A stretch of 64,000 nucleotides of DNA. Origin: Dipteris shenzhenensis (taxonomy: Eukaryota). The DNA lies in assembly GCA_047967505.1 (NCBI GenBank), contig CM106538.1; one strand, written 5' to 3'. The translations under genes were made by a program, and so were the position numbers. Below are positions 1-64,000 of this stretch, one piece after another; within the stretch, counting starts at the first letter, position 1; the number at the start of each line of letters is the position of its first letter. The notes beneath the pieces are model-generated. The model saw only the letters and a list, made by a program, of their open reading frames with translations. It was not told the DNA's origin and made no database searches.

Positions 1-619
1 GCTATCTGCCGTTGGGGCAACCATCGCCTGGACCGCATGGCTGTACCATGTGACCACCTCATGTTGGACAGCCATTGTTTGGACCGGATGGCTTGCATGG
101 GGGGACACGTGCACCAAGTTCTTATAGCCACATCACACGTGCACCTAGTTCTTGCAGCCACATCAAAGGCGCTCCCCCTCACCTGCCCTCTTCACACGGG
201 TGCTAGGCTGTTGGGCTTCTCCATCCTTGTGCTGCTATTGGGCTTTGTCACACCACCTTGTCCGTTGATTTTTGTGTTGGCGAGGATTTTTTGGTGTTTG
301 TATGCTTGCTAAGTATAAATCGCTTGCTCTGATTTCTCAACCGATCGCTCCTCTTCATCAACCAATGTCTGGTGGCCCATGAACGTTCTTTGCCTTGCTC
401 GTCTACCTTGTTTGTTAAATTTATTCTCTAAGCTAATTCACTGTTGTGCGAGCAAACAATGGGGTTTGTACCTAGGGTGCTTGTGCTTTTTGGTTTTGGA
501 GCACTGCTAAACTATCTCAAAGAAGCTTTTTTTCCCTTTCGGGCCTTGCATGTTGGTAGTTTCCCTTTTCCCTGGCAAATAGATAATTATTCTCATTGTG
601 CATATATGTGTTGGCTCAG

Positions 620-2085
620 ATTCAGCCTCGATTCATGCAGTGATTGTCCCCGAAGACGTCCGTGCTCTTGCCAACAAAGGCTATGTTTCGGTTTTCGGAG
701 GTTGCCTGCTAAAAACTACAGCATCTGGCCCACCGTGTTTGATTGATGTCCCTCTTGTGTTAACATTAAGCAAAGGTGTTCCCAAAGACGGAAGTCTTCT
801 TAAAAATTCAAAGATAAATAAGAACACCCCGAAAAGTTTGGAAACTATTTTTCACGCTGCAGCAGAACAAGCGTATGCAGAAGGTGAATACTTATTATCG
901 TAGCTCTTTGGTATTTGGTTAATTATTATTTCACCATGCTTATAGTCAGTTTGTGCTTCTGTTTAGCCCAAAAAGAGATTAGGAAAGGTTGTGTTTTGAA
1001 GATGCATTGCAAGATTGAAACGGACATTGGGCCACCTTGGCTTGAAAGTTGAAATTTACAGCCACAACTCATCACAGGCTTTCTATCTTTTATAATACAT
1101 GTTTTTGTTACCACCTTTGAAACTAATAAGGATTTTCTTTTCGGTTTTCATTTGCAAAGTTATAAAGGGATGATCTTGCAAACCTATGGAACCATAGTTG
1201 AGCAATCTTATGCTAAGTGTGCAACTTACTTAAGAAACATACACTAGCGAGGGTAAACATAATCGTTGGTTGTTCCTCCGTCTTTGTAGATCCCCTTTTT
1301 TAAACTGAACTACCACACAATGTCAAGAATAAAAAAGAAAACTTGAAAATTTAGGCTTTTGAACAAGCTTTGCTCACATCAATTTCTACTTACTTTTTTC
1401 CAGCTAGTTCAACCTTGCCGCCTGGGATCGACCAAATCAAAGGCAAAGGCCCCCTTAACATAGAAAACATTGCAACTTTTCAAGCACAAAATATCAAAGC
1501 GGTAGTCCTCACAGATCCAAGCATGTTGCACTCAAATAGTCTCCTAAGCCGTCGATGTGGTAGTGGTAAGTTCGAACAATATTTTTTATTTTGATGTTCG
1601 TTTGGTATAATTTGTTTTCTCGGTCTTCTAATGTTTGTTAAATTATTGCAGGACGCGTTTGAGCTTGATCACTTCTCATCTCAACGGGGTAATGTTCAGA
1701 GCGCATTTGGGCGAGATCATTCTCTGGCCCATTACCTTGTCAAAGTCACAAAGCACCTCATGGTCTTTCACATCAAATTTTCTCCTCGAGGTCCTTCGGA
1801 GCTGCTGAAGTGCAAGGCATTGTCGCGCGCTATCAAATAATCCAACATTACTCGGAATGCTGACAAAGTGATTTTGGTACACTGCCTAGCTCTGTTGATG
1901 CTATCAATGCTTTTGGATTGAACATTCATGACAGGGCATTGACGGTAACATCTATGTCTTTGGCAGCAGGAGAGGAGGATGTTAGTGCTATTGCGGCTAG
2001 GTTTATATCTAGGAGTCCACTAGGGGATTCAAAGATCCCTATTCTCAATGTACTCAAACTAGCCAAGAAGAAAGATGGCGTGTGA
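620..2085 (+). pseudogene. Spliced, decayed gene resembling a divergent RPA70-like OB-fold ssDNA-binding protein (probable Helitron cargo)
   Basis: AG/GT-bounded exons 620-883 and 1404-1565 (both phase 1, lengths multiples of 3) and an acceptor at 1651. The third exon reads through TGA/TAA stops as ...AEVQGIVARYQIIQHYSEC*...FGLNIHDRALTVTSMSLAAGEE, reminiscent of RPA70 DBD-C (LQIQDHTG.TWVTAF.EAGEE). Further exon-like ORFs lie at 2140-2868. Confidence 0.4.
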
Positions 2086-3410
2086 GGCCTTTTGTAAATA
2101 TAAACATATATTTCAATGGATACATGACTTTAATGACTGTTGTCCATAGAAGCTTTGTCTGAGTATGTGGCATACAGTTTTGCCTTTGAGGGGAAAGTTT
2201 TAGCCAAGTATGGCACATTCAAAGCGAAGGATGTATCCTACCCAATCTTCATGCGACCGGACTTAATAGACTCGCAATCCAGTGAAACTCTCACACTCCA
2301 TGTTCCACACGCATTTGTTTTGCAACTAAAGGATGTTCTCCAAGTCGTCAGTTTCTTCTTTGTTTCATTAATGGATACTGTGGCATTTGTGGTTGTTAAT
2401 GTGGGCCTCGATGGCCCACTATAAGATCAAATCATTGTTGCTAATGGGTTGAACGCCGAAGATCTAGCCACGGTAAGCACAAGCATGAGCACGTTAAAAC
2501 TGTGGGATGCTTTGGCGATAAGCTTTGCCTCATTCTAACTCTGGTTGGGGCAGTTGACATTTGTGGTGGAGAGAAGACACATGGTGCAAGAGTTTAAAGA
2601 TGATGGTGTTGTCATGTACGTTGCAAAAAACATATCCTATATGCGCGTCAAGCATACGTTGAGAGTCTTTGACTTCACCATATTGGCACCTGTTCCAGAG
2701 GGCTACCTTCGAACATCATTGGAGGAGGCTTTTGCCCAGCTAAGCATCTCAATTAGGCTACGGGAAGAAGGTACCAAAGCTGAGCATAGCTTATTCCATC
2801 CACACAGACATTGTCGTTTACGAAATCTTTTTCTTCTTTGTAGGTCAATGGTGTCCTGCACTTTGTGAGCCTAAATAGCCCGCTTGTCGAGTTCTAGTGT
2901 GGCAGTTGTAGTGGTGCAAAAGCTAGCAAAGACCTGCAATATTCTTTTTGCTATAGCTGTGACAATGTGTAGCCTATCTTGCATGTGCCATGTTTGAAAG
3001 GTTGTGTTGTTAATCGCCGACGAACTTCAAGTGGCTATACAAATCCACGGTAGCCATGTTGATGACGTGTTATCCATTCATTGAGTTTCACAATTGAAGC
3101 ATTGTTGCTACTAGGAACTTGCTGTTTGAGAAGAAACTGTCAAGAGAGTTCACTGTAAACAATGCCAAATATGTGACAGCATTCATAGCCAGCACTTGAC
3201 ACTACCAGTGCAATGTGCGTTCTTGCCTATGAATGTTTGTTTTTTAATGTTTTGTATATATTTATCCCTCTTTTGAGTACCACTTCTACGAAGTGCATGC
3301 CCTTTGCAAAACAACACCCCACCTTGTAAGTAAATCCGATAATAAGCAAAGCCGTCCACTCTACTTCATTCTGCTTATCCATTTCACATTGCAAAGATTG
3401 TTCCAATGGC

Positions 3411-4025
3411 TTGCAATTTTGTTTTTTCCCATGTTTTGGGTTTTCCTTCCGTGTGAATTTTTGGGTCAGACCACTGCGCATGCCTTCCTTGCTTGCAAAA
3501 CTTTGCGATCTCGCAAGCACGACCAGCCTAGCTTCTCAAGCTGTGCAAAAAAAATGGACACCCTCCCAAACCGTTTCTCAAACGACCTGCAACCCGACCC
3601 TACCCTTCGAGGTCGCATGGCCTTTCAACACTAACATCCTCAGATGCTTGGTTCTTTATCCAACACTCAATTTTCTAGTGTTGCTAGACACGATAGAACA
3701 ACACGTTGCGTGTGGTATGGACAACTTCCAAGAAAATCTTGATGGCCTCCAAGCCCTGGCAAAAAGAAACGAAGAGGTTGCAGGAGGTAGAGAGTCCATC
3801 GCCGCACTATTCAAAAACTCATCATGCGCGTGCCCTATGGCCATCAACTGTTTGAAAATTTTCCATGAGAAGTTTGGTGATTGTTTCAAGCTACTTGTAC
3901 TTACCAGCTCTGGAACCTATGATACTATCAACGTTGGAAACACAGGTTGTGGGAAAACCCATTTATTGTTGTTGGACGAGACAAGTAGCCCCAGCAAAAT
4001 TGTTCCGTTGCTTGGTCAAGAGTAA
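3411..4025 (+). CDS. Unassigned 204-aa ORF directly upstream of the Helitron-like Rep region; possibly a degenerate OTU-like domain of the same element
   Basis: Open frame on the same strand as the Rep fragment. The C-terminus (CLKIFHEKF..FKLLVL....YDTINVG.....HLLLL......IVPL) loosely resembles an OTU tail, but no GDGNC catalytic motif is visible. Confidence 0.25.
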   Translation: MQFCFFPCFGFSFRVNFWVRPLRMPSLLAKLCDLASTTSLASQAVQKKWTPSQTVSQTTCNPTLPFEVAWPFNTNILRCLVLYPTLNFLVLLDTIEQHVACGMDNFQENLDGLQALAKRNEEVAGGRESIAALFKNSSCACPMAINCLKIFHEKFGDCFKLLVLTSSGTYDTINVGNTGCGKTHLLLLDETSSPSKIVPLLGQE

Positions 4026-4149
4026 AAAAGAGCGTACAAAACGTGGACAGCGGAAGATGAGCAAAGACTACTTGTGCTAATGTTTGCAAACCCCAACAAG
4101 CCTGCAAGACAGATTGCATCGTTGTTCCAAAACAAGCTACCCCCCGAGA

Positions 4150-5353
4150 AGCACAACACAAAGAGTATCCATAGAAAAATTTATAGGATTCACTCAAGGC
4201 TTGCCGAAGGTGCCCGTGCAATGAACCCATGAAACCATTTGCAACAAACAAGGCGCAAAAGCATTTTCTATAGAAAATTAAAGACACACCTTCCTTTGAG
4301 TTTGCTTGTTGCGGATGCTTAACCTTCAAGTCCAAAACAAAGCTTGCTAAGGACAAACACGAGACATTCATGAAAGAACATGAACTATGCTTGGAACACA
4401 TGTCCATCAAAGACCAGCACATATGTACCCTATGCTATGATCATATCAACAAAGGACTTCATCCCAAATTTTCATGCCACGGCATGCCATTATCCAGAGA
4501 GACAAAATATACTGCTTCCTTAAATAAGCAACAGGTCTCAGGCAGAATACCATTTGCACAAATTTGGGAATCGACATATGAAGGCCAGCTTGGGTTGCAT
4601 GGCAGCATTGTAAATGTGTTCGTGAATACTAACAGAGCACAAACTCTGTTGCCACGGTTCATAGATGACAGCGCTACAGTGGTGGTTGTGACAAAGCGAT
4701 GCTTGCAATATAGCCACTACTACGTTAGTGGGTTGGTGCGCCCCACAGCAACAATGCATGCACTACAAGAACTATTAAGCACTCCTTTGTACAAGGAAAA
4801 CAACGTCAGGGTCAACACACTATGGAATCAGCATATTGTGAACCTTCAAAACAATGAAATCTTGAACAATCGATCATTCGAAGAAACATGTGGCAATGTT
4901 GAAGAGGAGGAAAGATGCACAGACACTTTGGTGCATGGGATTTACACAAGCCAGCAAGTTGTCGACTTCGAAGACAAGCCAATTGTAGAGGCTCCATCAG
5001 AAGGATTTAGGCCCCTCAGCCTCTTCTACGATGAGTATTGCGAAGAGCTAGGCTTCCCTACTCTATTTTACGGCCAAAAAAGACCATACAACAAAATGTT
5101 GGAACGAGCTTACCAAGACATTGTAAAGTGGGAAATAAGACACAAAGATCGATGGTTTGCTTTTAACAGAGAAAACCTATTCTTCAAGTGCATCAAAGTG
5201 CTGATCCGGCAGGTTCTTTCGTCAAGTTGGGTGCGAATGAGGAAAGCAAAACTGCAAGGAACAAATTTGGATGCACAATTTGCAGTCGAGGACACTAATA
5301 TCAAAAGTCGGATGCAATCAAGGATAGGAGACAGGGACTTTGTTTGCTTATGA
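4150..5353 (+). mobile_element. Helitron2/Helentron-type Rep-helicase N-terminal fragment, 3'-truncated
   Basis: The ORF 4370-5353 and upstream frame give FACCGCLTFK, ICTLC...PKFS, RIPFAQI..GQLGLHGSIVNV, LLPR..D...V..KR.LQY.H.Y....VRP, APSEG.RPLSLF.D..CEELGFPTLFYG and YQDIVKWEIRHKD..F....NLFFK. This is the motif series preceding the HUH Rep core in Helentron-like proteins. No HUH core or Pif1 helicase follows. Confidence 0.75.
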
Positions 5354-5391
5354 ACATCAGCGGGGGCACAAATACGTAAAAAAAAAAAAAT

Positions 5392-5421
5392 GTATATATA
5401 TCTATACCTTCAGAAACCCTA
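5392..5421 (+). promoter_or_regulatory. Putative core promoter of the PPR gene: TATA-like run and telo-box AAACCCTA
   Basis: gTATATATAtc at about 5392-5402 and AAACCCTA at 5414-5421, 36-65 bp upstream of the ATG at 5457. Confidence 0.35.
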
Positions 5422-5456
5422 CAAAAAATGTGCCGAGGGGGGAAGTGAGAGCGAAG

Positions 5457-7217
5457 ATGGCAAAGACTCGGCATCCCGAAGTTCACCGCTTGGCCTCCAT
5501 CCTCGCCAGCCACCAGCGATGGACTCCCACCTTGGCGTCCGCCCTCACCCCTCTCGCCCCCCTCCTCACCCCCTCTTTGCTCTCCTCCCTCCTCACCACC
5601 TCCCACATCGCTCGCCCCCTCGCCTCCTGCCTCTCCCATTGGGCCTCCCTCCAAACCCACTTCTCTCATTCCGCCGCAAATGAGCCCCACGCTGTCTGGC
5701 TTCTCCTCCATTCCTTGAAAAAGGCCCGAGTCCACCCTCCTCCCCGATTCTTCGCCTCCCTGGTCGCGATCTTCGGAAGGGTTGGCATGGTCGGAGACGC
5801 GGAGAAGGTATTCTTGTCCATGAAGGATTTCCACTGCCAGCCCGATGTGTTTGTTTACAACGCACTCTTGAATGCCCTCCTCCATATCAAGGTGAAGAGA
5901 ATCAGCGAAGCTATGGCATTGTTGGAGCAAATGGCCTCCACGGGCTGCCAGCCACACACCATAAATTATAATACAGTCATATCTGGCCTGCACAAGGCAG
6001 GCCGAGGCCACATGGCTCTCTTTACATTCTCTCGAATGATGGAGCAGGGCTGCAGTCCCGACACTGGGACTTTCAATATCTTCATCGATTGGTTTGGGAA
6101 GGAGGGAAAGATAGATGAAGCTCTCGAATTGTTCGAGATAATGACAGCTATGGGGTGCCTTCCAAACACTAGTACTTATAACACAATCATATACGTTTTG
6201 CTGAGGGCAGGCCGAGGTGACGTAGCCCTCTCCACGTTCACACGAATGATGGAGGAGCGCTGCAGTCCGGACACTCGCACTTGCAATACTCTCCTCGCTT
6301 GGCTAGGCAACGAGCGAAAGACAAATGAAGCTCTCCAACTGTTCGAGACAATGACCGCTATGGGATGTCAGCCGAACACAGTGACTTATAACACAGTAAT
6401 ATCTGGCCTGCTCAAGGCAGGCCGGGGCCACATGGCTCTCTCCTTATTCTCTCGAATGATGAAGAAGAGGTACAGTCCTGATACTTGGACTTTCAATACT
6501 CTGATAGCTTGGTTTGGCAAGAATGGAAAGACCCATGAAGCTCTCGAACTACTAGAGAAGATGACCTCAATGGGGTGCCTGCCAGACACAGTGACTTTTA
6601 ATACAGTCATCTCTGGTCTGCTCAAGGCAGGCCAAGGCAACATGGCCCTCTCCTTGTTCACTCGAATGATGGAGAAGGGGTACAGTCCGAATACTGTGAC
6701 TTTCAATACTCTCATCGCTTGGCTGGGCAAGAAAGGAGAGACCTATCAAGCTCTCGAACTGCTCCAGAAGATGACCGCAATAGGGTGTGTGCCAGACACA
6801 GTGACTTTTAACACGGTCATTGCTGGCCTGCTCAAGGCGGGCCGAGGCAACATGGCCCTCTCCTTGTTCGCTCAAATGATGGAGAAGGGGTGCAGTCCAG
6901 ATACAGTGACTTTCAATATCCTCATCGCTTGGCTGGGCAAGGAAGGAAAGACCCATGAAGCTCTTGAACTGCTCCAGAAGATGACCTCAATGGGGTGCTT
7001 GCCAGACACTGTGACTTATAATAGTTTCATATCTGGCCTGCTGAAGGCAGGCCAAGGCAGGAAGGCTCTCTCCACGTTCACTCGAATGATGGAGGAGGGT
7101 TGCAGTCCAGACTCTGTGACTTTGAATAGTTGGCTTGGCAATAACGGAAAGACAGATGAAGTGGGGTGCCTGCCAGATGCTCTCATTGATTGGCTTGGCA
7201 AAAGGAAAGAAAAATGA
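5457..7217 (+). CDS. P-class pentatricopeptide repeat (PPR) protein, about 13 motifs, intronless
   Basis: Open frame with ATG at 5457. It has an Ala/Ser/Leu/Arg-rich N-terminus, then consecutive 35-aa motifs (TVTFNTVISGLLKAG..MALSLF.RMMEKGCSPD / TVTFNTLIAWLGK.GKT.EALELL.KMT.MGCLPD). No E or DYW domain. Confidence 0.93.
   Translation: MAKTRHPEVHRLASILASHQRWTPTLASALTPLAPLLTPSLLSSLLTTSHIARPLASCLSHWASLQTHFSHSAANEPHAVWLLLHSLKKARVHPPPRFFASLVAIFGRVGMVGDAEKVFLSMKDFHCQPDVFVYNALLNALLHIKVKRISEAMALLEQMASTGCQPHTINYNTVISGLHKAGRGHMALFTFSRMMEQGCSPDTGTFNIFIDWFGKEGKIDEALELFEIMTAMGCLPNTSTYNTIIYVLLRAGRGDVALSTFTRMMEERCSPDTRTCNTLLAWLGNERKTNEALQLFETMTAMGCQPNTVTYNTVISGLLKAGRGHMALSLFSRMMKKRYSPDTWTFNTLIAWFGKNGKTHEALELLEKMTSMGCLPDTVTFNTVISGLLKAGQGNMALSLFTRMMEKGYSPNTVTFNTLIAWLGKKGETYQALELLQKMTAIGCVPDTVTFNTVIAGLLKAGRGNMALSLFAQMMEKGCSPDTVTFNILIAWLGKEGKTHEALELLQKMTSMGCLPDTVTYNSFISGLLKAGQGRKALSTFTRMMEEGCSPDSVTLNSWLGNNGKTDEVGCLPDALIDWLGKRKEK
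5960..7130 (+). repeat. Tandem 210-nt (two-PPR-motif) units, about 6 copies
   Basis: The anchor ..aggc(a/g)ggcc.agg..acatggc recurs at 5991, 6201, 6411, 6621, 6831 and 7041, an exact 210-nt spacing. Confidence 0.92.
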
Positions 7218-8350
7218 AGATTTCACACTGCTGGAGAAAAAGGACCGCAATGGGGTGCCTGCCAGGGTCCGTGTCATATACTAGTGTCATCCTCCAGCCT
7301 GCTGGAGACAAGATGAGGCGATGTGGCCCTCTCCATGTTCACTCGAATTATGGAGGAGAGGTCCAGTCCAGATATTGTGACTTTCAGTATTCATCGGTTG
7401 GCTTGGTGAAAAGGGAATGACAGATGAAGAACTTGCACTGCTATAGGGTGCCTGCCAGGCACAACATGTCATATACGGTACTACCCTCATCAATTGGCTT
7501 GGCAAGGAGGGCAAAACAGATGAAGCTCTGGAACTGCCTGAGAAAAATGGGGTGCCTATCAAACACTGTGACTTATACCTGTGTTGTATTCTGCCTGCCT
7601 TCAGCAGGCCAAGGTGACATGGCCCTCTCCACGTTCACTTGAATGGAAAAGAAGGGGTGCAATCCAGATACTGTGACTTTCAATACTCATCATTTGGTTT
7701 GGTAAGGACGGCAAGCCAGATGAAGCTTTGGAATGGCTGGAAAAAATGACCACTATGTGTGCCAGCTGCAACACAGTTGCTCTATAGCAGGAGGACTTAT
7801 GGCGTGGCTCGCAATTTGTCCATCGTTTACTATGGGGTGCTAGTCAGATGCTGTGAATTATACATATAGCATGATATCTAGCCTGCCGAAGGTGCACGAT
7901 GGCTTTTGTCCACTGACTTGAATAATGCATGCAGGATGCAGTCCAATTACTTTCAACTTCACTCTACAATACAGTGATTGGGTTGTTAAACATGGCATGA
8001 TAGAGGGAGTCCTGGAATGACAGCCATAGGGTGCCTGCTGCATACACGACTTGAAAACCATAATACCTATTTCAGTCAAAGCAGGTCAATGTAACATGGC
8101 ACACTCCTTTCTCAATAATAGTGGAGGAAGAATACATGACTTCAAATATGCTACAACGCACAACTGCTAGAGAAAATGACAGCAAGGAAGTGTAAGCCAG
8201 TCTGTGACCTAATAACAAGATCAGTGATGTTACCCTTTCCATGTTAGATTGAGTAGTGCAGTGATTTGGAACTCACCAGCATGCAGACATGGTGACTATG
8301 GTGGCTTATCTGGGTTGGTGGAGGGAGGAAACAACATGGCTCTTTCCAGC
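7218..8350 (+). pseudogene. Decayed continuation of the PPR tandem array beyond the stop codon
   Basis: Recognisable copies of the same unit (atggggtgcct.cca.acac.gtgact; caggccaaggtgacatggccctctccacgttcact at about 7604) carry indels and stops and fade toward about 8350. Confidence 0.8.
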
Positions 8351-9524
8351 TGCCTGAGTGCACACATTGGTTGATGTGTCCTTTTCAATTCAAAGCCCGA
8401 ATTAAATTATCTTGTTACACTTTTGATGGGCACAGATTTCATTGTGGCAGAATGAATGTTCGTTAGGCGACATTTTCCAAGCGAGTTTACATCTGAGTGA
8501 TAAACACTGCTACATGGTCTGTAAAATAATCCAAGGACTTGTAAGCTGCCCTCATTTGCAGAGTGATTCTGGATGTGAACAAATATACTTGTAACTCTTT
8601 CAAGCATGAAGTTTTGATTACATGGGTGCCATTATTGCTGCTGTTTTTCTGCAAAAAATAATAATTGCTGCTGTCGTGTGTAACAGATTGGGAAGAAGAA
8701 AGGGGCTCTTGTCTAGAGGCATGGAATGTTGGAAATATTATAACATCTAAGGCAGTGGCCAATGTAGTAATTACTTAGGAGGGTTAGGGCACTAAGGTTT
8801 TCCCCCTAACCACAGTTAGTGATTGAGTTCAGGTTTGTGTGAGTTTTAAACCTAGTGTGGATTTTAGTGTTTCGTCATGTTGATGGTCCCTTGTACTCTC
8901 ATTCATGCATCTTTGTTTCAATAGGGCTCCACGTTTTTGCTTTCTCTACCATCTCCATCTCTCACATGCATTGCGGGTGTGCCTCCCCAGAAAGATAGGA
9001 TAAACCCGTTCAAATGGAAAGTTGCGGCCTGTTGGTATTGCGATAATTCTTTCGATCTTAAATGGTGCGTTGCCCTATCAACTAGATTTAGATTTAGATG
9101 CTTTTTTGGGAGAGACTAAAATGAAATCGTTTAGACTTCACAAGCAGTTGTAGCTTGAATGAAGAGATTTGGACTACTTTTTGATTAGCCTTCTCCTTTA
9201 GTGCTAGCCTTCGTCATGGCTGAGTTGGCCCTTCACCTCCGGAGTGCCCAAAGAAACTCAGTACGAAGACTTTGTATAAATGGATGCTCAAGTATGTGTG
9301 AGAGCATACTTTTATACTATGGTCTACACCCACTGTTGGGCGTTGATGACGTTAGTGGGGATGCCATAGTAGCTAGTCCTTGCTATGCGTGATGGAGTTT
9401 ATGGTTTTCAATCTTATGAGTGACTCTCGTGGGATTGAAACTGCACTATGTTGTGTTTTTAGAGGATGAGTTTGGGAATGTTCCTGGATTCATCTAGGTA
9501 TATGCTTCTGTCGTATTAGAGGAC

Positions 9525-9835
9525 ATGCTCCAGTCTGCCAAAGATTCACAAATTTGCTTTTTTGGAAGGAGTTTAACAAGACCTCTCTTCCATGTGTTTG
9601 GCATTTTCTGATTTGGCCATGCAGCATTCACCATATGTAGCAATGCATGCTTCAAAAGAGGCCAATATTCTAGAAAAAACTCGACTGTAAGACCATCCCA
9701 TCCTGGAGATTTGCATCTGCCACAGGATTTGATTGCATCTAATAGTTCCCTCTCAGTAAAAGGTTCCTCCAATTCCAAAGCTTGAGTAGTGGAAATAATA
9801 GGAGAAACATGCTGCAACAGTAAATTTCGTGCAAG
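9525..9835 (-). mobile_element. L1-type LINE ORF2 fragment (start of reverse transcriptase)
   Basis: LEEPFTERELLDAIKS...KSPGWDGLTVEFF..YWP.LK......N.......P..WK.GLVKLLPKK....L.DW, the canonical pre-RT motif of non-LTR elements. Confidence 0.85.
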
Positions 9836-11082
9836 CAAAACCTGCTATGAGGGAGGAACTGGGGAACCAAATTGTTGAGAGAAATGATGCACGCAAACAG
9901 AAGCAAGCTGTGATCGTGGGTGTGCAAGTTGAAGAAGATGATTCGAAGGCGGTATTGTTGTCCAGCCGTCCTCCTAATTATGATGAGATATACAAAATTT
10001 TCCGAGTGAATGTAGGCATGTTGCCGGACGAGATGATAGTGACTCTACTAGACGATGAGTGACATCGTAACTCCGACATCAGCGAAGAATGAGTGTGCGC
10101 AGCGACCAACAAGAGGGAGGGATGAAAGAAACCTGTGCCCTATGCTGCAATTGACCAGGGCACATAGAGGATTATTGTTTCAAGAAGCGAGATGCCATAG
10201 CGTCAAAAGAAAAGGTGAGCAAAGAATCTACACATGGTGGAAGAATTCGCAGGCTTGGTGATTGGCAGTCCAAGCTTAGTCGGGGACAGCTAGGCATTTT
10301 AGGTTAGCATCTTTTCTTGCAAATATGAATAAGGCAGCTCCTCGTGGTATTTCTGGAGACAGCTATATTTTGGTTCTAGTTTATCTCTCCATCTTTGGCC
10401 ATGAGCAACGAGTTTTTTCCTGGACTGTTCCTCTTCCATTTGTTTTGATGGACTCCTCTTTAGGTTCGGTTTACTCTACCTTTTGTTTGGGGAAGCTTTT
10501 TGTTTTTGTGACCCCCTGTTGGTGGATTCTGCCCCCAGCCTTGGTTTGAGGGAGGTGTCGGAGATACAAACCTTGTGGTGGCTTACCTCTTTGCATGGTG
10601 ATCTACGTGTGGTCGGCTGCCATATGGCATGCATGGCGGTGGCTATATTCGGGATGGCAGGTCCATGATAGACGAGATGCTCTCATGGCGGTTTCAGCTC
10701 ACTCTGCAGCTTTTATATATGATGGTTCGTCCCAACAAGGTTTTGAGGGTGATCTGCAAGTTGTAGTTCTTGCCGCCTTCTATGGAATGAATGTAGGTCC
10801 TCCAATAAGCCCCGTAGAGATGAGGAGGACCCAGAATGTCATTTGTCTCTGAGTATTTTCTTAAGTCTTCTTTTCTTTCATGTTCTCGGTTTAGTCTTAG
10901 ATGCTGGTATACTTGTGTATGTAGATAATTTTCAACTCTTCATTATGCACCTAGTACATTGCACAGGGGCTTAGCACCTGTGGCCAGATCTTGGCAAAGC
11001 TATTCAATGAGGCGGTTTGCACCATCTTTCCTCAAGCTTTGGAACTGTGATTGCTATGGGGTTGACAGTAAGACACAGTGAC

Positions 11083-11830
11083 TATTGGAGCAGCAGAAGC
11101 TGTCAATTCTTCACTGGAGGATGCACCGAGTGTGGGGGTCCCAAACTCTGTCCCATAGCCATGCATAGCCTTTCAGGGCTCGCAAAAAGTTCCAGGACAG
11201 GATGCTATCGAGAGTCTTCACTAGCCCAATATATTCAAGGGTCTCACAATTATTGTGGGACAATTAATCCACGTGTTGCCATGAGAAGTGAAGGCCATCA
11301 ATTCTTTCTCCAACCCCACCCCAGGTGCATTCTGGTCAACTCCACGTGTACACGACTGCTGCTAGGATCACATTACACGGACTATCAACAGGTATAAAAG
11401 TGGCTGCCAGTCTCTGCCCAACAAAAGTCACCTGTCAGAAACAGTCCACAGGTGTTAGGAGCCGCCGCTGCAGTTCGTGTGATCAGCACACATAGTCTGT
11501 CAGGCACACGACCTCTGCCACTGCAGCATCAGCCAGGCTGCCACGGGTTGCCACATCCTGTGACAGTCAGCCCATATTTCAGTCTGCCAATACAGTACAG
11601 CCCTCTACACGTCAGCTGTGAGTGGCTGCAAAGCAGCCAAATGCAGTCCAGCTCTGATACCAATTGTTGGATCTGATACCAATTGTTGGAGCAGCAGAAG
11701 CTGCCACTTGTCAACCACAGGGTGCACGTCCCACAGCCTCTCAGAGCCCCCAAAATGTCCCAGGAGGGATGCTCTGGAGGGTCTTCACTTGCCCATGTTC
11801 AAGGCTACAATCTAGCAGGTTGCCACAATA
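11083..11830 (-). mobile_element. Candidate degenerate TRIM-like miniature LTR element
   Basis: Diverged direct repeats start t(a/g)ttggagcagcagaagctg at 11083 and 11684. A reverse-complement tRNA-Met PBS (gctctgatacca) sits at 11651-11662, next to the right repeat, and a pyrimidine tract at about 11301-11322 could be the PPT. The interior is non-coding and no TSD was found. Confidence 0.5.
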
Positions 11831-12444
11831 GCTTCGATAAAGGAAAGCAGGGTAGTCCTGGTACGCATACCATACTGAAATTTTCGTATGGAATGGTACT
11901 GTATGTGTACCAAAAAGGTTAAAAGAAGTAAAAATAAAATTTTAAAATTGGGGGGGGAGTCGGATGTGTCCCCTTTTCTTTAAATGTATACTCGTAATTT
12001 CAAGACGTACCTGAAAATCCTACTGTTGCTTCAAATCAGGCTGATTTTGCATTCACTTGCCACCTCATTCTATCCACTGCTTCTCAAGGTGAAAGTTGAA
12101 ACCAATTACTAGATCAAATTGTAGAACATACTAGAGTAATGACTCATGACTCTACACCTTCGGTCTAAGGTGCTGTATGGACCATGGAATTGACTATTGC
12201 TTGGACGAGGAGACATGCAGCCGAAGAGAGCTGCAGTTAGAAGGGACTAAGGGTGATTGGCAACAAGGACGTGTATCAAGAAAGCTAAAGAAGGGCTACC
12301 AAGTGAGAAAGGGACAGCAGGGACTTGAGAAGGCTGGACAATGCTCTATAATTCGAAGTGGATAGGAGCACATTCTTTTAAATGCGAAGGACAGGTGGGG
12401 CATGCAATCTCCTTGACAAATCAACTGCAAACACTCTCTCCTTT

Positions 12445-12445
<1 letters not shown>

Positions 12446-12480
<35 letters not shown>
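12446..12480. repeat. (CT)n microsatellite
   Basis: Uninterrupted ctctct run. Confidence 0.95.
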
Positions 12481-12482
<2 letters not shown>

Positions 12483-15400
12483 AACACACTAGGGCCTAGG
12501 ACAATTGTCGGGCTGGACCCCCAGAAGGTTTTTATTCATGAAGAGAGGATTCGAATACATAGTTTAGCGTAGAGTTGTCTGTTACAAATTTCAAACGTGA
12601 ATCCATTTTACAAGAGCTTCAAGCTCAATCCAAAATGGCAACATGCCACTTGTAAATTATCTGGACTAAATCCTATTACATGTCTCTAAGGGCAATTTCT
12701 GGGGTCTTCGTAGCACTTGGTCACGCGGGTGGCCTTCAAAATGCTTGCTACTCTCCAAATTGCTTGGGTCTTTAGCCCCTCATAGTACCTGTAACAATTA
12801 GTTAAAGCGCACCACCATGGCCCCCATTAATTGTTAGTGCTTTTTCATGCAAATAATAGACTGTGGACTAATCCTAGTCATGGTGGGCGTCCCCATTGAA
12901 CACGTGTGAACAAAATATAGAACACAATTTTTGGTCGATCAAAGTCAACCCTCTTGGTTGTAATTAGGGGCTTGATCATCAGTCAGAGCGCCTTAATTAT
13001 GGCCAAGTCTCTCCAACCAAAGTCAACGCACCTTGGTTAACGAGGTTAACCCTCTTGGCGTGAGCCAAGTCTTGTTGATCAAAGTCAACACTCTTTGATC
13101 GTAGTGAGCTCTATGGTTCTCTTATTAACCGCAGTTAATCCTCTTGGTAATGAACTAAGTCTCCTCGATCGAAATTAGGCTTACTTGACCAGAGTCAAGT
13201 ATCTTTGACCGTAGTTAATTCTTTGATCATTAAAAGAACTCTTTTGACCATAATTAACCTAGATGGAAAACTCTTTAATTATGATCAAATAAATGTTCAA
13301 TTGAACTTTGACTTAGGATATTTACATTGTGGTGACATCCCCTCGGCTTTTATTCAGTTGACCTTAAGTGAAAAGCTTCCTTGTAAGCATCCAAAAGCTG
13401 TGGATGATTGGACAACATGTATCATCCATCCACTTGGCGTCCAATGCCATATAGTTCTTGAATTTTACAAGATACTTGTAAAACTCCTTGCCCTGAGGGC
13501 CTTTGCGTATAGTACGGTACACAATCTGCTATTGCAACATGTTTTAAAAATGATTTGGTCTTGGAATTAAAACACTATATTATCGAGAGAAATTGTGAGT
13601 GCTTCCTTACTATATTGGTTAAAGAACCTCCTCTAGATCCATCCACTTCTGGTGGATCCTCTACTATTGGCTCTGTAGGCTTTGGCTTGTGGAATTTCTT
13701 TAGAAGACTCACATGGAAAGCATTGTGAATCCTCCAATGCGCTGGCAATGCCAACTTGTATGCAACCTCATTTATTCCTTCTGTAATCCTGAAAGGGCCA
13801 TAGTACTTGGGAGATAACTTTGCATACACTTTTTGCTTGCCTTTAAACTTGCGGAGCCTAGCTTTCTTGAACTTCAAAAGTACCCAATCCCCTTCTGATT
13901 AGTTGCAAATATTTTATCTTTGGTCCTTAGGATAGGTGGCAGAATCACCTTCCCATAGATGACCTCAAAGGGGGCTTTGCTTGTAGAGTTGTGAATTGTA
14001 TTATTGTAAGCAAACTCTACCAATGGTAGGTACTTTTTCCAGTTTGAACCTTGGTCACCCACATAGCATTTCAGCATATCCAATGCTGTAGAATTTGCTA
14101 CTTCACTTTGACCATCTGTCTAGGGATGGAAAGAATTCAGATTCGTCCCTATGTTATCAAATAAAGCTCTCCAGAATAGAGTGGTCATTCTGGGATCTTG
14201 ATCACTGACAATGGACTTAGGCATACCATGGTGCTTAAAGACCTGTGCCATGAAAAGCTTAGCCATATGATCTGCCTTTATGGTTTTACGAATCGGAATG
14301 AAATGAGCTTGCTTGCTGAATCTATCAATGATAGTCCAAATCCCATCATTCCTTGACTTCAATCTTGGCAAATAAAAAATGAAGTCCATTGCAATACTCT
14401 CTCATGGTGCCTGAGGCACGGGAAGAGGCATAAGTAAGCCAGGTGCCTTTCGTATATCATACTTCACTTTCTGATAAAAAGATCTAACTGAAAATACGTT
14501 TGTTGAATGAGAACAAGTGAATGTTGACATAAACGTATTTGGCAGGATGCTCTCTTTACGTCATAAATATGCGAAGCTTTAGAAGATGCATTTACAATAG
14601 CTTTACTTTTTCCCCATCCATTCTACAAGGGCAAGCAAGCAAAACCACCAAGGGAGGTGTCCGCAACCATGATATTGTAAATTTGTTAAGTGGATTAAAG
14701 AATGCAATTTCTTGATTTCTTCGAAAAGGAACATAAAAACGAAACAATATAAGGTATTCAGTAACAAACTGATGTATATCTTTCTGCATCCCTGGCCAAA
14801 AGTAATACCTCTCTAGTGCTTGAGTTATTGTTGTAATTCCCCTATGCCCAGCATAGGGAGGTGCATGGCATTCTTCCAAAATCTTTATCCTCATCTCTTG
14901 GGTGATGCATAGGCAGTCATCTTTCATTAGATACTCATCTTTTAGGGAATAGTGACTAGTGGACTGCCCCTCTTGCATTTGCTGTAAAATCTCACCAAAA
15001 TATGCATCATTAGTATATTGCTCCCTCGTGTCTTCTAGGTCTTGATGATAAGCAATAGTCACATTGTTGACCTGGGGTCTTCGGGACAAGGCATCTGCCA
15101 CTGTGTTTCGAACTCCTAGAGTACGGACAATCTTAAAATGGTATATTGATAGCATGTTTGCCCATTTCATATGCTTCTTGAAAAGCTTTGTCTGAGTAAA
15201 AAAGTATCTCAGACTTTGATGATCTGTTTTGAAATATGCACCCAAAAGATAATGCTTCCATGTATGGATGGCATGAATTACGGCCAATAACTCTTTCTCA
15301 TAGATTTCCAAATATCTCTTTGCATCTCGGAGTCTCTTGCTCTCATAGGCCACTACATGACCATTCTGATGCAACGCAGCCCCAACACATTCCCCACAAG

Positions 15401-18400
15401 CATCACAATCCACATCAAATGGCTGATACAAATCTGGAACTATTAAGATTGGCTCTATGGTTAGCCTCTCTTTGAGTGTGGTGAAGGCTTTCTTCTGAGG
15501 AATTTCCCATCTGAAAGCTGCATTTTTCTTAGTAAGATCGTGGAGTGGAGATATCTGCAAAATGCCAGATACATCTTCGGTAGTAAGAACACAGGCCTAG
15601 GAAACTTCGAACTTCATGCACAGTTTTTAGCTCTAGCCATTCTTGAATGGCTCGGATCTTTGCCGGATCCATCCGTATCCCATCTTTGGATATTATATGC
15701 CCCAAGTAATGGATCTCTTATAGAAAGAATTCACTTTTCTTGCTGTTTGCATAGAGCTGATGATTTCTTAGCTCTTGAAACACTGTAGCAAGATGTTCCT
15801 TGTGCTCTTCTTCGGACTTAGAAAAGACAATTATGTCATTGAAGAAGGTACCAATGAACTGTCTGTACGGTCGGAAGATCCGATCCATCATCTTATTGAA
15901 TGTAGATGGGGCATTAGTCAACCCAAAAGGCATCACCCGATACTCATATAACCCAAAAGTAGTGCGGAACGCTATCTTGTGCACATCCTAAGGTTGTATC
16001 CTCACTTGGTGATAGCCACTCCTTAACTCTATCCTGTTGAAAACTGAAGCTCCATTTAACTGATCCAACACATCATCAATGCGCGGAATAGGGAATCTAT
16101 TCTTGATGGTCATTTTGTTCAGTGCGCGCGGTAATCGATGCACATACAGAATGAGCCATCTTTCTTCTATACTAGCAGTACATGGGAACAAAAAGGAGAA
16201 GAACTGGGTTGAATTAGCCCCTTGGACAACAAGTCCTGCACCTGAGTCATAATCTCCTCTTGCTGAGTCGCACTAACTTTGTATGGGGGTCTATTGGGTG
16301 GCTCATTGCTAGGAATGAGTTTTATGCCATGATCCTCAAGTCTCTTAGGGCTAACTCCCTTGGCAAAGCGTTGAAATTTATTCTGATCTATCTCACTTAT
16401 TTTAGCATGCATTTCCACATCTCTCTCTTTTACAAAAAGCATGTAAGGTGAAACTACAGACTTTATTTCTTTTCCAATAGAACTATTTGATACAATGGGA
16501 ATAGTTTCCTCTCTATTCCTAGCAACCACACGATGTACTTTGCCCCTATGTATAAACTCTAGCACTCTTTCAGGAAGAGTTAACCTTACTGCCTTGCGAT
16601 GGAACCAAGGCATACCCAAGACTACATCATGATGTTTTAGTGGAGAAATGAAGAAGTCTTCCTGATCCACATAACTCTGTACATGAAGATGGAGCTTCCC
16701 TATCAAGGGAGTGACTGTCACAGGGTTCCCACAGAACATCTGGTCGGCATCCAGAGCCCTGTCCAACTCCTCCGTCTTTATTCCCATCCTCAGAGCGATA
16801 TCCTCTGATATAAAGTTAGCAGTAGCCCTTGGATCAAATAAAATCAGCGCTTGCTGGTCTCTGACTTTGCCCCATGATAGCAGCAATTCTCATTCCTCTG
16901 GGTTTGAAACATGACCCAATATGTCAGGAGTTCCTCCTGCCGTTGGCTTGTGTGGTCCTTGTGGCTTCTTTGCCTCTTTTCCCTTCGGGGTTGAAGGCTT
17001 TTTTGGGCACTCAGCAGCCACATACCCCTCTTTGCTGCATCTGAAGCATTTATCCTCTTTCTTGAAAGTTTCAATCTATTTAGGGGTCAACTGTGGTCTT
17101 ACCTTATAGGGCCTTTGTATCTAGTTTCCCCTCAGCTTATGAGGATAAAAGCCCCTCTTCTGAGCCTTAGGAAACTCTCTTATTTCAAACTTGGGGGGGG
17201 TCACTGACTTTTTATCCCTCGGTAACCCTGCCTATAGTGAAGGCACACTAGTAGGATCTTGCATGTATATGAGACTAGCCACATTGGCTGAATGCATAAG
17301 ATCTGATATTTCTTTAATATCTTTAGTGTTTACTTGGGCCTGTATCTTTGGAGTGAGTCCGGCCCAGTACTTCCTGAGTTGTCTTGTCAGAAATTTTCTT
17401 GAAAGGTGAAACCTTTAAGTATGCGTCCCAAAATTTCTGGTTGTAAGACTCAACTATATCTTGTGCTTCCATATGAATGCTCTCCCAACCAAGAAGGACA
17501 TGATACCGAAACAGTTTGGGAATAAACTATTTATAGTAAGCTTTCTTAAAGTCCTTCCATTTCTCAGGGGCTACATAGTTGGCTGTTTTAGCTATCCACC
17601 ATGCATTGGATGTACTAGTCAAGTGTAAACCAACCATACGAAGCTTTGAGGACTCACAGAAATTTTCCAGGCTGAAGGCAGCATCAAACTACCTTATGAA
17701 CTGCATTGCCTTTTCAGTTGGCCATACTGGCCATTGTAAGTGGCAAATCTTACTGACTTCCCACTGTCTTTGAATTCTTTAGTCTCTGCCTTCCTGCTGG
17801 ACTTCTTCTTCTTCTTCTTCTTTGGCTTTGAAGATCCAGAAGAAGGAGATGATGTTGATGAATTGGATGAACTATGATGATGCTTCGTCTTTTTCTTCTT
17901 GGGAAGAGGATCTTCTCTTTTCCTCTTTTTACCCACCACCACTTCTTCCTGATCTTCTCCAGAGGGAGACTTCTTTGGCTTTTCCTCAAAAAGAGGTTGT
18001 ACCATCTTGCGAAACAAGGGATCACTTGTTGCCTCTCCTATTGCATAATCAACTCTCTGTAGGGCATTCTCTTTATAAATATGTATAGCCTCAGCCTGCT
18101 ATACCTGGTTAGATTCTACCATTCGCTCATGGGATGATTGGGCATGTTGCTATGAAGCCATCTCTACAACTTGTCTGAGATCTACAACTCTCACACACTG
18201 TGTATGCAACTGATGCAATCAGCCTTTGCTTTTCAAAGAGAAAAATACCTCAGCAAGAGGTGTCTTGCATTCACAACTTGTGCTAGTGCTGGGCTGTTAA
18301 CTCAACGCATAAACTCAAAGCGGTGTGCCCCTTTTCTGGCTATTGCAAATGACATTCAAAAAAAGCATCTCTTTTCCCCTTTTTCACTACTCAAAGGCAT

Positions 18401-18849
18401 GCATATTCTTTTTCTGCAAATCTCTGATTTTATTGTGTTTCTGCTGCTTTTCTGATAGTAAAAGTCTAACAGGTAGGTGGAAAACTGATGGCAGAAATTG
18501 TCTCTATAACTTATTTTTTCTTTTTTTGGGACAATAACTGGATGAGTAACCGGTTGCTTACACTAACCAAACTAACTTTCTCTAGTCTGGTTAGGTGAGC
18601 AAGCCAATTAGTCTGTAATTGAACCTCTAACCAAAGTAACTAAATTGGTCACAATTTGGTTACTCTAACCAGACTGGTCTAGTTACTCTAACAAGATTGG
18701 TTTGGTTTGGTTAGGCTAATTGGACCTCTAACCAAACTGGACATTTTAACCCAGTTCACTAACCAAGGTTAGGTTAGTTGTGTGTCAGTGCCACATCATC
18801 TCACGCATGTACTGCCACATCAACGTCTCCTAGCCATCTTGCATTTCTA

Positions 18850-19245
18850 CATACATGAAGGTGCAAAATATGGAATGGGTCAATAGAATTTGCATGTCCA
18901 TGTGTTGGATTGCACTCAAACTTTGCACAGGAATTAAACCCTATGGCCTCCATGTTCTTCCAAAGTTTTAGTTGCATATGACACTGAATGTCAGCCCTGG
19001 GAGGTGAAACGACCCATTATCACCCTATGCACCTTGTTACATATGTGAAGGTGCAAAATATGGTATGGGTCAGTAGGATTTGCATGTCCACTTGTTAGAT
19101 TGGACTCAAAATTTGCACAGGACTTAAAATCTATGGTCTCCATGTTCTCTTAAAGTTTGAGTCCCATTTTACACCAAAGGTATGCACTGGGAGGTGAAGG
19201 GGCCAATTTTCACCCTGTGTGCCTCGTTGTGCCTATGCGAAGGTT
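18850..19245. repeat. Two diverged tandem copies of a 190-bp unit in the Gypsy leader region
   Basis: tgaaggtgcaaaatatgg at 18856 and 19046, with colinear similarity across the unit. Confidence 0.85.
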
Positions 19246-21468
19246 TCAGCGCACGTGAAGGTCTATATGCGAGAAGATATTTCTTGTGGGATGGGTGTCG
19301 GTTGCTTTTCTAAAAGCCCACAAGACCCATCCCTACTAAAATGCTCATGACCCCCAAACGGAATTATCGTTACCTTGATTGGGGTATCCCACTGGTCATC
19401 ACTGAAAAGCACCCTGCGCTGCCTCAAAGCCTATGCTTGTGCGAAGGTTTCTCCAAATCTTCACCCGTGCACCCTCGATGGTGGCGTTCGTCATGCATGC
19501 TATGACCAAACTCTCTACAAGTTCTTCCTTTGGACCATTTTCCCATGTGCGCAATCAGCAAGAGATCAACCTCCGTGTGCTGACCAAGTAAATGGTCAAC
19601 TGTATTTTGACTTAGGATATTTATATTGTGGTGACAGGGCATGCCATGAAAGCATGAAGTGACTTCCTCGAGACCCTCAAGATCAAAGTATTGAATGTGG
19701 GTGCATGGTCACTAGACAAAGCCCTAGCAATCCTGTATGCTCATAGTATTAGACATGAGGTGATGAGATCTGATATGGAACTAAAAAATGCATGATAAGA
19801 CGTGTTTCGGGGGATACCGTGTTGTACTAACAATTAATGGGAGAACTCAATTAAGGTAATAAAAGGAGATCCACATAGATAGCACGGGAAGGAAATATAA
19901 GAATGGCAGTTTGCTAATCTCACATATATAAATGAAATGGTACAATATATCATAGGATGACCCTTCATGCATTTGGGAGAGAGGATATAATGAGGTACTC
20001 AAAGGATCACACAATTATCTGTGGATGAAAGAAATGGAAGAGGATAGTGAACAAAGAAGGGGTCAAAAGAAAACATCACAAGATGTAGGAGGAGCCACTC
20101 TCATGGGAAAACTGTTGCTTATCCTATGTGGGTGCTCCAGACTTGAAATATGCAGTGGCTTTCACTTTTCAAAGACCTGGGAGGTTGCACATGTAAACCC
20201 CACAAGGGCCAAGTGTGATGGACAGCACGATTATAAGTCCACCCATGAGGCATATAATGAAGTACCGATTAATGACAAGACATTGGAGTTCGAGCATAGG
20301 GCCATATCTCTTAGGAAAGGAATGCAACTATTTTGTGGAAAAACAAATATCCCCCAATCCTCCAGTTTAAGGATGGAAAGACTCATGTGTAGGAAATAGA
20401 AAAGTGCAATTTCCCAATGTAGCGTGCCTCATAAGGAGATGAACAAATGCATGGTAGAAAATAGCCCACAAATGCTTCATAAAGAGCAAAGGAAGAAGAA
20501 AAGGGACACCTCGCAACAAGTGGTATGATGAGGAATGAAAAATGACCAACAAATGATGGAAAATAGTAAACACAATAGGAAATTTAACAAGAGCATGGAA
20601 GCAGCTAGTAAGAAAGAAGAAGAGAAGGTTCCTAAGATAAAAATAGTTCAAGGATTTTAAGGAGCTTAAAAAAAATTGCCGAAAGTTCTTTAGAAAGCTA
20701 CAAGGAAGCAAACCACCAGTGGAGGGAAAGCTGCATGGAAAGACATAGAGTTTGTCAAGCACCTCTACAAGAGAGAAGGGGAAAAAAAGGCTAATTAGAA
20801 TTGCTCTATCAAGTCCACAGATGATATTATCACATTAGAAATTGGAGAGGGCTTTGAAGAAATTAGCAAATGGGAATACCCCGATGGTAGAAGATGCTGA
20901 AATAGGGAGGAGACAAAACAAAAGAGATGCTAACCATGCTAGTAAAGCTATGGAAAAGGGATTTCTCATGGAGCGGCAACTCAATAGAATCATACTGATT
21001 CACAGAGGAGGAGACAATAGGACCAGAAGCATTTACAAAACGATCATGGTAAGTAGTTTATGGAATAATTATATGGTACGATACTTGAGTAGAAAATTAG
21101 CGCGAATGGGCAGATTGTAAAGAACTACTATTGTTTTGATAGTGGTTTCTAGTCCCATAGATCATGTAGGGTCTCAAGAGAACTTCAATACAATCCTATC
21201 ATATCATGTAGGGTCTCAAGCAGACATCAATACAATCATATCATGTCATTTCTCTATGTTTGGGTCTTGCCTAGCTGGAGACTACCAAGGTTGTTACTAG
21301 TGTCATCCAGACGACTAGTTGAGAATGGGGCTAGCACAGGTAGGGCATTCAGATGGACCATCTCTCTCCCTTCTCGTACAGCTTGGATGCCCCATTCCTC
21401 TAGGTATTGTGAGATGAGATTAACCTTATCATAGGGTGGTATCTACTCCAACTCTATACATCATGGAT

Positions 21469-22085
21469 TGTTAAATTACAGGGCGCAGCATAACAGAAAC
21501 TGAATAAAGAATAGAGAGTACACAACAAACTGGAGAGGAACAAACTTTTCCTTCAATACTGATGTAGTACAGACGATGGCTCCATCCACCCGTGTGCTCC
21601 CACAGTGGAGCTTAGATGACGATCTAGACAGATACTAGGTGAAGAGCTACTAGCTAGAAGATCTAATCTGATCTGAACTGATCTGATACAATGGACTGGG
21701 GAGGTCGCCTCTTTATAGCTATGAGGGCGGTAGTCGGATCAACGTAGTTGCTGGAGTCGACCAGTCGACCTAGTCGGTGGAGCCGACCAGTCAACCTATT
21801 CGGTGGAATCGACTAGTTGTCCATAGAATATTCAGAGAATATTCCCTATACCATCGCCTCGGGGGCTCCCGCCCTCGAGCCCCCACCAAGGGGGCCACTG
21901 GCCCCCTTGGGACCCCCTAGTTGGGGGCCAGTTGGCCCCTAAGCCCTAGCAAGAATAAGGGGCTCCCACACAATCACCTTTCTACCATCAACGGTCTCAT
22001 TAATAGACCTCATCTGACATGTGAGTCAAGATCCATCTAGTGTCCTAGGCTCACACATGGCTTCTCCTCATATGGGGGCCTTACA
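21469..22085 (-). mobile_element. Solo LTR (Copia-like family)
   Basis: Termini TGTTAA...CTTACA. It is the reverse-complement homologue of 43058-43528, and its end ctcatatggggg.cttaca resembles the LTR end at 52881. No matching TSD was seen. Confidence 0.65.
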
Positions 22086-23467
22086 ACTTGAGCACCTTGG
22101 ACTTCTGGTGGTTACTAGGAGGGTGGGGCATTGAGCATATCTAACATGGACTTGGGAAGAGGAAGCATGGATTTCCCATCATGATTTAGTTCTACTTCAA
22201 CCACTTCCTGAGAGGATTGGAGGATGAGTCCACTTCCTGTGTAGTTGCCCCGTGTACTATGAGATCCGAGGATAGTACCATTGTCGCTTTTAGAAGGGGC
22301 ACAGTTTTGGGCCACTATTCGGTTGGTCCAATTCCATGACGAGTTTTGCGTTGGTGTCTATTTGATGGAGATGTGGCAATAGAGAGACCTTACTATGGTA
22401 GATCAGACAACAAGAGGTGGCAACACCATAGGAGCCAGATCGTGCATAGTGACATGTCATCGACTTCTATGCATTTGAGTCAGCACCAAGACACACTGGA
22501 GTAGAGGAGGAGGAGAGAGCTGATGGGCAGCATGGATCAGTGGAAAGAGATGGCGTAGAGTGGTGGCACCAGAGACAAGATTACACACGATGTAAAAGTT
22601 TACCAGAGCACATACAATATAGGTCTAGGCCACCCTTGCCCTACTTAGAGGAGACTGTCTACATAAGCTGGAGTTTCACTGTTGATATGATACAAAGATC
22701 ATGGAGACCGTACCCCTCACTAAAGCAAGAGATGACCTGATAGACACAGCTATGAGACATTTTGCATGTCATTGGAGAGCCACCATGGTGCCTAGATACT
22801 AAGGATTACCAAAAAGCGAGTGATACAAAACAATAAAAAATTTATAAATCCCCTATTTGAGTATCAAAAAAATATAATTTATTCAAAAGTTCATATGTTT
22901 CCTCAATGCTAAAAGGTTAAATATGCATATGACTTTAGAGCCATTAACACTAATTTCACATCCCCCATAAGAGAGTTGGTATGTTTCATTGCAAGTCATC
23001 ATTAGTATCAAAGACCATTCCTACTACTGCAATCAAGTTCTCTCTTTGCACCATAGTAATTGGGATCATCAATGCAACCTTCCACACAAGTCGGGCGTTT
23101 GCACAAACTCCTTGAATGGATTAGCCTTCATTCCATGCATATGTAAATGCTTAGCTTTTTACACTCTATTCACTCTTGGAATAAACCCATGTTTCTTTGT
23201 TCCTACAAAAACATCCATTCCCAATGTTCACACTTACATCCCACTAATCCAACTAGTGCAAAAAATTCAACATAAATTCATTTTTTGGTGCATGATATTT
23301 TACTAGATGGTGCAAAATGGCATGATAATCATCTAAATCTGACCTTGCCATTTGATTTGATATGTAACGTGACCTTGTTTGGACTTGTAAATCAAAAGAT
23401 ACAAGGATGTGAAAATGCCATCTTTTGGGCCAAAACAGAGGGCGCGTTAACTCTTCATCTAAATCAT

Positions 23468-24846
23468 TGTGAAGAGAGTGGGAGAGAAGGAGTCTCACTT
23501 GCAGCTTTCTCACATACACAATGGGGGAATACACACAAAGGTGGAGGCTGAAAACAATTTTCCTTTTCTTAGTTGTGAAAGCCAAAAGAACTCTCTCTAA
23601 GTAAAAAAGGAATAGGTGAACCCTATATGTGGGTCTCAAACCAAACTCAGCTAACCTAGGTGGCATACTAACTGAGCCACTAACTAGAGTACATAAAGAT
23701 AGCTGTCATCTAGCTATTATTCATGGGCGGTGTACCAACTACATCTGCAGCTTAACAAGTCGGTGACATAAATGCACAATGGTCACCCTCGCATATCATG
23801 AGTGGAGCTCGATATCTCAACACTCCCCCTCGAGCTCAATCCCAATTCCTACACACCAAGCAGGTCTTTGAACTTGCGCAGCTTCTTTGCACCCAATGCC
23901 TTCGTGAATATGTTAGCTACTTGATCCTCTGTGGTGACATAAACTAGATCAATAAAACCTACTCAAACCTTCTCCCACACATAGTGATAATGCACCTCAA
24001 TGTGCTTTGTTCTAGCATGATAGATTGGGTTATTTGCTAAGGGTATACTCCTCATGTTGTCATAATAAATGACAACCGGCCCATCTGTAGATTGATGCAT
24101 ATCATAAAGTAGCTTATGCAACCAAGCTACCTCACATGTAGCCATTGCTGTACCCCTGTACTCAGCCTCTGTGCTCAACAAGGCAAGTGTAGGTTGTTTC
24201 TTGCTGCTCCAAGTGACTGTAGCACTCCCAAAAGAGAACATATATCCATTGGTAGATTGTCTATCAGAAATACTACCAGGCCAATCAGCATTAGTGTATC
24301 CATGCAACTGTATCTGAACCCCAGTCTCATAAAATAGTCCATACTGCAATGTGGACTTCACATAACTCAGTATGCGTCTAGCCGCATCCAAATGCAGTTT
24401 CCTTGGAGCCTGCATAAACTAACCTACCAACCCAATAGCATAGCTCAAATCTGGCCTGGTAATAGTCATATAAATCAAACTTCCTACTATGCGTTTGTAC
24501 ATAGTAGGATCTTCCAGAAGCTCACCTGCATCTATGCTCAACTTCACATTCTGCTCCAAAGGAATTGAAATAGGCTTACAGCATGTCATCCCATATTTGG
24601 GCTGCATGTCCAATCCATACTGCCTTTGTAAGAGCCATATCCCACTTGTGGATCTAATCACCTCAATGCCCAAGAAGTAATGCAGCTCTCCCAAATCCTT
24701 CATATCAAACTTTTACTTCAATAGCATTTTCACACATTGAACGATATCTTCATCACTATCACCTATGATGATCAAATCATCAACATAAATGACAAGCAAC
24801 ATAATGCCTTTCTCTATTTTTCTCACATAAAGTGAGAGATCTGCCT
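23468..24846 (-). mobile_element. Older Ty1/Copia element, 3' part (RT C-terminus, RNase H, PPT, 3' LTR)
   Basis: VIYVDDLII (about 24780), MKDLGELHYFLGIEV, WSSKKQPTLALLSTEAEY and HARTKHIEVHYH. The PPT complement ctccccct at 23823-23830 lies next to the LTR end ...tctcaaca at 23822. The left LTR boundary is uncertain. Confidence 0.88.
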
Positions 24847-25103
24847 TGTTGAGAGTTCACGCTCAACATCATGTGATCATGTGTGCATAGCACCATCACG
24901 TGATCATATGTGCATAGCACTAACCTTATAGAGTGCTATAAAGGAAAGGGTTAGATCCCCTAACCCTAACCCTAAAAGGGTTTGTATATATTCTATTTTT
25001 TCAACTAATTCTAGTGTACAGTTAGTCATTTGTGGTGTGCTCTCTAGCTGTGCCCTCTCTCCTCATCTCCACTCTTCTCCTCTCCCCTCTTCATATTTTG
25101 TCA
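24847..25103 (+). repeat. 5' LTR (257 bp) of the intact Copia
   Basis: TGTTGAGAG...TTTTGTCA; no difference from the 3' LTR found on manual comparison. Confidence 0.97.
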
Positions 25104-25115
25104 TGGTATCAGAGC
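25104..25115 (+). promoter_or_regulatory. Primer-binding site (initiator tRNA-Met)
   Basis: TGGTATCAGAGC immediately after the 5' LTR. Confidence 0.97.
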
Positions 25116-25579
25116 TCCCTTGTCTTCCGTTGAGACGTTGAGATTCTTGAGAGTGTGAGAGAGATTGTGAGATTTGAGAGTTTTTTCTTGAGTGATCTTC
25201 TCTTCCGTTGAGAGAAACTTCTGTTCACTTGAGAGATTATTCCGTTCATTGTGAGATTTCATTCATCAGAGATTTCCGTTTGTTTGAAAGAACATCTGTT
25301 CTTTCCATTGTGATTTGAGAGTGAGAGAGGTGTTTTCTTCTTTAGAAGAGTTCTTTGTAAGGTTCATTTCGAGATCTCTGAGAGAGAGATAGGTGGGAGG
25401 ATCCATCCAAACGTGCACTCCCAGCTCTCGGGCTTCTTCAAAGGCTACTACAGGTGCAACTACTCCATCGACATCTAAGGCCCTCCGGTGATTAGGAGCT
25501 TCGATGTGGCTGGCTGACCACCGGCTCCTACGCTACCTGCGCTCCAGACCACTTCACAAAGCAGCTCTTCATCAACAGA

Positions 25580-25644
25580 GAGCCTGCACGCGGGCTAGTG
25601 AAGCCTGCTCCCTGGCAGAGACCTCCACGTTTCTCTTCTCCAGA
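25580..25644 (-). pseudogene. Short captured fragment resembling a FRIGIDA-like protein coiled-coil
   Basis: The minus strand reads [20 protein letters not shown] with GC-ending codons. As recalled, it resembles the LEKR.A.V.AKEQASLERLQ segment of FRIGIDA-like 3 proteins. The segment is short, so the call is tentative. Confidence 0.45.
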
Positions 25645-26043
25645 GCGGCACCAGATCTCCTGACGCTATAATCGTGCCCCGCAATGGCAGCATAGGAGTC
25701 ATCTTCGCGTTGAGGAGCTTTTCGATAGTTTCCAGAATCTCCCATCTGATCCCAGAGTAGCCCTGCAGCAAGGTATTTGTCCTCACGAGCACAGCAGCTC
25801 TCGCGGCCTCCACAAGCAAAACATTGCCTTCTTTCTTGCCAAAGATACCAGCGTTGAGGAAGCGAATGAGCTCCTTCTGAAGCTGCACTCCCTGCGAAGT
25901 TCTGCGATGGGAGGTAGCCCCATAGCCAGTCGTCGTGAACCCACAAGGAGCTCTCGTCCACCCGCGCTTTGGCAGCTTCAGCGTCAAGGGTGACGGTAAC
26001 GTCCTTCCGGCGGACAACAGCAGTGACCTGGGCGACGGTCACC
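25643..26043 (-). pseudogene. PAL: Captured phenylalanine ammonia-lyase gene fragment, antisense to the retrotransposon, with an internal deletion/frameshift
   Basis: [34 protein letters not shown] [shift] [32 protein letters not shown]...[53 protein letters not shown]. These are unmistakable PAL motifs, including the MIO-forming ASG at 25658-25666. Confidence 0.95.
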
Positions 26044-26184
26044 TCTCCAAGCAGCCATCAAATGCACGATCTCCGCCAGAGCTCACGGGCTCCCTCGTCA
26101 CATAGCGCCATCGCATCGTCGACGGAAATGAGGACGGAATCTACAAAGATTCTGTCAGAATCTTGAAAATTCGGTGGCCCTCCT

Positions 26185-26580
26185 TTTGACACGTGGCAGT
26201 TATCCCCAACCTTATCTACCCAGGGTCACCACACACACAGGTGTGGTCAAGGATCAGCCACGTGGCACCCTTATCCACTGTGCCACGTCATCTATGCCAC
26301 ATCATCTACCACGTCATCAGGCCATGTCATCTGTGCCATGTCATCTGCCACATCATCAGGCCACGTCACCTTTTCCACGTCAGCTGCCACGTCACCTCTG
26401 CCACGTCAGCTGCCACGTCACCTCTGCCATGTCAGCTACCACGTCACCTTTTCCACGTCAGCTACCACGTCACCTCTGCCACGTCAGCTACCATGTCATC
26501 ACTGCCATGTCAGCTGCCACGTCATCACTGCCACGTCAGCACTGCCACATCATCTGGCCACGTCATCAGTGACACCTCAG
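26185..26580. repeat. Short-unit array of CCACGTCA/CCATGTCA motifs (G-box/ABRE/hex-like)
   Basis: About 14 CCACGTCA copies in 11-14-bp units, plus GACACGTGGC at 26188 and palindromic GCCACGTGGC at 26257. Confidence 0.88.
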
Positions 26581-27530
26581 CAGTCCAGTCAGCACTGACC
26601 CCTGCAGGCACAGTCCCTTGCCAGGCACACTGTGCACACACAGCATGTGCACACTCCTGCCACCTCAGCACAGAGCTTCACTGGCACACCTCTTGCTAAG
26701 CACAGTGCCACATCATCACTGCATGTGACTCACAGTGACACATCATCATTGAGCACCATTTGCACTCCTTTTGCCCCTCCACCTAGATCAAGTCATATCT
26801 CTTGATCCAGGAAGAATTTGAGGGTGCTCCAAAAAGGAAAGTCGCTCGATTTTTTGTGCTCTACGCGCTCGTTACATCAGGCGCACATTTCGGCGCAAGT
26901 TACACTCACATTTGAGCTTCGCCGACAAAACCACTTCCTTCACGCACATTTGCCTCTACATCGACGCATCTGACCCAGCACTTAAAAAGAACAAAGGAAA
27001 AGGAATTATTTGCTGCTCTTTCATCGATCGACGGTTGGTTTAGATCTAGATCAGAGTAGACTAGATCGCCATAGAGGGGACGCTTTGAATTCCCCAAGTT
27101 GCCAATCTAAACCATGCCCGAAATTCCCGACTAGTACCTACTCGGAGTCAGTCCATACGCTCACATCCGATTTCACATCATTACATTACCTGAAACCTTA
27201 CGTTCATCAGTTCAGTGAGCAGACTTCAGAGTTCAGAGGCATTGCAGATTGATTCAGTGGGCAGATAGCACTTGATTTCACACACACATGCCACCATTGT
27301 AAAGCCTATTTGGCTATCTCACGGCATCGTGCACATCATTTTTCAGCCTTGTAAAGCCTCTTGGCTATTCCCGGCATCATTGCCACAAGCCTTGTAACAC
27401 AGGTCAGATCTTATTTACTGCAGTTCTATCTTCACCGACGGTACAGAGATTTCACTTGGCATCTTCAGTGTATTTGCAGTTGATTCATACAGAGTTTTCT
27501 AGGACACTTTTTGAGTACATTGTTTGCACC

Positions 27531-30500
27531 ATGTCGACTAGCAACCTCAATCTGGAGGCATCTGCTAAGTTAGACAACTCCAATTACGGTACATGGAAAT
27601 ACCGAATGGAGACCATTCTTGTGCTTCAGGACAAATGGGAGTATGTTGATGGATCCATACCTAGACCATTGGCCGATCCAGCCACCAGTAGCTCTACTCC
27701 ATCTGTTGTCACAGCACCAGCAACGGGATCTACATCAGGATCTACATCTACACAAACAGTTTTCGCACCAGTAGCAGATCCTGCCATTGCCCGAGCTCAA
27801 GCAAAATGGGATAAGAAAGACAAGTATGCCTATCACCTGATCAAGCAGAATGTGCAAGATGTCATGCTAGGACAGCTCAACACAGTCAAGACATCAAAAG
27901 AAGCATGGGATATGTTCGCAGCTCTCTATGAGTCCAAGAACACATCCAGGATTCTCACCTTGAGAAACCAGATCAACCAGAGTTTCCGCAATAGCAATGA
28001 AACTGGTCATGCTTATGTACTCCGCATCAAAGACTACAACAATCAACTTGCAGCAGCAGGAGAGACTATGAATCCCGCAGAAATGGTTCAAGTAATCCTG
28101 AATGGACTAGGAGAAGGATATGAGAATCTGGTCCAGAGTATTGCCATCCAACGGCAAATTCCAACACTTGAAGAACTTCAGTCAGTTCTACTTGGTGAAG
28201 AACTCAGGACTCAAGCCATTCAAGCACGTAAAGGTCATTCTAATGATCAGGCATTCACCGCTTCAGACAGAAGCAGAGGCAAAGGCAGAAACAGAGGTAG
28301 ATCATATCAGAAAAGTGGTCAAAATCAAAGTCAGAATCAGCATCAGCATCAGCAGCATCCTCAGCAACATCAAAATCAGCAAAGAGGAAATCATTCCAAC
28401 CGAGGAAGATTCCAAGGACGAGGGAATGCATCCACCAATGTGTCAAACATTCAATGCAACTATTGTCACAAGTTTGGACACTATGAAAGAGATTGCCGCA
28501 AGAAGCAGTATAACCAAAGCGGTCAATCCAGTAGTAATCGAGGGAATTCCCGAGGAAGAGGAAATCATCGTGGTGGACATTCTAGTCACAGTCATTTTGC
28601 AAATGAACATGGCAATATGTTTCTTGCAAGTGAGGAATTGCATCAGACTGATACAATGCACCAAGACACTGATTTCAATCCCAAAGAGGATTTCAGCTAT
28701 CAAGTCGACCAAGTGGAACAGGATCCTTGGTACATCGACAGCGGTGCATCATCTCATATGACAAATCATCAGGAATGGTTCACAGAAATGAAGCCATTAG
28801 AAGGTCAAAAGAATGTCATCTATACAGCAGACAATACACCGAATCCGGTTCAAGGGACAGGTGTTATCCCTATGAACAATTTCACTGGTACAAAAGGATT
28901 AGTCAAAGATGTGCTCTATGTTCCGAAGCTCAGCAAGAACCTTTTGTCAGTAGGTCAAATGACGGAACACAACTACAAAGTCATCTTCGACGGTGATGAA
29001 TGCACTATCAGAGACAAATCCAAAAGAGGTCAGCTAGTAGCAAAAGGTGTCAAGGAAGGACGCTTATACAGGATGCTAGCTACAGTACCAGATAAGCATG
29101 CCATGTCCGCTCAAATGCAACAGATGCCACTATCTGCAAAATGGCACAAGAGATATGGTCATGTCAACTTCAAGTACTTGTTAGATCTAAGGAATCAGAA
29201 TATGGCAATTGGGATTCCAAAGCTACAGTTTCTTGGAAAGGTTTGTGAAGCATGCTGCTTCGGCAAACAAAAGCGAACCAACTTTGTCAGAAGTACCTCT
29301 CGTGCACGAGGTATTCTTGATTTAATTCATACAGATGTATGGGGTTATGCCCAGACCCGCAGCATCAATGGTTCACTTTATTACTTGACCTTCATCGACG
29401 ACTACAGTAGATATTGTTGGGTCTACTTTCTGAAAGAGAAATCTGAAGTGTTTGCCAGATTTCAAGAATTCAAAGCCATGGTAGAAAACCAAACAGGCAG
29501 AAAGATTAAGGTCATGAGATCAGACAGAGGAGGTGAATACATGTCTTCAGCCTTCATGAACTTTTGCAAAAATCACGGCATTCGAAGACAATTCACATGT
29601 GCAGATACTCCTCAGCAAAATGCAATAGCTGAAAGGAAGAATGGGACTTTAGCAGACAGTGCTAGAGCAATGCTTAGTGAAAAGCATCTTCCGAATCAGT
29701 ATTGGGCAGAAGCAATAGCTACAGCTAACTACTTGCTTAATCGGCTTCCTACCGAACCGATACAAGGTATGACTCCTTATGAAGCATTCACTGGACACAA
29801 GCCACGCATTGGGCATCTCCGCATATTTGGTTGCATAGCATATGCCCACATACATGATGATCATCGCAGGAAATTGGATGCGAAGTCACGCAAATGCATC
29901 ATGGTAGGCTACAGTGAAGAAAGTAAAGCATACAAATTGTATGATCCCATCAACCGCAAAGTCATTATCTCCAGAGATGTAATCTTCGATGAGGAATCAG
30001 AATGGAAAACCTCACCTACACAGGAGATAGAAGCATCGACTTCACAGTCATCTACAGAAAAGGTTGATGAAGAAGAGCAAGAATTGCCAACAACACCCCA
30101 ATCAGCATCACAGCAGCTCAGACGGTCTACTAGGGAAAGCAGACCACCAGCCAGATTGACATATGCTCAGAAAGGCAAAGCAATTCAGGTGGAAACCACC
30201 AACTATGCTCTTATGACTACCATCATGGCTACAGAAGAGCCAGTGTACTTCGAAGACGCAGTAGATAAGCCAGAATGGCAAACTGCTATGAATGAAGAAA
30301 TGGATGCTTTGTATAAAAACAACACTTGGGAATTATGCGACCTTCCACCAGGAAAGAAGGCCATAGCCAACAAATGGGTATACAAAGTGAAGTACAATCC
30401 AGATGGCAGTATTCAAAGATACAAAGCCAGATTAGTTGCAAAAGGATTTGCACAACAATATGGTCAAGATTATGATGAGACTTATGCTCCAGTAGCAAAG

Positions 30501-31787
30501 ATGGATTCCATACGGTTCTTGATATCACTAGCGACACTCAGTACATGGAATGTGTATCAGCTCGATGTCAAGAATGCATTTCTCAATGGTTATCTAGACG
30601 AGGAAGTCTACATGCAACAACCAGCCGGTTATGTTGAACCAGGACAGGAGAACAAGGTTTGCCATCTCAAGAAAAGTCTCTATGGCTTAAAGCAAGCACC
30701 CAGAAGTTGGTACAGCAGAATTGACAAGTATTTTGCTGATCTGGGATACATGAAGTCCAATGCAGATCATACTCTCTACTACAAAGTTCAAGGGGAAGAT
30801 ATTACTATTGCACTTTTGTACGTAGATGATCTGATTGTGACAGGAAGCAAGGATAGCTTCATCAGAAAGTTAAAACAAGACTTATCTGCAGAGTTCGACA
30901 TGAAAGATCTTGGACTTATGCACTATTGTCTTGGAATTGAGTTCTGGAGAGATTCAGATAGCACATTCATGAGTCAGCTCAAATATGTTGACAGTCTCCT
31001 GAAGAAGTTTCATATGGCAGATTGCAAGATTGCTGCCACTCCCATGGAACAGAGTTTGAAACTTACTAAAGATTCAGAAAAGCCTACAGTCAATGACAGA
31101 TACTACAGGCAACTCATTGGATCTCTTATATATCTGACACTCACACGGCCAGATATTTGTTATGCAGTAAGCTCACTAGCACAGTTTATGGCAAATCCAA
31201 AACAGTCTCACTGGAATGCAGCCAAAAGAGTCTTGAGATACATCAGAGGTACAAGACAATTTGGGATAGAATACAGAGGAAGTCATCCACGGTTGCATGG
31301 ATACTGTGACAGTGACTATGCTGGAGATCATGAGACCAGGAGATCGACACAGGGATATGCATTTTTCCTTGGTCAAGGTGCTATATCATGGTTGTCAAAC
31401 AAACAGCCAACTGTTTCTTTGTCTTCGACTGAAGCAGAATATAGGGCACTCACTACAGGTGCATGTGAGGCTATATGGCTCAGAAGACTATTGTCAGAAA
31501 CAGATTACTTTGATGAGTCAAAGCCAACAACAATATACTGTGATAATCAATCGGCTCAAGCATTGGCTAAAAATCCAGTATATCACTCCAGGACAAAGCA
31601 CATTGATGTCAGAGAGCACTTCATCAGAGAAAGAGTGTTACTTGGTGACATCACACTGCAGCATTGTGATAGCAAAGAAAATGTTGCAGACATCTTTACC
31701 AAACCACTCGGTAAAGAGCTATTCGAGAAACACCGACTAGCTCTTGGTTTGATGCAGAGGAAGGACATTCCCATTAAAGGGGTGTGA
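27531..31787 (+). CDS. Copia gag-pol polyprotein (gag, CCHC knuckle, protease, GAG-pre-integrase, integrase, RT, RNase H), uninterrupted
   Basis: The first ATG is at 27531. Motifs: CNYCHKFGHYERDC, WYIDSGASSHM, WHKRYGH/CEAC, HTDVWG..RSDRGGEY..AERKN, YVDDL and DSDYAGD..TEAEY..ADIFTK, in Copia order PR-IN-RT-RH. Confidence 0.97.
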   Translation: MSTSNLNLEASAKLDNSNYGTWKYRMETILVLQDKWEYVDGSIPRPLADPATSSSTPSVVTAPATGSTSGSTSTQTVFAPVADPAIARAQAKWDKKDKYAYHLIKQNVQDVMLGQLNTVKTSKEAWDMFAALYESKNTSRILTLRNQINQSFRNSNETGHAYVLRIKDYNNQLAAAGETMNPAEMVQVILNGLGEGYENLVQSIAIQRQIPTLEELQSVLLGEELRTQAIQARKGHSNDQAFTASDRSRGKGRNRGRSYQKSGQNQSQNQHQHQQHPQQHQNQQRGNHSNRGRFQGRGNASTNVSNIQCNYCHKFGHYERDCRKKQYNQSGQSSSNRGNSRGRGNHRGGHSSHSHFANEHGNMFLASEELHQTDTMHQDTDFNPKEDFSYQVDQVEQDPWYIDSGASSHMTNHQEWFTEMKPLEGQKNVIYTADNTPNPVQGTGVIPMNNFTGTKGLVKDVLYVPKLSKNLLSVGQMTEHNYKVIFDGDECTIRDKSKRGQLVAKGVKEGRLYRMLATVPDKHAMSAQMQQMPLSAKWHKRYGHVNFKYLLDLRNQNMAIGIPKLQFLGKVCEACCFGKQKRTNFVRSTSRARGILDLIHTDVWGYAQTRSINGSLYYLTFIDDYSRYCWVYFLKEKSEVFARFQEFKAMVENQTGRKIKVMRSDRGGEYMSSAFMNFCKNHGIRRQFTCADTPQQNAIAERKNGTLADSARAMLSEKHLPNQYWAEAIATANYLLNRLPTEPIQGMTPYEAFTGHKPRIGHLRIFGCIAYAHIHDDHRRKLDAKSRKCIMVGYSEESKAYKLYDPINRKVIISRDVIFDEESEWKTSPTQEIEASTSQSSTEKVDEEEQELPTTPQSASQQLRRSTRESRPPARLTYAQKGKAIQVETTNYALMTTIMATEEPVYFEDAVDKPEWQTAMNEEMDALYKNNTWELCDLPPGKKAIANKWVYKVKYNPDGSIQRYKARLVAKGFAQQYGQDYDETYAPVAKMDSIRFLISLATLSTWNVYQLDVKNAFLNGYLDEEVYMQQPAGYVEPGQENKVCHLKKSLYGLKQAPRSWYSRIDKYFADLGYMKSNADHTLYYKVQGEDITIALLYVDDLIVTGSKDSFIRKLKQDLSAEFDMKDLGLMHYCLGIEFWRDSDSTFMSQLKYVDSLLKKFHMADCKIAATPMEQSLKLTKDSEKPTVNDRYYRQLIGSLIYLTLTRPDICYAVSSLAQFMANPKQSHWNAAKRVLRYIRGTRQFGIEYRGSHPRLHGYCDSDYAGDHETRRSTQGYAFFLGQGAISWLSNKQPTVSLSSTEAEYRALTTGACEAIWLRRLLSETDYFDESKPTTIYCDNQSAQALAKNPVYHSRTKHIDVREHFIRERVLLGDITLQHCDSKENVADIFTKPLGKELFEKHRLALGLMQRKDIPIKGV

Positions 31788-31861
31788 TGGAATGTAATGC
31801 TCAGTCCTTCTTCGATTCCCCAGAATCATCATCTTGAGGGAAGGCCTACTTCATGATGTTG

Positions 31862-31875
31862 ATCTTGAGGGAAGG
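31862..31875 (+). promoter_or_regulatory. Polypurine tract (a second copy lies at 31831-31844)
   Basis: atcttGAGGGAAGG abutting the 3' LTR. Confidence 0.9.
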
Positions 31876-32132
31876 TGTTGAGAGTTCACGCTCAACATCA
31901 TGTGATCATGTGTGCATAGCACCATCACGTGATCATATGTGCATAGCACTAACCTTATAGAGTGCTATAAAGGAAAGGGTTAGATCCCCTAACCCTAACC
32001 CTAAAAGGGTTTGTATATATTCTATTTTTTCAACTAATTCTAGTGTACAGTTAGTCATTTGTGGTGTGCTCTCTAGCTGTGCCCTCTCTCCTCATCTCCA
32101 CTCTTCTCCTCTCCCCTCTTCATATTTTGTCA
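31876..32132 (+). repeat. 3' LTR (257 bp) of the intact Copia
   Basis: Matches 24847-25103 and is followed by the TSD TGCCT. Confidence 0.97.
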
Positions 32133-32980
32133 TGCCTTGGAAATCTGAAACCCAATAGTGACAAGATACTGTCCTATCTTGTCAGACCATGGTCTGGGTG
32201 CTTGCTTCAAGCTATAGAAGGCTTTCTTCAACCTGCAAACAAACTCAGGATGAACAGCATGCACATAACCTAGTGGCTGCTCCATATAGAGCTCTTCTTG
32301 CAAATCACCATGCAAGAAGGCATTCTTTACATCCATCTGATGTAAAGACCATCCCTTTGATGCAACCATAGCAATGACTGCTCTTACAGTTGCCATCCTT
32401 GCAACCGAACTGAATGTTTCTTCATAATCAATGCCATATGTCTGTGCATACCCCTTGACAACTAATCTTGCCTTGTATCTATTCACAGAACCATCTGCAT
32501 TGTGCTTCACCTTATAAACCCACTTGCAGCCAATTGCATTCTTGTCTTTAGGCAAAGGCACCATTTCCCATGTAGCATTTGTCTCGAAGGCATCCATTTA
32601 TTCATCCATGGCTTTCTCCCATTTTTCTTTTCCCATGGCTTGCTCAAAAGAAGTGGGTTCTGGTTCATGTATCACTTTGACCATATAGGCATAGTGAATG
32701 GCTGTAAATCCATCATATTTCAGCATATCCACAGGATACTTAACTCTGGTAGACCTATGCAAAATAGGCTCACTACCAAGTGCTCTCAAAACATCCCTTG
32801 TGTTCCTTACTCCAGGTGTAACAATAGAAGGAATACCCAACTCATCATGAAGGCTCTGTTTTGAGCCACTGGATTCACCATCCACATAAGAGCGAGCTGC
32901 ATTCACATCAAACATGGGCTGATCTACTTTCTCTTTTCCTTTTTGTGATACTTGCATACCACTATCTGCATTGCTAGGTC
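32133..32980 (-). mobile_element. Older Copia element, RT N-terminal part (continuation of 23468-24846)
   Basis: AIGCKWVYKVK..RYKARLVVKGY.Q..GIDY.ETF and QMDVKNAFLHG. Removing the insert and one TSD joins FQISKA to DLSLYVRK in frame. Confidence 0.92.
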
Positions 32981-33019
32981 ATAGGCTCAGGGTCACGATC
33001 ATGTCGAGGCCTCGTCTCG

Positions 33020-36000
33020 TGGGTGTCCATGTGATTTAACTATAAAAACTCCGTGATAGAACTTTGAGAGGGATCAGCCAAGGAAGAAGTCTACTCCCAC
33101 CTCTGTGCTCAAAGTGTTCTCTTGCAGAGTCTAAGTGCCTCATGAATGAAACTTGCCAAACATCGCTGGTCTAGGTAGGAGATGAATCGAGCCCAAAACC
33201 CCATAGCTATCTCTGAAGAGGCAGTAGAAACGGTCGTGGATCTCATAGTAAACAGGACACCTAAAGATGAAGTGCTCCTTTGTCTCAACCTCTTGCATGT
33301 CACGCAAAGTGCATATGTGCCTCTCCTTGGGTAGTCACTTTGGTCTGCTGCTCTTGATACGAAGTCTATGTGAAGAGACCCAAAACTGACCAAGAGAGAT
33401 CCTCAGTGAGTGGGGTAAATAAATATGAGTGTACCCTAGTGGGTCAATGAAACCTTCCCCTGTGATATGCAAGAAGTGATCTCTGTAGAAGCCCAGCTTC
33501 ACTGGAAAATCACTCAGGCCAGCGATGTCCGAAATCTGTGTAGCTGTAATAGATCACAATGGATAACCTAGTTGACCTCGTGTGATAGGAGGGGAGGAAA
33601 CAGAGCATCCATGCTGTACTGGAATGGGGGTAGTCTGTCCATGTGGAGCCCCAGTCCCTAGAACCATCTCTGTGTGCATGCATACTAGCACCTTTGGTCT
33701 CCTCCTATTGTAAGTGCCATAGAAGAGGACAGTGCTAGCCAAGGTAGCATGCTACACCCAAAGGTGTAATCCCCATAGTCCTGACTCTCGGTACAGATAC
33801 GTGATGACCTGAAATGCAGCATCTAGTTGTAATGGGGTGACCCAAACTCAGATCGAATGATCTAGTGAGGAACAGATGGCTTACCATGGATCATTCGTGA
33901 TTACATGAGAACCTATAGCCGCTCCACCCTGGCCCACTCTATATCCAACAAGTCTGACCCCTAGCATGGACTGCCATACATCCCTGCTAGATGGACCAAG
34001 GAGTCAAAAAGCAACCCTTTGGTTCATGGATCCTAAAAGTGAGAGTAGAAGCACTGCCTCTCTAGTCTAGCCAATGAAGCATATCCTCTGCTCAAGCATG
34101 CCTGCATTGTGGGTCTCATAGTAAAGATGGGCCCAGAAAAGATGACCCCAAGATAAGTGTATGATGAAACTACCTCGACAGGTGACCCATCAAATGTGAA
34201 CTGCTCTTGGCGCATGACGCCTCCACCTCCCCTTTGTCTCCTTCCTCGCCTCCCCCTTTGCCTCCATCTTGCCCTCTCTCTGCCTCCATCCCTGACTCCC
34301 CCTCTACCTCCTTCCCCTCCACTTCCTCCCCCTCCTCCCCCTTCTCTGCTCCTTCTCTCTGCCTCCTTGCCCCCCTCCCGCAACTCTCTTTCCTTGCCTT
34401 CCTCTCCCTGTTCCCCCTCCTCTCTCCTCCTGCTTTCTTTTCAAAGGACCTCATTGCAGCCCTTTAGGCCTTTCTCGTCTACTCACATTGATGCTCGGGT
34501 CTTGGGTGTGTTCGGGTTCGGGTCGCAGGGGGTTCTTCGAGGTGTTTTTTTTTTCAAGGGCTCTCCCTAGCCTTTCTTGGGGGTGAGGCAGCTTCCCTAC
34601 ACACCTTCTAGGTGGCTTTTATTTTCCTTTTCCCCTTCTTTTGCAGGGGGAGTTTTTATGCTTGTTTGGAGAAAGAAAATCTTGGTGGTGACCCTTGGTT
34701 TGGCCAGAGGGGCTCTATGGTAGCACCGTCGAATCCCATAGCCGTTAAGGTTATCCTTTGTCGGCAAGCAATAGGTGCAACATGCAGTCTAGTCACTTCA
34801 GTACAAGGCATTTATGGGCCTCACTTCCACAAGGAGACATGTAGGAGTGGATCCAGTGAGCTCGGTACTAGAAGGCGACCACATCCAAGAGATCACCATC
34901 TATGGAAGAGGCTTCTTCCTCATCTAGTTGAGCTCTATTGCTACCGCCTTGACACTTGTGGAGCAGTATCCCATCCTCCTTGGCCTGCATCTGGTGTATC
35001 TTTTCCCTTGGTACCACGGCTTTACAGTGGAGGACATGGACATGACACACCATATTCCTTGACTCTTGGTGAAGCTTCACTTCCTAGGGCTCCCAAAGGA
35101 ATACAAAGCATCCTCTCCTCATTGGTAGAGCGTTTGGCATGGTGTTGGAGTCCCTACTAGATTTGGCAGCATCAGTGGTAGCAGACGACAAGGTCCCTAG
35201 GATCAGATTGGTGGTTGAGAGCCCAAAGTCCCTCCCAGAGTTGATCCTCCTCAAGACCATTGAGGGGTGTACACTTCAACGAAGAGTGGAGATCGCTCGT
35301 TTGCTAGGTGAGTGTCTTTGTTTCAGGTAGATGGGACGTTTAGCACAAAATTGTCCTTGTGGTTAGGGATGGGGGCTCCTCTCCCTCCACCCCCGCAAGA
35401 TAGGCAGAATTAGGAGGCTAGGGCCTAGCACCTCCTCAGACAGGAGCAATAGGAGTCTCAGACCCCCTAGGTGACACTTTTATAGGCAGAGTGGACTCAT
35501 GTGGGCAAAAAGAGAAAGAAACAAAGCAAATCGGCTCTCAAGCACAACAAGAAATGGGCTAGACATAGGGAGAGAGAGAGAGAGTAGGTCCAGAGGTACC
35601 ACAAGAAACAGGCTAGACACGTGGAGGAGCAGCTCTAGGATTCCTTGGTTGGGGACCCCTCTTCCCCAGTGGTAGGGGCCACTGTTCAGCCAGGTGACCC
35701 TCCCTTAGTGGAGGTCTAACTACCACAGTCACCCTTGCATCAGTAGTGTGCCTTAGAAGCTTCTGACATTGAGATGGAAGAAACTATGGAGGGTAGCCCA
35801 TCAGCAAGCAGCAATGGAGGAGGAGGGGATCTAGAGCCCCAGTGCGCTTGATCAGTAGGGTGGGCTTGTGATTGTCCCTATTCCTCCTCTCCCTCGCCCT
35901 CTCCCTCTCCACGCCCTCCCCCTCCTTCCGAGCTCCCCCCATCCCTTCCTTCCCCCCTTGCCCCTCTTGCTATGGTCATTGTCACCATTATCCCCCTCCC

Positions 36001-36860
36001 TCTACCCCCCCTCCCCCTTTGTAGTGGCTTCTTTAGCCTCCCCCCCCTCCCACCCCCCTATTGGACCTACCTCGGCTCCCTTGCCAGTAGGCAAGGCCAC
36101 GATCGCTGCCCCTTCCACTTGCTCGTCTTAGCATCCTTTCACCCCCCCTTCTCAGTCTTCCCATTTGAGGTGGATATAGAGGGATGGGGATTGTCCTCCT
36201 AGTCAGCTCCCAAACTCTAGCATGGGCGCCCTCTTCTGAGGGACTTTTGGAGATTAGGGCCCTAGAATTACTTAGAGATCTCAGATTCTTACCCTTTGTC
36301 ACTGGAGGTGACAGTCATGATCTTGTAGCCTTGGAAAGGGGGTTTGCTCAGCATAGTGGACTCCCAGACACATCTAGTTTGGCGATTCAAGTTCATCTCC
36401 ACAGGGTTCGAGAAGTGGATGCTAGCGGTATTTGATGCTATGATGGGGGATCAGATTCAAGCATGATGGAAAATTGGATGGGTCCACAGGGACTAGATCT
36501 TTGGCACACCCATGGTGCTAAAGTAAATTTTCAATTGAGCTTCATGTGGGAGAAGCCGGGATGGGCTATAGGGGTTGTCAGATTGCCACTTGAGCCAAGG
36601 ATTGATTAGGCACACTACTGGCCACTCTAGGAGTGTGCTGAGATGTTCAAACTGGACGTCTCCATCATGTTGCAATGGGCACAAAAGATATCCATGGAGC
36701 TCTAGTCGAGATGCTTATCGGTGGATGGATGGGCAAGGACTTTTCTCTCTCTCGCTCAGTCCACTAGGGCTGTCCCCTAGCTCCCTTTCTTTTCCTTTTG
36801 TGGCGGAGGCATTGGGCTACTACTTGAGATATAGTTGGTGGGCCTCATGAGGTTGAGGCA
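33020..36860 (-). mobile_element. Degenerate LINE-like sequence with low-complexity C/CT-rich blocks
   Basis: FTFDGSPVEVVSSYTYLGVIFS (about 34130-34200) is the post-RT thumb motif of non-LTR elements. The rest is heavily decayed, with approximate boundaries, and may be more than one insertion. Confidence 0.55.
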
Positions 36861-37029
36861 CCCAATCAGACAAGAGGAGGAGCTATTAGATTCCAAGTTT
36901 TTGGATGTCACAACCTTGTATGTAAAGGGCACTAAAATGAGCTTAAAGAGTGTTACAAGAATTGGAATTATCCCATTAATTTAATCCTTCAATATTTAGT
37001 TTAGTGAGATCCAGCATTTTTGTCACGCA

Positions 37030-37245
37030 ATTGATGCATGTGTGCTCGCTGTTTCGTAGTGATGCATGTGTGCTCCTACATGGTTGGATATACGACTGTG
37101 GTTGTATGAGTGTGTAGCATTTTGTGCACCACTTATATGATGATGGTATGTGTAGCATGTGTGCACCATCCGTACGATTTTATTCATGTGTAGCATCAAG
37201 TGCACCATGAGATGGTATGTGTCGCATGTGTGCACCATTCATATG
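37030..37245. repeat. Degenerate short tandem repeats (gcatgtgtgcacc / tggtatgtgt)
   Basis: Repeated catgtgtgc(a/t)cc units. Confidence 0.6.
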
Positions 37246-37769
37246 TGATTTATTGATTTCACGTTGCTATAATACTGAAAGGTTGATTGATTGTGGTGAT
37301 TAATTCCAAGGTTATCTTATGTTTGAAATATCTCATTACTATTGATCGTGTGAATCCAGGGGAAGAGTAATTGATCGGGCGATGGCATCTGGCGAGCATG
37401 ATCTGCCACATTTTGGGCACGTAGGTGCAACTCCAGTGATGTGGGGATGAATAAGGCTTATACCTAATTTTTGATATTACAAACGCTTATGTACATATTT
37501 GAATTTTGGAATATTAGTTGCTTGGATAAGTGTATAAACTAAAGTTAGAAAAAGCTTTATTTTTAGAAAAAAAAGCCAGCTATTATAGAAGGTGGATGGG
37601 CTTTTTGTAAAAGGGTGCATGGAGGAAAGCACAGAGGCTTTTGTATGATTTTTTCTCGGAAGCTTTTTGAAGAAATATACATAAATTCATAGGAGGTGGA
37701 ATGAGAGCACCACTCCTATGGGGGGAGATTGTACCCAGCACGCTTGTTCTGTCTCTTTCATTTGTGAGT

Positions 37770-39860
37770 TTGGAGAGTTTGTGCGCATTTTCAAAGAGTG
37801 TTGCTGTGTTTTTCAAGGATTTACAGGTTCCGTGAGTGTTTCCCATTGCAAAGAGAGTTTGGGGAGCTCTGGCTATTTATTGTGAGGCCTCGGGTGCACC
37901 GATCAATTGGAAAAAATCCATCGGTTTCTTCACAAGACCTGAGAAGACACAGGAGATTCGAGAGTGGGGTAGAGCCTTTGGCTTTCGCTGGATACCATGG
38001 GGCCAGACAGAGAGATACCTCAAGTGCCAAGTGGGGTATTGATACTATAGCAAAGCAGTAGATCGCCCTGGTTCTTGAGAGTGTTTGGCACAAGCTTCTC
38101 TACTAGAGCTCCAATAAACTCTCCCTAGCAGGATGTGCCTTAGTAGCAAACCCAGTCGCCTGGTACATTGCCTCCTACTGGTGCTTTCATAGAGGGTGCA
38201 TTGGATAGCTCTGACGTTTGGTGTGAAATTTCCTTTGGGCAGGATCGGACGGCATGAGAAATACTAGAGCTCAGGTCACTTGACAGACGGTGATCATGGC
38301 ACGGGCACTGGGAGTTTGGGTATCATTGATCTAGAGATGTAGAGCAGAGCCCTCTTGGTGGGCAAGTTGATTGTGTGCAGCCTCACCCCTGGTGCAGGTC
38401 CTTGGATGCTCCTCTTACACTAGAAGCACCTCTTAGAATGAGGGCTTCTCAGGAACACCCCACGCATGGGGGGGGGCAATGGTAGCAATCACACAAATGG
38501 ACCTTCTCAAAGGCCCCCCTTATGGGGAAGAGTTCCCGCATGATGAGGAGCCTACATAGGGTCTAGCAGAGATTAGCAGGTGGGCTCATCCGAGCTTATC
38601 CTTGTTTAGAGAGTTGTTCATGAGTCAGCCCCTCATTTAGCACCTGGAGATTAGGGATCAGGATGGATGTATGTTTGGACATCAGACATTGGATGAGCAT
38701 AGTGGGATAGCGGCTTGGCTTGCTCCTTATGTGGCAGATGGAGTAGATTACCCATGGAGATAGAGGCGAGGCTTGGAGCCATAGTGCATATGCAAGGGGT
38801 AGTGAAGCAGATGAGGGAGATTGTTGACCTCGCCATCCCTGAGCCTTAGTGAGAGGGACTCCGCATGTGGATGGACAATAGTTGGTTGGGTTAGTTTCCT
38901 TGGACCGGGGTCCCCTTGAGGATCATGATCTAGTGAGGTAAAAAGTATCCCGACTTCTTCCGTGTAGGATCTAGAGGTATGGTTTAAGCACTCAGACTGA
39001 GAGAGACCAAGAGATGGATGGGAGTTTGGATGGGATTCATTGGCAGATGATCCGTATTGTGGACCTATTGGGGAAGAAGTGGCACATCGATCCCCCTAGT
39101 ATTCTAGAGCAGAATGCCCCCAGATGGAGCCTTTGGATTTAGGAAGGTAGGCCCATGAGGGAGGTCTAATGGGATCTGAGAGAGTGGTTTTGGCCTTCCA
39201 GGGTAGGTGGATGAGGTGCCATACCACACAAATTGGCAAGAGGATTTAGATGGACTCTTCGACATGGACCCCTTCAAGGGAACGGCATTGGGTGGCCTTG
39301 AGGGTGCCCCAAGAGATCCGTTCAAGGTTTTAGATACACCTATGGTCTAATTTGCAGTTGAGGAAGATCTCCTACTTCTTCTTGTTCGCCGCCCACATAG
39401 GCTTGCTGATAGGTCCTTGGTTGGAGCAGATACGGGTGGAGGGGAATTGTCATTGTGGTTGCTTTGTTGGAGTTCTGGAGTTATGACTCGCTTGTAGAGC
39501 CTTCGGAGGGACTACACTACGGGATGGTAGCCTAGTTGATTGAGGGAGGTCACATGTTCATTCCCTTATGGAGGATAGCATGTGGGAGGTAGTAGCTAGT
39601 GTTACGGCGTGGAACATTTGGGTTGCTCTTTCTGTAGTTTGGTGATGGGTGAGCATCCAGTTCCACCCTTGTCTATCTTGGTTGCCATCTGGTAGGATAT
39701 CATCTACACCCTGCACGCCACCTGGGAGCGTGAGATCCTAGGCTCTAGGGTGACTGTTGTGAGGCATGCACATTTTTGCAAGGCTTGGCCTACATGAGTT
39801 TTCTACATATTTACTCCGTGAGGGATTTTCTAGTTGTATAGTCCCCCCACCTGGATGTTA
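37770..39860 (+). mobile_element. Degenerate L1-type LINE ORF2, 3' portion
   Basis: ALAIYCEASGAPINWKKS...RYL..QVGY followed by KLL....KLSLAG.ALVAN and ..RNFLWAG-like text, typical of plant L1 post-RT regions; many stops. Confidence 0.75.
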
Positions 39861-41554
39861 GCCCTTGTACCAAAGATTACCTAGCCAATGAGCTTGGTTT
39901 CTCTTCTTCTTTTGACCTTATCGATTTTTTCCATACTTAGTGCCTTCAGGGTTGCTGCCTTGTATGAAGTTTTTCAAGCATTAATAGAACGTTCCTTTCT
40001 TTGCGAAGAAAAATTTCTTGAAGAAGTATGGCCTTCCCTTGATGTAGATGACCTTGGGTTTACTCACAATGACTTTAGGCCAAAGGATCAGGAGATACTT
40101 ATCCACTTTTTGAGTTTCTCTAACCCTAGTTACTAGAGTACTTTCTAATGCTATGGAACTCATATTATGCATAATGTGTGACCATGCATCAACCACTTTA
40201 TTATTATTCAATCTTTGGTGCCCATTTTCCATATGGAATGACTCTCGAACACTTTTGTGGGTTTGCATTGCTAAGGATTGGATTGTAACATTCTAGTATT
40301 AGATCTTGTGCTGATGGTGCGATGAGATGAGTGACATAGATTATGCATAGTCAATCGCTTGTTTGTCAATATGAAAATAGGTAGTTGATGTAGAGATCAC
40401 TCAATGAGCTTGTGAGTGCAAGGTGTTAGATGTGGCTATATCTTTTGAGTAACTCCATCTTGGTCTATCAAAGGTTTCATAAAATAGTTCTAACATAGGA
40501 TATGGTTGGAAAAAGGATAGATGGCTAGTTTGTGGCATTTACAGCTTTGTGAATGTGGAGTGGCTTCCCTAGTATAGGGAAAAACAAACTTGGTTTTATT
40601 ATAGCAAGATTTTTTAGAAATTAATAAAAGAAAACAAACAAACCAACATTAAAAGGTCAAAACCTTGTACATATGGAAGGGAATGACCACCTGGAAATGG
40701 AAGTAGAAGATGGCACTTCTCCTCTTAACCTCGTAGTATTGGGAGCTCCGTTGATATAGCAAGTCCATGGCACATGAACTCTGGTGCTTCTTGAATGTTA
40801 GGATCATGAATTTAGAGGAGGCCCTATAATAGCTGATGGTGCAACAATTGCATGCCAAAGAGGGAAATGATGAATTACGTACAACTAAACATACTCTGAT
40901 TTTGGTAGACGATCTAGAGAAGACAAAAGGAAAGGAATAACTATGGAACTTGAGTTTAGTGTTTATACAATGGGAAAGGCTAAATTAAAGTGGCCTAGTA
41001 TAATAAACTATAGGCCACTTTGATATTTAGATAGGATGGTGGATAGAAACTTGGATATCATTAAGGGATGGCTTCATAAGTGGGATGAGGTGTTTGCCTA
41101 TGTAACATTTATAATGATCTAATGATGATTTGAGAAGCCATGCACACTTTCAAGGAAGCTAGAGATAGGTAGTGGATGACACAACAACATGATAATGTGG
41201 CTTCAATTACTTGGGAAGCTTTAAACTTGCATTTTGGAAATAGTTTTTTATCTCCTCATGAAGTCTCTAGAGTGTGGAGGAGTATTGGCACCTCAAGAAA
41301 ATAAATTTATCAGCAATGGAACATATTGGTAAAGTTTAAAAGATTATGATGAAAATCTTTGATCCTTTACTATAGTTTGTCCAAGTCAAAGATTCTATAT
41401 TTGGCTTGAATGATAGGATTAAAATGAAAGTTAGGGGAAGTATGTCAAATGGTGGATGGCATAATATCCTGTATGAAAATTTAACCCGTTAGCATAAGAA
41501 GTACATGATTAAAAGAAAGCTGATTTAGTAGCCCAAGGAAGTTGGCCCGTGTTT

Positions 41555-42325
41555 CAGATGGATGTAAAATCTACCTTTCTAAATGGATATCTCAAGGAGA
41601 AGGTATATGTGGAATAACCACCAGGTTTTGTGATCCTGGTTCAGAAGGTAAAGTCTATAAACTAAAGAAGGCACTTTATGGGCTGAAACAAGCCCCACGA
41701 GCGTGGTACCAGTGGATTGATGCCTACTTTCTGCAAAATGGGTTCAGGAGGATCCCATCTGATGCAAATTTGTATATCTTTAGAGAAGGAGGCAAGTGTA
41801 TGATTGTGGTCCTTTATGTGGACGACCATGTCATAACAAGGAACCATGAAGAAAAGATCTCGCACACAAAGCAATTGCTAGGAAGAGAGTTTGAAATGAT
41901 AGATGCATTTTTGTTTGGGGATTGAAGTTTGGCAAGAGCCAAAACAAATCTTCATCTCATAGCTGAAGTATGTTGGAGAGATACTGAAGGCATTTGGCAT
42001 GGCTGAGTGCAGTTGGCACCCCTATGGAGGTTGACATGAAGTTCTCAAATGAGGATTCATCACCACTAGTGGACAAAGCGAAGTACAGAAGGCTTGTGGG
42101 CAACCTGATTTACTTGTGCAACACACGAACGGACATTAGCTTTGTGACCGGTGTTCTAGGCAGGTTTTCCAATAAGCCTCGGGAGAACCATTGGAGGGCA
42201 GGGATGCGGGTGTTGAAATACATCAAAGGCACACTTGATTATGGCATGGGCCTATACCAAGGGCAACATCTTGACCGGATTCTGTGACTCGGATTGGGTA
42301 GGAGACGTGGATAGCAAGATGTTCC
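41555..42325 (+). mobile_element. Copia RT/RNase H fragment
   Basis: QMDVKSTFLNG, KVYKLKKALYGLKQAPRAWY, LYVDD, YRRLVGNLIYL..TRTDISF; frameshifted. Confidence 0.9.
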
Positions 42326-43057
42326 ATAGGGACCAAAAATCTGCACATAATTTACCAAGACTTGTCTAAATATGAGTATATTCTACCTATCTACACATGC
42401 AGGGTTTATAGCACTCAAGACAGATGCTTTCATTGCATATGTATGCCTCATGGGTAGTCCTTCCCTCAAGGTTATTGCTAGTTTGTTGTTGCCATTGCTA
42501 CAAAGGCCATCACTATATTATTTGCAAAGCAAAATCCCCCACCCATGCAGCTGATGATCCCATCGCACCAGCAAAAAGAATTGTCGGAAGATGACAGGGC
42601 CTATCTCACATCCAACTTCCCATATCTAACCACTCTCTCTGCCAACCTCACTTACCCTTGCTGCTACCACCCTCTTAACCTTCACCGAGCTCCATCCTAA
42701 CATCTATTCCCTCCATCGTCTCTTTGCTCATGCCTCTCACCATTTTCAACTAGCCCAATAGTCACAAACTTATGAGCCCCTCACACCTATCTTCTTGCTA
42801 ATCCTACCCTTGAGGATTACCAAGCTGCTCAAACCATTTGCCCAGTTCTTCCCCCCCTCCCCTCTACTCCCCCTTCCACAACTAACACTCTTCCATATTT
42901 CTCCCCCATGTCCCCAGATTCTCTCCCTGTCCCGTCATCACCTCCGACACTACCTATGCTTCCATGACACAGTATTTGATTTTGAATATCAGGATCTAAA
43001 TAATCCAATTTGTACTCCCATGGCAAGTTCTAATGATGGGTATGATTTTGATGAGAT

Positions 43058-43528
43058 AGGGGCCAGCTAGACCCCAATTGGGGGTCCCAAGGGGGGCCAG
43101 TGGCCCCCTTAGTGGGGGTTCGAGGGCGAGAGCCCTCGAGGCAACGGTATAGAGAATATTCCCTAAATATTCCATGGACGACTAGTCGATTCCACCAACT
43201 TGGTTGACTGGTCGGCTCCACCGACTAGGTTGACTGGTCGGTTCCACCGACTACATTGATCCGACTATCACCCTCATAGCTATAAAGAGGCGACCTCCCC
43301 AATCCATTGTATTAGATCAGTTGAGATCAGATCAGAGATCTTCCAGCTAGTAGCTCTCCACCTAGTATGTCTAGATCGCCATCTAAGCTCCACTGTGGGA
43401 GCGCATGGGTGGACGGAGCCATCATCTGTATTACATCAGTATTGAAGGAAAATTTTTTCGTCTCTAGTTTCTTGTGTACTCTCTATTCTTTGTTCAGTTT
43501 CTGTTCTGCTACGCCGTGTAATTTAACA
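43058..43528 (+). mobile_element. Partial solo LTR, inverted homologue of 21469-21940
   Basis: Colinear reverse-complement match (e.g. ctataaagaggcgacctcccc, ctaagctccactgtgggagc, ...taatttaaca end). No PBS follows. Confidence 0.8.
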
Positions 43529-44859
43529 AGAGCAACCTTGAATACAAGAAGCAAATCGACACACGCTGTGAGATCTAGAGATTTCCAAGCAAGACATCTA
43601 CTACAAGAAGCCAAGCATTTGGCAACCCTACGAGGAGCCACGAGTAGCCCGACTACCAAGCATCAGTGGACGGATATGTACCTAATGTGACTTCATAAGC
43701 TCAGTCCTTCAATGTGACTTTAGAAGCTCCTCCATACACCAGCTACGTACCTAAGCTCATGCATACAGACTAGTGAGCCGACGTTCTACTTAGCCCAACG
43801 ACCTGTAGATCCAATGCCTATTTAGCAGTAGCCCGACTAAGGTGAGCTTCACCTACGGCTAAAGATGGGTGCACAAGCAACTACGCCCACTTGCATGCAA
43901 TGCTAACGAAACAAGCCCACCTTCCGATTGGCTCCTATGGACAGAATAGATCCCCTCTTATATGAGGAGCTTGTAAAGTTTTTGGAATTTGAGTGAGACT
44001 ACTATTAACACATACTCTAATAAGTTCCTCATAAAAATCTCTTTTTCTCTTGTGCCTCCAAAGCTGTGTGGAATTGAAGGAAGTCACTCTCTAAAAACCC
44101 ATAAAATATGTGCAAGCAAGCACATACATGTAGTTTCTAATTTAAAAATCCCCTCCATGCATGTAAATACTATAATTATATTAGATAAGTATTCTTTAAA
44201 CACCCTCCTACTCACAAATAGACTATAAAACCCCCAAATTAAAAAATCCCCTTCCATTAATGAACTAATTTGATACATGTTGTAATGCCTCAGGGTGAAA
44301 AATGATCTAGTGTGTTGCTCCTTTTAGTTTGTGGTGCTGCTGTTTAGCCTTTTCATGGCATCCCTACTTCAACATCCACAATTTTTGTCTTTCATGAGTT
44401 TCGAATGTGGGTTTTGTTTTAGGATTTTCCCCCATGTCTTGGTGATGCTTTGGAGTATCTTCCATGTTCCCTTGGAAAGTTGTTTCTTATCTTCCCAATG
44501 GCTAAAACCCCCCAAGGAGTTTGGATCCTATAGCACTAGGCCTAGGGCTTGCCAGGAGCTAGTGCATACATAGCAAGTTTGGTGCTACATCTATAAGAAA
44601 AGGGCTCCTTTTTTTGCAGCTTCCCTTCCAAAGTGTGTGACCAAACTCTCGCTATTGGATATGACATCCCTTCATTGAAAATGGTTGTACATGTGGATCA
44701 AGTTTTGCAAGTGGCTTTTATGGACACCAATGATGTGTTTGCATAGGCTAAGTGTGGCACCTTTTCTTACAAACGTTTTTCAACAAAGTCATCTTTTTTG
44801 AAAATTTGTACTAAGTTCGAGGGTGTGCAAAACTTCTTGTCTTGCCCCTTGCATACTCA

Positions 44860-47800
44860 GCATTCAATGCAATCAAAGTGTGGGAGCAAAAGTATCCTGA
44901 TAATCAAAACCATGTACTTGTACGAATCCTTTTGCCATGAGCCGAGCCTTGTACTTATCCAACGTGCCGTCGGACTTATACTTGGTCTTGTACACCCACT
45001 ACGTTTTGGTGGTTAATCCACAAGGTCAAAAGTTTTGTTCTTCATTATGGAGCCATACTCCGACTGCATAGGCCCCATCCACCTATCATCACCCTGTGCC
45101 TCTTCAAGACACTTGGGTTCATCAACACAGATCACCTCTATCATCAAAGCATAGTTGACCAAGTGTTCCTATGCCCTTCTTTGCTCCTCTAATCTCTTGG
45201 ACCCCGGCAGTGTTCGGATGGCTCCTCCTCAATGGTTGGAGGTTCTCTACCATCCAAATGCTGCTTTACCCACTTCGGGAATGGCAGTTGCCATTTGATT
45301 CTACAGGTCTTCTTCCTCTTCTTTATCTTGAATCCTCCCAAGCACTGTTGGGGGAGTTCGGTCTGCTATTGGTGGTTGTACTAGATGGATATCCTGGTCC
45401 TGGTTGTCTGGGAAGGAAGCATCCTCCTCCAATTGATCCGGGTGTTCTGAAAAGACCACATCGCAACTTACTATTACCTTCTTGGTAATAGGGTTATAGA
45501 GACGGTAACCCTTCGCCTCTTTACTGTAGCCTAAGAAAATACACTTCTGGCTCTTCAGTTTCCATTTGGTCCTATTAGCATTAGGGACACACACAAAACA
45601 GTCACATTTAAAAACTCTGAAATGTGCAGTTGAAGGTTTCTTACCAGAAAAAGCCTGCAGTGGAGTCATCCCATTCACAGCCTTCGTGTAGCTACGATTC
45701 ATAATGTAAACTACCGTGTTACATGCTTCAGCCCAGAAAGTCTTTGGCAAATCTTTCCCTTTCATAATACTCCTGCCCATTTCGTAGATGATGCATCTTG
45801 TGTTCTGCTACTCCATTTTGCTGTGATATATGTGGCGGGGGTTTCTACCTCTTGATCCCATGAATTTTGCAGTATCTTTCGAATTCACTTGATGTAAACT
45901 CACCACCTCTATCTGATCTCAACTTCTTCACCTTCCTCCCCATTTCTTTCTCGACCATTACATGCCATTCTTTGAACTTACTAAAAGCCTCATCTTTAGT
46001 CTTCAGGAAGTATATCCATATCCTTCTATTGTAGTCATCGATAAGCGTCGTGAAGTAGTAGGAACCACCCAAAGCTTCCGTCTCCATCTTTCCACAGAGT
46101 TCCATGTGAGCGAGATCTAGAAGAGTCTTTGCCCTGCTGGCCTCTTTAGGAAAGGGTTGCCGATGCTACTTGCCCATCATGCAAGCTTCACTTACATCGG
46201 GCAGATCTGTAATTTCTGGTAGGTCTGCAATCATTCCACTTTTATGCATCTCCTTTAAAGAACTAAGGTTTAGATGACCAAACCTCTCATGCCACAGCTA
46301 GTATACTGTTCTTCACATAGCTCGAGCACTAAAATCTAAGAGTTCGTAGATGTTGTGCCATGTATCTTTACCAAGGACCTTCCCTTGAAGATCCAAAATC
46401 TATGCACCATTCTTATTGAATTGAACTTTGAGGTTCCGATCCATGATCGCAGAAACGGACAACAAGTTCCTCTTGATATCTGGTACATAAAGAACATCGG
46501 ACAACTGTTTTACAACTCCATTTGACTTGAGAGCAATCGTACCTTTTCCTTTTGCTAGACATTTTGCATCATTGCCGACTGCTACCGGGATGTCATTCCC
46601 TACCGAATGTAGAGAGGTATACCAATCCTTCTGATTGGTCATGTGGCGTGATGCACCACTGTCAATAATCCAAGGTTCATCTATAGGTACATGAACTGCC
46701 TCCGTGCAAATCTCCTCAATTGCTATGAACAACTCTACTGGTACTACCTGTGTGCTGTTGCTGGACTCTTTCTTTACTCCGTTCTTTGTGGGGGTTAAAG
46801 GTCACTGTGCCTTTACCCTAATTATGTACAATACTCAAACACATATATAAATGAATGAAAAAGAAGATTAGGGTGTTCTACACCCACCAAAACTTGTGTG
46901 GCTCTTTGTTTCTCTCTCTCCCTTTTCTGTTCTTGCTTCCGTTGAGAGCACTCTCAATTGGTATCAGAGCTCGGGTGATCTAGCTGAGTGTGCGTGAATG
47001 CTTGGAAGCTCTGCAACTTTGTGGGAGGAAGGAGACGCTCTATGGGAAGCTTTGTGGGTGACTTTACTTGCATCCGAGTATGTAGAGACCTTAGAGGAAC
47101 CTTTGGAAAAGTCACTTTGGTTTTGCGAAGTGGTTTTGAGAGCCTATTAAGTGTTTTCAAAGAAAAAGTCGTTTTTTAAGCTTTTCCCTATTTTGTTCAA
47201 TGACAGAGACTCCGTATTGACTTGTAGAGGCAACTATTGCTTGTTTTTGGTGTCCACTTCACTTCAGGAGCTTGGAAACACCTTCATTCTTGAATTTGGG
47301 ATCATTTCATTGGATTTCTGACTCACTGTGTCAGTTCCTACGTTTTTCTGCCCGGGTGTTGGAACTCAAGTTTGGAGCAACCATTTGTAGATCTGTCAGT
47401 TCCGATGGACTCACGAGATCCTAAAACTTCTATGTTGCTCATCATTCGCACTCTGATGGAGTTTACAAACAGCTCTATTTCCAAAAACGTTTTTTAGTCC
47501 GTGTGTTGGACCTAGTGATTGAGACCACAGTTTCCAAAACCGTTTGTCCCATTGCATTTCGGATGCCCAAAAAACCCTACTTGTCAATTCTTGCATGATT
47601 CGATCGAGTATTTTTAGAGTTATAGATCTCTATGTATTCGATTTCGTCTCTCTATTATGCATTTTTTATTCTAAGGTTTTGAAACCTTAGATTTATGCCA
47701 CATGGTAGTGGATAAGTGTTGACTCCCATTTCTCACTCATCAGTTGGGATTTTGGAGTTTGGACAGAAGAGAGATATTTGCAGATTTTCTTGCCGAGCCC

Positions 47801-50800
47801 GATTATGCAATGGCACCCATGTTTTGATGCATCTTAGGTTCTATTTTCAGTAGCGGTCATTTCATGGGACCATGATTTCTTGAGCATACCTTATGCAGAT
47901 CACTCTAGTTACAGTTTGAGCCATGTGCGCTCATTTGTGGTGTGCATTGGGTTGCAGTGGATGATTTATAGGCCATTTGGATGCATTGCGATCCTTATTG
48001 GATGCGTTGATAGGCCCAGATTGCCTTGTGGGATGCTATTTTTATGGATGCTTTGCACATGGATGCTATCTTATGCTGAGGGACAGCTTTGACACATTGT
48101 AGGTGATGCACTGATAGTGTTATGCTCTCTTGGATGAGATATTATTAATGCATATGCCCATGGATCGTGTTTATGCTTGAGCCATTTGGCACCTATTGGC
48201 ATTTTGGATTGCCATTATAGTTGGCATTTTCTTTTGGGCAAGATTTACTCATATGGATGCATAGTACATGCACATGAGTCAGCTGCATCTTTTGATGCTT
48301 TGAGCTTTGAGTTTTGGTGATATTTCAGTCTATTGTGGCATACACATTGGGGTGCACCTAGTATTTGGTGTGATTCTCTCTTGCAGGCACTAGCATTTGG
48401 GATTTTGCTTTATTTGCACCATGGCATCCTCTTCCATGTCTGAAAAGGAGTTTTTCAACATTAAAAAGTTTGATGGGACAAACTTTTCTTTGTGGAAAGA
48501 ACAGATAAGGGATGTGCTAATTCAAAAAAAGCAAAAAGCAGTTAAACCCTTGGCAGGGATTGAAGCTAAGCGTGCAAATATGTCTAAGGATGATTGGAAT
48601 GAGTTGGATGCATTAGCAAAGTCTACTATTAGACTTCATCTTGTAGAGTCAGTTTATTTCACAGTAGTAAATGAGCAGACTACGGAAGATTTGTGGAAGA
48701 AACTGTGTGCCACTTATGAGAAGGAAACTGCCTCTAATAAAGTTTACCTCATGAAGAGGTTGTTTGAGCTGCAGATGAAGGAAGGAATCTCCATTGCTTC
48801 TCACTTGAATGAATTCAATATTATTTTCAGCTAGCTTCATGCTCAGAAGATGAATTTTGATGTGGAGACTAAGGCAATATTTCTCTTATTTCATTGCCAT
48901 CCTCATGGGATACCTTCCGTACAGCTATCAGTAACTCTGCACCTGGTGGAGTACTGAAATTTGATGATGTTGTGGGTAGCTTATTGGCCAAGGAGATTAG
49001 ATGGAAGTCTATGGATGGAAACAAGCAGGATACAGCCTTAAATGTGCAAAGGGGTAGATCACAGTTCAGAGGGAAGTCCCAAGAAAGAGGGAAGTCTCAT
49101 AGCAAATCCAGGGCATGGAACATTGAGTGTTACCACTATGGCAAGAAGGGCCATATGAAAAAGGATTGCTACAAGCTGAAAAGAGAGCAAAAGGATAAGA
49201 AAAAGAATGCAAATTGGGGTGCAAATCAAAAGGAAGAGAGTCCAAGGGAGGACAAAGGAAAAGTGAAGATCGAGGAGATCAATGCAATCACACATGATAG
49301 TGACAATGATGTTCTCTTCATGTCTACTTTATCTGTAGAGTTGCTTACCACTTCAGATGATGCATATTCTCAAGATGGGATTTTGGATTTTGGTGCTTCA
49401 TTCCATGTTACTCCCCATAGAAAATGGTTCTCCACTTATGACAGTGGAAAGACAGGTTGTGTGCATCTTGGAAATGACTATGCATGTGACATAGTGGGAG
49501 TAGGTGACATAAAGTTTTCTTTTGCAAATGGGTCTGCATTTATTTTGAAACATGTGAGACATGTGCCTAAGTTGACCAAGAGTCCTATTTCAGTGGGTCA
49601 GCTAGATGATGCTGCTTTTCACATCACTTTTGTCTTTCAGAGTTGGAAAATTCAGAAGGGCTCTATGCTTTTGGCCAGGGGTGCCTAGTGTGGGACTTTG
49701 TATCCCTTACATGTATCATGGGTATTTAATCATGTTGTTGCAATAACTAAGCAGCCAAGCACTTCTTTGTGGCATTGTAGGTTGGGGCACATGAGCCAGA
49801 ATGGAATGGAACTCTTATGTCGTTTGGGTTATGTACTGCATTTGAGTGTCTCTGATTTTGAAATTTGTGAGCACTGTCTCTATGGGAAGCAGACTAAATC
49901 AGCCCATAAAAGAAGGGGAAAGAAAGAGTTTGAAAAGCTTGATTTGGTGCATTCAGACGTATGTGGTCCCATGCCTACACGGTCATTAGGCAAGGTTGAA
50001 TACTATGTGACATTCATTGATGATGCAACTAGGAAAGTGTGGGCTTATGCTATAGCTCAGAAGAGTGATGTGTTCCAGGTATTTCAGAAATAGCTAGCCT
50101 TGGTTGAGAGTCAGTCAGGTAGAGCGCTTAAATGCCTACGGTCTGACAATGGTAGAGAGTATCTCTCTCAATAGATCACCTAGTAACAATTTGGATGGTG
50201 GTATTCCTGAAGAGGCATGGAGTGGCAAGAAGCCCTCTTACTCTCATTTGCATATATTTGGGTGTGAGGCATATGCACATGTGCCAAAAGAGCTTCGAAA
50301 GGTGCTAGATCCTAAGTCTAGGAAATGCATCTTTTTTGGTTATGGTGAAAGTGGAGAGATGGGCTATCGTCTTTGGGATTCAGTAACAAAGAAGATCATA
50401 CGCAGCCATGATGTAATCTTCAATGAGAAGAAGATGCATAAGGCACCCATGAGGGATGTTGAAATGAGGAGAATCACTTTTTAGGATGTGAATCCACCTG
50501 CATATGTTGATAGACAGCAAGCTATCCATGCACCAAATGTGCAAGAAATGGTACCATCAAATACTCCCACAGGTATACAATCAAGGGTAGATGATGGATC
50601 ATCTATTGGTGGAAATAATGAGCCAAATGTGGCTGATATGCAAGTGGGACAGCAAGCTGAAATGCCCTTGAGAAGATCATCTAGAGTGTCTAGATGTGTT
50701 CACCTTTGCAAGTGGTGCAACATTGTGGATGTCTCGCGCACAGAAGTGCGTTGCTTTGTCTACCACAGAGGCGGAGTATGTTGCAGCCACAGAGGGTTGC

Positions 50801-52881
50801 AAGGAGGCTATATGGCTTGATCGGCTAGTGTTGGGAGATTTTCGGATTCATACAGGTGTACCGACATTGCATAGTGATTCCACGAGTGCTATTCAACTAG
50901 CACAGAATACGGTCTTTTATGTAAAGACCAAACACATTGAGGTCAGGTACCATTTCATCAGGGAGGTACTTGAGGACAAGGGCATAGAGCTTGTCAAGGT
51001 TCATACGAGGTTCATACAGATCATAACCCTGTAGATATGCTGACGAAGAGTCTATCTAGTCAGCGGTTTGAGTATTGTCATGTATTGATGGGCATTGGAT
51101 AGTATGCTCACTAGTTGTTCTCCCTTAAAGGCACATTGTCCTTTAAGTGGGAGGTTGTGGGGGTTAAAGGTCACTGTGCCTTTACCTGGTTATGTACAAT
51201 ACTCAAACACATATATAAATGAATTAAAAAGAAGATAAGGGTGTTCTACACCCACCAAAACTTGTGTGGCTCTCTGTTTCTCTCTCTCCCTCTTCCGTTC
51301 TTGCTTTCGTTGAGAGCACTCTCATTCTTCTCATCTGCAATCTTCTTCTGGCACTCATTCTGCTTGTGCCCTGCCTTGTTGCAATAGAAGCACTTGATCT
51401 TCTTCTTTCTCTTTTTATCATTAAAAGAAGATGGGTTACCAGAGTCCTTACCCTTACCTTTCTTTGATCCAGCATAGAAAGCCGAATCTTCTCCAGTCCT
51501 CGTCTTTTGACGCATCTGCTCCTCCAGAAGCATTGCGATGAAATCCTCAAAGTTGAGGGGTGGATTTCTGTTCTATGTATTTAGTGCCATAACAATACTG
51601 TCCTACTTTGGTGGGAGAATCCATATGCACCTTCGTGCTAGATTCTTGCTGGTGATGGTGATGCCAATCGCAGTCATCTGATCGTGTAGATTCTTCACCC
51701 TTGTGATGAACTTCTCTGTTATTTCAGACTCAGACAGTTTCTCGTTCGCGAGTTGAGTCTCTAGATTTTGAATCCACGTCTGATTTGTGGTCTCATACTG
51801 ATTTTTCAAGACCATCCATGCCTCCTCTGCTGTGGTGACATGTTGAATTAATGCCATGACAGAATCACTTACACTGCAGACAATCGAACACAATGCATCT
51901 GCATTTATTCTTGTCCACGTGAGAATCTCATCCGTAGTTGGTACTATCTATTGTGCTGCATTGGCTGGATTCGGTCTCGGAACCAGCTTCAGGTCCACCC
52001 CAGTAGCAGTATCCCAAAGCTCATATGTGCTTAGGATGGTCTTCATCTTGAACATCCAGAGTGGATAGTTAGTTCTGTCCAACTTTTCGCTTTCGCCGAA
52101 CGGTGGGATTCGCAGTCTTGCACACTGGACCATATCTCACAATCTGCTTGCAAACAGAAACACACTACCAAATTTTCTTGTTAGAGCCCAAGCTCTAATA
52201 CCATGTAAGAAAACAATACAACGTCTGTGCTCAAAAGATAAGAGGATCTCTATGCAAGAGAGAAAAGTAGATAGTATGGAGAATCAAAAATTTGATTACT
52301 ATAAAACTGATACAATAGATGGCACTACCTCCCAGCCGTGCGCTCCTGTGAGAGAAGCTTCGATGGCATGCTAGAAACAGTAGAGGACGGAGGCTGGATG
52401 CTAAGAAATCAGGGTTGCTGTAGCTAGTGATGATAATGGGCTTCACAACCTTGCTCTTATATAGCCACCAGTCGTAGTCGATTAGACCCAATTGGGAGAT
52501 CAGCCCAGTCCACCCAAACTGGCCGACTGGAGCTCGATCCCAAAATAGGCCACCGACCACACAATAGAACCGTGGCACAAAATAAAGCAACTAACCTACA
52601 GTCTCCATTTGGCCCACAGCCATCCGGGATCATCAGGGGCTCCAAACGGCGGGCCCCGCAACCTGAGAGTGGGTTGCCCCGAGAAATGCTCCATCTACCC
52701 TCAATGTGGTCAATCATGGGATGCCTTCCTGTACTTGCATGTAGCCTAGTTGGTAGTGTGCCAACTCTATTTGAAGCCATCCAACCATTAGGCCACACAT
52801 GGCCCCCATCTAGTGCCCAAACCAGGACCTACTGGATAACCGAGCTACTCAAATGCCTTGTCCTCATATGGGGGGCTTACA
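44860..52881 (-). mobile_element. 3'-truncated Copia element (5' LTR, PBS, gag, PR, IN, start of RT) interrupted by a nested Copia
   Basis: LTR 52204-52881 (TGTAAG...CTTACA), PBS complement gctctaatacca at 52192-52203, gag KLDRTNYPLW and CFYCNKAGHKQNEC, WIIDSGASRHM, RSDRGGEF, FWAEACNT. The frame ADEK|NGVKK rejoins across the nested insertion. Confidence 0.92.
46787..51324 (+). mobile_element. Nested Copia element, internally deleted (no RT), LTRs about 170 bp
   Basis: LTRs at 46787-46956 and 51156-51324, TSD TTCTT at 46782-46786 and 51325-51329, PBS TGGTATCAGAGC at 46959-46970 and PPT aagtgggaggt at 51145-51155. Gag, PR, partial IN and RNase H are present with stops. Confidence 0.94.
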
Positions 52882-52889
52882 AGTAGAGT

Positions 52890-55450
52890 TAGCTGGTTCC
52901 TGCGTAGTTACATGAGAGTGGAGCATTGATATCTAATAGAACCTACATTGCTTAAAGAGACACACCTTCTTGAAAAACTTCCTTTCACACAAATAGAGAG
53001 GGACTGAAGGGTGGAGAGGGAGCACAAGTGTTGGGAGAGGGGTTGGGTAGGGGTGAGGAGTGTGTAGATCCTTTCGGGCCCATATTTGCTTGGTTGCCTT
53101 TTGTCTTTGTCTTCTCCCTTGTGGCATCCTTGTTGAGGTGGGGAGGTAGTAGTTGCTGATGTTGATCCTTGACTAGCGATTGGTGCATCTTGATGGGGTG
53201 ATTCATCACCAAATAACCTTTTGTAAGTGTCTTGTATCCATCTTTTACCAAGAATGGCAGCTTCCGTTAAGGTACCGGCAAGAGCTACAAAAAACTTGCA
53301 AGGCATAATGTAATTGTCCCAAGGAAACATTCAACATTAAAGAACCAATGACCTTAATGGAGGAACCCTCTATGGATTGAATTTTAGAATCACATACTTC
53401 AATGTGTACCTAGTGAAGATGCTTTAATGTCTCCTAGGGGATGAGGTTGTGGCTTTTGCTCACCAATCTACCCTAGCCTATATTTGTCATGTTGCACCTG
53501 CTGATGCTAGCTCTACCCAAAGTTGAGAGGCAGTCATATCTATCTCGTTAGGATGAATGGCATTGTCAACTCGTAGTTCAATTTGATTAGGTAGTACCGA
53601 TCTTATGGTATAAAAGGTGTAATGGAGTTAAATTGTTTATCATCAAGGTGCATCATCTGAGTGCCCTTAGTAGTTGGTAGATCTATTGCTACCAAGGTAT
53701 GCATCCAATCAAGTGAGTCTTATAGTTTTGGTGAAGGAGTACACTAGGGTTGGGTCAGCATTTGAGGATCTATCATTGCCCTAGTCTACCCCCAGCGAAT
53801 GGGTTCACCATTTCTATGGGTGGGTCACTCAGACCAAACCTTCCTAGCATGTTTACAAATGAGTCTTGTATTCGAGATGTTGTGGGAGGAGTAGGTGATT
53901 GAGGATGTACTGAACTAGAGTTTGGAGCTACAAAGGCTCTAAGGTTGGGATTTTCACCCATCTCTCCATCAAAGCTCATTGAATCTTCAGAGCTAGACAA
54001 CTCAACTAGGGGTGGTCTGTGCACTGAGTGGGCACCAAGTATTGAGGATCCTGAATAAATAGTTGTGAAACTCAGCACGTAGCTAGATAGAATGTTGTTT
54101 GAGGCACTATCTTTATGCTCAGCTCCTAGGATTCCTCCTGATCTTAAGTGCATGTGCTAGTTTGTGTAGTTGATGCCCCAATTCTAGGTTGAGTCCACCT
54201 CGACACGGGGTCAAGAGGTGGCAATTTTTATGTGCTTTTTCCCAATTTTTGTATTCCCAAAGCTATCCCTATGGCCATGGGAATAGAGCTATGGCAATGA
54301 CCCATGGGGATAGCAAGTTGGTGGATAGAGTTAAAGCAATGGCCGGCGGGATAGAGCTACAATGAGTCAATGCCTATTTGATTAGTGGGATAGAGCTATG
54401 GCAATGACTCGTGGGGATAGAGCTAAGGCAATGACCAGTGGGATAGCCTTACGGCACTAGGTCAATGCATGTTTGATCGATGGGATAGCCGACTGACAGT
54501 AATTAATTAGGGTGGCGGGTTAGGTACTGACATGTGTCAGCTTGTGTGGGGATAGCACTAAGGCGATGACCCGTGGGGATAGGAGTTCATGTTTTTTATG
54601 TGATGGGGGGATGCTAACTACCTAATCTACCTACCCAATGTAAAAAAGAAGAAAGAAAAACAACATTTGATTGCAAAATGAGAGATTTCTCGAAGAGGTG
54701 ACTATCAACACTCAAAACCACTTCGATTTTCAGCATAATTCATCATTCTTGGTTGTTTTTTGTGAGTTTTAACACCATACACTCCTTAACAATCTTTCAA
54801 ACTATCTTTCTACCAGCTCAAAACATAAAAAAACATAAAAAACAAGCTTCACATGATAAAAAATGCTTTCCAACAAAAAATGACTTCTTCTTTTTTCCGT
54901 CCAAACATAAACTTTTTCACTCTTTCCTCTCCTACAACTCCACCATTAAAGCTCTAAGTTAAGCTTGAAAAGATGAGAAATGGGTAGATGATGAGAGAAG
55001 GCAAATGCAATGAAAAAGCATAACTCGAACTCCCCGGTAGCGACGCAAAAAATGTGTAGTCTCAACAGTGACTCAAGAGCCAGGTGCTAGTTAGAGAGCT
55101 CTTGGCTAGTGTTGCGACCGATGGTTGTGAAGAGATAGCCAATCACATAAGGTACCTGCTCTTTAATGTGAGCAGCTTGTAGGGTTCACCCATTTTGATC
55201 TAGAGCCTTCCTTGCTAGTGAAGAGCAATTTGTAGGGTTTGCCCAATTTGTGCCAAGGCCTTCCTTGCTAGTTAAGAGTTCCTGTAGTAGAGGGCCTAGC
55301 TCCCACAAGGCCACACTTATTGGCCGCAAACTACTCCAAAAGGTCTTGGTTGCACACAGATGTCTAGACCCAGGTCCAGATCCACTTTTAAGAGATTGCC
55401 GAGTAACCAAAGGATTCCATGCCGGACATAATTAGGATTTGGTGGGGAGG
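52890..55450 (-). mobile_element. Degenerate Athila/Tat-like Gypsy 5' region (LTR edge, PBS, leader repeats, gag/PR remnants)
   Basis: tccccggtagcgacgca at 55031-55047 is a decayed complement of the TGGCGCCGTTGCCGGGGA PBS, followed by TG at 55053. AILGKRWI is a protease-like remnant near 53250. Boundaries are approximate. Confidence 0.55.
54260..54585. repeat. Tandem tgggatagagcta.ggcaatgac repeats in the Gypsy leader
   Basis: About 8 diverged copies of a gggatag-containing unit. Confidence 0.75.
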
Positions 55451-58269
55451 CTACAATACTTGCATGTGAGAATTAGCTCTGGGAGCTAGATCAGACATAG
55501 CTAGCTAGACATCTTGATGCATATGTTGTGCAGGGGTGCTCTCAGTGGTAGTTTTATTCCTTGTCCAAGCTTCTATGGATGCTAGCTATGTACTAATGCT
55601 TTTTATCTCTAATCTAAGAAAACAAGTGGACAAGTGGTCACTTGAGGTAGCTATGGGGAATTTTTTGATCAAGTATGAGTTGCTACAAACAATTCTAGGC
55701 TGAGTGCAAGTCATCTAAAACTGAAATAGATGCCTATTCATCACCGTGCTTGATGCAAGCCACTTATAGTAGAGATTATGCCTTGGTTATTAAATCCTAA
55801 TGGGACGTGGAATGCCCTTGATGCAAGAGAGATTCTACTCTTTGTGTAACCTTATAGTAGTACTTTCCATTCAATAAAGAAATACCAAAAGGGGCACCAA
55901 GGTTTGCGGCCAATCATGGTCATTGTTGTGGCAATAGGAGCATTCTAGCTCCGAATCTATTATTTGTTTACTTGCTAAACTATTGATGTGAGAATATTGG
56001 ATGGTTATTTGTTTATTACTGCCCTTCTGTTGGTCTTAAGGTAGGTTTCCAAGGTTCTGTTGTTGGGACATTACCATCTTCTTTCAAGAGGTGAGCCTAT
56101 AGTTGGCTCTGGTGCAAGTATTGCATGTTGTAATTGAATTACAATAAGGAGAATCCAACAAATATGTCACTCATTGATGAATATTGGGATATGAAAGAGG
56201 AGTCCTCTCAAGATGGGGAAGATGGACAACCTATGAATGAGGGAGCTTCTCATGATGATCAAAATGCTGATGGATAGCAAGCAGTAAATGCTTTTGATTG
56301 AATCATTCTTAGCCTAAAGTGTCTAAGGAGGTTGGAGATGCAAAGGAGGCTGATGCATTGTTCAAGGCACAATTATTTAGTGTAGTGGGAGCACTAACAT
56401 AGCTTACTCAGGACCCATGATTTGTTGAGTTTGTGCATGCTCCTTTCAAGACTAACAAGAAGAATAGACATTCACATTCGGGGGAACCCAGTGTGGGGTT
56501 CAAAGGCAGCCTTATAGTCCTATGTCATTGGTTGGACATCCATTAGTTATGCCAAATGCACAAGGTGCTCCATTTCAATAGTCTACCTATGGTCCTAGTG
56601 TTGATATGCAATAGTCTACATATGGTCCTAGTGTTGATATGCATGGCCAAGCCAATAAATTTCCATATGCAAATCAGGCACCACAAGTAATTCTACATTG
56701 CATAGTGCATCCATGATATTTTGGTGGTGGTTCAGTGTTCCAGGCAACCATTGGTCAAGTTGTGGATAATTTTGGAATCCTTGGACTACTTAAACTTAAG
56801 ATGAGCATTTAGGACAAGGAATGAATTAATAATGCACTTGCATGGAGGATAATAAAGTAATAGATGCATTTGCATGTAGGATCATGTAGTAAAAGAAAAC
56901 TCAAGAATTGAGCAAGTGCACACTTATTGCCTTGGAAATGATCACAATGGTATCGTACAGAGACGTTGGGCAAGTTGGGCTTTGGAAGGCATCCATGGTG
57001 CCAAGAGTCTTGAAGTTGGATTACTAGAGATGGCTAAGTCATTCTCTTAGGTTGGATTCATGAGCCAGGGTAGTACTTGGGCTCTTCCCAAGCAAGAGGG
57101 TGCTATACATGGCCACTCACTTGGAATCATCACTCAAAGAGTCCATAATCCTACTTAGGTGTTGGAATAGGTGGTAGATATGTAAGCACTTAGTAAGGTC
57201 TGGTGACCTTAGAGAGATCTCAAGTAATTGGTAAGTCATGGACGCATGACTATGGGTGGATCCACAATTAGACCTGGTGGTCTAGAATGAGTACTCAAGC
57301 AAGATCTGGTGATCTTGATCTTGTAAGTTAGGCCTATCTTGTAAGTTTTGGGTCTAATCAACCTAAAACTAATGGTTCCAAACTAGTCACTTGGAACTTC
57401 GACCAATGCATGCATATGAGAGAAATAGATTAGGAATTGGTATCTTATTGGAAAGGAAAAGTAGAACAGAAATGGATTCTTACTAACCCTAATGGATAAA
57501 GTTGAATTAATCTTTGTAGGAATGTCCAAAGCAAAGGAGTACATGGACAACACAACATGAAAGATAAGTACTATGTCTTTCTTATTAATTTATTTGGAAA
57601 TTTGATTTAAAGGAACATACTAATATTGGACTTGTTTGGCAGGAGTACCAAATATGAAGATGAAAGATTGAAGAAGTTGTATGGAAGTTTATATAGGAAC
57701 CTAAAGGGTGCTAAAAATCATGAAGTCAAAGAAGAATACCTAATAGATGAGGACATCTATGTCCCAAGCAAGAGGGCATGTCACGACACAATTTTGTAGT
57801 CTAGAATGTATTAGGCTAGAATGACTAAATGTAATAATTAGAGGGTAGGCTAGGTAGGTTTTTATGGCTAAATGCCATATGGATAATGTATTGGATATGT
57901 TAATTGATCAATGTAAATGGTGCACTCACACATGTAGGTCCTAGGATAGTAGGATTGGGTAGGAATGCATGGGTGCATTAATAAATGGTAGGCATAAAGA
58001 GTCATAGGCTAAGGGTCTATAGAATAATGGGGTATGCCCAAGGGATGGATCCCAAGAGGCATGAGAGGTTGTGACCTCTCATATGCATGGAATGTGTGCA
58101 TGAGGCATTGTGCATTCATATGTGGTTTGGGGATTACATGAGCATTGTAGAATGGTCAATAGCAAAAGTACACTCACATGGGCACTCCTTCCACCCCATT
58201 TGGAGGGCCAATGCTTCTCAATTTATGCATCATTCTTCTACACATGTGGATCCTCCAACAGTACGTGAC

Positions 58270-59300
58270 AAAAGAGGAGGACCCAATTAGAGAGAGAAAG
58301 TGACACCGATGAAACAGGACCCATGTAGAGAGAGAAAGTGGTAATCAGGTAGGAAGAGAAGGTGATACCAGGGGAAGGAGAAGGCAACAGTGTATATACA
58401 AGGGGGAGGAGGTTGTTTCCTAATTGAACATGGTACCTCTTGGCTCGTGACCCATTCACTGGTGCATGTAGGAGTCTGCATTCCAAAGTGACCAAGTAGA
58501 CTCCTCCACTTGGGATAAGCCTGGAAATGAAAAATGGGCCTGTTCAACCACTAACAAACTTAGGTTTGTTTTTGAGAAACTTTCTCGAATACAATAGTAC
58601 TAAATCACCAACTTTGAACTCCCGCTTCCTGAGGTTTCGATCATGCCATGCTTTTTATCATTTCTACCACACCTCTTGAGCGAAGACTGCTTCACATCGA
58701 TGCTCTGCGAGTGCCTCCAGATCCCACAAGCATTCCATTGTACAAGCTTCAAAGTTGTCATCCTTTTCCAGAAGCACCCTGTGGGTGTCAAGATGAAATT
58801 CATAAGGCATGACAGAGCCTCCAGCCCATAGACAAGCTTGAAGGGTGAATACCCAGTACTCGCCTTGTAAGCCATTCAGTAGGCAAACAAAGTAGCTTGA
58901 AGTATGTCATCCCAATCTCCACAACAACTGAGGCAAAGAGGATGATTGTTCCTGCACATAGTTCGATTTGAGCTCTCAACTAGATCATTGGCATGTGGGT
59001 AATAGGGAGATGAAAATTTATGAACTATTTGTAGCATGTTAACCAGGGCAACAATGGTGTCATTTAGGAAGTGAGATCCTAGATCACTCATCAATTCCCC
59101 GAAATGTAACTTGGACAATTGTTCTACAAGTTGATGTAGTCTACCAGCCCTCACCACAATTTCAAATTCAAATTCTTGAAAAAGAGGAATCCATCTGCTT
59201 AACCATCCACCAAGAGTAGGCTTATTCAATAAATACTTAAGAGCTTGATGATCAGTGATGATCACACGTAGGAAGGCCCAAAATAAGAGCCTTAACAATC
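58270..59300 (-). mobile_element. Internally deleted Gypsy remnant (RNase H end, integrase pieces, PPT, LTR-like sequence)
   Basis: ITDHQALKYLL...RWIPLFQEFEFEIV, SSPYYPHAN.LVESSN, AYKASTGYSPFKLVYG and the PPT complement ctcctccactt near 58501. Confidence 0.7.
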
Positions 59301-59309
59301 GTGACAACA

Positions 59310-59565
59310 TCATTTTTAAAAGACTACATTCATGAAAATGCTTTACCTCAACCCATCTATCTGAAATGCATATTCCGATAGGTTTGACAAAAAAAGAAGT
59401 GTTTAAGTCTATTGGAGAAACACAGAGGAAAAGAGGGCATGCTCAGACATCTTTTCACAATTTGTATACTCTTTGGAAGAAGAGCTTTGTACATGTTAAA
59501 ATCCCAAAATGCAAAAAATGTCAAAGTGCAGTGATTGTGATGATCTAAAGCGAGCATGTACAAAA
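59310..59565 (+). mobile_element. Short DNA-transposon transposase-like fragment (Sola-like/DUF7869-associated motif)
   Basis: MHIPIGLTKKEVF...SFHNLYTLWKKSFVHVKIPK..[shift]MSKCSDCDDLK resembles the HLP..tK..vy...F..lW...F.hvkIpk...skC..C motif; recalled, not searched. Confidence 0.45.
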
Positions 59566-59569
59566 TGTA

Positions 59570-62500
59570 ATGACTTTGACATTCAATTCAACCAAAAACT
59601 TCACTTGTCTCAGCTGCCAACTCAGACATATCCATGGCGAGAAAATGTGTGGTGTCCACATTGCATGGCAAATCATACAGCAAATGAGTGCCCGGTCCTC
59701 AGAGCCAAGATCACTGCACAAGCAAATCCACCACCAAGGTTGTGGTGCCATATCTGTGTCATCGGTGGCCATGATGAAAACAGTTGCACCTTCAACATGC
59801 GCAACAACCCACCTCGAACTCAACAATACCAAGCGGCACCCATGCCAGTGTATAGGCAACCGGCACTTACATAAGTGCCCGCAGCTCTGAGGCTAAATCT
59901 TGTTCCCGTTTGGACACAAGTCCCACAACTACTCAAGAATCCGAATCCACGACCATATCTAAGAGCACCAAATTCAGCTCCTCAGGCAGTTCCAATACAT
60001 CAATTACAAGCCAAGGAAGTAGACTCGCCATTTGAGTATGAAGCAGAGAACCCAATGTACTATGTAAAAGGTGTAGAGGGTCTAATACCAATTAATGCAA
60101 ATCAAGTACGTCCCAACACATATCGCACACCAATCAAGTGCTACGGTTGTGGAGAAAATCATCGAATCGCAGAGTGCCCTCATCATGGTAGCCCAGCTAC
60201 TTTTTAACCACTCTGCAAAGATTGTGGCATAGGACATGCCTGCATGGATTGTCCCATGCAAAATAAGGTCCCATAACAAATAGAAGTAAAGCCTAACATC
60301 CCCATCGGCATCATTGGGGTGGACCATCCAAGTCTGGGTCCGGGAGTGTAAATTCACAACCTGTAAATGTAATTACACGGCAACAAAAAGAGGCCACCAA
60401 GGACCCTAACATTCCAATCCAAACAAAGCGATTTCTTAAAAAGAAAGCACAAGTGCGTCCACCTTTACCAAGTAATGAGCGGCTGAGTTCATCCACATCA
60501 ACTCCCGAGCCTCAAATAAAAGAAGCTCCATACCCAAATGCAGAGGTGGAGAAGGCTTGCTTTCAGGCACTTCAACAATGGGTACAAAAGGAATAAGCCC
60601 AATTTGAGGCTGAGAAAAAAGCTCAATTTGAGGCTGAGAAACAAGCTCAAGACCCAATCTATGACTTGGCCCCACAAAGTAATGATACTGTACTCGAGCC
60701 TCTATTCCAACAGCAGGCTCCAGAGCATAATGTACCACCATGTGAACTTGAAGGAGCCACACTATCTAGCATCTTGAGTTGCCCTGTGTCAATTCCCATC
60801 GGAATCCTCCTGCGGTATTGTCCCAATCTCTCAGAGAGTTTCAAAGGATGGATTGAACTCGCAAATCCCCCTCCACCTATGAATGACATTGAAGATATCC
60901 CTGTGCGGATGGGTGAGAGAGATGACATATGCAACATTACTGTGCCTTTGATCCACAAGGCATATAATGAAGTCCAAGCCATAGTGGATGGTGGATCAGG
61001 TGTAAATGTCCTATCAAAGGAGCTCTACGAAGAATGGGGTCTCCCACTAATGCAAAAGGCTAATTTTAACGTAAACCTTGTCAATGATTCATGGGTGAAA
61101 CCCTTGGGAATAGTAAATGGCGTGTCCACAAAGATTGCAGGAGTCTGCTTTTCCCTTCAATTCACAATTTTGGATCTCTCCAAAAAATCCTATCAAATCT
61201 TACCGGGACATCCTTGGTTACAAGAAGCATCAGTCCTCCATGATTGGGGAACTGATCGATTGACAATCGAGAATCGCGACACCGTAGTCAGGGTGAATGT
61301 GGGGGCATGAGCTATTAAACCAATTGTTCCTAGTAGCATTGGATGACACATCTTCCACGACAATCTCAAGCAAATCAGCTCCCCTGCAGCAGCATGCCAT
61401 AGCGGGTGACTCACAAAGCAATGTCAATAACTGGATACAAACATTGGCAACCATCAACAACTACCATTCATTAGACCCCATCTTCTCACAAATAGATGCT
61501 AATGCACTACAAGTCAATCCTCCACTGACACATGAAGAACCAATTGATCTAGAGATGCCATTCTTTATGTCTAACCTCGAATGGGATAATGAACTTGAAG
61601 AAGGTACCAATACCAATGATGACTCAGATTTTCCTTGGGAACTTGAAACAATGGCTGCGAATGTTAAAATTAAAGATCAAATCTTTGATAATGACTTAGC
61701 CATTCTACATGCCCTAATGGCAATCGAGCTAAGTTGAACCTCCGCAGTTGAATAACAACAGAAGATCCCGCAAGAAAGTTGAAGGAGAAAATCACAGAAA
61801 AGCCAAGGTCAAGCACTTGAATGAATTCGAATGAGTCCAAACAAGGATCATCGAATTGTACCTTGCAAAGTCAACTCCCTCAAAATCAGAACCACCGCAC
61901 ATGAACCCTTACTTGGAAACACCTTACCAGTGGAAAAGTTACCCCATAGTTCCCAATGTAAGAAGTTTCGGAAATATAAGCCACATGTGCGGATGAAGCT
62001 CAATCAAGAGACTTCAGAAAAAGAAAGAAAAGAAGAGCCTAACAAATTAATAAATGCAACTATGCCACCCAGTACACATGACACATGTCAGGCTAGTTCA
62101 ACCCCATCAGAGGCCGATCTTCGAGAAGTGCCAGAATACTTCAAGAATTATACTAGTGGTAGTGCACCAATAGCAATGCTAAGAGCACTTAGAGAATTTA
62201 AAGTTCAAGAAACCGATAGCATCGGAGAAACTACAATCTATGAGGGACCGACAAAAACACGCACAATAAACCTCCCCTTGAAAGGGGACGAAGAAAAATT
62301 GGTTTTCATTGGGAAATAGCTTTGTCACGAAGATGAAACCAAACTCAAAGAACTCCTAATGGAATACCGTGACTGCCTAGCATGGTCATACAAAGAGATA
62401 AAAGGAATTTCACCAGAAGTGGTAGTACACACGATACCTATAAGGGAAGGTGCTCACCCTAAGGTATGTTGACCTTATTGCACAAATCCTTAATATGGCA

Positions 62501-64000
62501 CCATGGTTTTTGATGAGCTGGAAAAACTCCTAGATGCCGGATTCATCTACGAGATAGAGCACACTGATTGGGTTTCACCCATTGTCATTGTACCTAAATG
62601 CAACAAGAAGCTCAGAATATGCGTAAACTTAAAAAATGTGAATGCCGCCACAATTAGGGATCACTATCCCCTACCCTTAACAAAAACAATGTTGGAAAAG
62701 GTGGCAGGATCCAAAATATATAGCTTCTTGGATGGCTTCAATGGCTATAACCAAGTGCAAATTGCTCCTCAAGACCAATCAAAAATAGCATTTGCTACAG
62801 AATGGGGTATTTTTTGCATATAGAGTCATGCCATTCGGCCTTTGTAATGCCCTAGCCACATTCTAGCGAGTCATGTATTCTAGCGAGTCATGTTCACAGC
62901 TTTCAAGTCATTTTTGAATAAGTTTTTACAGGTGTTCTTGGATGATTTGTGCATCCATTCAAACAAACAAGACCACTTTAAATGTCTTGAAGAAGTACTA
63001 ATCAAATGCAGGGAGTATGGCATCTCCCTAAATCCAACAAAATGCCAGTTCATGGTCACCCACGGAGTTGTTTTGGGACACATCGTCTCTCAACATGGGA
63101 TTGCAACTGACATGGAAAAAATCAAAATCATCATGGAATTGCCTCCTCCTACAAATTCCAAAGGTGTACAGGCCTTTATGGGACATGCCGGCTATTATAG
63201 AAGATTTATATTGTGGTATGCCATGATAGCTTGACCACTTTACAAATTATTAGTGGAGTTCTTATGGACCGAAGAGTGTGACCAAGCCTTTGAGCTTTTA
63301 AAGTGGTGCCTAATCACAGTACCCATCCTTATATCTCCCAATTGGGATATTGATTTTCATGTTCATACTGATGGATCCAAGTATGCAATTGGGAGTGTGC
63401 TTTGTCAACCTGGTAAACATAAGAAAAACTACCCCTTCTACTTCGCCAATCGACAACTCAATGATGCAGAGATCAACTATACAACCATAGGAAGAGAAGC
63501 CCTAGCAATGGTGTATAGTGTAAAGAAATTTTGGCACTATCTACTAGTAAATGATTTTGTCTTCTACACTGACCATCAAGCATTGCTTTATCTTGTGAAC
63601 TGTCCATGTACCACAGGAAGAATAACCAAATGGCTCCTCTTGCTTCAAGAATTCAACTCCAAAATAGTGGTCCGCAAAGGTGCCCAACACTACATTGCCG
63701 ATCACATGTCTCGAGTCAAGTCGGGAGAAGAAGCCACTAGAGTAGAAGACGACTTACTAGATGCCACACTATTTCAAATAGATGTTGTTCCAGAATGGTG
63801 CGGGGATATCATTGGGTACTTGATGGTAGGAAGACCACCCCCTGACATGAAAGCAGTAGATGCCAAAAAATTGATTCTAAAGGATGCACCCTATCAACTC
63901 ATTACAGGACAACTGTACAAGATGGGCAAGGACCAGATCTTAAGAAGATTTGTAATGCCTCATGAGATCATGCCAATCCTGAGTGAAGTCCATGAAGGCA
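59570..64000 (+). mobile_element. Degenerate non-chromovirus Ty3/Gypsy gag-pol (knuckles, PR, RT, RNase H, start of IN), running off the window
   Basis: Zinc knuckles at 59653-60255, AIVDGGSGVN protease, WVSPIVIVPK..KLRICV, SFLDGFNGYNQ, VFLDD and HVHTDGSKYAIG; several stops and frameshifts. Confidence 0.9.

Follow-up and report, generated by a model that had tools for sequence, protein, structure and literature searches.

The maize retroelement Bs1 is not known to have a pol of its own. It is described as an LTR retroelement in which parts of three unlinked host genes are found, each of them incomplete (PMC13317346, PMC5131818). In the same literature its pieces are reported to form a transcribed and translated chimeric open reading frame (PMC13317346), and the element is treated as acting like a non-autonomous one (PMC5131818). 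A more general route, LTR-mediated retroposition, was set out by Tan et al. in 2016, in whose account partial mRNA copies lie inside LTR retrotransposons, 25 of 29 junctions show microsimilarity (with a median of 6 bp), and "de novo sequences" of 2-26 bp are mentioned (PMC5131818). Some of the chimeras described there have at least two parents, one of them combining four genes with an Alu, and work on yeast Ty elements is cited (PMC5131818). Transduced sequences are said to be usually in sense (PMC7264820). In maize, a survey reported 425 intact LTR retrotransposons with gene fragments, among them 36 Copia elements, and under its conditions no element with more than one gene was found (PMC2774510). 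Intact LTR retrotransposons, Copia elements among them, commonly hold gene fragments, and genome-wide captures are reported for maize, rice, sorghum, gymnosperms, and pteridophytes (PMC2774510, PMC13477047), and a capture survey of 23 species includes pteridophytes (PMC13477047). It was also proposed in 2021, as the "epigenetic conflict" hypothesis, that silencing a capturing element would hit the donor gene as well, and a study of gymnosperms, as cited in the same source, saw no methylation advantage for capturing transposable elements (PMC13477047).

Here we analysed a 64-kb stretch of the genome of the fern Dipteris shenzhenensis (the window), which contains a Ty1/copia retrotransposon on the plus strand at 24847-32132. 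The 5' leader of this element holds a patchwork in which two short spacers accompany at least two host-derived pieces that are unrelated to each other; a third such piece is probable. The patchwork is about 700 bp long (25375-26076), it is non-coding, and it lies about 270 nt behind the primer-binding site.

The Copia element and its leader

The Copia element is recently inserted and structurally intact: its LTRs are identical, it is flanked by a TGCCT duplication, and its open frame holds all Copia domains. The 5' LTR (24847-25103, plus strand) is 257 bp long, has the ends TG...CA, and shows 100% identity with the 3' LTR (31876-32132, plus strand, also 257 bp). The left copy of the target-site duplication stands at 24842-24846, and the same 5 nt adjoin the 3' LTR at 32133-32137. 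Directly 3' of the 5' LTR we read the primer-binding site TGGTATCAGAGC (25104-25115, plus strand), which we take to be of the tRNA-Met type; the LTR end and this site are covered by many contigs of related ferns. The polypurine tract GAGGGAAGG (31867-31875, plus strand) lies directly 5' of the 3' LTR. The gag-pol polyprotein (27531-31787, plus strand) is uninterrupted, in a frame of 1494 open codons that extends from 27303 to 31787 and has its first in-frame ATG at about 27531. Its Pfam domains follow in the order Retrotran_gag_2, Pol_BBD, gag_pre-integrs, rve, SH3_retrovirus, and RVT_2. The integrase is thus upstream of the reverse transcriptase in one polyprotein frame, which is the Copia order, and a protease barrel lies between gag and integrase. 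All features by which a Ty1/copia element is recognized (TG...CA LTRs, 5-bp duplication, primer-binding site, polypurine tract, and the order gag-PR-INT-RT) are present. Neither the element nor any part of the block recurs within the 64-kb window, and the polyprotein used as a query against viral contigs gave 0 relatives.

The leader is 2427 nt long (25104-27530). Its first part (25116-25374, plus strand) is AT-rich, with a GC content of 0.38, and contains degenerate TTGAGAG-type repeats and short repeat families. The part that remains behind the patchwork (26077-27530, plus strand) includes a tandem array at 26281-26569 with periods of about 13, 26, and 40 nt and 14 copies of CCACGTCA. All 14 copies of this motif in the 64-kb window fall inside the array, and its ACGT core presumably resembles binding sites of plant bZIP factors. 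There are 16 ATG triplets in the leader ahead of the polyprotein start, which raises the question of how gag gets translated from the full-length RNA. Elsewhere in the window, a 190-nt unit is present in two tandem copies (18848-19227) that are 81% alike, and other open frames of 231 to 629 codons are found at 3330-7217, 14592-16889 (minus strand), 48873-49688, 60597-61310, and 63235-63999. The latter may belong to other mobile elements or to genes.

To place the leader among those of relatives, contigs of four public runs (X1 to X4) from related ferns were compared with 25000-26280. The runs were chosen as sharing 15-29% of the block's sampled words; they come from three studies, and the organisms are coded A, A, B, and C. 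The RNA or DNA labels of the runs are guesses, and the contigs are unstranded. All statements on contigs hold among the listed pieces and loose ends, with 83 pieces and 54 loose ends standing outside the list. In all four runs, many contigs follow the leader to 25172-25174 and then differ from it. One contig of X2 joins 25115 directly to 26124, so that 1008 nt are skipped, and one contig of X4 joins 25129 to 26077, with 947 nt skipped; each joint is a single contig with 30 letters on its shorter side. These two contigs hint that relatives may lack the block and that the sequence from 26077 or 26124 onward could be ordinary family leader. The first-pass annotation had pointed to 25505-25575 and 26045-26135 as further GC-rich pieces of the mosaic. 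Both stretches are GC-rich, but the sequence from 26077 onward resembles family leader. If the leader begins again at 26077 or 26124, the right part of 26045-26135 would not be a host fragment, and its junction with PBS-proximal leader in the relatives that skip the block is what the first-pass annotation had named as grounds against such a piece.

The limits of the block also bear on whether a nested non-autonomous DNA transposon (a Pack-MULE, a Pack-CACTA, or a Helitron) had gathered the fragments first and then inserted into the leader. Pack-type elements and Helitrons are described as the best-known carriers of multi-gene mosaics (PMC2774510, PMC13317346). However, neither terminal inverted repeats nor a duplication bracket 25375-26123 or 25116-26123. 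Inverted pairs of 10-20 nt with 70-100% complementarity are present and none lies at the block ends; a direct 11-mer near both ends is at the level of chance, as its score is also attained in 37 of 500 shuffles. The stretch that relatives skip has the ends TC..AC and TT..GC, which are not Helitron ends. With such borders we regard an origin from a nested transposon as highly implausible.

The pieces of the patchwork

The GC content of the block at 25390-26140 is 0.52-0.63, compared to 0.38-0.47 in the flanks, which agrees with the GC-rich block of about 750 bp seen in the first-pass annotation. The same annotation described the block as CpG-retaining. This is true for the PAL piece, with an observed/expected ratio of 0.83, and for 26040-26123 (1.20), but not for 25375-25649 (0.52-0.60); the adjoining leader has ratios of 0.70 and 0.41.

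The PAL fragment lies on the minus strand at 25642-26039, antisense to the element, and corresponds to about codons 74-218, including the Ala-Ser-Gly motif. Three PAL contigs fit 25642-25934 plus 25936-26039: one of 2456 nt (depth 666) with 6 mismatches in 397 nt, one of 2685 nt (depth 71) with 4, and one of 2304 nt (depth 91) with 7. This amounts to about 99% identity with full-length PAL contigs. Just 2 of the listed sites set the PAL copy apart from all four runs, with 22 rows standing outside the list. The limits given by the contigs are 25642 and 26039, and those given by tblastn with 8 of 8 PAL proteins are 25643 and 26042. The tblastn matches fall into two segments in different frames, 25933-25643 and 26042-25917/25938, of which the first is 81-89% identical to the PAL proteins along 97 residues; for P0009 the match extends to 113 residues, at 75%. 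Pfam recognizes Lyase_aromatic in the PAL piece with an E value of 2.5e-25. In a protein search that gave 1744 proteins at E<=0.001 among 4729 candidates, the nearest relatives of the fragment were a Logan protein (88% identity) and proteins of Ceratopteris richardii (83%) and Adiantum nelumboides (82%). By these nearest relatives, the host is a fern.

At the boundary of the two segments, base 25935 of the element replaces 36 nt of the donor, a net loss of 35 nt that shifts the frame; read by eye, the 36 donor nt encode the PAL residues NKIMKGCDVYGV. This replacement is a second small rearrangement, inside the captured PAL fragment itself. Also within the fragment, 41 nt at 25848-25888 are matched by contigs of 576-588 nt that differ on both sides, and these contigs are probably PAL paralogues or related lyases with a common conserved stretch.

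Past 25642 and 26039 the PAL contigs are unlike the element and, as read by eye, continue the PAL frame (...SYLAGLLTGR and ...IEGKTL). Because the contigs continue as PAL while the element does not, the PAL piece ends sharply, and its flanks are not degraded PAL. An impression by eye that PAL runs on into the flanks was rejected, as 25642 and 26039 are the exact points at which the PAL contigs part from the element. When five PALs from ferns and other sources were aligned to 25380-25648 (minus strand) with frameshifts allowed, scores were 28-37, with shuffle means of 25.7-27.3. Only one of the five, P0005, was above its null (37, against a maximum of 32 in 30 shuffles), and Pfam showed no lyase in the flank frames.

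The PAL fragment adjoins piece B, a 67-nt fragment of expressed host sequence at 25583-25649. The minus-strand reading LEKRNVEV..., to which the first-pass annotation had drawn attention, is present and sits on this piece, which is matched by separate contigs. A 1055-nt contig of X1 (depth 84) and a 733-nt contig of X2 (depth 32) have 2 mismatches each in piece B and diverge from the element on both sides of it. Among the listed rows, X1, X3, and X4 share the same loose ends at both 25583 and 25649. Read by eye, these ends leave the minus frame of piece B open over 42 codons, whose composition is coiled-coil-like; the plus strand, too, has one open frame across the piece. It is probable that piece B is antisense to gag-pol, its minus-strand assignment being inferred by eye from the loose ends. 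A FRIGIDA-like origin, which had been proposed for the LEKRNVEV... reading, found no backing: no Pfam family was obtained at E<=10 (P0001), and when the frame, at 40 aa, was compared by shared words with 5.8 billion proteins, 66 candidates came up, none of them at E<=10. With a 22-residue reading as a weak query, this is best taken as an absence of support and not as an exclusion. The same reading had been said to join PAL through a 2-nt CT overlap. The overlap is in fact 8 nt: the fitted ranges of the donors of piece B and PAL share AGAGCGGC at 25642-25649, a microhomology with a chance probability of about 4^-8. This B/PAL junction is the one that could be judged for microhomology, as the other five junctions have one side without a donor.

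Piece A, a probably foreign segment at 25375-25524, matches the interior of one 630-nt X3 contig (depth 8.9). It corresponds to positions 276-436 of that contig with 8 mismatches (about 95% identity), and the contig carries an 11-nt insertion behind 25405 relative to piece A. On neither side of piece A does the contig match the leader of the element, and the first 16 nt of the piece resemble the element's own GA-rich leader repeats. Among the listed pieces, the other three of the four runs do not cover it. The plus-strand reading ...IHPNVHSQLSGFFKGYYRCNYSIDI* of the first-pass annotation is present here and has a G+C content of 0.80-0.83 at third codon positions. The underlying 3-base periodicity (25390-25480) has this G+C content at one codon phase and 0.37-0.40 at the other two, and the positions of the GC-rich phase are mostly C, as read by eye. 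A minus-strand ORF at 25266-25532 is open across the whole of piece A, and the periodicity would suit the G-starting codons of this ORF and the plus frame equally well. In a protein search the plus ORF gave 2 candidates, none at E<=10, and Pfam had no match for piece A in either frame. The minus ORF had a sole match among 1.84 billion representatives, P0124, which was rejected as an ORF through a tandem repeat. P0124 has 823 aa with a repeat of about 57 residues, and it matches in 8 stretches with 35% identity at about 25350-25445 (minus frame); this resemblance to a translated satellite probably arose by chance.

Two spacers complete the patchwork. One is 58 nt long (25525-25582) and has no other copy in the window; the other (26040-26076) has 37 nt and is CpG-rich. 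Neither is covered by the listed contig pieces, and the same is true of 25301-25343.

Could PAL be the only foreign sequence, with its GC-rich neighbours being ordinary family leader or chance open frames? The flanks had been thought to look coding, and this found no support, as no flank frame has a protein or Pfam match. Pfam applied to 14 translations of the block gave only PAL, with 4 other matches at E values of 0.054-0.18, far below the cut-offs. Such blanks for the flank pieces are weak evidence because the queries are short. The sequence from 26077 or 26124 onward, which in one contig each of the relatives' runs X4 and X2 follows directly on PBS-proximal leader, and the leader-like GA repeats at the beginning of piece A also speak for PAL alone. 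On the other hand, 25583-25649 fits contigs (depths 32-84) whose sequence on either side bears no relation to the element. The PAL contigs and the piece-B contigs are different records (X1, X2), and the contig with piece A is a third one (X3), which matches the neighbouring leader on neither side. We therefore consider it very unlikely that PAL is the only foreign piece. The first-pass annotation had named a lack of host-gene hits for the flanking pieces as grounds against the mosaic; piece B does have such matches, in X1 and X2, and piece A has a match in one of the four runs. That the block is a mosaic and not PAL alone is borne out most directly by piece B, where the matching contigs continue differently on both sides. 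Host-derived sequence that lies between the LTRs thus also exists outside the element, in the PAL and piece-B contigs.

None of the cassette's junctions is spanned by a contig from the four runs, so that the window assembly is their only source. In an exact scan of metagenome contigs, the B/PAL junction was found 0 times and a 33-mer of PAL 0 times. That no independent run bridges the junctions is what one would see if the mosaic had been created during genome assembly. Nevertheless, pieces of 58-398 nt, an 8-nt microhomology, and an internal loss of 35 nt are unlike the misassemblies of long or short reads, and the surrounding element is perfectly regular. An assembly artefact is the least credible of the explanations that we considered.

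Origin of the patchwork

We favour, with a little better than even confidence, the view that the locus is an intact young Copia element whose host patchwork arose through switching of its reverse transcriptase during plus-strand synthesis onto co-packaged RNAs and is now carried as a passenger cassette. The pieces would have been stitched together by microhomology-guided template switching, with cellular RNAs packed in the same particle serving as templates. We place the switching in the synthesis of the plus DNA strand and not of the minus strand because the fragments are antisense, and every piece should then be antisense. The chimeric copy would have kept all its own genes and gone on transposing. 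The PAL reading lies on the minus strand, opposite to that of the element, so that the usual finding of captured sequence in the same sense does not apply here. The antisense PAL also argues against a switch during minus-strand synthesis, as a classical switch onto an mRNA would not give an antisense piece. This orientation favours an origin at the DNA level, or else it needs the less documented plus-strand variant.

The same mosaic could have been made at the DNA level if a break in the leader was mended by microhomology-mediated repair, with filler from several loci, and the element transposed afterwards. An antisense PAL, and probably an antisense piece B, would then need no special pleading, and an 8-nt microhomology suits end joining or replication-type switching as well as it suits a reverse transcriptase. 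The two spacers, which no listed contig covers, could stem from genomic DNA that is not transcribed or could be untemplated filler, and the replacement of 36 nt by 1 nt inside PAL resembles a repair scar. DNA-level template switching and guidance by microhomology are also named among the routes of gene capture in plants (PMC13477047). Against repair stands the fact that both assignable donors are represented by the interior of seemingly transcript-derived contigs, inside reading frames. Moreover, the block lies inside a retroelement, whose replication includes obligatory template switches. Nor did we recognise any intronic or intergenic donor sequence in the pieces, which may weakly count in the same direction. 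We regard repair as a possible origin, although a doubtful one.

Under the favoured plus-strand switching, the cassette most likely does nothing for the element and is a passenger. The only consequence that can be predicted is that transcripts of the element contain about 400 nt complementary to the PAL mRNA. The idea that the cassette is a source of small RNAs follows only from this complementarity. A stronger version would be that the PBS-proximal leader is a hot spot at which plus-strand hops onto mRNAs pile up antisense fragments in succession, with no harm to the element, and that the transcripts act as natural antisense RNA against PAL and the other donors. We think this unlikely. If it were true, earlier stages would be represented by relatives that have a shorter block or none, and small RNAs might dampen the donors, or silencing the element might be costly to the host. 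The latter shield idea, which was part of the first-pass annotation, is the published "epigenetic conflict" hypothesis (PMC13477047).

Because the LTRs are identical, the PAL copy is nearly unchanged, and the element is complete for moving, the example is unusually fresh and the junctions are still readable. The capture route (RNA or DNA, plus or minus strand) could be decided from the host genome alone. A fern genome combined with small-RNA data would allow a clean test of the effect of an antisense leader fragment on its donor, and the donor in this case, PAL, is a key enzyme of phenylpropanoid metabolism. Apart from these uses, the fragments are an ordinary transposon passenger.

Comparison with known capture systems

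Mosaics of this kind had been called better known from Pack-MULEs and Helitrons than from intact Copia elements. Pack-type elements and Helitrons do provide the familiar examples, but that statement overlooks the precedents among LTR retrotransposons, namely, maize Bs1 and the LTR-mediated retrocopies with several parents (PMC13317346, PMC5131818). Multi-gene captures by one LTR retrotransposon are few, consisting of Bs1 and a handful of animal cases. Among the papers listed, a literature search on the capture of PAL by retrotransposons in ferns gave nothing relevant, and neither did one on the positions of introns in fern PAL genes.

The fern block resembles Pack-MULEs, Pack-CACTA elements, and Helitrons in being a mosaic of several short host-gene fragments within a mobile element. 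Those carriers belong to the DNA transposons and are delimited by terminal repeats or by the ends of a Helitron, whereas the fern block has no such ends and is carried by a retroelement. The LTR retrotransposons with gene fragments in the maize survey, none of them with more than one gene (PMC2774510), differ from the fern element, which holds at least two host pieces. Compared to the chimeras of Tan et al., the 8-nt junction and the short spacers of the fern element fit the reported pattern (PMC5131818). In the Drosophila cases presented there, part of the internal ORFs was replaced in all (PMC5131818), whereas the coding part of the fern element is complete. The retrocopies in that study are described as mostly transcribed in sense (PMC5131818), while the PAL fragment of the fern is antisense. 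Bs1 is like the fern element in that several host-gene segments lie in one LTR retrotransposon. The fern element, however, has an intact polyprotein, and its pieces are in the 5' leader, antisense, and form no ORF. This type of capture is therefore rare but already known, and what is unusual in the fern element is that the captured sequence is antisense, that it lies in the leader, and that the element keeps its own genes.
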